Program-made: the position numbers and the translations under genes
Assembly: GCF_902459465.1 (NCBI RefSeq)
Contig: NC_047062.1
Span: 30,690,001 to 30,754,000 of the forward strand
Length of the DNA: 64,000 bases
Direction of reading: 5' to 3'
Origin: Asterias rubens
Taxonomy: Eukaryota
Shown: positions 1 through 64,000 of the stretch, one piece after another
Layout: the number at the start of each line of letters is the position of its first letter
Numbering within the stretch: the stretch's first letter is position 1
The notes under the pieces: model-generated
What the model was told of the DNA's origin: nothing
The model's input: only the letters and a program-made list of their open reading frames with translations
The model's database searches: none

Positions 1-823
1 GGCAGGCTTACTTCTGTGTTGTTATATATAAAGTTAACCTCCACTTGACACCAATTCAAATTTAAAATATTGTACCCTCAGACCAGGGCCCAATTTTGTA
101 GAGTTGCTTCAGCACAAAAAAGTAGCTAAGCATAAAAAATGATGCTTACTAGAATAAAGATACCAGCCAAAATAAGTTGTCCACATTTCTGTGACTGGTG
201 ACTGGTATCTTGCTTTCTTTTGCCAAGCACAAGATGATTTTGAAGTAGTATTTTCTGTTTGAAGATTTTGTTGTTGTTGAAATCTTCAAGCCTAATGATA
301 TTTATGATTCTGGGGTGTCGTGGCCGAGCGGATAAGAGCACCGAACTTAAGCTCTGGTGTTTCTGATCAGCAGAGTGTGGGGTGGAATCCCGGTCGTGAC
401 ACCTGTGTCCATGAACAAGACACTATACTATTATTGTTTCTCTCCACTCAGGGGTAAATGCACAAAATAACGAACCTGTGAAGATTTGAACTCAATTGGT
501 AGTCAAAATTGCGAGATTATAATGGAAGAAAAAACACCCTAGTCACACAAAGTTGTGTGCTTTCAGATGCTTGATTTCGGGACCTCAAAATCTAATTCTG
601 AAGTCTGGAAATCAAACTGAAATATTTTAGTGGAAAATTACTATGTTACTTCAGAGGGAGCCGTTTCACACAATGTTTGAAACTATCAACAGCTCTCCAT
701 TGCTTGTTTCCAAGTAAGATTTTATGCTAACATATATTTTGAGTAATTACCAATAGTGTCCAGTGCCATTAACTAAAACCAGCAACTTATCCCTCTTCAT
801 GTTTTTTTTCCTGCTATCGATAG

Positions 824-3498
824 ATGACAACAGAAGAAGGGTTTCCACCAAGTTTACTGTCATGGTTAAAGCCGGACTATGACCCTGCGAGATACGATAT
901 GTAAGTATTTCTGATTTTTTTGTATTTCATTTGTATTTTTTTATTCTGAGTGCAGAAAAGCGAACTTGATCCATTGGCATGTACATAGCCAAGAACCCAA
1001 TTGGGTCTCAAAATTCATCGCTGCAATAACCTGTCTTTCTGAAAGTTTATATAAACTCAGCGCCTTGAGTACCTTGTTTGGTAGATACGTGCGCTCTCTA
1101 AGACTTTGATCTTATTATTTTTAATGGAGACAAGGAAGAAGTTTCAGTTTTAAATGTGGGAGGAAGTATAATTCCAGGGAAAAACCCTGGAGTCGGGTAG
1201 GGACTGAAACCCAATCCACATAGTGCCCCTAGTGGGAATTGAACCGGGGTCCCAGAGGTGGAAGGCGAGGTAAGACACCACTTCACCAACCTGACCCAAC
1301 CAGTACCAACTTTATGATTCATAAAAGTAACACATTTTGCATGATTATCCACATTCTCAGAAAGCAACCTTCGAAGAGAAAACCCTCCACTTTGTTGGAC
1401 AGCATGTTTGCTGATCAAGCTGATGGCAAGGCATTGAAGACTGAGGCTGAGGAAAAAGAACATAGCCTGGAGGAGTCTCTGACAACCAAGGAACCTGTAT
1501 TGGACCTAGGAGGTAAGGAAAACCAGGCTTTATGTTTAAATCTGTTTTGGATGCCCTCAGAAAAACAGTAAAAAGGCATTATCAAATAGAGACCAGCAAC
1601 AAAGGGCTCGGTTGGTAGCGTGCATAGAGTTATATATAAGAACTAGAGGGCCCACAAACGCGACGGGACCGCAAGGAGACATGTGCGCCATTTTGTACAA
1701 TGAAATTTGTATGCGCGTTGACTGTGAAATACATGTTGTGTGTGTTGATAAACACACGCTATGCGATGCTGTTTTGTCAACTTACAAAATACCCGCATGC
1801 CGGGCCGCGTATATAGGGCAGTAGACCCTCTAGTTCTTGTATACAACTTTATGGTTGCAGGCCAGCATGTCATATGTATAGGTGCCATGGCCAAGGTGTT
1901 AAGAGCATCAAATTCTTGTGTCTGAGTCTTCAGGGTGTGTGTTCGAATCCTGGTCATGACACTTGTGTCCTTGAGCATGACACTAAACCATAGTTGCTTC
2001 TCTCCACCCAGGGATAAATGGGTAACTGTGAGGGCAGAGATGGTTTTTGTGATTGATTTAGCTTAGTGTGCTACATATTTGGCAGCACAGGCTGTATACT
2101 CCAAAGAGATAGTTTATGGAATTAAATAAAATGGCCCAGTGACCAGCCGTCGATTTCACAAAACTCTTCCTAACTTAAGACTAATCTTAGGACTTAGGAC
2201 GCGTCTCAACCCTGCACTGTAGCATGCAGACCTTAAGATTAATCCTAAGTCTAACTCGAGATAAGACAAGTTCTAGCTCTTTGTGAAATCCACCTCAGGG
2301 GTAATAATGTTGAAGGGCCTTGAGTATCACTGAGTGATGGACCTGAGCGCTATATAAGAAGCCACTACTATTATTAATATGTCACAGGTTCATGTCCTGC
2401 TGTAAGAATTGTTTCTTTTGTTCAACCCAAAGTTGTTTCTTAAAATTACCCCAGTGAGTTTCCTTTGGTTTATTACTTGAAGTAAATTTCATTTCAACTT
2501 CATTTGAGGGAAGTTGACTGAGGAGAGAAGAGAAGAAGGATACAAATTTACGTTCTATCAATTTGAAAACGAGTCGTCATATTAAAAATAATTTTGTTTA
2601 TTGAACTGCAGAGCCAGTGACTTTAGATGAGGTTGCTCTGAAGAGGTCAAAGGTCAAATTGAAGAGGAAGCGCTCAGAGAGTTTTATCAAAGGAGAGCTT
2701 GCGACAAAGCTATCTCGGTTTGAGAAAGACACGATTGCTGTGGACGCCAATGGAATAAATGCACCACGTGTTCAGTTAGAGGATGATGATGATGAGAGAG
2801 CTGCAGAGAAAGAACATACGTTAAATAACAAATCTGAAGACACAAGAGATGCTCATCCTAAGAAAAAGAGAAAAGGATTTGAAAAGCGTGAAAATGAAAC
2901 GACCATTGTTGAGGAGGATGAAACATCTGTACCGGTCAGGAAGAGACTTAAGAAACTCCTGAAGCATGGCATCAAGAAGAAATTGAAAGAAACGATACGC
3001 AAGAATAAAGGAGAAACTGCTGTGACAGAGCAGATGGTACATTGTGAATCTGAAGACATGGGAGATGCTCATTCTAAGAAAAAGAGGAAAAGATTTGAAA
3101 ACCTGAGGGACAAATTCCGATTGACAAAGAAAAAGAAGAAGGATAGAGAAGGTCTTAGTCAAGATGTTAAACAAACAGAAAGTCAAGCAACCAAAGAATC
3201 TGTAAAGCAACAGAACCATCAGAAGCTGGTTCTTAAAAAACTAAAGAAGAAGAGTAAAGGATTGATCAGTAAAGAAGTGCAGGAACTAGACTCGTCACCA
3301 TCAAGGACAGTTAATGCACAGTGGGGCGGGATCAGCCAAGATGCATCTCCCGGAGGCAGTGATGTTTTGGAGAAAGGATGCAGGTCAAAGAAAGTGAAAG
3401 CATCCGCCCTGGTGTGTGAACTTGACAAGATAAGTGAAACCAAGTCGCTAACAAGTCGGACCTCGGATATTGACGACATATTTGCCTGTTTGGAATGA
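824..3498 (+). CDS. NEPRO: 3' exons of a Lys-rich nucleolar protein, NEPRO/C3orf17-like; upstream exons probably lie left of the window
   Basis: Exons 824-900, 1361-1512 and 2612-3498 join in frame through GT-AG sites (phases 2 and 1): MTTEEGFPPSLLSWLKPDYDPARYD-IKQPSKRK...VLDLG-EPVTLDEV...SDIDDIFACLE*. Three motifs match my recollection of vertebrate NEPRO: FP..L..WL...Y, DLG[EQ]PV and the terminal DIDDIFA. The name is not database-verified. Confidence 0.65.
1165..1292 (-). mobile_element. tRNA(Gly)-like SINE; second copy at ~59900-60030 (+)
   Basis: The two copies are reverse-complement homologs with A/B boxes but no paired acceptor stem. Confidence 0.65.
1623..1853. mobile_element. 231-bp MITE with ~33-bp TIRs beginning CATAG (P-element-like termini)
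   Basis: CATAGAGTTATATATAAGAACTAGAGGGCCCAC versus GTAGACCCTCTAGTTCTTGTATACAACTTTATG. The TSD is decayed, so the superfamily call is tentative. Confidence 0.65.
1883..2375 (+). mobile_element. tRNA-derived SINE (interrupted by a MITE at 2147-2295)
   Basis: A-box TGGCCAAGGTG and B-box GTTCGAATCC, then a shared body and A/T-rich tail. Related heads lie at 312-460 and 55795-55960; the 3' part is at 55195-55290 (minus). Confidence 0.75.
2147..2295. mobile_element. Palindromic Harbinger-like MITE (GATTTCAC..GTGAAATC family) with CAG TSD, inserted in a SINE
   Basis: CAG-CCGTCGATTTCAC...GTGAAATCCACCT-CAG. The empty site is seen in another copy of the same SINE at 55229-55250. Other copies lie at 7486-7656, ~8660-8780, ~22675-22840, 32083-32405 (two), ~42650-42820, 52250-52625 (two) and 60271-60417. 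Confidence 0.8.
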
Positions 3499-3729
3499 GA
3501 GAATACTGGTATGATAAGACTTTGATGCAATTTTTATTGACCTGTGAAATGTACAATATTTGTGTAGGTCCAGCCCCGAAGGAGTGGGTTAAATCTGATT
3601 TGAAAAGGAGCAAAGGGAAGAACATATTTTTTATCAGTATTATTATAGTTCCAAATACTCACATATCTGCCCACAACATGGCGTCTGGTAACAGTAAACA
3701 TAAATGTAATAAATATAGCAATTATACCG

Positions 3730-4045
3730 AAGTCTTATATAGCGCACGTATAAACAAGGTACTCAAGGCGCTGAGTATATACAAACTTTCAGAAAGATAG
3801 GTTATTGCAGTGATACATTCTGAGACCCAATTATGTAGACGACGCATACAGCAGCCACAGCCAGGAACACCGGGGCGAACCCCTTCTCTTTTCGATAAGT
3901 GCACTGGGTTCTTTTACATGCGTTACACAACACATGGGACCAAAGGCTCTACGTCCCGTCGGAAGGATAAAGCAATGGGTAAATGGCTTGCTTTTAAAGG
4001 ACACTAGTGTCACAGCTGGGGATTCGAACCAACACATGTGTGGGG
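3730..4045 (-). mobile_element. tRNA-derived SINE with a conserved central domain
   Basis: B-box GGTTCGAATCCC at ~4020-4031 (minus), core ...GTAAAAGAACCCAGTGCACTTATCGAAAAGAGAAGGGGTTCGCCCCGG..., tail GCGCTATATAAGAC. Copies lie at about 6740-7010(-), 25900-26200(+) and 47270-47625(-), with tail fragments at 1030-1100 and 16215-16615. Confidence 0.8.
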
Positions 4046-4869
4046 GGTGTTTTGATTAAGTCGGGATCTCGACACTACTTCATTATTTAGATTTTTAATT
4101 ATCTGCCACTTGGCTTTGGCAGATTGTTTCTTGCAATACCGTAAACGAAAACTTGTAACTTGATTGAATCTATGAAAATATGAATTTGAAATTTAAATCT
4201 AAATGTTCGCATAAAACCCACAAAGAAATGGATCTAGCATCTTAAAAGGAAAAGGATACTCCGTTGAATTTTTGTAATCAAGTAGATATTTACAATAAAA
4301 GTAACCTGTGAACATTTCTTTTCAAAAAGATGATATATGTATGTATATCTTTTTTGAGATATCGCAGTCCCGTCAAAATAAAAAGAGCCATACAAGAGGT
4401 CAAAAAGGGTGGTAGTAAAGGTCACAAAGGGTCATTGTAAAGGTCACATAGGGTCCCTGAAAGATACAAAGACTTATTGTTGGGACCCATACTAAACATT
4501 AGGTACAGATGTAAATACAATTTGTATTTACAAATATTTCTGGCATTTTGCGTGGGCAGTAAGCAAAAGTAGTTGGTTTTTTGTTGTTTTTTAAACTCGT
4601 TCTAATAAAAATGAGAATAACTTTGGTCTTTCACCAAAAAATTTAGCATTGCAACTTTGAAAAGTGTACCAACAGTCTCTTAGAAATCAACAAAAGTTAG
4701 GTCTTAGCCTAAACTTATGTTGAATGTAACGAAAAGTTAAAACGGATCAAGAAAATTGTCATAGTCCGTGAATAATTGTCACAAATTTTGTTACCAGACC
4801 ATCAATATTTTTTTCCCCACAGTAGAAATGTGTAAGATTTGTTGCCCTTCTTTGATGTATGTAATCATA

Positions 4870-5280
4870 AAAGAAATGCCGCTCATCGTACTAATAGACT
4901 GGTCCCCTGTCCTTAGGATAAGGACATGTATTGGCTTTGTATGTATACACATGTACGTCAAATTTAACTGCGAATATCAAGAACCATGAACCATGTAAAA
5001 TGATGCGAGGGCAAAGGTGATTATGTAGTGGGCTCAACGGCAGATCTCTGGCGTTTTTTATTATGTAGGTATGCATACAAAAAATGCTATCGCCCTGATA
5101 GACTGGTCCCCTGTCCTTAGGATAAAGACATGTGTTTGCTTTATATGTACACATGTACAGTGTATACACATGTGCATGTACGTCTGTTTTAACTGCGAAT
5201 CTCCAGATGAAAGCCATGTGAAATGATGCGAGGGCAAAGGCGATTATGTACGTGGGCTCAACGGCAGATCTGTGGCGTAA
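4870..5280. repeat. ~205-bp tandem duplication (2 diverged copies) ending at a ...TGACGTCAGATGTTCAGGCTA element end
   Basis: ATAGACTGGTCCCCTGTCCTTAGGATA and ATGATGCGAGGGCAAAGG...GGGCTCAACGGCAGATCT each occur twice. Confidence 0.85.
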
Positions 5281-6069
5281 TTCACGAGCCTCGAAGTGTG
5301 ACGTCAGATGTTCAGGCTACGGTCCTGACGGTTATTGCACTGTCTAGTTCGGCTCTTGACTAGTTTTTGTATCATTAGATATAGTGTAATGAAACCAAGG
5401 ATGCCTCATAAGTAAAGTCAATCACAATAGCCACAAGCCTGAGGAAACCTGTTTGCGAAAGTATAAACGAAGAGGAGTACGAATCATGATGCAGTTATAC
5501 CATAGAGTCAGGACCACTCGATGGTTATACCAACGGTGTGTGTTTGGCTACCAGTTTATGCCACTCGGTGCCAAGAAATTAATCACTTACTTTTAGTTGT
5601 TATATGAAAAACGTCTGCTGTAAACGATGACACACACAAACAGAAAAGTTTTCCCCGCCTTCCAAACTAAAACATCTCGTTGCCATAACACTTAACCCAT
5701 CCCCATTACTTCACATTAAGTGTAGGCGCCATTGTTTGCACAACCCTCCCAAGGTTGAGCCCTCCCATAGGCGGATATCATCCGGTCACGTGTCTTTCGT
5801 CCAATTAGGGAACGCCTAATATGCTGATATACTTTCGATAGCGCGGTTATGGAGGGATGTACCCTTTTCCGGTCTACTGGTATCCTGTAAAAGAAAACGG
5901 TTGTTTACTACAAAGTTTTTACTAAAAATATAAATGAAAGATGTTGGGAAATGCGTCAATTGATGAGCTTGTTATGATTCACCCCAAAAATAGACCGTAC
6001 TAGCCCAACTCTGTTTGGCTGAGGTGCGCCGTTGCACACTCAGGCAAGAATTACATTGCACTACTTTTA

Positions 6070-6340
6070 GGCTGTGTTCACCCCCGTCGTGTAGACACCA
6101 TTCGTGTATATTTCTTGCAGTTCTGGTCCATGTTGTTCCTGTAAACCCTGATGTCCCTGTATAAACCCTGATGTCATCTCCATCTCAATCTTCTTCTCTG
6201 TCTACATCTTTTCTTTTCCCTGTCCCGGTGGTTGTCAATCCATAATTCCCGTTGTCCATCTGTTGCCATTTCTTCGGGCAGTGTGTCCAGCCCACCTCCA
6301 TTTTAGCCAGGTTCATTGTCCTAACACTGCACAACCCTTT
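6070..6340 (-). mobile_element. RTE-clade LINE 3' fragment (decayed)
   Basis: The minus frame reads KWRWAGHTARRNGNRWTTGIMD*QP, matching the RTE/BovB ORF C-terminal motif WxWAGHxxRxxxxRW...W.P; it contains stops. Confidence 0.75.
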
Positions 6341-7485
6341 GCTTATTAGAGATACCACATTATTGTTGTTATGTAACTGGAGTCACGGTGTTGACATTTC
6401 TTTTAGTGTGTCTCTCCTGAGGGAGTCTCAGCTTGGTTAACGATGATGTGTGTACACCGTCAGTCCATTTGTTCAAGTTCTCTTGTTTTATCCCACTCTC
6501 TTAATGTCCGAGTGGTGTCAGTTTCGTTATTTTTGGGAGTGAAAGTCAATCTGTGTCGCTCTTTTTGAGTGAAATTTGAACAAACTTCACACTAAATCGA
6601 GTTGAAAGTACCCGTCTTTCACTCTTTAAAGAGTTGTACGCCATATGGCTCTTTGCAATAGTGGTATGGCGGAAACGAGTGGTTTTTCACTCTTTTACAT
6701 TTAGAGAGCAAAGATACGTGATATAATATAATAATATTAAGTCTTATATCTACCAGCAAGGTACTCAAGGCGCTTAGTATATAATATACATTTTTACAGA
6801 AAGAGAGGTTATTGAAGTTATGATTTCTGAGACCTAATTATGTAGCACTTAGGTGCTATAAGGCGCATACAGCAGACACATCCAGAAACACCGGGGCAAA
6901 CCCCTTCTCTTTTCGATAAAGTGCACTCTGTGGACGAAGCATTAATGTTTTAGTGTCTTGCTTATGAGGACACAAGTGCCACGACTGGGACTCGAACTTA
7001 ACCCACAATCCGATGCAATTGTTACATCATTTAGACCGATAGGCCTACATTGAAGGCCGAAAGTACTGATGCTAAACACACATCGGTGTAAGTGTTTAAA
7101 CAAAAATATATATATAATTTTTTATTCTCGATGCAAATTTAAAATCTATTAAACCATTGTTGTACCCGCTGCTAAAACCTAGGATTCGAACTGCCTCTAA
7201 GCTAGCGTCCAATCTCGGTGGTCAAGTTCGTATGACACTGCTCTAGAAATAGAATTGCAAAGGTCGTTGGTTCGAATCCCACCCGAGTAATATGCCTGTT
7301 ATTTTTTTTCACAACTCGGGAAAGTACTGAGTACATGTATACAGTGCTAACACACATGAATTTTGTGTAAGGGTGAACAAAACAAAATAAATATCTTTAT
7401 CCGCGATGCAAATTTAACATCTATTGTGGTTTATATTGATATCTATTTAAAAAGGCCGAAATGTTCGTGTTTGAATATACACCTT

Positions 7486-7656
7486 GGGTGGATTTCACAA
7501 AGGTAGTCCTAACTTAGGACTAGTCCTAGGCAAGGCTAAGAGATAGGACCAGTCCTAAGTTAGGATGAGTTACTGGTCCTAACTTAGGACTGGTCCTATC
7601 TCTTAGTATTGCCTAGGACTAGTCCTAAGTTAGGACTACCTTTGTGAAATCCACCC
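7486..7656. mobile_element. Near-perfect 171-bp palindromic MITE (same Harbinger-like family)
   Basis: GGGTGGATTTCACAAAGGTAGTCCTAACTTAGG...CCTAAGTTAGGACTACCTTTGTGAAATCCACCC; arms of about 80 bp with few mismatches. Confidence 0.85.
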
Positions 7657-8866
7657 GATCGTGTTTTTTCTGCCTTAGACATCAACAAATGTTTACAAAA
7701 CAAGCTGTCATTTGGTTCACTGTTACTCACTTGTTTATTTATTTGGATTTCTGTTTAATGTTTACTTTGGAGGAAAGAAATATCCCACAATTTGGAATCT
7801 GGTTACGCCGCGAAGAGCTGATACGCGCACGATTGCGGATGTTAGGCCTAATTAAATTTTCCTGGAAGCCATTTTGTTTTTTTCCGGGTATGAAAATATG
7901 ACGTTCCACCAATTCCGCATTTTTGTTATGATTGCATTAAACCTCACAAACGAAACGTCATGCCTTTAACTTTTTGTTTTGCGTTTATACAATAGTTCCC
8001 TTTTGGTAGTTGTTTGCGACAGGTAGTTCTATTTTCTCAATCAGTATTTCGTCGGATGTGTTTGTTTTGTAACGTTATTGTGGAGTTTTAATAACTGACA
8101 CTCGTTGACTTGTAATTGTGTATGACCACAGAAGTTGTTTTTAAAAACGTGCATACATTTCGTATGAAACATTTGCTGAGATGTTTTTTTCTTCAATCAT
8201 CTGAGCGAAACCCTCAACCATGATTCAAATGGTTTGAGCATGTGCTCCTGTGTGTTAACACAAACCAAATTATCATTTTCGCTCTTCGTACGTTAAGTTC
8301 AAGAAAGAAAGTTACTTCACTTCAATCCAGCCGATTATTCAAAACACAAAGCGAAGAAAAAACTATCTTAAAGGCACTGGACACGTTTGGCAAAGACCAG
8401 TCTTCTCACTCGGAGTACCCCTTCATAAATGCATGAAATAACTAACATGTGAGCATTGGCTCAACTGGTCTTCAAAGTTGCAAGAAAATAATGAATGCAA
8501 AAACACCCTTGTGTGCTTTCAGACGCCTGGGAAAGGCTTCAGGCCTGAAGTCTTTCTGAGATTGTTATGTCAGTGAGAAATTATCTCTTTCTCAAAAACT
8601 ATACGTCAGAGGGAGTCGTGTCTCACAATGTCTTATCAACAGCTCTTCGGTGCTCGTTTTTCACAAAGATAGTCCTAACTTAGGCCTATGTCCTAGGAGT
8701 TAATCAAAGCTTAAGGCTGGTCCAAAGTTAGGAGGAGTCACTCGTCCTGACTCGAGATACCACTTTGTGAAATCCATCCCAGTGCCTTTTAACTGGTATC
8801 CAAGTCAAAATGCATGAAGTTATAGACGTAGAGATGGGAAAGATATTGTTTGACCTGTATGAACCC

Positions 8867-9049
8867 TAGACTTGGTTCAAGTCCCGTTCTCGTGTGAGAG
8901 GTCCGTCATAAGCATATCGCGCCTATATAGCAAACAACCCGTATAGTGCGAGCTCGCCGTCAAAATCATGGTCCCGAGAATAAGTTGGAAATGCAGATCA
9001 TCATAAGTTTTCTGGCTATGGTGCGAAATCGGGACTTGAGTCAAGTCTA
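8867..9049. mobile_element. 183-bp TIR element, TAG..CTA termini, 9-bp TSD
   Basis: TATGAACCC-TAGACTTGGTTCAAGTCCCG...CGGGACTTGAGTCAAGTCTA-TATGAACCC. A second copy lies at 23900-24068 and a solo end at ~31765-31785. Confidence 0.85.
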
Positions 9050-9283
9050 TATGAACCCCGGATACAGTCAGCCACTGTTGAGTTTAGAGACAACGAACTT
9101 TACTGGCTTGAACACTCTGCCAATATTAAAATTTCACTTCAAGCAACACTCATCAACGTGCCAAGTCATGTGAGGCTTTGTCATCGCAAAAACAAAAGAC
9201 AACCCCGGCTGTTGTTGCTGTTTAAAATTCATTGCGGTTTATTTTTTTGGGGGGACACCAATTTTGAAGAAAAAAAACTGCGA

Positions 9284-9492
9284 GGGAATCCCGGAAGGAT
9301 GCGTTAGTCACATCTATCAGAGGACAATCCCCAAACCGCAGAACTGAGTCACTGTACCACAGATTCCAAGCAAATATAAACAGGAGGCAAATCCTGAACC
9401 CTGGCAGAACTTTAGAACTCGGACAGTGCGACGCTTCGGTTTGGTGAAGAGATCAACTTGAGCGGAACTTCCAGCTGCACTTTTTTAAATTG
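9284..9492 (+). promoter_or_regulatory. Putative core promoter and non-coding first exon of the ATF3-like gene
   Basis: kB-like GGGAATCCC at 9284, ETS core CCGGAAG at 9291, AP-1-like TTAGTCA at 9304, perfect AP-1 TGAGTCA at 9345-9351, TATAAA at 9375-9380, donor TTG|GTAAGT at 9493. The next acceptor is at 11305, 20 nt before the ATG. Confidence 0.55.
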
Positions 9493-9730
9493 GTAAGTTG
9501 ATTGTTATTATGGTAAAGGAATCGGTATAGGCTTATACTTGCAACATTAATTCTTTAAGTTACTTCAGGATACCATGCACTTGTGTTTAATAGTGACTAC
9601 TTGTCAATTAAATTGGTAAGTTGATTGTTATTATGGTAAAGGAATAGGTATAGGCTTATAATTGCAACATTAATTCTTTAAGTCACTTCGGGATACCATG
9701 CACTTGTGTTTAATAGTGACTACTTGTCAA
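9485..9730 (+). repeat. 123-bp tandem duplication (2 copies) including the ATF3 exon-1 splice donor
   Basis: Units 9485-9607 and 9608-9730 are nearly identical; GTAAGT occurs at 9493 and 9616. Confidence 0.95.
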
Positions 9731-11325
9731 AAGTTTTCGAACTTCGTACCCAATTGCCTTCCTCCATGTTCGTATTATGCATAACTTTCTGACCGCTAGT
9801 CTAGCTAAAACTTGGCGACATGTTATACAGTTATGGACACTATTCTTAATTGCTCAAAACAATTGTTAGCATACAAAACTACTTGGTGAGAAAGGCTCCC
9901 TCTGAAGAGTAGTGCGGTTTTTGAGAAACAGGTTATTTCTCACACAAATAATAAAATATTTCAGCTGAAGCCTTTTATTATGCATCTGAAAGCTCACAAA
10001 GTTGGGCAACAAGGTGTTTTTTTTCTTTCATTTCTCTTGCAACTCTGATGACCATTGAGCAAAAATGTTCACATTTTTTTTTTTTTTGCATATGATGGGA
10101 TAAATCAATTGAGAATACTGGTCTTGACAATTGCCAAACGTGTCCAGTGCCTTCAAAAAGATACCAAAAATAGAATCAAAATTTACAACATGTTATGATG
10201 TTAAAATGCCATCAAATCCTTCCAATACAATTACATTGGTGATAACACCGTGTGGTGTTGAATCTCTCCGGTTTATGTGACAACACCAATGCTGTCGAAT
10301 TCTAACACCCCATGTTTTTTTGCAGTGAAGGCTTTAATAAGCAATTTCAGATGTGTCATGTACAAACAAAACGTATTGGTTTGGGAAGTTATTGCATTAG
10401 AAAGAACAACAGATCGATTATGCAGGTTGCATTCAGGGCCAGGTAGCGGGTTACACAAAGTTCGGCAAACGTGAACTCGCACACTGATGTCAATGTAGAC
10501 CTTGTCTTTACCCGCAAGGATGGAGGCAGGTACTGGTCTTATCAATCCCAATGATTTATTGGATGAATAAACGTGCAGTGACGTAGAAGTTGTCCATATC
10601 TGCGTTTTGATTGGTCCAAGTTGATCTCATTCACTGATGTCAACGTAGATCGGTCCCTTGGACAGGTACTTGCTTTTCAGAATCAGTGATCAAATTGAAT
10701 AATATGATCATTTAATTGGATAATTGGCAGTGACGTAAGCATTTTGTATCTGTGTTTTGATTGGTCCGCCGAGGTGACGTTTGACAGCAACACTTGGGGT
10801 CGTCTGCTCATGATGAATCTAAGTGAAAAGTGAAGATGACCTACGCTAGAGGCCACTCTCTGGCGTTATGCACGAGTTTTGAAGCGTCAGATGTTCTGTC
10901 TATAATGTCAATGTACCTTTATAATGATGCCCTCTACATGCTATTGTCTATTTCCGGAATCCAAAAACCCTTAATATGTTTTGCAGACGTGATTTGTTTA
11001 ACATGGCCCCGGGAGGTCACTTAAAGGTTTGTGTAGTCTTCATTGCCGACACTGTTTTTTTGTATACTAGTCCTCGATAGAGGGCGCGGCATCAACTGTT
11101 TTGGAGACTGACTCGGAGGGACTGTCAAGTCTATGAACTTAGCTCGATCATTTTGATCTAGATGTTTGTGTGATACAGATATCTCTGCTCCAGTAATTCA
11201 TGTTAAACATCTATTATTTGTTAAAAAAAGATTCGTAAAAAATAATGAGTGTACACTTTCATCAACAAAGTGACGTCAAACAAATCATGTTTAATTTTCT
11301 TTCAGGAGATAGCATTGAAACTAAC

Positions 11326-13358
11326 ATGGAGCGAATTGTCATGCCTGGCGACGAGCTTTGGGATCCGGCTGGCGGCTTTGACTTGACCGCCAACGGCTTG
11401 ACCACCCTCAATAATGGCTTCGACCCCGTGAGCCCGCCACCCCAGCAAAATAACACTGAGACCGATGCGGAGTTCATGCATCGTACAATGCTACGGGAGG
11501 AGTTGAGGGTTAATATACTACAGAGGAGATTGCAAAAAGGTCTCGGGGCGGTCCAGCTTGACTGGAGGTTCACCAAGCCTGAAAATGTAAGGAAAAGTGC
11601 CGCAACATATAAAAAAAAACCACACACCTAAGCACATGTTGTTTTGGTCTTGTTTTGCGTCTACCGCCAAAACTCATGACTAATGTTCCCTCTTGAAGTA
11701 TTATTTCAAAAAGCGGTGGACGTATTATTAATTTATTTAGAATCTAAACCGCACTGCATTTTTAAAAAGGAAGAAACTAAAACAGAACCAACACTCCCAC
11801 AAAGAAAACTTACATATGGATGTACCCGAAAGTTTAATATGTTTGTTTTCTGAATTTTTTCGACGTGAGGATTTTTTTTGTTTCCAAGAGCTACAATCTA
11901 TTATGTTAAAACACCATGTTACGTGAACTTGCTGAATGTCTGTTTTGATGTCCCACTGCCCCTAATATATGTTGGGAAATGGCATTGGTCTATGTCAAAT
12001 AAGTGTAAAGGCTGTTTGTTATTTTTGCAAGAAATAAACAAATTCTTTGATCGGACATGCATCAAATTGTTCCAGAGACCTTTCCTTAAACTTTACCTGG
12101 TTACACTATTGATAGAAGTTGAATTTACAGGGGAAATCATAATTTGATATTCTTTTCCGGAATTTGTCTTTTTCAGCTGACACCAGAAGAGGAAGATCGA
12201 AGAAAACTTCGCCGAGAGAGGAACAGAGTTGCTGCCTCAAGATGCAGGGAGAAACGACGAGAGAGGACGTATGTTCTTGTCAAGGTGAGCCTATAACACC
12301 CAATTCAGACAGGCGCTCCAGGAGTCGCGCCGAACCAAAATCTGAATTAATTACATGAAAAGTTTGACGTCCTCTGAAACAGTTTTAGGAGCGACTGGAC
12401 GCGCTAGCAGTCGGTCGCAACGACTCTGGAGCGACTTCGTTTTAGACGTCAATCATGTCATGAATAGAGCCAATGTAAATGTTATGTTAAGTTTGTCAAG
12501 GCTTTCGTGGGGGTATCTGGGACGGGAGACCACGCACGCGAGTAGCGAAGCCATTCGCTTGGGATCGCGGGCCTCAAAGGCACGAAGACGTTGAGAAAAG
12601 GCTCACCTAGCCTGAGAATTAGCAGTGGTTTCAGCAGCACATTGACACAATTCGCCACTTCAAGGACAAACTTCTTCACTTTATTTCCAATATATAAAAT
12701 TGTAATCGTAAGTGCACTCAAAATGCTTGGTAAAGCGCTACGAAATGGCCGTGTTTTTTTTTCAGGATGCCTGGTGCATCGAAGGACATACACTCATGGT
12801 TGGTTTTATGAGTACCCTTCGTTGCGGGTTACCACGAGAAACCGTGAGAAACCGCGAACACATGACGATTACTACATACTATACATGTAGCCTTTTGGAG
12901 ATACGAGGACACTTTAGAAGTGACTGTTTTGTGTGGGTTGTATACAAATTATATCGACAAAGTGGGTTGTGAAAATAATATAAACTACAGTCTTCTCCTT
13001 CTCCTGAAGGAGAGCAGAGCCTCCTGGTAAAGACGAGCAGAGTATACTGTTCGAAACGTCGAGACCAAACCGGCTCTTTTCAGAGCCAACACTCACCCTA
13101 TAAGAGATTTACACATAGTTATACCCGCAAGTTTACTATTTATTTATAGTTTTTTCTTACAGTCTTTATGCCTCGCTCTTATCATTGCAGGAGACCGACC
13201 AACTTGAAACCAGCAATCAGGAATTAATCCGAGAGATACAACAATTAGAAACGGAGCGCCAGGAACTTGTGGCAATCCTGTCCTCCCATCAGCAGACGTG
13301 TGGCTGCAGCCCTCCCGTACCCAACCCTAGTCTAGATGACCTCCACATTGACCCATGA
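11326..13358 (+). CDS. ATF3: ATF3/JDP2-like (Fos-family) bZIP transcription factor, 178 aa
   Basis: Exons 11326-11586, 12177-12284 and 13191-13358, both introns phase 0. It has the N-terminal LREELRVNILQRR motif, the basic region LTPEEEDRRKLRRERNRVAASRCREKRRERT, and a zipper ETDQLETSNQELIREIQQLETERQELVAILSSHQQTC ending in the Fos/ATF3-type HxxxC. Length and the K|E intron position resemble ATF3. Confidence 0.85.
12999..13140 (+). mobile_element. Penelope-like pLTR remnant with a degenerate minimal hammerhead ribozyme motif
   Basis: GAGCAG-AGTATA-CTGTTC stem, then GAAAC-GTC-GAGA, with TCTC-CTGAAG upstream. The downstream GAGACCAAACCGGCTCTT..CAGAGCCAAC is shared with 35225-35430. The Penelope assignment is inferred from the motif. 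Confidence 0.6.
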
Positions 13359-16300
13359 ACATAAATCTTCACATTTTGTTTTTGTAAAATAATATTTGTA
13401 AATTTTGAAACGCAGTTGTGACTGAAACATATCACACTGCAATGATGTATATTAATTTCAACTTGTACAGTTTTATAAATAAAGAATATGTTTCAGTGTA
13501 TGTGCACCTTAGCCAGGAATTCTGATTATTTCTTTTGTAAATGTAGTTGTGTATCCTATTTTTCACATTATGTGGGGGGGGGGGGGGGGCGATTCGGAGT
13601 TCCATGTTACGTACCAGCGCAAACGTACCAGCGCTATGAAATGGCAATCGCGCAGTAAGCACAACTTAGGCCGCTAAGCAGCTCTATGAAACTGGGCCTT
13701 GGTCATCAGAAAACAACAAATAACAATATTCTAGAGTTATTAGAATGTTTTATTGTTATGAGTCAAGGATGTGTGACTAATTTATATGGGTTGGGGTTTA
13801 AATGTTGAGTACGGTGAAGAACGCCATATACATAAATAGCTGTAAAGCCGTCGTCAATATGCTATAGCAGTGGTTTCAATACGCCTCTCTTAATATTCAT
13901 GCATGACGTCATAACTCTTACCCAGGGAGGCTAACGGCGCACGTCTGCCACCACTTTACTTGCAGTGGCTGCACCTATGGCCTCGTTTCTGTTAGAATTG
14001 TGAAGTACTCCATGCATAAATCTTAAGAGAGGCGTATAATAGAACCCTTCCCATGAAATTATGTAAACCGCACATTGCGCTTGCGCACCAACAATGCCGG
14101 GGGCCAATTTCATAGAGCAAACAATCGCTTATTTTAAACATGTTACTGACTAAAATTTCATGCCATACCCATTGCTTGTGACTAGTATTTAGCTGTTGTT
14201 TACTTGGCATAACAATTGAGTGATGTCTTGGCCGGTAATCTGATTTTACTAAGCAAGGATTTGTTTGCTTAAGCAAAATTTTGTGCAGCTCTATGAAACT
14301 GGGCCCTGGTTTGCAAAGGGAGGGAACAGTTTTTTCTTCTTCTTCCTTACAAGTGCTGCTTCATAAGTGGACATTATACCGTGCCATCCGAATTGGTGGC
14401 TACAGCTACGGCTACGGCTGTTGCTAAGGGTGTTGCTAAGGACGTCCTATACTTCAACGCATGATGACGCGGAAATCTAGCCGTAGCCGGAGCTTCAGCC
14501 GCCTATATGTTTTTAAATAAACCATAAACCAAATATTCGGACACGGGCTCTGCCTACGTGTGTTTGCCAGCCAAGTGGCTGTGCGCGTGCGCGAATGTAA
14601 TTAGCATTTTTTTAGGGTGGGGCAAATTACAAATCCCCATGTGAAATCACAGCAGCTTGACTGTCTCAGCACACTATAGTCATGAAATCTTCAAAACAAA
14701 GATAGGAATTATAACGGTATAAACCCTTTTCACATTACAAAGCCAATTCCCGGGATGATGAGACCCCTGGAAATCCCCGGGGTGTTTTAACCCTACGGCT
14801 TGCCTTACCTTAAGTTTGTTTCACCTTGATGCATTTTTTTTACTGTGAAGAAAAAACACAAGCAAGTGGTATTTTTTGCCCGGGAAATGGCTATTACCCA
14901 GGAGTTTACCGGGTCAGCAATTGTGAAAGGGTTAGCTACATTTTTTTGTCATGGGAATTCCCTGGGAATCTCTGGTGTGAAAGGCTTTTAGTGCAGGCCT
15001 TTTCGAGACACCCAAGTTTCATCACCTAAAATCAACCCTCGAAAGCGACTTGTTGAACTATGTTGTTGAGACTGCACCTTCATTCAATCCCCACTGCTGC
15101 AGGCCAAGTAAACAAAATAACAGTTGATCGTCCAGGTTTGTACACAAAAGAGGAGGATGTTTTGTTTTATTTCTCTTTACGGGTGGCCACCAAGCCTTTT
15201 AATTCGAACTATGACCACCAATTCTTCAGTTTAAAATCCACCACTTAATTTATGTAGTTATGTAAGTTCTTAAAAGATTTGCAAGTTGTGCACAGACAAT
15301 TTGCCTTTTTGAAAACAAAATGTAAAGAAGAAAAAGAAAAAAAGATGTGGTCTTAACAAAAGATGAGGGATTGACGACCAACTGGTATTTCTTTGTATTT
15401 GGCCTTATGGTAAAAACCTTCTAGTGAATAAACACTCTTTGCGTAGGTGTTCATCAGACTGCAATAATGCAATTTCTAGTTGTTTACGTAAACCCTTGGT
15501 AGAAAAAAAATAGTACCCTCTACATACAATTCAACAGACCAAAAGGGCCATTGTGGTAACAATAGAAGTCGGTTGGCATTACCATATAAATAGCTTCATG
15601 TTCATGGTCTTCAAATTTTCAATAAAAGAATTCTTTCTGACTGCTGGCACTACTGGCTTAAAAAAAACCACCCTATTGGTTTTTGGCATAGAGCTTGGTG
15701 TGGGTGTGTCATATTATACTTGGTGAACATTTGGACTTGTTGCTTATTCCATTCGACAGAAAGCTGTTTCATCTGTTATTCGGAAGCTCTCCTCAACAAC
15801 TTGGTAGGTATACAGAGAATGTCAACTGTGTGTTTTCATATCAAGCTATGGTTTTGGATTCATGCCATATTTATGTTTTTTGTGTGATAGTTTATCCAAA
15901 GAAATTGAAGTTTTGTGTGCATGCAGGGTCTTGAACAAGACTTGTAAATAAATTGACAAAAGTGGCGTCTACGTGGGAAACGCTTGGCAATCACATTACA
16001 CGGTTCTTCATTTTTGTTTTCGATATCAAGCTTTGAGACGCCCTTCGGTGGATAAGGCCTTATTATATAAAAAACGATTATTATTGTTATTAAGTAGGCA
16101 TAATCAATCAATCTAGCAAAGATCATAATATTTGTGTTATAAACAAATGTTTGATAATAACTCTTAAAATGAAATGCAAAACAAACTTCTGGTTGCAAGT
16201 CGAAACATCCTTATAAGGTGCTACATAATTGGGTCTCAGAATTCATAACTTCAATAACTTCAAAAGACAGGTCTTTTATTCAGCTGCGCCACGCATCTGG

Positions 16301-16670
16301 AACATTCTACCACTTAATCTTAGAACTTGTCTTTGTACCACAACATTCAAATCTCTTCTCAAAACTTATCTTATGTCACAGGTTTTCAAGGACTAATTTT
16401 TGTTGTGTCTGTTTTTCTTTGTTTTTGTTTTTGTTTTGTCTTGTTTGGTTTGTTGTTGGTTTTACTGCGCCTTGAACACCCAGCAGGGTGGATACGTGTG
16501 CATTACAGGTCTTATTATTATTATTTATTATTATCTTTCTGTAAAAACGTGTATAAGCGCCTTGATAGTACCTTGTTGGTAGATTAGATAGGCTACGTGT
16601 GCTATATTATAAGACTTCGATTTTATTATTATATTGTATTCTGTATTGTATGATGTTTGTATAGGACACC

Positions 16671-19586
16671 ATGCAACAGCAGACCACAACCACAGTCACT
16701 GAGACTACCGTCATCAAGGACCAGCCTGGCGTAGGAGAGAGCCGTACTGTCATAATCCGCGTAAGAAGAATAGCCTTCGGAAACCCTTTTTCGAAACCAC
16801 GGCTTCGGCTTTGGATTCGGCTCCAGGCTCCGTCCTCTCGTCTGAAGCCATGAGCGCGTACGCAAAGCACTCGTAGGAGTGTCGAAACACGGGGCTAAGC
16901 TAGCCTGAGCCGATCCAAAGCCGAAGCTATGGTTTCGAAAAGGGCCAAATAGTGTTAGCCGTAGAGGGGTGTGTCCCTTTTGAAACCACGGCTTCGGCTC
17001 CAGTTTCGGCTCAGACTAGCTTGGGCCCGCGGTTGTTTTGACAATTTTGCACGTGCTTTGCGTACGTGCGCAGGGCTTTAGACGAGAGGACGGAGCCTGA
17101 AGCCGAATCCAAAGCCAAAGCCGTGGAACCGAAAAGGGCCAGAGTGTTAGCCAGAGGTGTGTCTGGGTGTCTGGACCCACATATATATAATATTATTTAT
17201 TTGGCAATTCACAGAAAAATACAAAATTACAAATAATTTTTATACGAAAAGGATAAAGCTCTTAAAAACATTAATTAAATAAATATTTACATCTGGATTG
17301 AAAAACAGTAAAAAGGGGTATACATAAAGATATAAAAAAGGAGGGCAGGCAGTAAAAAAGATTTGTTTATGGATGACTTCTGATTTGTTGCATTAGAGTC
17401 TTCCATACCAAAGAACTGACGACAAGTTGTTCCAGTTAAACTTTGAAATGATTAAAGGCACTGTCCACGACCAGTATTCTCACTTGGTGTATCTCAAAAT
17501 ATGCATCAAATAACAAACCTGTACAAATTTTGATTCAATTGTTTGTTGAAGTTGCGAGAGAATAATGGAAGAAAAAGCACCCCCGTCGCACAAGTTGTGT
17601 GCTTCCATATGCCCTGAAATTCAGTGAGAAATTACTTCTTTCTCCAAAATTACGTTACTTCGGAAGGAGCCGTTTCTCACAAGGTTTTATACGGCTCTCC
17701 ACTGCTAGGTACCAAGTAAGTTGTTATGATAACAATTATTTTGAGGAATTACAAACAGTGTCCAGTGCATTTAAACTTTGAAATGATTAATGTTACATAA
17801 AAGAAATAAAATGTCAATATTTGTTGTGATTTCCACACAGGGCCCTCAGCACGAGCATGATTGGTCATCTGGACTATTTGAATGCACCAAAGATAAGAAA
17901 TCATGTCAGTTTGTAAAATTCATAATCTTTTGCGAAATGTTCCTAGTTCTTTTAGATGATGATACTTTCGTTCATAGCGAAGAAGTTTTCAAAGTGCACA
18001 AGCTTTTACTTTGGACAGGTCCAGTACTATTCTAATGGTACAACCTTTAAGAGCACATGAGTAAGAAAACAGAAAAGACACAACTGAAGAAAATAAATAT
18101 AGTATCTACTTAATTCAAAGATGCTTATCTTTGTTTCTGCATTTCCTCTAGTTAAGTAGTCTTGAAATCAAGTCGGTAAATGTTAAGCGCGGTGTGGTCA
18201 CGGGGACGGACCACTCATCCTTCGACCGTTGCATGAAAGTATAATCGCACTGTGACTGTTGCATGGACGGCAGAATGTGTGTTTGTAGCAAAGACGCAGC
18301 GCCTAACGACTTGTCATCAAGTCTACTAGTTACGCAGAAAACACCGCTTGGCCAACATATTTAAGCAAACATTGACTGGGGAACCAATTAGTGTAATTCT
18401 AGCTGGAAACCTGTTCTGTTAGGCAATATTTTTTTGTGCTTAGCAAGTTTGTTGTGCCTAAAAGCTTTAATACAGGACCCAATTTCATAAGGCTGCTTAA
18501 GCACAAAATTTGCTTAAACTAAAAAAAACTCTAAGTAAAATCAGATTACCTGCCAAGACTCACCTCAATTGTTATGCTATTGTAAACAGCAGCTAAATAC
18601 CAGTCACAAGCAATGTATATGGCATCAATTTTTTGGCAGTAATTTGTGTACAATAAGAATGCTATTTTCGTGCTGAAATTGAACCCTGATAACATGTTTA
18701 TTCTTAGGTTTGATGTCATTCCTGTGCACATGGTGTTTTGATTGCATGCTGGCCAGGCGACTCAATGAGAACTTCTTGATAACCTGCGCCCCCGGTGCTG
18801 AGGTTGCCATGCGCACCAAGCTTCGCACCTCGGAAAATATTAAAGTAAGATCCCACCCAACCCCCGGCCATCCTCAAAAAAATTCCTAATAAATCGATTT
18901 AGAAGAACACAAAATTCCCCACTGAAAAGCACCGTGGACAGTGGCAATTTTGATGTACATAATTGTGTTTTATGTACAGACCGCCCTGCCCTCCCATCGA
19001 CAACAGTTGAGTTGGACAAGAGCCTTTTGCCTTCTTGTGACCCCATGGGGGCGGTGTTCGGTCATTTTGGTCAGTGTTATTTTGTTCAGGACACTCAGAT
19101 TTGTTTGACAGTTTGAAGTGGTTTCCTTGGAAACCACCAACTATGTTTGCGAACACATTTAAAATCGGCCTGTTTTCAAACAAAACTTGTTTTAACAGTA
19201 CTTGTTTTAACATTTTTTAACCGGTTACTTTTTTTTCAAACAACACATATTTCTTTTGCAAACAAACAACACATATTTTAACCTGTTACTTTTTTAAACA
19301 CCACTTGTTTATCTGGTAGTTATCTTTTTCAAAAAACACACTTGCCAGGTACTTTTTCAATGACACATCTTCTAATCGGTTCCTTTTTCAAATAGCACGT
19401 CATTTAGGCATAGTTTCAGTGAAATCTGAATGAACATTGTCGAATCTTCACTGATTGATTTTGTCTTATTCCATCAAAATCACACAGGGCTCCATCTGCA
19501 ATGATTGCTTGACCTGCTACTTCTGCCCGTGTTGCACTCTAGCCCAGATGTCTCGCGAGTTGGACCACGTCGACCACAGGATCTAA
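16671..19586 (+). CDS. PLAC8/cornifelin-family Cys-rich protein, paralog A (129 aa)
   Basis: Exons 16671-16760, 17841-17904, 18708-18844 and 19488-19586 (phases 0,1,0): MQQQTTTTVTETTVIKDQPGVGESRTVIIR-GPQHEHDWSSGLFECTKDKKS-CLMSFLCTWCFDCMLARRLNENFLITCAPGAEVAMRTKLRTSENIK-GSICNDCLTCYFCPCCTLAQMSRELDHVDHRI*. Carries the PLAC8 signatures WxxGLxxC and GSICxDCxxxxxCPCCxxxQMxRE. Confidence 0.92.
16784..17140. mobile_element. Two oppositely oriented copies of a ~160-bp MITE (CCCTTTTCGAAACCACGGC TIRs) in PLAC8-A intron 1
   Basis: Copy A 16784-16945 and copy B ~16975-17140; each has its own TIRs and their internal sequences are reverse complements. Confidence 0.75.
19170..19410. repeat. Degenerate ~30-35-bp minisatellite in PLAC8-A intron 3
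   Basis: Recurring TTTTTCAAA..CAC...AACCGGTTAC-like units. Confidence 0.6.
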
Positions 19587-20173
19587 AGACAGTGTCCACC
19601 AGTCGTCTTCACACGAGAGCAAATTAGCAAGCGTCCCTTGCTAAATTATAGCATGGTTTTTCAAAAAAATGTACCTCTCGTGTGACTAATCGAATGTTAT
19701 ATCCAATGTATGCCTCTTATAATTACAGACCTTTCTTGCCGCAATACTCGCTTAACTTTAGCTGAACAAAATATACAATTTGCTAAAAGTAGTTTAATTA
19801 TAACTATTTTGTTAAATGCTTTAACGTGTAGAGTACACTAAATGTAAGTGCTATTAGGTTATGTGTTTGCAATCGCTGTCAACAAGTCTTCGTTTCGGCG
19901 TTGAAAATGTGTTTTAAGAAGGCTTGTGACTTAGTGCTAATTTAGCGGCACCTTAAACTTTTGCTGCGTTTAGAAGGAAGACTACCTGTAACCATAGAGC
20001 AAGGACAATGCTGAACTAAGTGTGGTTTTGGGGAGGTATGTCGAGTGGTCTTTCTAGTGCTTGTTTTTCTGATTATATTTTATGCGAGATCAAGAATGCA
20101 TCATACTGAATCGATTGCAATTTGAACATGAAAATGACATACTGTGCCACCGTCATGATCTGGGTGACTTTAA

Positions 20174-20562
20174 AGGCAGTGGACACTATTGGTAATCACT
20201 CAAAATAATTATAAGCCCAAAACCTTACTTGATAATGAGTAATGGGGAGAGGTTGATAGTATAAACCATTGTGAGGAACGGCTCCCTCTTACGGGAGCTG
20301 AAGTAATGTAGTTTTTGAGAAAGAAGTAATTTTCCACGAATTTGATTTCGAGACCTCAGATTTAGAATTTGAGGTCTCGAAATCAAGCATCTGAAAGCAC
20401 ACAACTTCGTGTGACAAGGGTGTTTTTCTTTCATTGTTATCTCGCCACTTTGACGACCAATTGAGCTCAAATTTTCACAGATTTGATCGTTTATGCAAAT
20501 ATGTTGAGATACACCAACTGTGAAGGCTAGTCTTGGACAATTAACAATAGTGTCCGGTGTTT
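20174..20562. mobile_element. Kolobok-like TTAA MITE copy
   Basis: Same TIRs and internal sequence as 28824-29202 in the opposite orientation, flanked by TTAA. Confidence 0.8.
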
Positions 20563-21404
20563 TTAAGGACATGTTCGAATTGGCGGTTACAACTTCGACT
20601 CGATCGCTGCCTCAACGTGTGTTATCCCTATAGCACACCCCCGAGCAACATATCTATATACAGTATATATGGTATTTACTGTTGATATATGAATGAAACT
20701 GCAGTGTATGGGACAGTCCGGTTAAAATCCATGCATAAATATAACGCGAGTTTTTGTGGACATACTGACACATTAATATATGACCCAATGTAGTACTATA
20801 TATGCCTGCCAAAAAGGCCTTGGGATGTTCAAGGTCACTGTTTTTGTACAAACAAAGGTTACGAGGTCTTTACGCAGCTTATGTTGAGGCCAACATATTT
20901 GTTTTTCAATTATTATTATTAATAAATGCATTGCATTGATTAGCCATTGAGATGGAAGCTCACAATAGACTCTTGTTTTACACGGTACCGTATTTTTCGC
21001 TATACATTAAAGGCACTGGATACCTTTGGTAATTGTTAAAGACCAGTATTCTCACTTGGTGTAACCCAACATATGCATCAAATAACAAACCTGTGAACTT
21101 GCGCAATTATTTTTGAGTAATTACCAATAGTGTCAAGTGCATTTGGTGCCTGGTACTTTTGTTCAGGAAATTTATCCCGAAAGGACAAGAAGCCAAATAA
21201 TTGTAAAGTTTTTTCTTTTAATCCACGCTTTGGGATAATAAAAAAAAGCAATCAAAACTAACTTGTGAAAGTGTTTTAATGGTATGGTTTTATTATCAAC
21301 ATCAATTCCTTATAATATGTGGATTTTTTTTAAGCGTTGGCCATCAAGGGGCGATCCAGGGAATTGAGGGAGGGAAGTGACACAATGCCACTTGTTGGAC
21401 ACTC

Positions 21405-21796
21405 AACAACCCCAACCCCAATCCACCACACCCCCACCCTGCCCCAGCCCCGACGACCCACCCAGCCCCACCACACCTCACCCCAAACCAACCCACCACA
21501 CCCCAACCCCAATCCACCACACCCCACCGTGCCCCGACCCCAACGACCCACCCAGCCCCACCACACCCCACCCAAACCAACCCACCACACCCCACCCACC
21601 CCAAGCCCACCCAGCCCCACCACACCACACCCAAACCCAAACCCCAATCCACCCAGTCCCACCACACCACAACCCATACCCCGACCCACCCAGCCCCACC
21701 TCACCCCACCCCACCCCAACCCCCCACATCCCAACTCCAACCCATACCTCAACTTTGACCCCAACCCCAACCCCAAAACACCCACCCCAACCCCCG
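21405..21796. repeat. C/A-rich low-complexity tract (CCCCA/CCCAA) with ~90-bp higher-order period
   Basis: Almost free of G and T on the plus strand; the block ACCCACCCAGCCCCACCACACC recurs. Confidence 0.95.
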
Positions 21797-21984
21797 CACA
21801 TACAGCCTACCGGACGAAGGACTGGGAAACTCCTGAGAAAACTTGCCTCTCAAAAACTAGCCAACCCTCCGACTTGAGAAATATCCATTGTACCTATACA
21901 AATAGTTCACCCCTACTTGGGAGATAAATTTCCAGGGAAGTAAAAAAAACTGACGGCGTAAAAATTTCAACAAAAGTTGTGCTT

Positions 21985-22091
21985 GCATTTTCCCGGCCGA
22001 GAATTGGCTAGCATTTCCCGGCCGAGAATTGGCTAGCATTTTCCGGCCGAGAATTGGCTAGCATTTCCCGGCCGAGGATTGCCTAGCATTT
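21985..22091. repeat. 25-bp minisatellite, ~4.2 copies (GCATTTCCCGGCCGAGAATTGGCTA)
   Basis: Head-to-tail units without spacers. Confidence 0.95.
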
Positions 22092-24189
22092 GAAGGGAAT
22101 GGCATGGCGTGTAGATGTACGTACACTTTAAAATGTACTGCAAGGCTGAGAAGGCACCCCATAGCTGCAGCACGCAGGGTACCTCATTACCATATTAATG
22201 TCTTCAGAGTAGGGTTCACTGCTTCTCGCAACTGTCCTATGGTATGCCGCACCATAGGGCTGAGCTAACAATGCACGGTACTATGGCTCAACGGGTCCTT
22301 GCGCTAATGGTTTGACAGCCAGAAGCATTGCTACTTTACATGGGCGTGCCATTACCACAACCGGTATAGGCTATACGGGGATTCAGTATCGAAGGATAGG
22401 AGTTCGAGTATCGGTAAGAATAGCTTTACTGCTTGTGTTGTCAATTGTCTTTAACACAGAGGGATCAATAGGCAGATCGATAGTGTATGTTTCAGTTGTG
22501 TGTGATCGTTGTCAAATCATCTTATAAAGTGAAAGTGTTGGACGTTTGTTTGTTTGGTTCATAACGCACAGCAGTATTGTGTACAATCATGTACGTACAT
22601 GTGTACGTATAGTTAGGCCACTGCCAATAAGTGCATGGAGGTAAAACGAGCACAGCATGAAGGTTACAGCCGTCGATTTCACCAAACTCTTCTCTATTTC
22701 TACCTCCATGCTATAACTTAGGATTAATCTTAGGACTTGGGACGAGTTCAGTTCCGTATCTGAAGACGTAGGACGCATTGAACCCATCCTAAGTTAAGAC
22801 TAGTTACTAGTTAGTCCTTACTCGGTTCGTGAAATCGGCTGTTGGTTAGGTAGCAGCTTTAAGCTCTTGTATGTTTTACCAAAAACATCAAGAAAAGCCT
22901 ATAGGCAGCTTGGAGGCAACCAACTGCGATGTTAAACAAGTGTACTCAAAACGAATATTTTGGTAGCACCATGGGCATGTGCAATGTCTTGATCTTGCTA
23001 TCGGTGTAAGTTGAGATGCCAATTGCGACTTTCCTCCTCTTTAAGATTGCGTGTAAATTATTTTCTCTTCGTTTGTCATTGCCCCCAAGGTTCAGTAGAG
23101 GTGTTAAATCATGGTCGAACAATTATTCCCCTGGGTAAACTTTTCTCATGTGACGTGTTTGTATTTCGTTCAATTGTTGCCTATACATGAGCATTACGTG
23201 TTCAAAAACCAATGGACCCTCTTAAAAAAAAACTCTTCAGTTGCGGGTACAACTTAAAGGCGTCATGCGCTTCATTTTGTGCACATCAGGGTTTTTTGTG
23301 CATTGCTCTGTACACGGTAGGCCTTCTTTAAAATGAAGTTGTCGTGTACACCAGACCCGCACCCTTGGCCTTTCAACCCCATGTGTTGTCCTTGTACGTT
23401 TAGGGGCTAAACCACAATTACATTTCATGAGCTCATTGTAGTAACGAATAAACCATGCAAGGTCGAGTACTACATTTATTAGTATAGTAGATGTTAAATT
23501 TGCATCGGGGATAAAGGATATTCATTTTGTTGTTACACTTACAGATATGTGTATAAGGACTGTGTACTAAGTACTTTCCGATTCCTGTGAATAAAAAAAT
23601 TACAGGCATATATACTTGGGTGTATTGGTGTCACGTTTCTTGTGGGTCAATTAGGCTCAATGTCATGCGACAACAACATTGACGTTTAAGGTTTATTCAC
23701 GAACTTTGGGAACATTTTTTGAGTTTTCTTCAGGCCTAAAGTCTTTCAGGTTCAAATAGTGCAGTGAGAATTTACCTCTCTCTCAAAAACTACATCACTA
23801 CATCACTGTCGTCAACAGCTCTCGTTTGCTTTTTGAGTAATTACCAAACGTAATCAGCATGCCTTTTAATACTCAGTCGTGGTTGAATTCGAATGAGCCT
23901 AGACTTGATTCAAGCCCTGTTCTCGTGCGAGATGTCCCTAAGCGTATCGTGCCAACTAGCAAACACAATGCATAATGTCGTCCAGGTCGCGCATTTTTTT
24001 TTTACGCTATAGCCAATGGGACTGAAAATAAAAGGACTCTGAGGGGATAAGGACTTGAGTCAAGTCTATGAATGAGTCTCACACGTAGACTGACCTTCAG
24101 GACACCACAGCGCTCTTTTGGGTAATTACATTTTACACCAAAACGCCAGCTTTTCCTAACAGGGGGTGTCAACAATCTTCGTGTAAAAT

Positions 24190-24445
24190 GGTGGCTACAG
24201 CTTCGGCTATGGTTAGATGTCTGCGTCATCAAGCGTCGAGGTATAGGCCGTCCTATAGCAACACCCTTAGCAACAGTCGTAGCCGTATTTGTAGCCGCCA
24301 ATTCGGATACATCCATCTTCATGTCCAATGGTGGCTATAGCTTCTGATACGGCTAGATGTCCGCATTTAGTTTGGAAGTATGATGTCCTTTAGCAGAACC
24401 CTTAGCAACAGCCGTAGACGTAGCTGTGAGCCGCCCATTCGGATG
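24190..24445. mobile_element. Two tandem copies of a ~115-bp MITE (GGTGGCTACAGC..GTAGCCGCC), with a third copy inverted at ~14388-14502
   Basis: Shared TIRs, the internal CCCTTAGCAACAG motif and the terminal ATTCGGAT. Confidence 0.65.
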
Positions 24446-24988
24446 AGGCATTTACATTTCAATGTTCACATATTATTTTTTTATGGATCGTAAAACATTG
24501 GTTGAAAGAATGACTACTGTTCTACCAAAGTGGTCCTGTAGCAAGCACTTCGGTTGGTTTTCTCCAAGTTACCCAAATACGTTTTTTTAAAGCCTTATAG
24601 TTTCCAAAGCATGATTCTCCATGTACAAGGGAAGAATATTATTTGTATTAAACCTAAAGCTTTGTGAACACTTTGAGTGTATTCCGGTCCTACTATTTGG
24701 TGTGCTTGTCCTCGAAAATAAATCTCTATGATATCCATAATGTATATTATTCAACATGTTTTTGTGGTCACATTATTCTCATCTCATTTGCACAGGGCTA
24801 CACGTATGATTTCGCTTTTCCCCTTTATACTATATTATTTTCGGAAAAGTGCAAGCATTCACGCGAAAAAGTAAACCATTATGGATAATCTGTGCGGTCA
24901 GTTGGAACGAAAGCTTCAATTGGAATGATGTGTTATGTGAAAAGTAAAAAGGGGGTGGCCTTAAAAAATCAATATCGTATTCTGTTAA

Positions 24989-25366
24989 AGGCAGTGGACA
25001 CGATTGGTAATAACTCAAAATAATTATTAGCACAAAACCTTACTGGGTAACGAGTGATGGGGAGCTGTTGATGGTATAAGACATTGTGAGAAACGGCTCC
25101 CTCTGAAGTAATGTAGTTTTCGAGAAAGAAGTAATTTTCCACGAATTTGATTTCGAGACCTCAGATTTAGAATTTGAGGTCTCGAAATCAACAATCTGAA
25201 AGCACACAACTTCATGTGACAAGGGTGTTTTTTCTTTCATTATTATCTCGCAACTTCGACAACCAATTGAGCTCAAATTTTCACAGGTTTGTTATTTTAT
25301 GCATCTGTTGAGATACACCAAGTTAGAAGACTGGTCTTTGACAATTACCAATAGTTACCAGTGTCT
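24989..25366. mobile_element. Kolobok-like TTAA MITE copy, 68 bp upstream of the PLAC8-B ATG
   Basis: TTAA-AGGCAGTGGACAC...CCAGTGTCT-TTAA. Confidence 0.8.
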
Positions 25367-25434
25367 TTAAGCACAACACTGTAGTGAATTTTTTGCTTGT
25401 TTTGTTTGAAGTTTATTTTCAGAACTACGTTACG

Positions 25435-27932
25435 ATGGAGACTACTTCCACAACAGTCACAAGGACAACAGTAATAAGTGAGCAGCCACGGGAGGGACAG
25501 AGCCGATCTGTCGTCATCCGGGTAAGAGTTTTTTTTGTATCTATGTATTTATTTTGTAATGATTTACTCATACATTATCCAGAAAGGAATGGATATATTG
25601 TTTCGTTAATTAACAAAAGGATAACAATATATGTACATACATGAACATACAACACACACAATTAAAATGGACGAAAAGACTAGGGCTCACTCTATGAGAG
25701 ACCTTACTCTCTTATTAATGTAAAAGAGTGAAAGATGTAAAAGAGTAAAAGATTGAAAATACAAAGAATACAACAAATACAGAATAATTAAGTACTATAT
25801 GATATTTTTATTGCAGGGGCCCAATACAGAACACGGCTGGTCTACAGGTCTGTGTGACTGTATGAAAGATCCAAAGTCATGTGAGTATAGAATGCTAAGC
25901 ATGTCGTGACACCTGCATCCCTCAGCAAGACACGTAACCATTCCCTCGTCCTTCGGATGGGACGTAAAGCCATTGGTCCAGTGTGTTGTGTAACGCACGT
26001 AAAAGAACCGAGTGCACTTATCGAAAATAGAAGGGGTTCGCCCTAGTGTTCCTGGCTGTGGCTAGCTGCTGAATGCGCCGTAGCACCTTGCTACATAATC
26101 AGAATTCATAACTTCAATAACCTCTCTTTCTGTAAAATGTATGTACTAAGCACCGTGGAGTACCTTGTTGGTAGATACGTGCGCTGTGTAAGACTTCGAT
26201 AACTTTATGAAGAAAAACAAATAATATCCAAAGTTTGTATGAATTTAAAGTGTCCTTTGGAAGGTTTCTTACGTTTCCAAGCAGTTGACATATTTGTATC
26301 ATCCTCAATAAGAAATGTATTCATAATATTGCTACTATAACATTCTTAGTTTTATCATTTATTTATGTACATTACATTTACACCAATGTGCACCAAAAGA
26401 ACTGTCTTATGTTCGTCTGTCCTATTGTATGCATGTCTGTCTGTTTGTTTTGTTTCTTTGTCTGTTTGGCTGTTTTTATTTACAAGCTTCTGCTTATCAA
26501 AACAGCCACATACTCTATTTATTACAATATCCTGCTTACTACTACTTAATGTTAGTTTTGCTTTACTCCAAATAGTTACATGCAAATTGTCGATATTTTT
26601 CATGGAAGTATGGAAATAAATGTCGAAGGAAAGCGTGCTGAAATTTCTGGACAGTTTATAATATTGACGTCAGATTTGTTTTTATATTTTTTTAGGTTTG
26701 TTTGCCTTCATTTGTCTGCCGTGTTTCGACTGTTACCTTGCTACTAGAATGAGGGAAGCCTGTTGTATACCAATCATGGTACCCGGCGGTGAGACTGCCA
26801 TGCGCACAAAGCTTCGAACACAGGAAAACATTTACGTAAGTCTTGGGTTCACATCCCGATGAGGACCATTTTGATTCGTCTCATTCCATAAGTGGCTATT
26901 TCACTTTTACTGTGATTAAGGCACCATAAGGCACCAGCGTAAAACTCCAAACGCGAGATTTCTCACCAAATAAAATTACATTTCAGACATAAATATTTAA
27001 AGGGATGTTTTCTACACTATCATCATCATTAGACCGTGTAAGTTTTATGTAAATCTACACGATTTTGTTGCTTACCAATTCTGTATGTTCCTTTGAAACT
27101 CGACTTAGTTGCTTACTACACAATGCTATTTATTTCATTCATTTGTGTTTTCAATTGTTGATTGCTGTAATACTTATCGTTGTAAAGCGTCGAGTGGTGC
27201 CTTTTCTGTGTTAGAACGCTGTATTCAGTGTTGCTTGATTATTATTATTAGATAGTTATAATGGTGTGGATACGTTTTGGGGCAGTTTCTTCTCTACTGC
27301 AAGTTTCATGAATGTTTTGTCATGTAGAGGCCGAACGGATCTCTCACAGTAGCCTTGCTCAAGGCAGCAGTCGCATTATTCACTCCGAAAAGACGCCGCT
27401 GTAAACCCACCCTTATACACTGTGCTTACTGTGTATTCACACCCCACCACCACCCAACCGTATACATTGTACATGTACACCCTCACATCGCTAAACGCAC
27501 ACCGTACATACGACTATTGTGTACAAGTCATCCGCACTCGTACCACTAACCCGCATGCGGAGGGCCGACGCATGCGGATAGTGTACGGGGGCATCCTGTG
27601 CACAAGTCATCCGCACTCGGTCCACTAACCCGCATGCGGAGGGCCGACGCATGCGGATAGTGTACGGGGGCATCTTGTCGTGCGGTGTGGTTATACGCAC
27701 AGTGTATACGGGTGGGTTTTTATACAGCGGCAGTCGTTTTTCGGAGTGAATAATTCGACTGCCTTGAGCAAGGCTACTCTCACAGTGAAATGTTGCCTTC
27801 TGATGATGCTTTCCTCCTTTCTCCTGTCTGCAGGGTTCCATCTGTGATGACTGTCTTAAAGTTAGCTTCTGCCCCTGCTGTGCCTTAGCTCAGATGTCAC
27901 GAGAATTGGACCATATTGAGCATAAGATCTAG
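25435..27932 (+). CDS. PLAC8/cornifelin-family Cys-rich protein, paralog B (129 aa)
   Basis: Exons 25435-25521, 25817-25880, 26696-26835 and 27834-27932 (phases 0,1,0): METTSTTVTRTTVISEQPREGQSRSVVIR-GPNTEHGWSTGLCDCMKDPKS-CLFAFICLPCFDCYLATRMREACCIPIMVPGGETAMRTKLRTQENIY-GSICDDCLKVSFCPCCALAQMSRELDHIEHKI*. Confidence 0.92.
27350..27776. mobile_element. 427-bp TIR element with ~50-bp TIRs and a perfect 9-bp TSD, in PLAC8-B intron 3
   Basis: CTCTCACAG-TAGCCTTGCTCAAGGCAG...CTGCCTTGAGCAAGGCTA-CTCTCACAG, with an internal 79-bp tandem duplication at 27518-27675. Confidence 0.85.
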
Positions 27933-28823
27933 TAATCTTCGCCAAGAAAATATATGTATTCCCCTTGCATCTGTAATCATGTTTGCACATATTAAGCTCC
28001 ACGTGTATAGGATTGTTGCAAAGATATCATAAACACCTTCTTTTTGAAATTGTAGTCCACCACTCATAAGTAGTATGGCTAAATTACTGTAAGGCATTGG
28101 ATACCTTTTCTTGTCAAAGACGTAAGCTTCCTAATGTATATCTGTGTTTTGATTGGTCCGAGGTGACGTTTAGCTGCTGCACTTTAGGTCGTCTGCATAT
28201 GAATGGAGGTGAAAGGTGAGTATGGACGGGGATTGACTTAAGCTAGAGGCCACTCTATGGCGTTACTCTCAAGCCTCGAAGTGTGACGTCAGGTGTTCAG
28301 GCTATAGGTCTTCATTGACCTCAGTGAGTGAGGGCACTGTTTGGGTCTTATGACGTCATGTGCAAATAGGGTACACATGTACATTTATAAAATGTACATT
28401 CACTGTACTCGGATAGGGCCGAATCTAGGGCTGGACTTTGCTCTTTGACGATTGTTTTCCATACGTATTTTAAATAGGGTCGTCACACTTTCTATAGGCC
28501 TAAACAAACTTTGTTCACTTTTTTTTCAACAAAAAACAATGTACAAATGTACATGTATGCTTTAAATAAACAGGTAGGTCACTACGTAGACTAAAGACCA
28601 ATGATGTATAATGACTTCTCTATATTTATAGATTGTAGGCATCAGACAGAACCTTTGGATTCGGTGAAATCAAAGAACACAACACCAGAAATTCTGTTAG
28701 TAAGATCTAAATCTCACAGTTTATATCAACACTATTATGCTACTGTTTTTTTATGTACATGTAATTATTATTGCTGTATTTATTGTTACACGGTAATAAA
28801 CAAGCAGCTCAGGTCACAGTTAA

Positions 28824-29202
28824 AGGCAGTGGACACTATTGGTAATTGTCAAAGACTAGCCTTCACAGTTGGTGTATCTCAACATATGCATAAAATAACA
28901 AACCTGTGAAAATTTGAGCTCAATCGGTCATCAAAGTTGCGAGATAATAATGAAAGAAGAAAACACCCTTGTCACTCGAAGTTGTGTGCGTTTAGATGGT
29001 TGATTTCGAGACCTCAAGTTCTAAACTTGAGGTCTCGAAATCAAATTCGTGGAAAATTACTTCTTTCTCCAAAACTATGGCACTTCAGAGGGAGCCGTTT
29101 CTCACAATGTTTTATACCATCGACCTCTTCCCATTACTTGTCACCAAGAAAGGTTTTATGCTAATAATTATTTTGAGTAATTACCAATAGTGTCCACTAC
29201 CT
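28824..29202. mobile_element. ~380-bp non-autonomous DNA transposon (MITE) with TTAA TSD and AG..CT termini, Kolobok-like; representative full copy
   Basis: TTAA-AGGCAGTGGACACTATTGGTAATT...AATTACCAATAGTGTCCACTACCT-TTAA. Other full or partial copies lie at about 463-770, 8440-8795, 9870-10155, 17456-17770, 20174-20562, 21009-21140, 24989-25366, 29398-29650, 45442-45830, 50090-50444, 50702-50981, 54403-54720 and 63455-63730. TTAA TSD with purine-purine 5' ends fits Kolobok better than piggyBac. Confidence 0.8.
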
Positions 29203-29928
29203 TTAAGATATTTTTGGCATCTGCCAATCAATGGATATTAACCATTTCTTATACATGTAGCCGTGCCTTAATTACAGCCATTTTGTATCTGATAAATTAA
29301 ACTTCTCTCGTTTGTTTTTTTATCGAACATGTGATATTGGCATTCATTACCCGTATGTTGTTGCATCATAACCCGTATCTACACGACGTGTACGTTTAAA
29401 GGCGCTGGGCACCTTTGGTAATTGTCAAAGGCCAGTCTTCTCACTTGGTGTATCTCTACATACGCATCAAATAACAACCCTGTGAAAATTTGAGCTCAAT
29501 TGCTCATCGAAGTTGCAAGAAAATAATAAAAGACTTCAGCTGAAGTATATTTACTTAAGTGAGAAGTTGCCTCTTTCTCAAAAACTAGGTACTTCCGAGG
29601 GAGCCGTTTGCTTTCCATTGCTCGTTACCATAGTGTTCAGTGCATTTAAAATACAAGGGACATACGTACACCACTTGCTCTATACATACAAATACTAATT
29701 AATTTTATCGCCACAGTTATTGTAACATTACTGATGCTCGGACATAATTTATACAACAAAACTGACCTATATACAACCATGGAGGAAATTTATTCCTCCG
29801 TGATACAACACTACAGTACTGTACACGTGAGTGGGGTTTAGTATCCTCCCCCTTCAAGAAAATAAACAAATGGTTCGATAAGCCTTCATTAAATAGCACC
29901 CCTCAAAAAAACCCCGCAACAAACACCC

Positions 29929-29976
29929 CAACAAACAAACAAACAAACAAACAAACAAACAAACAAACAAACAAAC
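29929..29976. repeat. (AAAC)n microsatellite
   Basis: About 12 perfect units. Confidence 0.95.
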
Positions 29977-30281
29977 ACCCAAATGCATTGTTCTCCCATA
30001 ACATATGCCAGCTCAAAGCACCTGATCGGAACTAGTCAGTGATGGATATCTTCCATGACGGACGGGCCAGTGAATTGAAAAGCTAACTGGTCCTGCTGGC
30101 CAGGCAGTCACATGCAAAAAGTTAAATGCCGTTAAGTGCAGTGTTATGTCTTTTACTCTGCTTGTCCCCGCCCCACTTGACCCCCCCCCCCCAATGGAAA
30201 CGGCTGGTTACGCCCATGATCGTTTTTAAGTTTCTGATTGCAAAATGAGTCAATACCATCTCTTGGACCTGCATGCATGTT

Positions 30282-33200
30282 TTACTGAATTGAACAAACT
30301 GTGCTTTTATTCTGTTCCAGGGCTGTAGGAAGGTTGGATTTCTTGTTTCGATGTAGTCGGTCGATCACCTGTAATAAAAGAAACGAACAAGACTTTGATT
30401 TCCCCACATATTTTAAAGCAAAAATTCATAAAAAAGCACAAGAAAACAAGCGTCCAAAGCCATGTAGAAATAATAATAAATAGTAATTTATATTTCTCTC
30501 CAGGACCAGTCTGTTCGAGGGTGAAGACTTTCAGGGGTCAGGGTTACAGAACTTATGTACAAGAGGGGAAGAGTGTGTACAATCTTTTTGAACACCCTCT
30601 ACCACATATCTGCCATGTTGTATTAGGGCTACAATCCCCGCCAAAATGCATGGGCCACCCATTTCCAACGTTACATAAAACCACTCCATGTCCTCTTCCC
30701 ATGACAAGAAAACTCCCTCCCCGCTCAACGTTGACTGGAACGCAGAAGACCGTGCAATCCCTACCAGCATTGAAAGGGGGCAGGGGGCCCAACGAGATAT
30801 TCCTCAGTTGGTAAAGCGCCGGCACGATAATCCGGAGGTCGTTGGTTCGAATCCCACTCTAGTCAATTCTTTGCTCAACCCCCAAATCATGTTATGTTTT
30901 ACATACCGCAAGGCACTCCATGAAGTCCAGGTCACTGGATCCATCAGCGTCTATTTGTTTGACGATATCTCTAACCTGCTGCTTGGTGAACAGTAAACTG
31001 CTACTCTCCAAGATTCGGTCCAGCTCATCTGCATCGATTGTCTATTTATAGAAAATAATTATTTAAAAGGGAAAAATGATTATAATGGGATTTGGACCAA
31101 CAACTCAATGACAATATATTTGTTTTGAAAATGAGAATTCCCTGAAGACTATAAGAACATTTACCAATTTACCGCAAGTTTCTCAGTCGTTTACCGGAAA
31201 TTCCTCACTCATTATTACATCGAGTCATGTTTCTCACTATTTTACTTCAAGTTCATCATCACTTTTTTACCCCAAGTTCCTAACTCGCTTACCTCAACTC
31301 GCCACACAGTCACTTCAAATTCCTCTTTATAATTAAAAGTGCACTTTGTGCTTTGGACAATCAAGTTTACCGTCGGAAATAATTACAGTGCATCTTATGT
31401 TTTAACTTACCCCATCTTTATTGGAGTCAGCTTGTACAAACTTCTTCTCAGCGACAAGCAGGACAGACAGCTTCAGGTCGGGATAGGTCTGGGCGATCTC
31501 CTATGGATTTCATACACACCAAGGAATAGTCAGTTAAAATCTGTATTAAACATGGCCAATGTGGCATAGGGTATCCCCCAATAGTCCACTACCTCAAAGG
31601 CACTGGATATGTTTGGTCACTTGTCAAAGTCCAATATTCTATTATCACTTGGTGTATGGTGTATTCCCAAGTGTAAGGCCGACAGGGTTAAGGTTTTGGA
31701 TGCCGGCTGCGCAAATGTTTTCTGACGTAAGGCGATGTGACTGAAAACAAAATGACTCTCATTTGGGACTTGAGTCAAGTCTACGTTACGTAAAAATATT
31801 CACCACTTCTTCACTCTATAATAATATTCCTTAGAGGGCGCTCATACCTCATAGTACTTGTACGTATCTTTCTTTTCCGCTTCCTTTGCCACTTCGACCT
31901 TAATTTCCACAGGAGGTTTGAGACCCTTTCTCGGCTTCTGTCTTGGGTTGGCATGCTTGGCTGTCTTGGGACGAACTTTGCGGCCGTTCTGTTTACCAAG
32001 TAAAGATAGGACAAAATAGCTGTAAGACATTTAGAACTGCACAGGTTTTGGTGTCAGGCCACTTCTAACATTTCGTACCCGTGTGTCGATTTCACGAAGA
32101 GTTAGGACTAGTCCTTTAGGACTATAGTCCTGAGAGATATTAAAACTTAAGGCTAGTCCTTAAGTACATGTAGTACGATTAATTCGTCCTTACTCGAGAT
32201 AAGACTTATAGTCATAACTCTTTATGAAATCCACCCGGGGTCGATTTCACAAAAGATAGTACACTGTACTAAACTTTGGACTAGTCTAAGGAGCTATTCA
32301 AAACCTAAGGGTAATCCTAAGTTTGGATAGGGAGCAAATATTCTGTATATTATTGCTCCATGGTTAGGATGAGTTACTCGTCTTATCTCTTTGTGAAATC
32401 CACCCCTGACCACTTATGTATTACTTGAAAGACAATGATGAAGTGATAACAATAGATTATTCATTTCGAACCAGCCATTTTGTTTTCTTACTTTAGGTGT
32501 TGAGACTGGCGTGTTGCCTGCTGCTGGGCTAGCGGATGGAGCTTGTATCTTATCTTTGGTTTCTGATTTTGAACCCTTCCCCTTCAACGCTTTCAGCTGA
32601 AAATGTAATTAATAAAGAAATCACATAATTATAATGGTAATTATATACTATAACTTATAAGCATTTAAAACTGTGTTAATATGCATGCAAATTGATTTTT
32701 ATTGAAACTTACATGAATGTTAAAATCAACAACAAACGCATATAAATGTTTTATGTGTTTTTCTCACAAGATCAAAAACACGTTCGAAGCATTGCATTGC
32801 ATTACATTAATTTCAATACGCGTAATTTTTGGAGGGGGGGGGCGTGCAATAGGTTTGAGACAGAATTTCTTGAATTAATCTTGAATTGAAGTTCATGAAG
32901 CAAAGACATTTGTTTGCAGTTGTATTCATAAAGGTATATCTTTTGGGAAGTTTTCAAATGCAATACAAGTTTCTACAACGGTGTGATTTTGTAGTGCATT
33001 CTCAGTCAGTCAGTTGTATTTGACTCAATCGTGGTTTGAACAAGAAACTTGACGATTTTCAAAAGGCCTTTACACAAAATTGAGTCACGAAGTTTAATCC
33101 AATAATAATAGCTACATTTTCCCGTGTATATAACAGAGCAAAGTGTTGTGCAACATAGTATGTATCAGTTGCTACTCAAAAATCACCATTTATTTTTGCT

Positions 33201-33845
33201 ACTCAATTAGCATTCTGTGTGCACAAAATCTGCTATGCAAAAGTGCTGATGAAATCATTCGATGAGAAACTATTCATTATTTTTATATGCAGAAATTACA
33301 GCAAAATCGTATTGCCATTGATTAGTTATCAAATGTAAATACATATCAGATGACCAGTGCGATAGTAATATTTGTATAACGGTGACAGGTTCTGTGTTGC
33401 TATGGGTTTGTACGCAAAAAAACTAGTCCCTATTTATTTACATTGACTGCACGTACGTCTAATAACATAATGGGAAAGGTTTTTAAAAACGCCTCCATCA
33501 AAAAAAATTAAAACAAATTATACAATGTGATTTTATCATAAGTGGGCTTTTCGACATTTTGAAGAGGATTTATGTTATTAGATGTCCCTACCGGCGCCCG
33601 CGATTGTATCAATATCAATATAAAACAATAATAAATTGTTATACCTCCGTCTCCAATTTGTCAATTTTCTGGTAAAGTTCGAAAGATGTACTCATGGCAC
33701 TATTTAGGGCCTTTTCTTTCTCATCCAATGCAGTTTTCAACGCTTCCTTGTCTCTTAGTAAAAGAACGAACTCCGAGGTTTTCTGTGTGCGTGTTTGGTC
33801 CCCACCCTCCGGGGCTTCGGTGCCATTTCCCCCGGTATCAGCCAT
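30282..33845 (-). CDS. Uncharacterised coiled-coil / two-EF-hand protein with C-terminal CaaX (CSIQ), about 252 aa
   Basis: Six minus-strand exons: 33845-33645, 32596-32492, 31988-31848, 31500-31411, 31041-30907 and 30368-30282. All introns are GT-AG and phase 0, with no stops in the joined frame. EF loops are DSNKDGTIDADE (split by an intron) and DADGSSDLDFME. The protein ends ...EQNKSTVCSIQ*. The start ATG (AGGATGG) has an in-frame stop upstream, but a further 5' exon is not excluded. Confidence 0.85.
30786..30880 (+). mobile_element. tRNA-derived SINE head; second copy at ~57608-57690 (-)
   Basis: CTCAGTTGGTAAAGCG...GGTTCGAATCCCACTCTAGTCAATT; the acceptor stem does not pair. Confidence 0.65.
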
Positions 33846-34010
33846 CCTGAGCTCTGGTGGTCACCGAATACAATGTAGTCCGGTTTCGTAGGAGTTTCTC
33901 TAAACCGGTTCCAATCGACTTTTCCTAATGTGTCCGAAACGGAATGTGTACTTTTAGAAGACCTTTTTCGGCAATCCTCAAAGTTCAATTCCCTTTTCTC
34001 TCTTGTGTCA

Positions 34011-34330
34011 TTGATATTCCGCTGGTGTCACTGATGTTCCTCTGGCGTAACTGATGTACCTCCTGTGTTACTGATGTTCCTTTAGTGTCATTGGTAATTC
34101 ATTGTTGTGTCGCGGCTGATATTCATGGTGTCACGATGCTCCACTGGTGTCACTGCTGTTCCTCTGGTGTCACTGATGCTCCACTGGTGTCACTGCTGTT
34201 CCTCTTGTGTCACTGATGTTCCTCTTGTGTCACTGATATTCCTGGTGTCACTGATGTTCCTCTTGTGTCACTGATGTCCCTTTGGTGTCATTTGTGTTCC
34301 TTTGGTGTATGTAGATGTTCCCCTGGTTTC
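34011..34330. repeat. 20-bp minisatellite (CTGGTGTCACTGATGTTCCT-like) upstream of the EF-hand gene ATG
   Basis: Roughly 15 degenerate head-to-tail units. Confidence 0.9.
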
Positions 34331-35224
34331 ACGCGGTGCTGTTATGCCTTTCCTATTGAAATACCCATTAGATACCTCACCACAGATTTTCGATGAGTCG
34401 GCTTTCGACTTTGAATGAGCCGGATAATGCTTTGTTATTCGCCTTCTCAGTAAATAGTCGCCAATCGATGAACTGTGTATCAACAATCAATGAGTTCTGA
34501 ATGCATTCTGTTACAATCGCTGGACGGTAGAACTTTGTCATCCTCCTGGAATGATCGTTTACATGCGTGGTGTGACGTTTATTTAGTTGCTATCATGTTT
34601 GTTGGTAGCTACAATAATGCATGGGGATCATCCAGCTTGAGATTTTGTTTGCTCACTTGCCTTGTGAGTCTTTGTGGTTTTGTCACGGCTGTGTGAATGG
34701 CAGATTTGGTTGGCCTATCTTTGCCTTGTATTTGCATAACAAGAGGACGGGAGTTTGCGTTGACAGAAGTCTCATGAATAATTATATTAAATCCCGGCAA
34801 TAAACAGCTATTAAAAGTGCTATTGTACACAACTCTGTTCAGTAAAGTTTCTCTTTTGTTGATCAGAGACTCTGTGCATCGAACCGGACCCTATATATAA
34901 AAGGAAGGGGGGGGCACTGGGCGGGTTTTTAGGTGGGTCTGCTTTAGGGTTGAGTGAGCATGGTGTCCTTGCTCTGGGTTGAGTGACCCTCATGTAACCA
35001 CGGGGAAAGAAATTGTTCAACTCTGTTCTCGGTAAAGTTTCCCTTCTGTTAGAAGACTCGATCTGTGCATTGATCCAGACACTAATTAGTGATGGGCACC
35101 CACAGGGCTGGTTTCTAGGCTTGTGTTAGGGTACAGCGATGAGCATGCTCTGAGCATCTGCATCCTGAGTTGAGTAACCCTCTCGTCATCCCCATCTTAA
35201 GGAATGAAACAAGATGGTAGGGTA

Positions 35225-35430
35225 AAATCTCTTTTGAGATGAGGTGTTAGCTCCGAGAAGAGCCGCTTTGGACTCAACGTTTCGAACCTTCTCGACTGCT
35301 CGTCTTCAGGAGAAAGAGTAGAGTATAATTGTTGAATAGAGACCAAACCGGCTCTTCTCAGAGCCAACAATCCTCCCAGGAGATTTATGGATATATCCGA
35401 AAATTTACTAGATATTCAACTATTTTAAAC
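35225..35430. mobile_element. Penelope-like pLTR remnants in inverted arrangement; hammerhead-like core on the minus strand (35273-35313)
   Basis: The minus strand reads CTC-CTGAAGA-C-GAGCAG...TTC-GAAAC-GTT-GAG. The plus-strand 35338-35430 matches 13061-13140. Confidence 0.6.
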
Positions 35431-36375
35431 ACCATGCAAAGCAAAGCTTCAAAACCACTTAAGATGGGATGGGAGGGTGATGTGGTTTGTTTCCTTTTGG
35501 ATTGAGATGATCAGTCGCTGCTTCTTCAAGCGATATAGTTCAGTTTAGTGTCCGCATTGGAAAGTCGTGGTTTGCAAGCCAACTCGTACAGTTAAAAAAC
35601 TGTGGGATGTTATTGTTAAGCGCATTTTGGCCGAAATCGTTTTTTTTTTTTTTTTTTTTTTTAGATTTTCATTTATTTATAGTTCATCATCATCTTCCTA
35701 TACTGTGCAGAAACCTCCTCTGGAGTATACTCGCACATTAACAGATTTGCCGTTCAAACAATAATGATACAAACACGTTTCAAAGGATGCACAAAATACA
35801 CAACACATGCAAAAATATAAAAAATTATGGTGAATGGATTTCACTTGAAGTTTTCAATTAAACAACACTTATCATTGGCAGATTTCTTCTTGCAAACTCT
35901 TCAAACGAAAGCTTCATGAAATTCTTAAAGTCTAAAAGAAGTGCCACTTTCAAAACTAGAACTTAGCATTAAGCGAGTCATTGCTTAATATAAAAGAAAA
36001 TCTGTGTTTTCGATTAGATAAAACGTGCTTTCAGAAAAATTATCATGTTAGTAAGTCATTTGATTATGTAACTGGACAATACATATTATTTTGCAGGATC
36101 TAAAAAAAAAAATGCACACAATACTTTCTTATTTATTCCGTTTGAGGGCGCCCTATAGGGTGGCACGATTTCCAACTCCTCTGTAAAACCAAGCGACTTG
36201 CACAAGTCTAATAATTAAATGCAAAAAATTATCCATACGTCCGTCGTGTACGAAATGTGCAGACAACATAACAACGAACTCGCGGAAATCTGAGACGAAT
36301 ATTTGCTGGTAAATGGTTGTTCTTACCCGACCCAAAAAGTAAGAGTTAAACATTCCTATGATATAAGTTTGCTTC

Positions 36376-36579
36376 TATCGCCAGTTTTCTGGTGAATATT
36401 GGAGTCTAATGGTCACAGAGGCGACATTTTGACTGGAAATTCTTCGCCGGAAATTCTGAAATTTTTGACCGTACGTTCTCGTCTGCTCAGCTTGGCTTGG
36501 CGTTCGTCCGTTCATCCACGTTGTTTGTTGTGCTGCATGACTGAATGAACAACAAAGTCTTCGGTGCAAACTTCACAAG
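36376..36579 (+). promoter_or_regulatory. Putative non-coding first exon / promoter-proximal region of HECTD1
   Basis: CpG-rich stretch ending in donor AAG|GTGATT at 36580. The HECTD1 ATG exon has an acceptor at 37664, 15 nt upstream of the ATG, so an upstream exon must exist. The 5' boundary is approximate. Confidence 0.45.
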
Positions 36580-37679
36580 GTGATTTGGAAACAAGTTCTT
36601 TGTCTCATGTCGGGAACTTCCTCGTGTTTATTTTATTGCTTTCCTTTGTGTATCTTGTCCGGATGATATACATTTTTTGAAGGGGTTTTTCTTTTCCTTT
36701 TTTGTTGGGTTAACTCAATTTGTTTGTTGTGTATTTCTACATAATTCGCCATGATGGTTGTTTGGGGGGGGGGGGGGTTGCATAACTATTGTTGACTATC
36801 AGCAATTCCTCATTAATTTGTTAATTATCGTTTTTACAAATTCAATTTCAGTAATTATGAGTAGGCCTATCTATGACCAGAGCGTGACAAACCGTCCAAG
36901 AATTAATCAATTGTTTTCCCTTCTTCCATCCAAAAACCCAATAATTTTCTGAAATTACAAACAAAGTTTCATTTCTTTTTTGGCAGAACATGCATGAGTG
37001 AAAAGAATTTGCATCTTTCCCAACATTTTAATTTTTATTGTAGGACTACGTCTTTTTAAATTAGATCCTGTAATGAGTGTAAGTTTTATAAACAAATTCC
37101 CCAGCAAACTTCAATGTAACGTTTACTTCAATGAATTTAGCAGGGTGTAAACCAGGTTTTTATACTTCCTGCGCATTTGAAATGCAAAGCGAAGTTTGGT
37201 GAAGCAAAAATCGGTCACACTCCCTAGTTCCCTTTGTGAAGCAGTGAAATTCGCTTTGCATGAAGTATACACAGGAAGTTTGAACCGGGCTTAAAAGTAA
37301 CTGTTTGGAAAAGTTTTTTGTATCTCGCCACTACTTTCAATTATCCCTTTTTATAAAAATTAGTGAAAAAGTGGTGGTGCCACATGGAAAGTTATCTTAC
37401 TGTTTTAGGGGATTTGAGGGTGAAGAGTTGGGCAAGGTAGATTTTTTGTGTGCAAATTTTGTTAGAAAAAGGTTTACATGTAGATTGATAGGCCAACATG
37501 TACATGTACAACTGCACTGGCTGAAGTAAGCGTACGTACATGTGTACTTGTGTATAATTACCATTTAACTAATATCAAATGTTGGTGTGTGAATGGTTCT
37601 TCAAACCTATATACTTTGCCTTTAAAATGTTGTTAACAAAATTGTATTCTTTGTTTGAAATCAGGTTGTGACCCTGAAG

Positions 37680-40600
37680 ATGGCTGACGTAGATCCAGAG
37701 ACGCTATTGGAATGGCTCCAGATGGGCCAGGGGGAGGAACGAGACATGCAGCTAATTGCTCTAGAACAACTCTGCATGCTGCTTCTCATGTCAGACAATG
37801 TAGACCGCTGTTTTGAAAGGTGAGTAGTTGTTGTTTACACACTCCCCCTGCCTCAACTCAATGAAATGTTATTACTATCCAGCGACAAATGGTCACCAGG
37901 TCATTGTCAGTGGATTCTCAGTCCTGCACAGGCCTGCATGCTATGTTTTTGAAAGGGCAAGGGCACCAAGGCATTTCCTCCTTGTTAAAGGGCACCCGAT
38001 GAGAAAATTGTAAAATTATACTGTCACTGGGGCATTTCAAGGGGTCAAGGCAATGACGAGGGGGCATGGAGGCAAAAAAGTCGATTGCCTCCACGCCCCC
38101 TGGTCATTGCCTTTGTGCCCTTGAAATGCCCTGACCGTAGAAATTTACAAATTTCTCATCAGTGCCCTTTATGTGTATTACTTGACGAGGAATCATGTCT
38201 AAATGGCTGGAACTTTTTAGTTGAGTCCGGTGGACTGAAAGCATGGTCATAACACCATAAGGGTTTAGAAACATTTTGCCAAGTCATGGTGTATTGGTTT
38301 GACTCCTACAATATATAATTTCCAGTCATGTGTACTTGTGTGATTGGTTGATAAAAGATTTACATGTAAAGCAAAACTTTTAAATAGTCACTCTTGCCAT
38401 TTTAAACAAACAAGTTGTTTTTCTGCAGAGAATATTGTTGCAGAGGATGTCGATGCATGCATGCGTGCTAGATGAGTGAGCATGTGTACTTTTGAAATGG
38501 GAAAAATTCCAAATTAATTAGCCTTTTAGATCTATGGTGGACATAGGAGTGCAGTGTTTGTTATGGGTGTAAACAGAGGAATTTACCCAAACCTACACAA
38601 AGTGTATGTATTGTGTCATAGCATTACACCATCTCAAACTGGCTCATGGATGGATGCTTGTATGCTTTCTGTTTATCTTGGGTTGGAGTCGTTGTGGTTC
38701 TTTTGAGGTTATGACAGAGTAATTTTGAAACTTTAAATTCAGAAACTTTGTGGTGTTGTCGCCATGAATGATTTATCTATTGAGTTGTATATTTAGTGAA
38801 CAGCTGTAACTGGTCATCATTGGTACAAAAATATAGTGGGACACCACTTTATTTTAAACTTTGAAATTGGTATTGTTACGATTGTGGTTTGTTATGTACA
38901 CGTGTAGTCAGAGCGCAAACAAACTTCTCTGCCAGTGAGCAATCAGGTTTTTTTGCTCCTAACATTCACTGAAAAATCCTTTAAAATGTTTTACAGACTT
39001 TTCAACATGATTTGCGCTTTTCAACAAAAAGGGCGTAAATGGGAATAAAAGGCCTCCATGTAGTTTGTAAGTCTTAAAAATTTCCATTTAAAACCGGGTC
39101 ATGGCCAAGTGATAACGGACTCTCCGCTCAGACCTTTATCACAGGGCCAGAAGGTTCCGTGCACTCAGTACATTATTAGATTGGGGAACACATGACTAAT
39201 TTGTTTGCCGAGCTCATTATTTATTTTTCACTTATAAAGAGGGTCAAAGGTCATGACTTTTGAATTACCTGTCTGGTTTTGGGCATGGGATTGTTCAACA
39301 ATGCCAATGAACGTGTTGAAAATGTAGAGCAAGGACCACTTGTTCTATGGTCTGATGGATTGATACCAGTTTGTATGAAAATTAATGAAAAAAGAAATCA
39401 AACTTATTTAGACTAAAAAAACCCATTATGCTTGTGTGTGGTGAATGTACAACATAATGTACGTATGTACGTACATAGAACTTTTCATGAAAACAATAAT
39501 GACCTCATTACCTACAGGTACATGTAAATTTAACATCATTTATGTACATGTGTTTCATCGTTTTTTAGACTGAGGACCAGTACACCATTTGAGTACATGT
39601 TATAGCATTCACCTACATGAACAGCATTCACGTACAGCGCATACAAAAGTGCTGATGTCGTGATGTACCATTCATGTGACTGTGTGTCCTTCCCCATACC
39701 ACATCACATAAAGGGTTAGATTCATAACTAAGAGCATGAAGGTTATGATTCACAAACAGGAGTGTTCATACGTGATACATTTACCACCATTGATAAATGA
39801 GCCACTCGATAGAGGTGCACCCAAAACAATGAATACACAGTTTTGTAGTCATCCAAACAATACATTTTAATCTGATGATTCAGGAAATATTTGAAATAGT
39901 GAAATAGAACAAAGGAAACTGCTAATTATAGTAACAATAGCTTGGGTGCAGATTATAGTTCTTAATCGCATCATTCGGGAATGATTTTGTCCTGTAATTA
40001 TTTTTGCCTCTGAAATTCTTTGTGATTGAGCTTTTGCTTTATAGCAAATGAATAATAATAATAAAGACTTGTAGTGCGCAATATTCACCCTGCTTGGTGT
40101 TCTAAGGCTTAGTGTAAAACCATCTCCATGGTAAAAACCAAAAACAAACGAAAGAAAGACACACACAATAAAATTAGTCCTTGAAAACCTGACATAAGTT
40201 AAGTTTTGAGAAGAGATCTGAATTTCACAGTATGCTTTAAAGGAAATTATTCACTGCACAGACAGACCAATCAATGAAATCAGGTGGTACTGCCATTCAT
40301 TAGTGGGTAGGCAATGATGTTTGTATTTTACAGCAAAATACACAAGTGCCAGGTCACCCAGGTGTGGTTTTTGTGTAAAAGTCTATGTGAGTGTGTGTAT
40401 TGCGTCCCAGTATGGGGCATACTTTGACAGTGACAAGACTTACATACAGACACATTGTACATTGATACATGGTATACAATGTACACATGTTTGTAAATAT
40501 AAATTAATTAATTACTCATCAAATACAATTGAATTGTTCATTTGGTACAGAGTCGTCTAAGTACCAACAGTACCAGTCTCTGACCTTTGAAAACATCATT

Positions 40601-43600
40601 CAATAATGTGCACTTCACTCTACATTTAATGAATGTAGAGTGAGCGCACATTCAAGAAATAAATACACATACCATAGGAATACCTTAGACTGGTATCAAC
40701 AGGACACCATGTCCACACGTCTCATGCATGTTGACAATACATTGTCATTGATTTGAGGATGACTCATGTGTAAAAATATCAGGCAGTACACCATAGAGAT
40801 TATTAAGGTCAAGAGCTCTTTGCACTCTGTCACAGTGCATCGATTCTACGAATCAAAATATCATCTCAATGAATTCATCATCGATTTGTTGTAAATGTTG
40901 ATTCAGGCAGATCATGTACAAATCGTTAATTTTATAAAACAAAGTCATGTACCGGTAGTCGTTTCATCAAGGCATTGCATGCGCACATAGTTTCAGGCTA
41001 CTGTTTAGCACAGTATGATTTAATTAAGTATCATAAAACAATACAAATTTGTAGTTTATTTAGAAATCATGTAAGACTGATCAGTAGCAAGTCATCATGT
41101 GTTCATGTCACATGGTACATGTAAACGTGTAGCCAAAGTATTCAGCAAAATTGTGTGCTTAAATGTTAGATCTTTGATTCTGCATTTTTTTCTACTTCTC
41201 AATCATGTACAGTACATGTCATAAAATAACGGTGCTACACAATGTGTAATTTTATGTGGTTTCTTTGCACGTTTTAAATGCAAAAAAAATATTTTCAAAT
41301 ACTTAATTGATCTTGGTCACACGTAGTTCAGCTGAATGTTATCAAGCTTTAAGAAAGTGAAAATATCTAATTTTTTCTATTAGGCCTGAATATATTTATC
41401 TAGATTGAGTTGACCCCTTATAGCAAAAATCTGTACCCTTTTTGTTAAGAACTGCCAGAATGGGTAACCCGTCAATTAAAGCTTTTCAGGCTGAGAGTAT
41501 TGCCTGCACCCAATTATCCAAAGGTGTGATATTTTGCTCATAGATTTTGAAGCCTGTTCCTGGCCAGAGTTGTCATTGGATTTGTTGACCTCAGTACCTG
41601 GGAAACACGAATGACAGTTCCCTACTTGGCCTCGAAGAATAAATTAGTATTCTGAGTCCCCCTGTTTTGTTGGGAACTAAGATCGTGCACAACAAAAATT
41701 GATTGATTAGACATTCGTCGTGACATTCATTATTATGTTCAACATCATCCCACGCCAAGCTCTTCTGGGAAATTATACATAATCCTGGCAAATTTAAATG
41801 AAATGACAACTGAAGCATCAATTATTGATATGAATGTGATATGATGTGTTCAACATTCTATTAAGAAATAGGGGCTACACATTATCAGGTCTGGAATTAC
41901 ATGGAGGCCATGGACTGACGGAGGCCATGGCCTCTTTTGCCCTGGGCCCAATTTCATGGCTCTGCTTACTGTAAGCACAGAATCGGTGCTTACGAAAGCA
42001 GGTAATTTTGTGCTTACGGCAAGCCTGGTTCACGGGTTAGCGGCGAATTTGGCTTCTGCGCGTGCGCACTCCATTTTACTAGGCATTCTACGCTTACAAG
42101 GCAAGCGCAGAAATTCTGCGCTTGCACGTAAGCGGGGAATCGTGATCGTAAGTGCAGAATTTGGCTATAAGCAGAGCCATGAAATTGGGTCCTCCTCTTG
42201 GCCTTGGTCTCTGCCCCTTCAAAAAGACTTAAAGATTTTCCAACTGGAAGTGCAGGCCTGTTTGCTTTGTTTCTGAAAGGGCAACAGCACCAAGGCATTT
42301 TCTCCTTTGCAAAGGGCACCCTACAAGGAAATTGTTTTGTATTCAAGGGCACCAGGGGGCATGGAGGTAATTGCCTCCATGAAGTATCAGGGTCAGGCCT
42401 GGAAATGCCCTTTTTAAAATGAAAAAAGGCCTGAAATTCCAGGCCGACATTATTTTCCTTTAAAATAAAACCTCTTCTTTACAGGCAAATAATTGAATTT
42501 TGGAACAAAGTGCCTTGTTTTTTAGGGCCTACATGTAGATACAAACAAAGAGCTTACATAAACTGGCCCCTCATCACTGAGCCCTCGTCACTGAGCATGC
42601 TCATTGGTCTACTGGTTGAGACACCTGCTCAAGAATGCTGTCGTCGATCTCACCATGACTCTTCCTTCAAGTTAGGATTAATCTTGGGACTAAGGACGAG
42701 TTTAGTTTTGTAACCATGGGAGTTACATTTAGAACGCATTGAACCCATCCTACATGTAAGTTACAATATGTAGGACAACTTAATGCTCGTCCTAACTCAA
42801 GATGGGATTAATCTGAGTGTTTTTGCACCCAAGTACAGTAGCCTGTATTTTTTTTCTTCTGCAGAACTAAGGGGAAAGCACTCATTACTGCTTCAAAGCA
42901 CATGTCTTTATGATAAGTAAAACAAACAAATTTGATGGTATTCTTTATCAGGGTTTATGTAACATTCCCCAATATGAGTTTTATTTTCACTCGGCATTGC
43001 AGTGGTCTACAAATGGTAATTTGCATTTCAATATGTGAGCACTGACAGGACAAATCATTCATTTTGTAGGTGGTTCTACACAGGCCTGATACGCCACTGA
43101 GGCAATGAAGGCGGTTGCCTCCATGCCCCTGGTCTTTGCCTTGGTGCCCTTTAAATGCTCCAGTTACATCATGTACAGTAGAAATTTACAATTTCCTCCA
43201 GTCATAGGATGAAAATGCGGTGCAATTTGCCCTTTTAAAAAATGAAGCATTTGTCCTACAGGCCTGTGTACAGTACTGTAAAAATCTGTAGGCTACATGT
43301 ACCTTTCTACATACCTCTGAGTGCATACATTGTACATGGCACACATTATGTCTTCAGACCTTTAAATCTCCCAGATTACAGAGTCTGAGGGATTTGACCT
43401 GACCTTTACCCTAAACAAACAACTATACAGATTGCTCATTTCATGTGCACACTGTGTGAGTAGAATACATTTTAGTGTCTATCCAATGCTAGGAGCAGAT
43501 GTTTCATATGCCTGCGTACACATTGAAACTAATTACAGAATGTGAGGGTTGTAGTGCTGTAGAATATTGGCAGTGTTGGGTCAAATATCTGATGGCAGGC

Positions 43601-46600
43601 CTAGTACGCTTCATTTTTGAAAGGGCAAGGGCACCAAGGCATTTTCTCTTTGGTAAAGGGAACCCAATGAGGAAACTGTAAATTTCTACTGTACTTAGCA
43701 ATTCAAGGGCACCAAGGCACTGACCAGGGGGCATGGAGACAATACCGCCTACAAGCACTGTACATGCTTTCTTACATCCCCATGTATCAGGCCCGTCTGT
43801 GATGGGATGTTTGTTTCATGTGGTGGATGCTGAAATCATTTTCATTTAGGCAGCAACACTGATTGGCAGGGCTCCCTGACAGGCCTGGAATTTCATCTTT
43901 GAAAGGGCAAGGCGATTTTCATTTTGCAAAGGGCACTTCCATTATAAAATTTAAAAGTCTATGGGACACTCTAGAAGGGGTTCTACAATGTAAGGTCAAG
44001 ACCGGGGGCATCGTCGTGTAATCCCAGGCCTGCTTATAAATCATTTTCGTTTGGCAGCAGCACGGATTGGCAGGGTTCCATGAAAAACATCATCCTATAC
44101 TCCTAAGATGTTGGCCTTCATTTTGTACACTGCATCCAGTGCACAGTAACTCATACCTTGTAACATTGCAATACTCAGCATTAATAATATTCTTGATTAA
44201 ATAGCAGTACGTTCTGTCTCGCTCGAAAATGCACAAATCTCAATTTTGTGCCTAAATCCAGGCTATTTAAAGCGAGATGGTCGATGCTTTGACAATTCAC
44301 GCATAATGTTTGTTATTTAAGGAGATACAACATTTTTGCAGTCACACGATGTTCCAGTGATAGTGTTTTTATGAACAATTTTTTCAACGGTCTGAGCCAT
44401 CCATAAACTTATTTGAAATCATACGAGTATAGTAGGAAATCCCTCTTGAGAGTGTGGCATTCCTTATTTTGGGTACAAAACTAAGCGTACTTAATTATGT
44501 TTGTTCTGTGTAAGTATTTAGCCTAGATATAAATGGTGCGATATCATTAGGTGGTTTTCCAAACCAAACAATGTAGAAGGACATGGTCTTTGCCTGTAAA
44601 ATAGTCTGCATGATTAGGTACAAGTAAGTCATGCAATATGTACATTCTGTGAATAAATTCAATAAAACTCTTTAACAAATTTGTATTTTGTACGCAGTAA
44701 AACAATTTACATGTTTATGTAAAATGGAGGCCTGTTCTACAATTTATTAAATTAAATTTTACATTAGCATTGCATATTTTTTCCAGAGTTCACCAGGGTC
44801 CCATTACAGTTTGGCTTCACTTTATGTACAATAGTGTACTGCTAAAATCATTGGAGGTTATTACGACGTATCTTGGCAATGTACTGAGTACTGTGGCACA
44901 GTTCTTTCACAATTATTCACCACCAATGATAGAATGACTCCGTATGTAAATTGTACATCAGTAGTACATGTAACAGTACACTCAGTGCACCTGTGTTTCC
45001 AATCAGTGATTCATACCTACATGTAGTTGGTACAGTTAAAACTGTAATAACATTAGCACAATGAAAAACACAGGCATTGTGAAGGTGTACACCAGATCAA
45101 ATGACACGCTTCAAACTACACGTACTCAACTCAACAAAATGCCGTCTCAAAAAACAGCCATTTTAAAAAACCTTGCAGAATCGTGGCTGTGCCGAGGGGC
45201 ACAGATGACATTTGACTACCCAACCTGTGTAGCCATGCACTTACACAACAATGTCCATGTAATCAGGCTCATCTTTATCGTTTTATGCACTCTGATATAA
45301 AACAAAATTGTGATTAAGAATTACAGGACTGTTCATATAATTTCTTTTTTAAAATTTGCCACTTTTCTCCAATACCTTGGCTACAAAATAATCGTTAGCA
45401 GAAGATAAAGTTCTGTCTCTTATAGACTTTTTTGGGTTTAAAGGCAGTTGGACACTATTGGTAATTACTCAATATAATCATTATAGCATAAAACCTTACT
45501 TGGTAACGAGTAATGTGGAGAGGTTGATGGTATAAAACATTGTGAGAAACGGCTCCCTCTGAATTAATGTAGTTTTTCGAGAAAGAAGTAATTTTCCACA
45601 AATTTGATTTCGAGACCTCAGAAGATTTTGAGGTCTCGAAATCAAGCATCTGAAAGCACACAATTTTGTGTGACAAGGGTGTTCTTTCTTTCACATTATT
45701 ATCTCGCAATTTTGAAGACCAATTGAGTTCAAATTTTCACAGGTTTGTTATTTTTTGCATAAATATGTTGAGATACACATGTACACCAAGTGAGAAGATT
45801 GGTCTTTGACAATTATACCAATAGTGACTAGTGTCGATGTAGACAAGAGTCAAGAAAGGTAGCACGTTTGGCCAGATCGTTATAGTTTCTTGTACAGTGA
45901 ATGTGGTTGTTTTTAAATTCCTTCGTTTAAAAACCGAACAAACAAATATGCATAAACCCAACAACGATTCAAGCGAAAAGCTATTTCTGTTTAAGCCTTC
46001 AGAATAAGCTGTGTTGTTGTCCTTAGTTGATTCTGTTAAACCCTTGACTGTCTTGAGATCATACATGACTAATGACATTACTACTGGCTTGTTACCCAAG
46101 GCCAGGCTCCAGTCCTTGAGTAACCAGCACTATTGTATTGCCAGACGTCATTAGTCATTTGCCACTTTTTGATGAGATGTGAACAGACAGTGAATAAAAG
46201 TCAACACCTGTAGGCCTGTATGCTTCGTTTTTGAAAGGGCAAGGGCACCAAGACATTTTCTCCTTGTTAAAGGGCAGCCTATGAAGAAATTGTAAATTTC
46301 TAAACTGGAGGGCACCAAGGCAATGACCAGGGGACATGGAGGCAATCACGTCCGTTGCCTCAGTGAAGTATCATCAGGCCTGCAACATTCTCATTCATAC
46401 ATTTCTTTACAAATTCGACACAAAGGAGCAATAAGTTAAAATATTGCTCCTTTTTTTTTAATTTGTAATGAAATGGGTGAATAATAACAAATTACAGACA
46501 AATTACAGACATACTTGTCTTTGAAAAACTGACACCTTTATCCAGAGTTTCATAATTTTCAGTTAGTTAACACTTGGAAAGCCTTCCTCACGCTAACAAC

Positions 46601-49600
46601 ATCTATCCCCAATGGCAACTCAACACCCAAACTGTTGGACTCTGATTATAAATTTAATGACCTTATTGTGCAGGGTATTCTTTAAATGCTGATATGGTTA
46701 TGGGTATCTTATTTCTTTTAAAAGTTGGAAAGCTGTTTCTTTTATGCTGATTCTGACTTTGTCAAGAGCATTTTGATTTCAATAGCAGTTTGTATATTTC
46801 AACTTGTCACACCATCTTGTACATCTGTAAAGAATTCATTGATTAATTTACCTTTGTGCCTTTGTGCTCAGTTCGTAGAGCATCTGCCTGGAGTGTCGGG
46901 GTCTTGGGTTCACATCCCAATGAGGACAATTTGTTTTTTCTCTCATCCCATGTTTGATGGATTAATTTATGTATTTTTTCGTTCCTCCCCTTCTAGTTGC
47001 CCGCCAAGAACCTTCTTGCCTGCCCTCTGTCGTATCTTCCTTGATGAGCATGCCCCTGATAATGTCTTAGAAGTGACTGCCAGGGCCATCACCTACTACC
47101 TGGATGTATCGGCAGAGTGCACGAGACGCATCGTCGCAGTCGATGGCGCTATTAAGGCTCTATGCAACCGCCTGGTTGTGGTGGAGCTGTCGTCTAGAAC
47201 CAGTAAAGACCTAGCAGAACAGTGTATTAAGGTGAGGGTTTAGGCTCATTTATAATGATAATGATTACAATAATGGTGGCTATTTACAGTGCGCTATCCG
47301 TCACTCAATGACGCTCTTGGTGTTTTAACTTTTCCTGCAAGGTATGTGGGACTACGTTTTGAACTATGAGATCTACTTTGTTTTACACAGTACCATGTAA
47401 GGGTGTACAAGGTGCTGTGGCACAATGTGCTGCGCCAATCAAACCAGGAACACTGGGGCAAACCCCTCTCTTTTCCATCAGTGCTGTGGGTAATTTTATG
47501 TGCACTACACAACACACAGGACCAACGGCTGTACGTCCCATCTGAAGGACGAAGCAATGGTTAAGTGTCTTGCTGTAAGGGCACAAGTGTCGCGACTGTG
47601 ACTTGAACCCACACTCTGCTGATCAAGCAGAACACAACCATTGATGAATGAATAAAATTGCTGAAGGAATAAAATACAACACCAGTATTTTATTTTATTT
47701 GGTGTACATGTTCGGGTGTAGAAATTTTAATTAAAACTAACTGGCACTACATACATGTAGACTGCGTCTGGGCTGACAATAGCATACGTGTAAAATGTTG
47801 TCAGAGCACCACAAGTGCCACTGGGTGGCGGATGTGAGCCTATATAAGAAGCCACTTATTCTTCTATTAAAACAGGAGCTGCTGGTACAGTTAAATGTAC
47901 ACATTGACCTTGGGTGTTTCAACAGTGTTACTTCAGGAAGCTACAACATGTACCTCAATACACATGTGCCTGTATAATGCTGTTAACTTTTCATGCTCCT
48001 ATCCAACCCAACAAAACTAAATTATTATTCTCATCATGCAAAACTACACAAACTCCAGGGGGAATTCCTCTTGAATTTTGTGAGTACAGGCGTAAACAAA
48101 AAAGCTTCCCTGTTTCGTACCCTCATTTTGATTTACATTGCAATTGTAAATAATTCTTTTAACAGGAAGTACTGTATGATAAATGTGTTGAAGCATGTCA
48201 AGTGGAAATGTGTTACAAGTTATTGAAATTAAATTCATAGAACTTAAATGTAGTTTCAATTTGTCCCCAAAATTATAACATACATTGCTCGCCCATGTAC
48301 TTGTATGCATATTTTGGCAAGCAAGGAAATGTATTGATCATTAGGTGAATACTATACATCACTTGTAATTGTGTTTTATACAAATGTTTTAATGCTATAC
48401 GAAGTATGGACCTGAGAACAAAAGAGGTACACATAATGCAGGGACCTGAAACACTCTCTGGACTTAACACACTATGTCCACACAGTGATTTTTTACAGTG
48501 TTGTACATGTTGTAGAATTAAATTTAAGTGTACAGAAAAAAAGGAATGTTCATCCACAAGAGTGACTGCAACAGAGCTGTGTGTATATTGTGTACACTGC
48601 TTTTGGTCATTAATAATAAAACTTCCTCATAGGGTGTCCTTTACCTAAGAGAAAATGCCTTGGTGCCCTTGTCCTTTCAGTATACTGGCCCAATTCAGCG
48701 CTTAGAAACCCTGTGTTACAACTTGCATGTAAGCACATAAATAAAAGCTATTATTAATATTATAATTTTATATTTTAGGCAGATTTTCTGACATAGTGGA
48801 ACTTAATTCGTTTGATTTCCTCCCCTTGTGTTTTTCCTAGGTCCTTGAGTTGATGTGTACTCGTGAATCAGGCTCAATCTTTGAGGCAGGTGGACTCCAC
48901 TGTGTGTTGTCGTTCATACGTGATAATGGCAGTCAGGTACATAAGGATACTCTTCACTCCGCCATGGCCGTGGTGTCCAGGCTGTGTGGCAAGATGGAAC
49001 CCAGTGACCTGTCTCTAGAGACCTGCGTGGAGTCCTTATCTACACTGCTCAAGCATGAAGATTCACATGTGAGTCAAGTTTGATATCTTTTTTGTAAATG
49101 TCATAGGTGTAAGTCACTCCAACCCGTAAGGTTCACTGCCACCGGTTGGCCCACTCTGTTAAGGTGGAATAATCGACCAAATAAGTAATAATGATATGGA
49201 TTTATAACGCACTCGTCTCCAGCAAACGGATCAAGGCGTCTATTTAAAAAGAAAACATTATACAATTGAAAATGAAGAATAGGACTATAAAATACTTGTA
49301 GTTAAATTAAACCCAATTAGAGACATTGTCTGTAAATAGGAATTTGTGTACAGCTACATACATGTGCAATGTCAAACAAAATTAAAAATCAGTTGGATTG
49401 CTGGTGTTTTCATTCAGGAAACTTAACACTAATACCACCACTTTATATTTTGCACTTTTGTTTTGTAACATTCATCATACAACATGAAAGGTCAATGATA
49501 TAATTTCTTCTCTCGCTATACAGAAGATAAGTTGTCAGATTGCAGTGAACTTGCCGAGTGCTTCTGTTTATCCAACACATTTACAGAAAAACAGACTTAA

Positions 49601-52600
49601 GTGCGTAAATTCTCCTTTTATTTTGATATAAACAAAAGAGTTGGATCACATAATGGATGGATCTAATGGGTAAGCTTGATTCCCCTGTGGTTACTTGTCT
49701 TTATGACGACATCATCTCCTGTATGTTTGTTTACCAGGTTGCCGACGGCTCACTACGCTGTTTTGCCTCATTAGCCGATCGCTTCACCCGCCGTGGAGTG
49801 GACCCCCTTCCATTAGCCAAGCACGGCCTGCCCGAGGAGCTCTTAGAACGATTGGCCAATTGTGGCATGACTGCCGCCATGGCAACGGGAACAAAGACAG
49901 CCGGGGCGGCAGGGACCACCCCGGATGCAAAGGGTAACCCTAACATCTCCACCGTCATCAGTCTCTTGTCGACCTTGTGCAGAGGATCCCCGAGCGTCAC
50001 GCATGTGAGTGATTTTCTGAGATTATACTGAGAAGTGAAATGTTTCTCAAAATCCTTTATACATGTACTTTGAAACACTGATGCTTTTAACGAAAGGTTT
50101 TTATTGTCAAAGACCAGTATTCTCACTTGGTGTATCCCAACATATGCATAAAATAACAAACCTGTAAATTTTTTGGCTCAATTGGTCAACAGAATAATGA
50201 AAGGAAACACCTTGGTTGCAATAGGCGCGTGTGGTGTGGTTTCAGATGCATAATAAAAGGCTTCAGCTGTAGTCTCTTATTATTTGAGTGAGAAATTACC
50301 TCTTTCTGAAAAACTACGTTACTTTAGAGGGAGCCGTTTCTCACAATGTTTTATACTAACAACAGCTACATGTCTCCATTGCTTGTTACCAAGTTTTTAT
50401 GCTAACAATTATTTTTAGTATTTACCAATTAGTGTCCAGTGCCTTTAAGAGTGATTACCAGACTTATACCTTCCATTGAAGTTGCAGATAAAGAGATGTG
50501 ACGCATTGTTTTTGCTTTGTTTTCCTACCAACAGGACTTACTCAGATCTGAGCTTCCAGATGCAATTGAGAAAGCTTTGCAGGGAGATGAGAGGTAAGAC
50601 TAACTTCCGTTCAGTTTCTTATTTTAAATGTCACAATTTCCATGAACCTACATATGAGCAACCGCACTGCCGGTTGTTAGCAGAAAGAAGAATTTGTTTA
50701 AAGACACTGGACTCCTTTGATAATAACGGAAGAAAAAATACCCTTGTCACATGAAGTTGTGTGCTTTCAGATGCTTGATTTCTAGACCTCAAAATCTAAT
50801 TCTGAGGTCTTGAAATCAAATTCATTAAAAATTACTTCTTTCTCGAAAACTACGCCACTTCAGAGGGTGCCCTTTTTTCACAATGTTTTAAACTATCAAC
50901 CTCTCCCCATTACTCGTTTTCAAGTAATGTTTTATGCTGATAATTATTTTGAGTAATTACCAAAATTAGTGTCCACTGCCTTTAAGTTGTGACAAAGCTT
51001 ATAGCATTTTCTGGCTTTGTCACAAGAAATTCTGATCTTACAATTTTTGACTTTCTTCCCCAAGTTTTGGAAGTTTCACTTCAGACAGAAGTTAAGATCT
51101 AGCAGAACGCTACTTTGAACTTTTATTCTCTGGATGAAACCTCTTCGTACAGCATATTTCAGAACAAGTGTTGATAATTGTGGTTGAACGACAAAGATTG
51201 CGCGATGTTCAAAATTTGTGCCTGAGCTATCCTGGGCAAATTTTAAAATTGTGCAATGAAACATAGTTTGCTACATGAACCTTTTTTTTTTGTAGAAAGG
51301 TCATGTGCCCAACAGTACATTGTTTGTTTGCTAATTACTCAAGTTCGACTGGCGTTCTTGCTGAGAACATTTGGAATCTGAATCTCCAGCAATCACTCTG
51401 TTAAAACCGCCAAGTTCTCTTAGACCCTCGGGGGTTGGAATAAGATGAGACTGTACATTTTAACAAGTATGGCCTAATAGAGGTTCCCTTCACTAATAAA
51501 AAGAAGTGCCTTGCCCTTTCGAGGATGCAGTCAAATCACTTTTGTCAAAACATAGAAACATTGTGCTCTGCTCTTGTTCAGTATCTTCATTTATTTGTTT
51601 ATTTATTGCAGACCATAGCCCATCCAGTGTAGTCTGATCATTTGGGGGCAATTATGAAATTAAAATAATAAACAAAAACAATAAAGAGTGTCAACCAATT
51701 ACATCAGAGTGGAACCATGCAATATACATGTAATCCCCTAACGATGTAAAAATTCTAAATCTCTTTTTGAATGAAACATTACATGAAAGCCTGTTAAGTT
51801 TACATACATGTGCCAATTATAGTAAATGAAACCTACATTACTATACATTTGTATACCATGACACTTGAAACATCCAGTGTACCAAGAAATTGAAAATCTG
51901 GTGTTGAATTACTGTATTGCCTGGGATTTTGTTAGCGTGAGGAAATCATTCTATGGAGGTACATTAGGGTTTTAATGTCCTGTATTGTGTGGCCTGGGTT
52001 AAGGCCAACCTACAATAATGTGTTTACAGGTAAGTTGTATTTCCTGCATAGGCTAAGCCAGTTACGCGGAAAAGGATTTCTCTAAAATCACACCGTGTAC
52101 AAGTCACCTTCACAATGGTTAAGGGAATTATAAATAAGGCCTTTAGTTTCCAACAGTGATTTCATTAAAAACTCCTTCATCCAGAGCAGGCAGAAGACTT
52201 TTGTGAAGACTTTTGGTGGGGGTGTGTAAAATTCAGTATGGGAGTAGCCGCCAATTTCACCGAACTCTTCTCTGACTTAGTATTAATCTTAGGACGAGTT
52301 CAGTTCCGTATCTGAAGATGTTTGGATGCATTGAACCTGTCCTAAGTTAGGACAAGTTACTCGTACTAACTCGAGTTACTCATACTAACTCGAGTTACTC
52401 GTACTAACTCGAGTTACTCGTACTAACTCGAGTTACTCGTACTAACTTGAGTTACTCGTACTAACTCGAGATAGGGTTAATCCTAGCGTTTTCTGAAATT
52501 AGCTGCTGGGGTGGATTTCACAAAGAGTTAAGGCTAGTCTTAACTCGAGTTAAGACGAGTAACTTTGGACTAGCCTATAGAAGCTTTTAATATCTCCTAG

Positions 52601-55600
52601 GACTAGTCTTAAGAACATGTAATGTAAGGACTAGTCATAAAAATTGCCATTTAGGCTGGTTTTCTGCTTCAATTTTTTTTCTCTACACAGCTAATTTATT
52701 GACTTGAATATCTCTATGAAAAAATATCTGATAAGAGCTATCATTACCAGATGTGCACCTCTTGAATGTTATTTCATGACAAGTGCACTTAAAAGTGTAG
52801 TTCAAGTACATGTATTAAATTGGGTTCACTTCCTCGGCTCCCTTCCAGTCCCCAAGCTCTACATTAGTGCGCCTCATTAGACTTAAACCTACTGGCAATT
52901 TATCCACTTCCTCAATCCTGCACATTGATTTTTCCCCATTAACTCATGCTTTTTAAAATAAACATTTTTCTCTTTTTCATTTTGCGGATGATCCTCCTTG
53001 GAAAGACTCTTGTCTGAGGAAGTATTGATTAGAATTTCAATTATGTACTTGCATCTTAAGAAGCGGGTACGGGTTCAGGCCTTGAATTAACCCATGGCTA
53101 CCACATCAATTGCCGTGGTACCCTGTGCTGTAGTGCCCTTTGCAAAAGCTCAAAATTACAAATTCACATTTTCCTCACAGAGTGCCCCTTATAAGAGAAA
53201 ACATTGCTGTGCCTCTTCATAAGTGGAAGGTCAAGGCCAAAGTCATTTGGGTGTTAGATTTGAAAATTGTCTGGTACAATGACGTCCTTGATCGTTAGTT
53301 ACCACGTAAATTTGAATTCATCAGACTACATTTGCAAAGCTCAAATGCAAGTTCACATTTTCCTCATAGAGTGCTCCTTACCAGAGAAAATTGCCTTGCC
53401 CCTTCAAAAGTGAAAATCAAGGCCTTTGGTTTGTTTTACTAATTGATGATGGCTTTGTATGTACTTTAGAGATCACCTTCAGCTTAGCACAAAACAATTT
53501 TGACTAAGCAGGAAAAGGTTAGGATCCAAAATGTACTCTGTATCATGTCTTCGCTTGGTGACTGGTTCCCTGCTTATTTTTAAGCAGAAAACATTGTTGA
53601 TCAAATGTCTGCTTAGCAGAAATAAGCAGGATACCATTGAAAACAATTTCATGTGAGATGGTACCTTGGCTGGTTACCCTGGTCTGGTATGCATTATTTT
53701 GCTGCGCTAAGCTACTTTTTGTGCTCTAAGCAGCTCTATGAAATTAAGCCCTGCTGAGTGAGAGTTTTGGCAAGGTTAAAACTAAGAGAGGTTTGTGGTA
53801 ACACCATGTGGCAATCTCTTTTGAGTAGTTTTGGTTCTGTAAAGAACCGGTGGTTAAAGACTCAATGTTCATAGAGCTGCTTAAGCACACAAAGTAGCTA
53901 AGCATAACCAAATTTGTCTTACCAGAATAAGAGAACCAGCCAAATTACCATTCCACATGTTTGAATTGTGACTGTTATCCTGCTCATTTATGCTAAGCAG
54001 TAAATGGTTAAGCAAGATTTGTTACTTTTAAAAGCAGCTCTATGAAATAGGGCCCTGATCGTCTTTGGGAGAAAAAAAAACACCTCCTCTTTTACTTATA
54101 TTCATGAGTAGATTAATACTCCCAGGGTATTCAATCGGCATTGGAGATTATTGAGTTAGATTCATTGATGCAGCTTCTCCCATGAATAACGTTAACACTT
54201 GAAGTCCTTCGAAGCTTTCTGAATTGCTTGCAAAGTAATTCAATTTCCTAGGGTCAGGCGGGGTCTTTAATTCCTGGAAATCAATTTTTAAATTCAATGC
54301 ATAGAAAATTATTATTGTAAAAATATTTTGAGAGATGAAAAGTGTTTATAGCTTGGATGTAATTCAAAGATTGTTTTATGGTGCAAATAAGTTTTTATTT
54401 AAAGGCACACACTATTGGTAATTACATTGTGAGAAACGGCTCCCTCTGAAGTAACGTACACTGTACATGTAGTTTTTGAAAAAGAAGTAATTTCTCACTA
54501 AAATATTTGAATTGATTTTGAGCCTTCAGCTGAGGTCTCGAATTCAAGCATCTGAAAGCACACAACTTGTGCGACAAGGGTGTTTTTTCTTCCATTATTC
54601 CCTCGCAACTTCGACGACCAATTGAGTTCAAATTTTCACAGGTTTGTTACGTTATGCATCGTTGAGATACACCAAGTGAGAAAAGTTGTCTTTGACAATT
54701 GTCAAAGGTGTCCAGTGCCTTCAAGTGATGTTCTGAGAGAAGTTTTATATTACTTGATTGGTTTCAACTCAGATTGCTTGTACTGAGTTACTGAAGACCT
54801 ACATAGTATGGTTTCATTGGTTTTCAAGAAAACATTACATACAAATTTTGGACCTGAGAACAAACGATGTAATAGTATTAATACTAATGATGTGTATTTA
54901 TTATTTCCTTTTTACAATGGACATTAACTTGGGCCCCTTGCAGACAGGAGGCTGATTTGCACAGTGTCAACAGCAAGTAAAAAGCTAAATACACGGTCAA
55001 TAGTTTAAAAAGCACAATTGAAAAGAGAATGTTGGAAGAAACTATAAATAAAAAGTAGGAAGAAACTATAAACAAATAGTTTCTTCCTATTTATCCACAG
55101 CATGTAAAGCTTCAAACAATACTGAAAAAAGAATGGTTTAACAAGTATTTCTATTGAATTAATAATAATAGCAACCAGTTTTTATTGCGCTTTTCACATC
55201 TGAAGGGCTTCTCAAAGCGCTTACACATTATTACCCCTGGTCACTGGGCCTTAAATCATTCCTTAAACCATCTCAGCTCCCTGGGGAGTATACAGTAGAC
55301 TTCGACTGACAATTGTTTGTTTATTTATTTGTCCTTCTGTCCAGGTGTGTTTTAGACACCATGCGATTGGTAGACCTTCTTCTTGTATTACTGTTTGAGG
55401 GTCGGACAGCCTTACCCAAGTCCAACATCGGCACCACGACGCGCACCATGAGTGGCATACGACGTCTTGATAGTGCTGGAGAACGCTCACATCGTCATCT
55501 CATTGATTGTATACGAAGCAAGGATACCGACGCTCTCATAGATGCTATAGATACTGGCGGTAAGGGAACCAGTGATGGTGTCACTGCACAGAAACCTTTT

Positions 55601-58600
55601 GATTTACCCAAATCTAGGGTACGATTTCATCCAGCATTTTTGCATAGCAAAATGTTTCGACTGAACAAGTTTTTGCACACTGAATTGTAATATTGGGTAG
55701 CAAATGAAGATTTTTGAACAGCAACTGATACATCTTGCATAGCATTTTACTCTGCTATACAAGAAAAACTGTTCACTGCCCAAATCACACCATGGGGTGT
55801 CATAGCCAAGCGTGCTAGGGCAAGGACTAAGGTTCTGTAATTTACAGAATATGGGTTCGAATCCTGGCCTGCTCAGTTGCGAGACTTGGGTCTTTTGAGC
55901 AAGACACTTTACCATACTTGGTTCTCTCCACCCAGGAGTACAAATGGGTACCTGGCAACCAGGGCCCAATTTTGATGGCTCTGCTTACCTCCGAATTCTG
56001 CACTTAAGATCACAATTCTCCGCGTGACGTGCAAGCACTGAATTTCTGCGCTAACCTTGTAAGCGTAGAATGCCTAATAATGTGAAGTACACACGCACAG
56101 AAGCCAAAATTCGCCGGTTACCCTTGTAATCTGCTTGCCGTAAGCACAGAATTCCCTGCTTTCGTAAGCGCCGATTCTGTGCTTACGGTAAGCAGAGCCA
56201 TGAAATTGCGCCCTGTCCAGGGGAAAAAGAAATTCTTAGTCATTTAATGCCAAGGAAACCGGATATATCAACACCAAGTCTGATGAGCCATATCGGCTCG
56301 GGACAGACTTTACTTAAGATGAAACCATTTCTCTGTTTGCTTGGGACTGCTTTGAACTATCTTATCCAAGAACTTTTGATCAAAATTTAAACAATTTTTT
56401 TTTCTTCTTTTTTTTCTAATGTAATTTATCTTCCGGAACTTTTTCCCGCTTCTTTATTTTGACAGTGGAAGTTAACTACATGGATGACGTTGGCCAGACG
56501 CTTCTAAACTGGGCGTCTGCTTTTGGAACTCAGGAAATGGTAAGAACATGTTTCAATTTCTGTCCACTGTTTGTTTAAAGGCAAATTATACATTTGGTTT
56601 TTGGAGCTGTTCGATTGTTTTAAAACCTGTATAATGTATACAATAAAACTAAGACATAAACAATTTCGTTTTAAAAGCTGGTCTACTTTTTGAGATATCG
56701 CCGAAAATCAAGAGCGAACATGTCCATGCAGGAAGAAGCACACAATCTGAGAAGCGAAGCTTCTGGGATTCAAATTTGAGCTCGAAAACTTGTTTTCATA
56801 ACCACATTTCTTGGAAGTGAAATGTTTTGCATAATAATTGAGAGTTTTCTGCATGTAGTTCATGTTAACTGATTGATTTCATGCTCTGTTTAATATCAAA
56901 GGTTGAGTTTTTATGTGAACGAGGAGCTGATGTCAATCGAGGTCAGAGGTCATCTTCACTGCACTATGCAGCCTGCTTTGGGCGACCCCAAGTAGCTAAG
57001 GTAGTTTCCTTCAAAGTCTCTCCCATCCTTCATTCTGTTTTTTTTAAACCTCTTATATCTAACGTCCTGTAAAATCAGGACGCTTCATCTACAGACCAAC
57101 AGAAAATTCCTGTCTCAGGATGTTTCATTTTCTTACAACCGCTGATAACAGACATTCAAATGATTGTTAGAATGAAAATGTTTGAAAGTTTCTTTGTGAT
57201 TTGGGTTTAATCATAGAGAAGTCAGAGGTCATCTTCACTGCACTATCCTTCAAACCGGCATAAAGCAATCCCTCCTGCTTGAAAGTTTCTCAGAAACACT
57301 TAAAACGTACTTCTTAAATATGTATTTACAAAGCCAATAGTATCTATGTATGTATCTGTCCTGTCTCATCTTTCAGTCTGTCCTTGTCCAGTCCAAGTCT
57401 TGTCTGTCTCAGGGAAAAGCACTATGAAAAGCACTATGGTTCACATTTTCCTTGCATATTGGTAATAACATTAACAGTATCTTACATGTACATGTAATAA
57501 TGGTGTGTCAATTGATGTTATAGTTTGTATGTAATGGTTAAAATAAATGTTATACATTTGTTTGTTGTTGCCAATATTAGAATAAATGTCTAAACTATTA
57601 AAGGATAAAAATTGACTAAGAGTGGGATTTGAACTGACAACTTCTGGATAAACGTGCCAGCGCTCTACCAACTGAGCTATCTAACCCCCCAGTCGGAAGC
57701 CATACAACCATGTAGCCAGGGATCATACCCAAGTTTTAATACAGCCTGGAAAGCATCAGCCAGGGAAACTGACTGTTTTTTCAAAATTTTAATATTTGTT
57801 ATCAGACTCTTCTACGACACGGTGCCAACCCAGATCTGCGAGATGAGGACGGTAAAACTCCACTAGACAAAGCTAGAGAGAGGAACGATGAAGGTCACCG
57901 AGAGGTCATGCAGATACTTCAATCACCCGGTGAGCAACAAATTATGATAATTGATAAATAATTTTAATCACTTTTTTTAAGCTCTGGTAAAGTAATGTTA
58001 ATAGTATGGTTGGAAAACTAGGCACCATTTTGAAGGCATTAGAGAAACATCTAGGTGAGAGTGGCACAAGTGTGGCACAGCAAACATTTTCTTTTGGACA
58101 ATTACTTGCACTCAGTTGGGAAGGTAGTGCATTCTGCTCTACCAGCCAGACTCCTAGCGAATGATACTCATGCCTTCACAATAATGATGATGAGGCTATT
58201 CGAAACCTTAATATGGAACTTGTAAAACTCAGTACATGGCTCCTAGCAAACAAAGTATGTATTAATGTACTTAAATCAAATTGTATTATTTTTTGTGCCT
58301 ACCAATTCAAGTACACACAATCTGTTCCGCTGATATTGAATAATGCAAGGCTCAGTCAGGTAATAAAAACAAGATTTCTGGGTATAACTATTGATGAAAA
58401 ACTTTCTTGGAAAAATCATATTGACGAAGTAGCTACTTAAATATCCAAGAATATTGGCATAATGAATCGCCAAAAAAATTACCTGCTGAACAGTATTTTA
58501 TTAACATTGTATAATTCACTAGTTCTGCCAAACCTTAATTACTCAATCTTGACCTGGGGCAGTTTTTTTAAATGTAATAAATTACTTTTCTTACAAAAGC

Positions 58601-61600
58601 GAGTGGTTCGTGTCATTTCGAATGCTTGCTACTGTGAGCATTCAGGACCATTATTTGCAGAATTAAACATACTTAAATGTAATGACTTATACCACCTTAA
58701 TTTAAGTAAATTCATGTATAAATGTATGCATAACCTACTTCCTCACTGTCTTAATACTTGTTTTACATTAACTTCAAGTATTCATGCATATAACACTCGT
58801 TGTAGTGCTAAGGGTAATTTATTCGTCCAATTTAATAGAACATCAAAGTCTAAAAACAGTGTTGTCAATCGAGGCATCTCATATTGGAATAGTTTAAATG
58901 ATTCTCTTAAATCTTCACCGTCTTTATCTAGGTTCGTTAAAAACCTAAGAGCTCAGTTCCTTGACTCTTATAGTCTCAAAAGGTGTAACTTGTAAGCTGT
59001 GTTGGACTTGTCTTATATTGTCTTGTCCGCTTCCTTATTCCTTTGTCCTGTCATGGTTCCGTGGTTTTATGTTTGTTATGGTACAAAAGCATTCTGCTTC
59101 ACCTTACACCTACATGTTGTCATTCTGCCGATTATTATTGATTCATTGTGCACCAAATATATTTATTATCTCATGTTACTGTGTTACTTGGGTAATTTCA
59201 ACTTAATATGCTTTTTTTGTAATGAATTGCAGCATTGAAATAAATGTTACTGAATTGAATTGAATTGAATCTTTATCGACTGTGAAGGGGGTAACCCTGT
59301 TTCAGCCCCAGAAGTAGGTGACAACAGTTGATTTAGGTCGATAGCCCAAATTAGTTAAGTGTAGCCCTCACCTTGAATTGGCCGTTGAGCCTTGTGATGG
59401 TAGGTGATTTAAAATAAAAATAAAAAAATCATTTTAAAGAACTCATTTAGGTGCTTTTTGCAAGCGCCGTTCTTATTTATTTTATGAGCAAACAATTCCA
59501 TTTTGAATTTCAGCATGGAGTGCCTAGTTTTGTTTTAGAGCATCACAATAGTTTCAGATTTGACGTTGCCTAATTATAAGCACCACACTAATTAGAAGGT
59601 CTCTCCCCCATAGGTGAATGGATGGTCCCGGTAACACCCACATCTGATGCAGCAGTCTCAAGCCCGGAAGAAGCCACTAAGCCAGAGGGGGAGTCTGACT
59701 TTGCCGAACCAAAGGGTGACCCAGAAATGGCCCCCGTCTACCTCCGCAAACTTCTGCCAATCTTCGCTCAGGTCTACAACAACACCATGATGCCTTCTAT
59801 AAGGTAAATGTACTGTCCTTAGCTTCAACCCAACTATCAAAGCATTTTTTATGAGAGATTGAAATTACTTACACAAAATTCACAACTGTTAGAGTGTTCG
59901 GGTTGGCAAGTGGTATCTTTCCTCGCCTTCCACCTCTAGGACCCTGGTTCGAATCCCACTGGGGGCACTATGTCGATTGGGTTTTCAGTCCCTACCTGAT
60001 TTCGTTGGTTTCCCTGGAATAATTTCTCTCCTGTAGCAGAATATGCCTGCTTAAATGTTTTACAAAATGGACTCCAGGGCCCAATTATAGAGCTGCTCAA
60101 AAGCACAAACATTAACGAAGCACAACGAAATTATGCTTACCAGAATAAGATTACCAACCAAAATATCTTGTCACATGTATCATCTGGGTCAGGTACCCTG
60201 CTTATTTTTGCTTAGCAGAAAACTGTTAAGCAACATATTTTGCTTAAGCAGCTCTATGAAATGACTCCAGGGGTGGATTTCACAAAGAGTTGGGACTAGT
60301 CTTATCTCGAGTTAGGACCAGTTACTCGTCCTAACTTAGGACCATCCATGCAATTTGTATATCTCCTAGGACTAGTCCTAAGTTAGGACTAGTCCTAACT
60401 CTTTGTGAAATCGACCCCTGATGTCTTAATCTTATTGTTTTCATTCTACAGGAAAGCTAGCCTTGCTTTGATACGTAAGATGCTTCACTATACACCGTGC
60501 CCGCTACTGAGCGAGGTGTGTGTTGGGGAGTTAGGCTGCTTCACTCAGGTACTAGTTGAAGTCTTGGCTGCTGTGCTGGACCATGAGGTAAGCTCTTCCT
60601 AAGTGCCATCTAGGGGCCTTTCTTAAATTTTGCTTGGGCTCCGTCCACGTCTTAGGCTCTGCTTGCTACATACTCAGTGGAAACACATTTCGGCCTTCAG
60701 CAGTGTGTATTTTGTATGCGATGGTTTGAACATCAGCAGACAGAGTCCGAAGCCTAAGCCAATGTTTCAGAAAGGCCCCAGGCCTGTTTACCCTGGAATT
60801 ATGCGCATACAGTCACCATTCTCTGCTCACATCCAATTGCATTTAAAGTTAGCACAAAAAACCTTCTAGGCATAGAATAAATCTTACTTAGCTAAAAAAC
60901 AGTTTTACTGCTTAAATTTCATACCGTTAACATTGTTACCAATGGTTCCCAACTCATTTTTCACTGAGTGAAAAAAAGCGCTAACTAGTATTGTCTGCTT
61001 AGCAGTTTTATGAAACTGTGCCATTGTAAACACTATGTAGCAACTGTTTATTGGTATTATTAAGGGTCACAAGAAATCTTGTTAATGCAAGCTGAATTCT
61101 TTCTACTTTAGTCTGATTTCCAATTGTTATTCGCAGTTGGAAATTTCAGGGTAAATCATGATTAAATAGCCCAAAAGGTCTATTAAGGCCTACACCTTGT
61201 GTACATGTAGTTCAGCCCTCATACTCAATGAAATGTTCCTTCTTTTTTCCAAGAACCAAATATCATGCCTGTTAAGATGCATTTGCATGTTTAATACTTC
61301 TATTTATGGAGCTACATGTTTGCTATTACAGGTTGAATGGTTGTTTTACTCCTAATGTTATAATTCTGTTTCTTTATTTTTGTATTTGTCCATTACTGAT
61401 GCCATGTTCAGCGCCCTAGACCATGTCAACATGATTAAGGCACTATATAAGTGTTGGTATTATTTTTATTAATGCCAATGTTAAAGTCATGCCTTCTGAT
61501 ATTTGATACAGGATGATGACGATGGTCACCTGACAGCTCTACAGATCATCCAAGACATCATGCGTAAGGGACAGGAGCTCTTCTTGGATCACTTTGCACG

Positions 61601-64000
61601 GCTGGGCATCTTCAGTAAAGTCTCCTCACTAGCTGGTCCTCCTGAAGTCATTGAAGAGGAAGGACCGATGGTCCACGACAAGAAACAGGTAAGGACGGAT
61701 GCATCTATGTGATATTTCTACTCTGGTACGGGGCACCTGTATAAGGAATTATTAAATTTGTGTAAGAACAAGGCATTACAGCAAAAGCACAGGGCACCAT
61801 GGCAATCGATGTGGGTGCTGTGAGTTATTTCGTGACCTACATAGGTACCACAGACTGCCACAGAATAGCATGGCCTCTAGGCTAGCATTTGGTGCACAAA
61901 TTTCTTCTGTTCATACCATTGGTAATAATATTAAGAGGAAACCCAATGGCTCGTGTAACATTTCATTTTAGTTTCAAGAAATGGGTGAGGAGTTTTGGAA
62001 CTAATGTTAAATTTTTACTTGCAAAAAACGTCTAAACAAGGAACTTGTAGACCATGTAACCTTTGTTTACTAATTAGTAACCTAGTAACTTCCAGGGCCT
62101 CACTGCACGCAAGATACTATGCTAGTCATATTGACAAATTTGCATTTTGTGTCATAATTGAAACCTAAATTCCAGAGGTTTTCAGATAGAATTGAGCCGT
62201 ATACAAACCGGCCTGCAGAAAGTCCAGACTCTATGTTGTTTTTGGGTGAACATGTGATGCAACAGGTTGTACAAACATGAAAAATGATTACTGAAGTTGC
62301 AAATACATTGGAGCTTTGCACCGATTATGATTCTCTAAACCACTCACCCATGACACCGTATATAATATCATTTGTTTGCGTGTGTTTTAGGAAACTGGCG
62401 ATCAGGAGATGGAGGATGCTAAGGAGATAGTAGCCGGTCGTCCCTACCACTGGAAGGACTGGTGTATGGCAAGAGGCAGAGATTGCTTGTATATCTGGAG
62501 TGATGCTGCGGCATTAGAGCTATCAAATGGCAGTAATGGATGGTTTAGATTCATACTGGATGGTAAACTGGCTACCATGTACTCTAGTGGGAGCCCGGAG
62601 GGTGGATGTGACAGCTCAGGTAGGTGCAATCAATCGGTCAATCAATCAATCAATCAATCAAGTTTTGATGTCTATAGGGAGGTCATTCCATAACATTATG
62701 ATTGTTAGCAAACTTGAAAATGCACAGCTGCCATATGAATTAAGTTTCCCTTTGGGAACGTGGAAAAGTGTATAACCAAAATGCCATGTCACGAGAGGCA
62801 ATTTACAGGCAAGCACACCAGGCAATCTCCAAGAAGTAAAGTCTTTCAAGAAGTAAAGCCAGTTCACATTTCTTGTGGATCTTAGGATAATGTTCCAAAA
62901 TTCACTCATGTGCTACCAGTTGGTTGCCTCCAAGCTGCCTGTAAAAGTTGCCTTGTGTGACAATAAAATAATAAATAAATAAATAAATAGAAAGAAAGAA
63001 AAAGAAAGAAAAAAAGAAAACACAAAATCTGAAAAGGCAAAATAGTCTGGTCACTGTTGGTTTTATTACAAAACTGTATTCATTAAAGCTATCCCAGAAA
63101 GGGAATATGACCAAGATGGTGGTGTTATGACAAAGGTGTATAGATCAACTTATTACTGATCTCACTGTTCTGTCTGATTTACAGAGAGCCGTGGAGAGTT
63201 CCTTGAGAAGCTCCAGCGTGCTAGAAGCCAAGTGCAAGCAGGATCATGCAGCCATCCCATCCTAAGCTGTGTTGGACCCACTAAGCTGGTAGTCGGTAAC
63301 TGGTCCCTTCAGAGCAAGAAGGATGGGGAGGTCATTGTCAATAACTCTGATGGGCAACAGGTGAGTGGATGGAACTAGGGGTGTCTGAGTTGTTTGTAAT
63401 CGACATGTGGGAGAACCAACATTTTCATTTGTATGTATTCTTTTGCACATTAAAGGGAAGGTATACGTTTGGTAATCACTCTTAAACTATAAATGGCAAT
63501 AAAAACCTTTGGTTAAAAGCCTACAGCTGCGTTTGATAGTACAAAGCATTTTGAGAAACATTTTCACTTTGAAATAATTCGGATATGTAAAAAGATAACA
63601 GTTTGAAAATGACAAGCATTATTGCGTGGGTATTCAGTGATTACCCTTTTCTGTGTAGACATATACGCTCAGGACTTTTGGCTTTATCTCAAAACTGTGA
63701 CCATCTTTTGAAAACTAAATTTTCAGATATTAGTTTTTTTGTGTACATCTTCATTTATGTAGAATAGGTGCCCTGCTCAATTTTTGATTAGCCAAGAAGT
63801 TTGTCAAGCAGTACTATCTGCCTGACATTTCAAAGAAATTGGGTCCACATCACCCAATCATTTCTGAAACATAACCCAACTTTGTTTATACATATGATGT
63901 TGACAGGCAACTATCCTACGTGAGGATCTGGCTGGGTTTGTGTTCGAATCCAACCGCGGCACCAAGCACACCTTCACAGCGGAGACGTCCCTAGGCCCTG
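37680..64000 (+). CDS. HECTD1: E3 ubiquitin-protein ligase HECTD1, 5' part (ARM-like repeats and ankyrin repeats; continues beyond the window)
   Basis: Exons 37680-37819, 46997-47231, 48841-49068, 49738-50004, 50535-50593, 55345-55559, 56466-56539, 56902-57000, 57806-57929, 59614-59803, 60452-60587, 61512-61688, 62391-62619, 63185-63360 and 63907->64000 all splice in frame. Starts [46 protein letters not shown], near-identical to the HECTD1 N-terminus as I recall it. Ankyrin repeats: [34 protein letters not shown]. Confidence 0.98.
41945..42191. mobile_element. Harbinger-like MITE, GGCCCAATTTCATGGCTCTGCTTA family
   Basis: TIRs of about 24 bp, flanks CTG/CTC. An oppositely oriented, highly similar copy lies at 55963-56212 (flanks CAG/CTG). 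A related GGCCCAATTTCATAGAGCTGC family occurs at about 84-300, 14100-14308, 18330-18530, 53470-53752, 53866-54056, 60078-60262 and 60850-61020. Confidence 0.8.
43081..43266. mobile_element. ~170-190-bp repeat bounded by CAGGCCTG (internal GAAAGGGCAAGGGCACCAAGGC motif); representative copy
   Basis: Other copies lie at about 37929-38170, 42253-42440, 43597-43765, 43880-44032, 46211-46382, 48655-48700, 53079-53240 and 53330-53420. Confidence 0.7.
52354..52467. repeat. 19-bp minisatellite x6 (GAGTTACTCGTACTAACTC) inside a MITE
   Basis: Six near-perfect units in the centre of the MITE at 52250-52505. Confidence 0.95.
55963..56212. mobile_element. Harbinger-like MITE copy, abutting a SINE head (55795-55960)
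   Basis: Reverse-orientation match to 41945-42191, with TIRs at both ends. Confidence 0.8.
58165..59270 (+). mobile_element. 5'-truncated L2/CR1-group LINE (RT C-terminus plus 3'UTR) in a HECTD1 intron
   Basis: ORFs 58213-58440 and 58462-58995 are in the same frame, separated by one TAA. Motifs [49 protein letters not shown] and WNSL are present, followed by AATAAA (59239) and a (TGAAT)4 tail at 59251-59270. Confidence 0.9.
62630..62900 (-). mobile_element. L2/CR1-group LINE 3' end with (TTGA)n tail
   Basis: The minus frame ends [25 protein letters not shown] (cf. YGxRAFSxxxPxLWNxLP), directly followed by a (AATC)n microsatellite at 62630-62660. Confidence 0.65.

What the first reader, a model, noticed from the sequence alone, without database searches (positions are those of the whole stretch)
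30282..33845. Hidden 6-exon gene: coiled coil + basic linker + EF-hand pair + farnesylation signal
Seen: four of its six exons are absent from the ORF track. The exons join cleanly, all in phase 0, into ~252 aa. The protein has a heptad-rich N-terminus (LRDKEALKTALDEKEKALNSAMSTSFELYQKIDKLETELKALK), a K/R-rich linker (NGRKVRPKTAKHANPRQKPRKGLK), EF loops DSNKDGTIDADE and DADGSSDLDFME, and a terminal CSIQ. Established: D/N-x-D-G-x-I-x-x-x-E loops bind Ca2+, and CaaX with X=Q is a farnesyltransferase substrate. Inference: a membrane-anchored, possibly oligomeric Ca2+ sensor of a family I cannot name. The segment LDEKEKALNSAMSTSFELY loosely echoes the CC1-box of TRAK/HAP1/BICD dynein adaptors but lacks the AAxxG core, so that link is weak.
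Basis: partly seen in the sequence, partly recalled or inferred. Interest (0 to 1): 0.7.

Follow-up and report, generated by a model that had tools for sequence, protein, structure and literature searches.

The report
Conserved farnesyl-tailed EF-hand calcium sensor gene
This is a real, spliced and expressed starfish gene, already annotated as "uncharacterized", for a small protein with a coiled coil, a basic linker, one calcium-binding EF-hand pair and a lipid-attachment signal kept from placozoans to amphioxus, and nobody has studied its function.

Summary
Six minus-strand exons (33845-30282) join through five GT..AG, phase-0 introns into 252 aa. All five junctions appear in spliced contigs from three public runs. 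The genome holds no intronless copy.

The gene is not hidden. Its product is identical to NCBI "uncharacterized protein LOC117298627 [Asterias rubens]".

It belongs to a single-copy, vertically inherited metazoan family. I found members in all four echinoderm classes sampled, hemichordates, amphioxus, cnidarians and Trichoplax, plus fold-level hits in a further cnidarian-like entry and one whose accession prefix I read as scallop. Four intron positions are shared with sea urchin, jellyfish and Trichoplax.

All four modules are conserved:
- a heptad coiled coil;
- a disordered polybasic linker;
- one calmodulin-lobe-like EF-hand pair with canonical loops;
- a fixed-length tail ending C-a-a-Q in 26 of 26 aligned sequences.

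Pfam recognises only the EF-hand. No characterised family matches the whole architecture. One 2022 paper lists the sea-urchin ortholog among conserved genes of unknown function.

Best reading: a farnesylated, probably dimeric, tethered Ca2+ sensor. Ca2+ binding, farnesylation, oligomerisation and location remain untested. The dynein-adaptor (CC1-box) link is rejected.

The parts
33846..34164 (-). 5' UTR, part of exon 1. It is colinear with the genome and may extend to about 34522. It contains a 20-bp tandem repeat.
   Evidence: X3 contig record 19 covers 33645-34164 without a gap. X2 contigs reach 34522. An in-frame stop lies upstream of the ATG, and there are 7 short uORF ATGs. The tandem repeat spans 34000-34332.
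33645..33845 (-). Exon 1 coding part, aa 1-67. It holds a disordered N-terminus and most of the coiled-coil helix (aa 17-77). The ATG at 33845 is in a good Kozak context (A at -3, G at +4).
   Evidence: AF2 predicts a helix at 17-77 with pLDDT about 90. Heptad periodicity is shown. Junction 33645|32596 is seen in X1, X2 and X3.
32492..32596 (-). Exon 2, aa 68-102. It holds the end of the coiled coil and a Ser/Pro/Ala-rich disordered linker. This is the least conserved exon, and it is missing in Trichoplax and in one Saccoglossus isoform.
31848..31988 (-). Exon 3, aa 103-149. It holds the polybasic cluster (31920-31988; 11 K/R in 25 residues) and the start of the extra helix that precedes the EF-hand pair (DTYKYY motif).
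   Evidence: The basic cluster is kept in every lineage, with 9-15 K/R in the densest 25-residue window (in Ptychodera that window lies in the coiled coil).
31411..31500 (-). Exon 4, aa 150-179. It holds the entering helix of EF-hand 1 and the first half of loop 1 (DSNKDG, 31411-31428).
   Evidence: The intron inside loop 1, after the Gly, is at the same position in sea urchin, jellyfish and Trichoplax.
30907..31041 (-). Exon 5, aa 180-224. It holds the second half of loop 1 (TIDADE, 31024-31041), the exiting helix, and EF-hand 2 with loop DADGSSDLDFME (30916-30951).
   Evidence: The invariant residues are D174, G179, I181, D182, E185, D210, D212, D218 and E221.
30282..30368 (-). Exon 6, aa 225-252 plus the stop. 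It holds the end of the last EF helix, a conserved tail of near-fixed length, the CaaX box CSIQ (30285-30296) and the stop codon (30282-30284).
   Evidence: Junction 30368|30907 is seen in X1, X2 and X3. X1 record 3 runs across it into the 3' UTR.
29770..30281 (-). 3' UTR, about 0.5 kb. The end is approximate. The only minus-strand AATAAA is at 29794-29789. An (AACA)15 microsatellite lies inside at 29918-29977.
Evidence: X3 record 13 covers 30036-30369, and X1 record 3 covers 30213-30366. X3 depth continues through the 29668-30035 bins.

Best explanation
This is a real, single-copy, expressed gene of Asterias rubens (RefSeq LOC117298627). It encodes a 252-aa member of an ancient, uncharacterised metazoan protein family.

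The protein has five parts:
1. A helix of about 60 residues with a clean heptad pattern, which most likely forms a coiled-coil dimer or oligomer.
2. A disordered linker of about 55 residues carrying a conserved polybasic cluster.
3. A single calmodulin-lobe or troponin-C-N-domain-like EF-hand pair, preceded by an extra helix. Both of its loops carry the full set of Ca2+ ligands.
4. A conserved tail of near-constant length.
5. An invariant C-a-a-Q box at the C-terminus, a farnesyltransferase-type signal.

Most likely mechanism (inferred): the protein is farnesylated on Cys249, then processed and carboxymethylated. Two or more chains held by the coiled coil present several farnesyls and basic linkers to an acidic membrane or to a farnesyl-binding partner. 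The EF-hand pair opens on Ca2+ binding and engages or releases a target there. In short, it would be a tethered Ca2+ sensor or adaptor.

Shown here: the gene structure, splicing, expression, conservation of every module, the fold class and the lack of any characterised relative.
Inferred: Ca2+ binding, farnesylation, oligomerisation, membrane location and the target.
For: Gene:
- All five junctions appear in three runs.
- There is no other copy in the genome.
- The joined protein is identical to NCBI P0011.
- 7 of the 8 listed exonic differences in a relative are synonymous.

Family:
- Searches found full-length ortholog P0003.
- Searches found 22 to 32 proteins in asteroids, crinoids, echinoids, ophiuroids, hemichordates, Branchiostoma, Trichoplax, Rhopilema and Actinia.
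- An AlphaFold DB cluster search gave two full-length look-alikes of 224 and 240 aa at 31-34% identity. From memory of UniProt accession prefixes I read one as cnidarian-like and one as scallop.
- The tree follows the species tree with one copy per species.
- Intron positions are shared with sea urchin, jellyfish and Trichoplax.

EF-hand:
- Pfam EF-hand_7 scores 35.9 bits against a cut-off of 30.
- Loop ligands are invariant.
- VIA-align gives Z 13.2, rmsd 2.1 A over 81 residues to calmodulin. Troponin C alignments also cover the extra N-helix.

CaaX:
- 26 of 26 sequences end C-[SVTAL]-[IVL]-Q.
- CVIQ, the exact ending of six members, was the best of the tested substrates of a recombinant farnesyltransferase and a poor one for geranylgeranyltransferase I. 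The enzymes were from Arabidopsis (PMC3017772).
- The genome has three loci with prenyltransferase beta-subunit repeats.

Coiled coil:
- AF2 predicts a helix at 17-77 with pLDDT about 90.
- The 3.5-residue periodicity is reached by 0 of 2000 shuffles.

Polybasic cluster: it is present in all lineages.
Against: - No experiment on any family member was found. Paper searches returned only a list entry.
- The homodimer prediction of residues 15-80 gave no verdict.
- The coiled-coil core has Lys at two a/d positions (33 and 43) and polar residues near 54. The partner could therefore be another protein rather than a second copy.
- Position 6 of EF loop 2 is not Gly in most members. This may lower affinity.
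- The polybasic cluster lies about 125 residues from the CaaX box, unlike the adjacent polybasic-farnesyl signals of K-Ras4B. There is also no second Cys for palmitoylation: the protein has only C222 and C249. A single farnesyl alone gives only weak membrane affinity, which is established knowledge.
- The run types were guessed by the tool, and tissue is unknown.
Confidence: 0.6

Rival explanations
1. Nuclear-envelope or nuclear reading. The basic cluster would be a nuclear localisation signal. Together with the farnesyl it would route the protein to the inner nuclear membrane, as in lamins, making a Ca2+ sensor at the nuclear envelope. Without prenylation the protein would be nucleoplasmic, as described for the plant calmodulin CaM53.
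For: The basic clusters in several lineages look like classical mono- or bipartite NLSs: KKRR...KRPAQKKR in anthozoan-clade sequences, PKKRRHPKKRRKKK in amphioxus and KRRAGKKKK in Trichoplax. The cluster is far from the CaaX box, as in lamins (own knowledge). CaM53 cycles between plasma membrane and nucleus (PMC7216078).
Against: The A. rubens cluster itself fits the strict K-K/R-x-K/R pattern poorly. I ran no NLS predictor and have no localisation data. Basic disordered stretches also bind acidic lipids, microtubules and nucleic acids.
Confidence: 0.13
2. Farnesyl as a protein-protein handle. The lipid would dock into a partner or a prenyl-binding chaperone rather than into a bilayer. Examples are PDE6-delta-type delivery to cilia, or a Spindly/RZZ-type interaction. 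The protein would then be a Ca2+-regulated adaptor in cilia, flagella or the mitotic apparatus.
For: - X = Q is invariant, as in the farnesylated coiled-coil proteins Spindly, CENP-E and CENP-F (own knowledge).
- It is a farnesyl-only protein with no adjacent second membrane signal.
- The conserved LP...S-x-[VI]-C tail of near-fixed length suggests recognition of more than the lipid.
- As a group, the 14 sea-urchin genes of unknown function that include the ortholog peak at 18-24 h post-fertilisation and are higher in testes and coelomocytes (PMC9552553).
- The family profile's top PDB hit is flagellar radial spoke protein 7, though it scores no better than troponin C.
Against: The expression statement in the paper is for the group, not this gene, and the supplement values were not held. 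No CC1 box or Spindly motif is present. The coiled coil of about 55 residues is far too short for a dynein-activating adaptor (own knowledge). The radial-spoke hit is generic EF-hand similarity.
Confidence: 0.12
3. Constitutive light-chain-like subunit. The EF-hand pair would bind a helix of a partner permanently, as myosin light chains or centrin-Sfi1 do. It would not act as a Ca2+ switch, and Ca2+ or Mg2+ would be structural only.
For: Single EF-hand lobes often act as permanent subunits (own knowledge). The closest folds include apo-calmodulin/IQ complexes and centrins. Loop 2 lacks the usual Gly at position 6.
Against: All ligand positions of both loops are conserved over the whole family, including both position-12 Glu residues. 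That conservation is not expected if Ca2+ binding were dispensable.
Confidence: 0.1
4. Gene-model artefact or pseudogene. The exons would join by chance, or the locus would be non-functional.
For: None was found beyond the short length of the exons.
Against: - Spliced contigs occur in three runs.
- The product is identical to the RefSeq model.
- Orthologs occur in at least five phyla with conserved intron positions.
- Differences in a relative are mostly synonymous.
Confidence: 0.01

Closest known systems
Calmodulin / troponin C / centrin (CTER EF-hand proteins), single lobe
   Same: It has a canonical helix-loop-helix pair with 12-residue loops. The best structural matches are the calmodulin N-lobe (Z 13.2, rmsd 2.1 A, 81 residues, 26% identity), troponin C N-domains including their extra N-helix, and centrins. 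The best sequence matches in the PDB are the same families.
   Different: It has only one EF-hand pair instead of two lobes. It adds an N-terminal coiled coil, a polybasic linker and a C-terminal CaaQ box. Identity is only about 20-28%, which is generic EF-hand level.
Plant prenylated calmodulins (petunia CaM53, rice CaM61)
   Same: Both are EF-hand Ca2+ sensors carrying a polybasic stretch and a C-terminal CaaX box. Prenylation there decides between membrane and nucleus (PMC7216078; PMC3886798 abstract). This is the closest functional analogue.
   Different: Those are full four-EF-hand calmodulins with the basic domain directly next to the CaaX box. CaM61 ends CVIL (a geranylgeranyl signal). 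They have no coiled coil, they are plant proteins, and there is no specific sequence relationship.
Neuronal calcium sensors (recoverin type, Ca2+-myristoyl switch)
   Same: Both are lipid-anchored EF-hand sensors in animals. The hydrophobic EF-hand cleft can hide the lipid (own knowledge).
   Different: Those carry an N-terminal myristoyl rather than a C-terminal farnesyl, have four EF-hands and have no coiled coil. An N-terminal MG is not conserved in this family.
EFhd1/EFhd2 (swiprosin) and AIF-1
   Same: Each has one EF-hand pair plus, in EFhd, a coiled coil for dimerisation. EFhd structures appear among the fold matches (ranks 10 and 39). There is a weak Pfam AIF-1 hit in 8 of 10 members.
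   Different: The AIF-1 score is 15-17 bits against a cut-off of 50. The domain order is reversed, with the coiled coil C-terminal in EFhd. Those proteins have no CaaX box.
CRACR2A/Rab46, Rab11FIP3, ninein-type EF-hand dynein adaptors; Spindly
   Same: They combine an EF-hand pair, a coiled coil and, in CRACR2A and Spindly, a prenyl group (own knowledge).
   Different: There is no CC1 box (AAxxG) and no Spindly motif in any member. The coiled coil is about 55 residues rather than several hundred. There is no Rab domain, and Pfam gives no hit.

Membership tests
EF-hand superfamily (Pfam PF13499 EF-hand_7 / PF00036) | Profile score above the curated cut-off | tested here: met
   P0011 scores 35.9 bits on EF-hand_7 (cut-off 30) and 27.2 bits on EF-hand_1 (cut-off 25.4). 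All 10 scanned members hit both families at E <= 0.1.
EF-hand superfamily (Pfam PF13499 EF-hand_7 / PF00036) | 12-residue loops with oxygen ligands at positions 1, 3, 5, 9 and a bidentate Glu at 12 | tested here: met
   Loop 1 is DSNKDGTIDADE and loop 2 is DADGSSDLDFME. D174, G179, I181, D182, E185, D210, D212, D218 and E221 are invariant. Loop 2 position 6 is usually not Gly.
EF-hand superfamily (Pfam PF13499 EF-hand_7 / PF00036) | Paired helix-loop-helix fold | tested here: met
   The AF2 domain model has mean pLDDT 70. Its best match is calmodulin at Z 13.2, rmsd 2.1 A over 81 residues.
EF-hand superfamily (Pfam PF13499 EF-hand_7 / PF00036) | Actual Ca2+ binding | not testable with these tools
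   This needs ITC, 45Ca overlay or spectroscopy.
CaaX farnesyltransferase substrates | Cys at position -4 from the C-terminus, an aliphatic a2 residue, and X = S/M/Q/A/C | tested here: met
   The protein ends CSIQ. 26 of 26 aligned members end C-[SVTAL]-[IVL]-Q. CVIQ is an excellent substrate for farnesyltransferase and a poor one for geranylgeranyltransferase I in vitro (PMC3017772).
CaaX farnesyltransferase substrates | The enzyme is present in the organism | tested here: inconclusive
   Three loci carry prenyltransferase beta-subunit repeats (PF00432) above the cut-off. I did not resolve which one is the farnesyltransferase beta subunit.
CaaX farnesyltransferase substrates | Demonstrated lipid modification | not testable with these tools
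   This needs metabolic labelling or mass spectrometry.
Calmodulin / troponin C proper | Four EF-hands in two lobes, about 150 aa | tested here: not met
   There is only one pair, at aa 160-235. The rest is coiled coil and disorder.
AIF-1 / EFhd family (PF21008) | Profile score above the curated cut-off of 50 bits | tested here: not met
   The scores are 15.4 bits for P0011 and 17.3 bits for P0003.
Dynein-activating adaptors (BICD / HAP1 / TRAK / Spindly type) | A CC1 box (AAxxG) or Spindly motif, and a coiled coil of more than 200 residues | tested here: not met
   The alignment of 14 to 27 members shows no AAxxG in the coiled coil. The helix spans only residues 17-77.
Neuronal calcium sensors | An N-terminal myristoylation signal (MGxxxS/T) and four EF-hands | tested here: not met
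   N-termini vary (MADT, MTDT, MGDE, MSGG, METL and others), and there is one EF-hand pair only.

The most novel reading that the evidence does not exclude
A natural Ca2+-farnesyl switch. The protein's own EF-hand lobe would take up its own, or its coiled-coil partner's, C-terminal farnesyl in one Ca2+ state and release it in the other. Ca2+ would then move the protein on and off a membrane. This would be the C-terminal, farnesyl counterpart of the recoverin Ca2+-myristoyl switch, in an animal-wide family that vertebrates, as far as these searches reach, appear to lack.

Basis:
- Isolated calmodulin lobes bind farnesyl-cysteine in a Ca2+-dependent way and extract K-Ras4B from bilayers.
- The same intramolecular idea has been floated for plant CaM53 and built artificially (PMC7216078).
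- Here the tail between the last EF helix and the Cys is of near-constant length and conserved.

Nothing tested here speaks directly for or against it.
Probability: 0.15. Interest if true: 0.8.

Novelty: new variant of a known kind. Interest (0 to 1): 0.5.

Why it matters
Lipid-anchored EF-hand sensors known in animals are N-myristoylated, as in the NCS family and calcineurin B. To my knowledge and in the searches run here, a C-terminally farnesylated EF-hand protein has been described only in plants.

This family keeps a coiled coil, a basic linker, an EF-hand pair and a CaaQ box as one unit. It does so with conserved introns and as a single copy, across placozoans, cnidarians, echinoderms, hemichordates, amphioxus and probably molluscs. 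That degree of constraint points to a basic cell-biological role that model organisms would have missed, because no vertebrate, fly or nematode member turned up.

The prediction is concrete and cheap to test in sea urchin, starfish or Nematostella embryos. It could also yield a natural Ca2+-controlled membrane-tethering module.

The gene itself is already in RefSeq, so what is new is the reading of the family, not the gene.

Tried and rejected
- **Dimer prediction.** Complex prediction on residues 15-80 with two copies gave no verdict (score 0.26, mark 0.32). It is not evidence either way.
- **Exon-by-exon Pfam.** Only exon 5 gave sub-threshold EF-hand hits. The full-length scan was needed.
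- **Exhaustive representative search.** It could only be run on exon 1 (67 aa), because a spliced protein has no reference. It found 7 hits, all echinoderm-like by similarity to named members, one of them full-length. No exhaustive search was therefore run with the whole protein. Absence from vertebrates, arthropods and nematodes rests on the word-seeded searches and on fold clusters, and is provisional.
- **Protein-atlas look-alikes.** For the whole protein the best score was 0.90, a generic EF-hand cluster. A chordate 'CCD48/EFCC1' cluster at 0.77 was not backed by Pfam. For the N-terminal half all scores were <= 0.80, which is noise level.
- **Fold searches.** The PDB, AlphaFold DB clusters, Swiss-Prot models and ESM Atlas gave only calmodulin, troponin C, centrin or generic EF-hand matches beyond the family itself.
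- **Radial spoke protein 7.** It topped the profile-versus-PDB search but scored the same as troponin C (51.3 against 51.2 bits). I rejected it as a specific relative.
- **CC1 box and Spindly motif.** I inspected the alignments by eye and found neither.
- **Paper supplement.** The expression values for the sea-urchin ortholog were not held.
- **The look-up of encoding contigs for the amphioxus protein.** It was not on record.
- **tRNA calls.** ARAGORN and Rfam gave no tRNA call for the tRNA-like repeat in intron 5.
- I did not type the spliced 252-aa sequence into any tool. The identical database protein P0011 was used instead.
Full report

Yes. On the minus strand, six exons join into a 759-nt reading frame of 252 codons plus a stop. 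Their coordinates are 33845-33645, 32596-32492, 31988-31848, 31500-31411, 31041-30907 and 30368-30282. Every exon length is a multiple of three, so all introns are phase 0. Every intron begins GT and ends AG behind a pyrimidine-rich tract.

The ATG has A at -3 and G at +4, and an in-frame stop lies upstream. With a 60-aa ORF cut-off, only exons 1 and 3 would appear in an ORF list. That explains 'four of six exons absent from the ORF track'.

**2. Is it expressed and spliced as proposed?**

Laying contigs of four public runs on 29300-34800 gave all five predicted junctions. These are 30368|30907, 31041|31411, 31500|31848, 31988|32492 and 32596|33645. Each has CT..AC ends on the + strand, and each appears in X1, X2 (a related organism) and X3.

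One X2 contig of 852 nt runs from the 5' UTR through exon 5. X1 record 3 crosses the last junction into the 3' UTR, so the CSIQ exon is the one used.

The run types were only guessed by the tool. However, a six-frame search of the whole 418-Mb genome finds nothing but these six exons. The spliced form therefore does not exist as DNA and must come from RNA. Intron contigs in X3 have depths of 3-11, against 330-560 for exon contigs. That fits pre-mRNA, although depth from contigs is only a rough guide.

The first exon continues colinearly upstream to at least 34164 (X3) and perhaps 34522 (X2). The only minus-strand AATAAA downstream is at 29794-29789. The mRNA is therefore about 1.6-2 kb.

Of the 8 listed exonic differences in the relative's contig, 7 are synonymous. 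The eighth (G6E) lies in the disordered N-terminus.

**3. What is it?**

An exhaustive HMMER search with exon 1 found a 259-aa full-length relative, P0003. Searches seeded with it and with two family alignments returned 17, 22 and 32 proteins.

One of them, P0011, is letter for letter the joined model. NCBI names it 'uncharacterized protein LOC117298627 [Asterias rubens]'. The window is therefore starfish, and the gene is already annotated.

Named members come from:
- Patiria, Acanthaster (asteroids);
- Anneissia, Antedon (crinoids);
- Strongylocentrotus, Lytechinus, Diadema (echinoids);
- Amphiura (ophiuroid);
- Saccoglossus, Ptychodera (hemichordates);
- Branchiostoma;
- Trichoplax;
- Rhopilema and Actinia (cnidarians).

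All are 'uncharacterized', 'hypothetical' or 'EF-hand domain-containing'.

A fold search of AlphaFold DB clusters added two full-length look-alikes of 224 and 240 aa at 31-34% identity. I read their accession prefixes from memory as a hydrozoan and a scallop, and did not verify this.

No vertebrate, arthropod or nematode member appeared. Those searches are word-seeded, so this absence is provisional.

A maximum-likelihood tree of 27 sequences follows the species tree with one sequence per named species. Deuterostome classes fall on one side, and anthozoan and medusozoan clades plus Trichoplax on the other.

Mapping the sea-urchin, jellyfish and Trichoplax proteins onto their genomic loci shows shared intron positions:
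- after the coiled coil;
- before the 'EIAxxYP' helix;
- inside EF loop 1, directly after the Gly;
- after 'ECLx'.

The gene structure therefore predates the cnidarian-bilaterian split. Exon 2, the Ser/Pro-rich part of the linker, is absent in Trichoplax and in one Saccoglossus isoform.

**4. Anatomy and conservation**

AlphaFold2 with the family alignment gives one long helix at 17-77 (pLDDT about 90), disorder at 78-133, five helices at 134-235 and a disordered tail.

(a) *Coiled coil.* Hydrophobic occupancy across the alignment has its strongest period at 3.5 residues, and 0 of 2000 shuffles reach it. F26, L30, L40, L47, F/Y55, L57 and L64 are fully hydrophobic. Lys sits at two core positions.

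(b) *Linker.* Every lineage keeps a dense K/R cluster, 9-15 in the densest 25-residue window. The exact sequence is conserved only within Ambulacraria, as RPKTAKHAN-R-KP[RK]K.

(c) *EF-hand domain.* Only EF-hand families pass Pfam's cut-offs (EF-hand_7 at 35.9 bits against 30). Both loops keep their ligands and both position-12 Glu residues across the family.

A domain model (mean pLDDT 70) aligns best to calmodulin, at Z 13.2 and rmsd 2.1 A over 81 residues, then to troponin C N-domains and centrins. The extra helix at 134-154, with its invariant Tyr148 and nearly invariant DTY-YY motif in deuterostomes, corresponds to the N-helix of troponin C.

(d) *Tail.* From the last EF helix to the end the length is almost constant. 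L237, P238, S246, C249 and Q252 are invariant. All 26 aligned sequences end C-[SVTAL]-[IVL]-Q. One transcriptome-derived sequence (P0025) continues 8 residues past its CAIQ.

The protein has only two cysteines, C222 and C249. There is therefore no palmitoylation site next to the CaaX box.

**5. How it most likely works**

Established knowledge: a C-terminal C-a-a-X with an aliphatic a2 residue and X = Q is a farnesyltransferase signal. In an in-vitro panel, CVIQ was the best farnesyltransferase substrate and a poor geranylgeranyltransferase-I substrate. CVIQ is the exact ending in Patiria, Acanthaster, S. purpuratus, Diadema, Trichoplax and Rhopilema. The enzymes in that panel were from Arabidopsis (PMC3017772). 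The starfish genome has three loci with prenyltransferase beta-subunit repeats.

Canonical EF loops of this kind bind Ca2+ and open a hydrophobic cleft.

I therefore commit, at about 0.6, to the following. The protein is farnesylated, held as a dimer or oligomer by its coiled coil, and tethered through several farnesyls plus basic linkers to a membrane or a farnesyl-binding partner. Its single EF-hand lobe responds to Ca2+ by binding or releasing a target.

Shown: gene, splicing, conservation and fold.
Inferred: modification, Ca2+ binding, oligomer, location and target.

Three rivals remain:
- a nuclear-envelope route, because the basic cluster looks like an NLS in several lineages and sits far from the CaaX box, as in lamins;
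- a farnesyl used as a protein handle, cilia- or kinetochore-type;
- a constitutive light-chain-like subunit.

The most novel reading is an intramolecular Ca2+-farnesyl switch. Single calmodulin lobes bind farnesyl-cysteine Ca2+-dependently and pull K-Ras4B off bilayers. The same idea has been floated for plant CaM53 (PMC7216078). I have no direct evidence for it here.

**6. Comparison with what is known**

The protein works like a lipid-anchored EF-hand sensor. It is a member of the EF-hand superfamily (profile, loops and fold all met). It is not a member of calmodulin or troponin C proper, because it has one lobe only.

It is also not AIF-1/EFhd (15-17 bits against a cut-off of 50). It is not a neuronal calcium sensor, because it has no conserved myristoylation signal. 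It is not a dynein-adaptor family member, because it has no AAxxG, no Spindly motif and a helix of about 60 residues.

The nearest functional analogue is the plant prenylated calmodulin, which differs in domain content, in the position of the basic stretch and in kingdom.

In the held literature, searches on twelve ortholog identifiers found a single paper. It lists the S. purpuratus ortholog LOC100891350 among 14 conserved echinoderm genes without known function. Its reciprocal best hit is in Nematostella (A7SDT1), and its only annotation is 'calcium ion binding' (PMC9552553).

**7. Verdict**

I rate it a new variant of a known kind, with moderate interest. The scan had noted this stretch only as the present finding.

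Noticed in passing
window 34000-34332 (minus-strand 5' UTR of the gene): There is a 20-bp tandem repeat with 16.6 copies at 73% match (consensus unit starts CTCTGGTGTCAC...). It lies inside the transcribed 5' UTR, where X3 and X2 contigs cover it. The leader also carries 7 upstream ATGs with short ORFs of 4-12 codons. It could affect translation or be a polymorphic minisatellite.
   Followed up: partly
window 30772-30955 (intron 5): This is a very high-copy repeat, with summed contig depth of 7,000-36,000 in all four runs. It carries a tRNA-like box-B/T-arm (GGTTCGAATCC). It looks like a tRNA-derived SINE, but ARAGORN and Rfam call no tRNA.
   Followed up: partly
window 32060-32427 (intron 2) and 29300-29667 (downstream of the gene): Two more high-copy repeats are present. 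Summed depths are about 1,600-16,000 and up to about 10^6, and many internal deletion joints appear in the contigs. The one in intron 2 shows copies with 70-270-nt internal skips, as in MITE-like families.
   Followed up: no
window 35224-35269 (-) and 35345-35390 (+): Two inverted copies of a histone 3' stem-loop-like element (GGCTCTTCTCAGAGCC core) lie here. Rfam RF00032 scores 31.9 and 21.5 bits, both under the gathering score of 34. They form a 31-nt inverted repeat 63 nt apart. No ORF of at least 70 aa lies next to them. They may be a relic of a convergent histone gene pair or a hairpin repeat.
   Followed up: partly
window 12165-12287 (+) versus L008:7462-8740 (-): The Trichoplax ortholog has a bZIP gene (Pfam bZIP_1/bZIP_Maf) convergent with it, 1.7 kb downstream. 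Its basic-region exon gives a weak tblastn hit (E 0.006, 46% over 41 aa) to the ATF3-like bZIP exon of this window. That exon is also convergent with the EF-hand gene, about 18 kb away. This may be ancient microsynteny or chance. The jellyfish locus has no bZIP within 6 kb.
   Followed up: partly
window 29918-29977 (3' UTR): An (AACA)15 microsatellite lies inside the presumed 3' UTR. Contigs of all runs break there.
   Followed up: no
P0025 (transcriptome-derived family member): This member has CAIQ followed by 8 more residues (WFAYNTDQ) instead of a stop. It is the only sequence whose CaaX box is not terminal. It could be a sequencing or assembly error, a read-through call or a real loss of the signal.
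   Followed up: no
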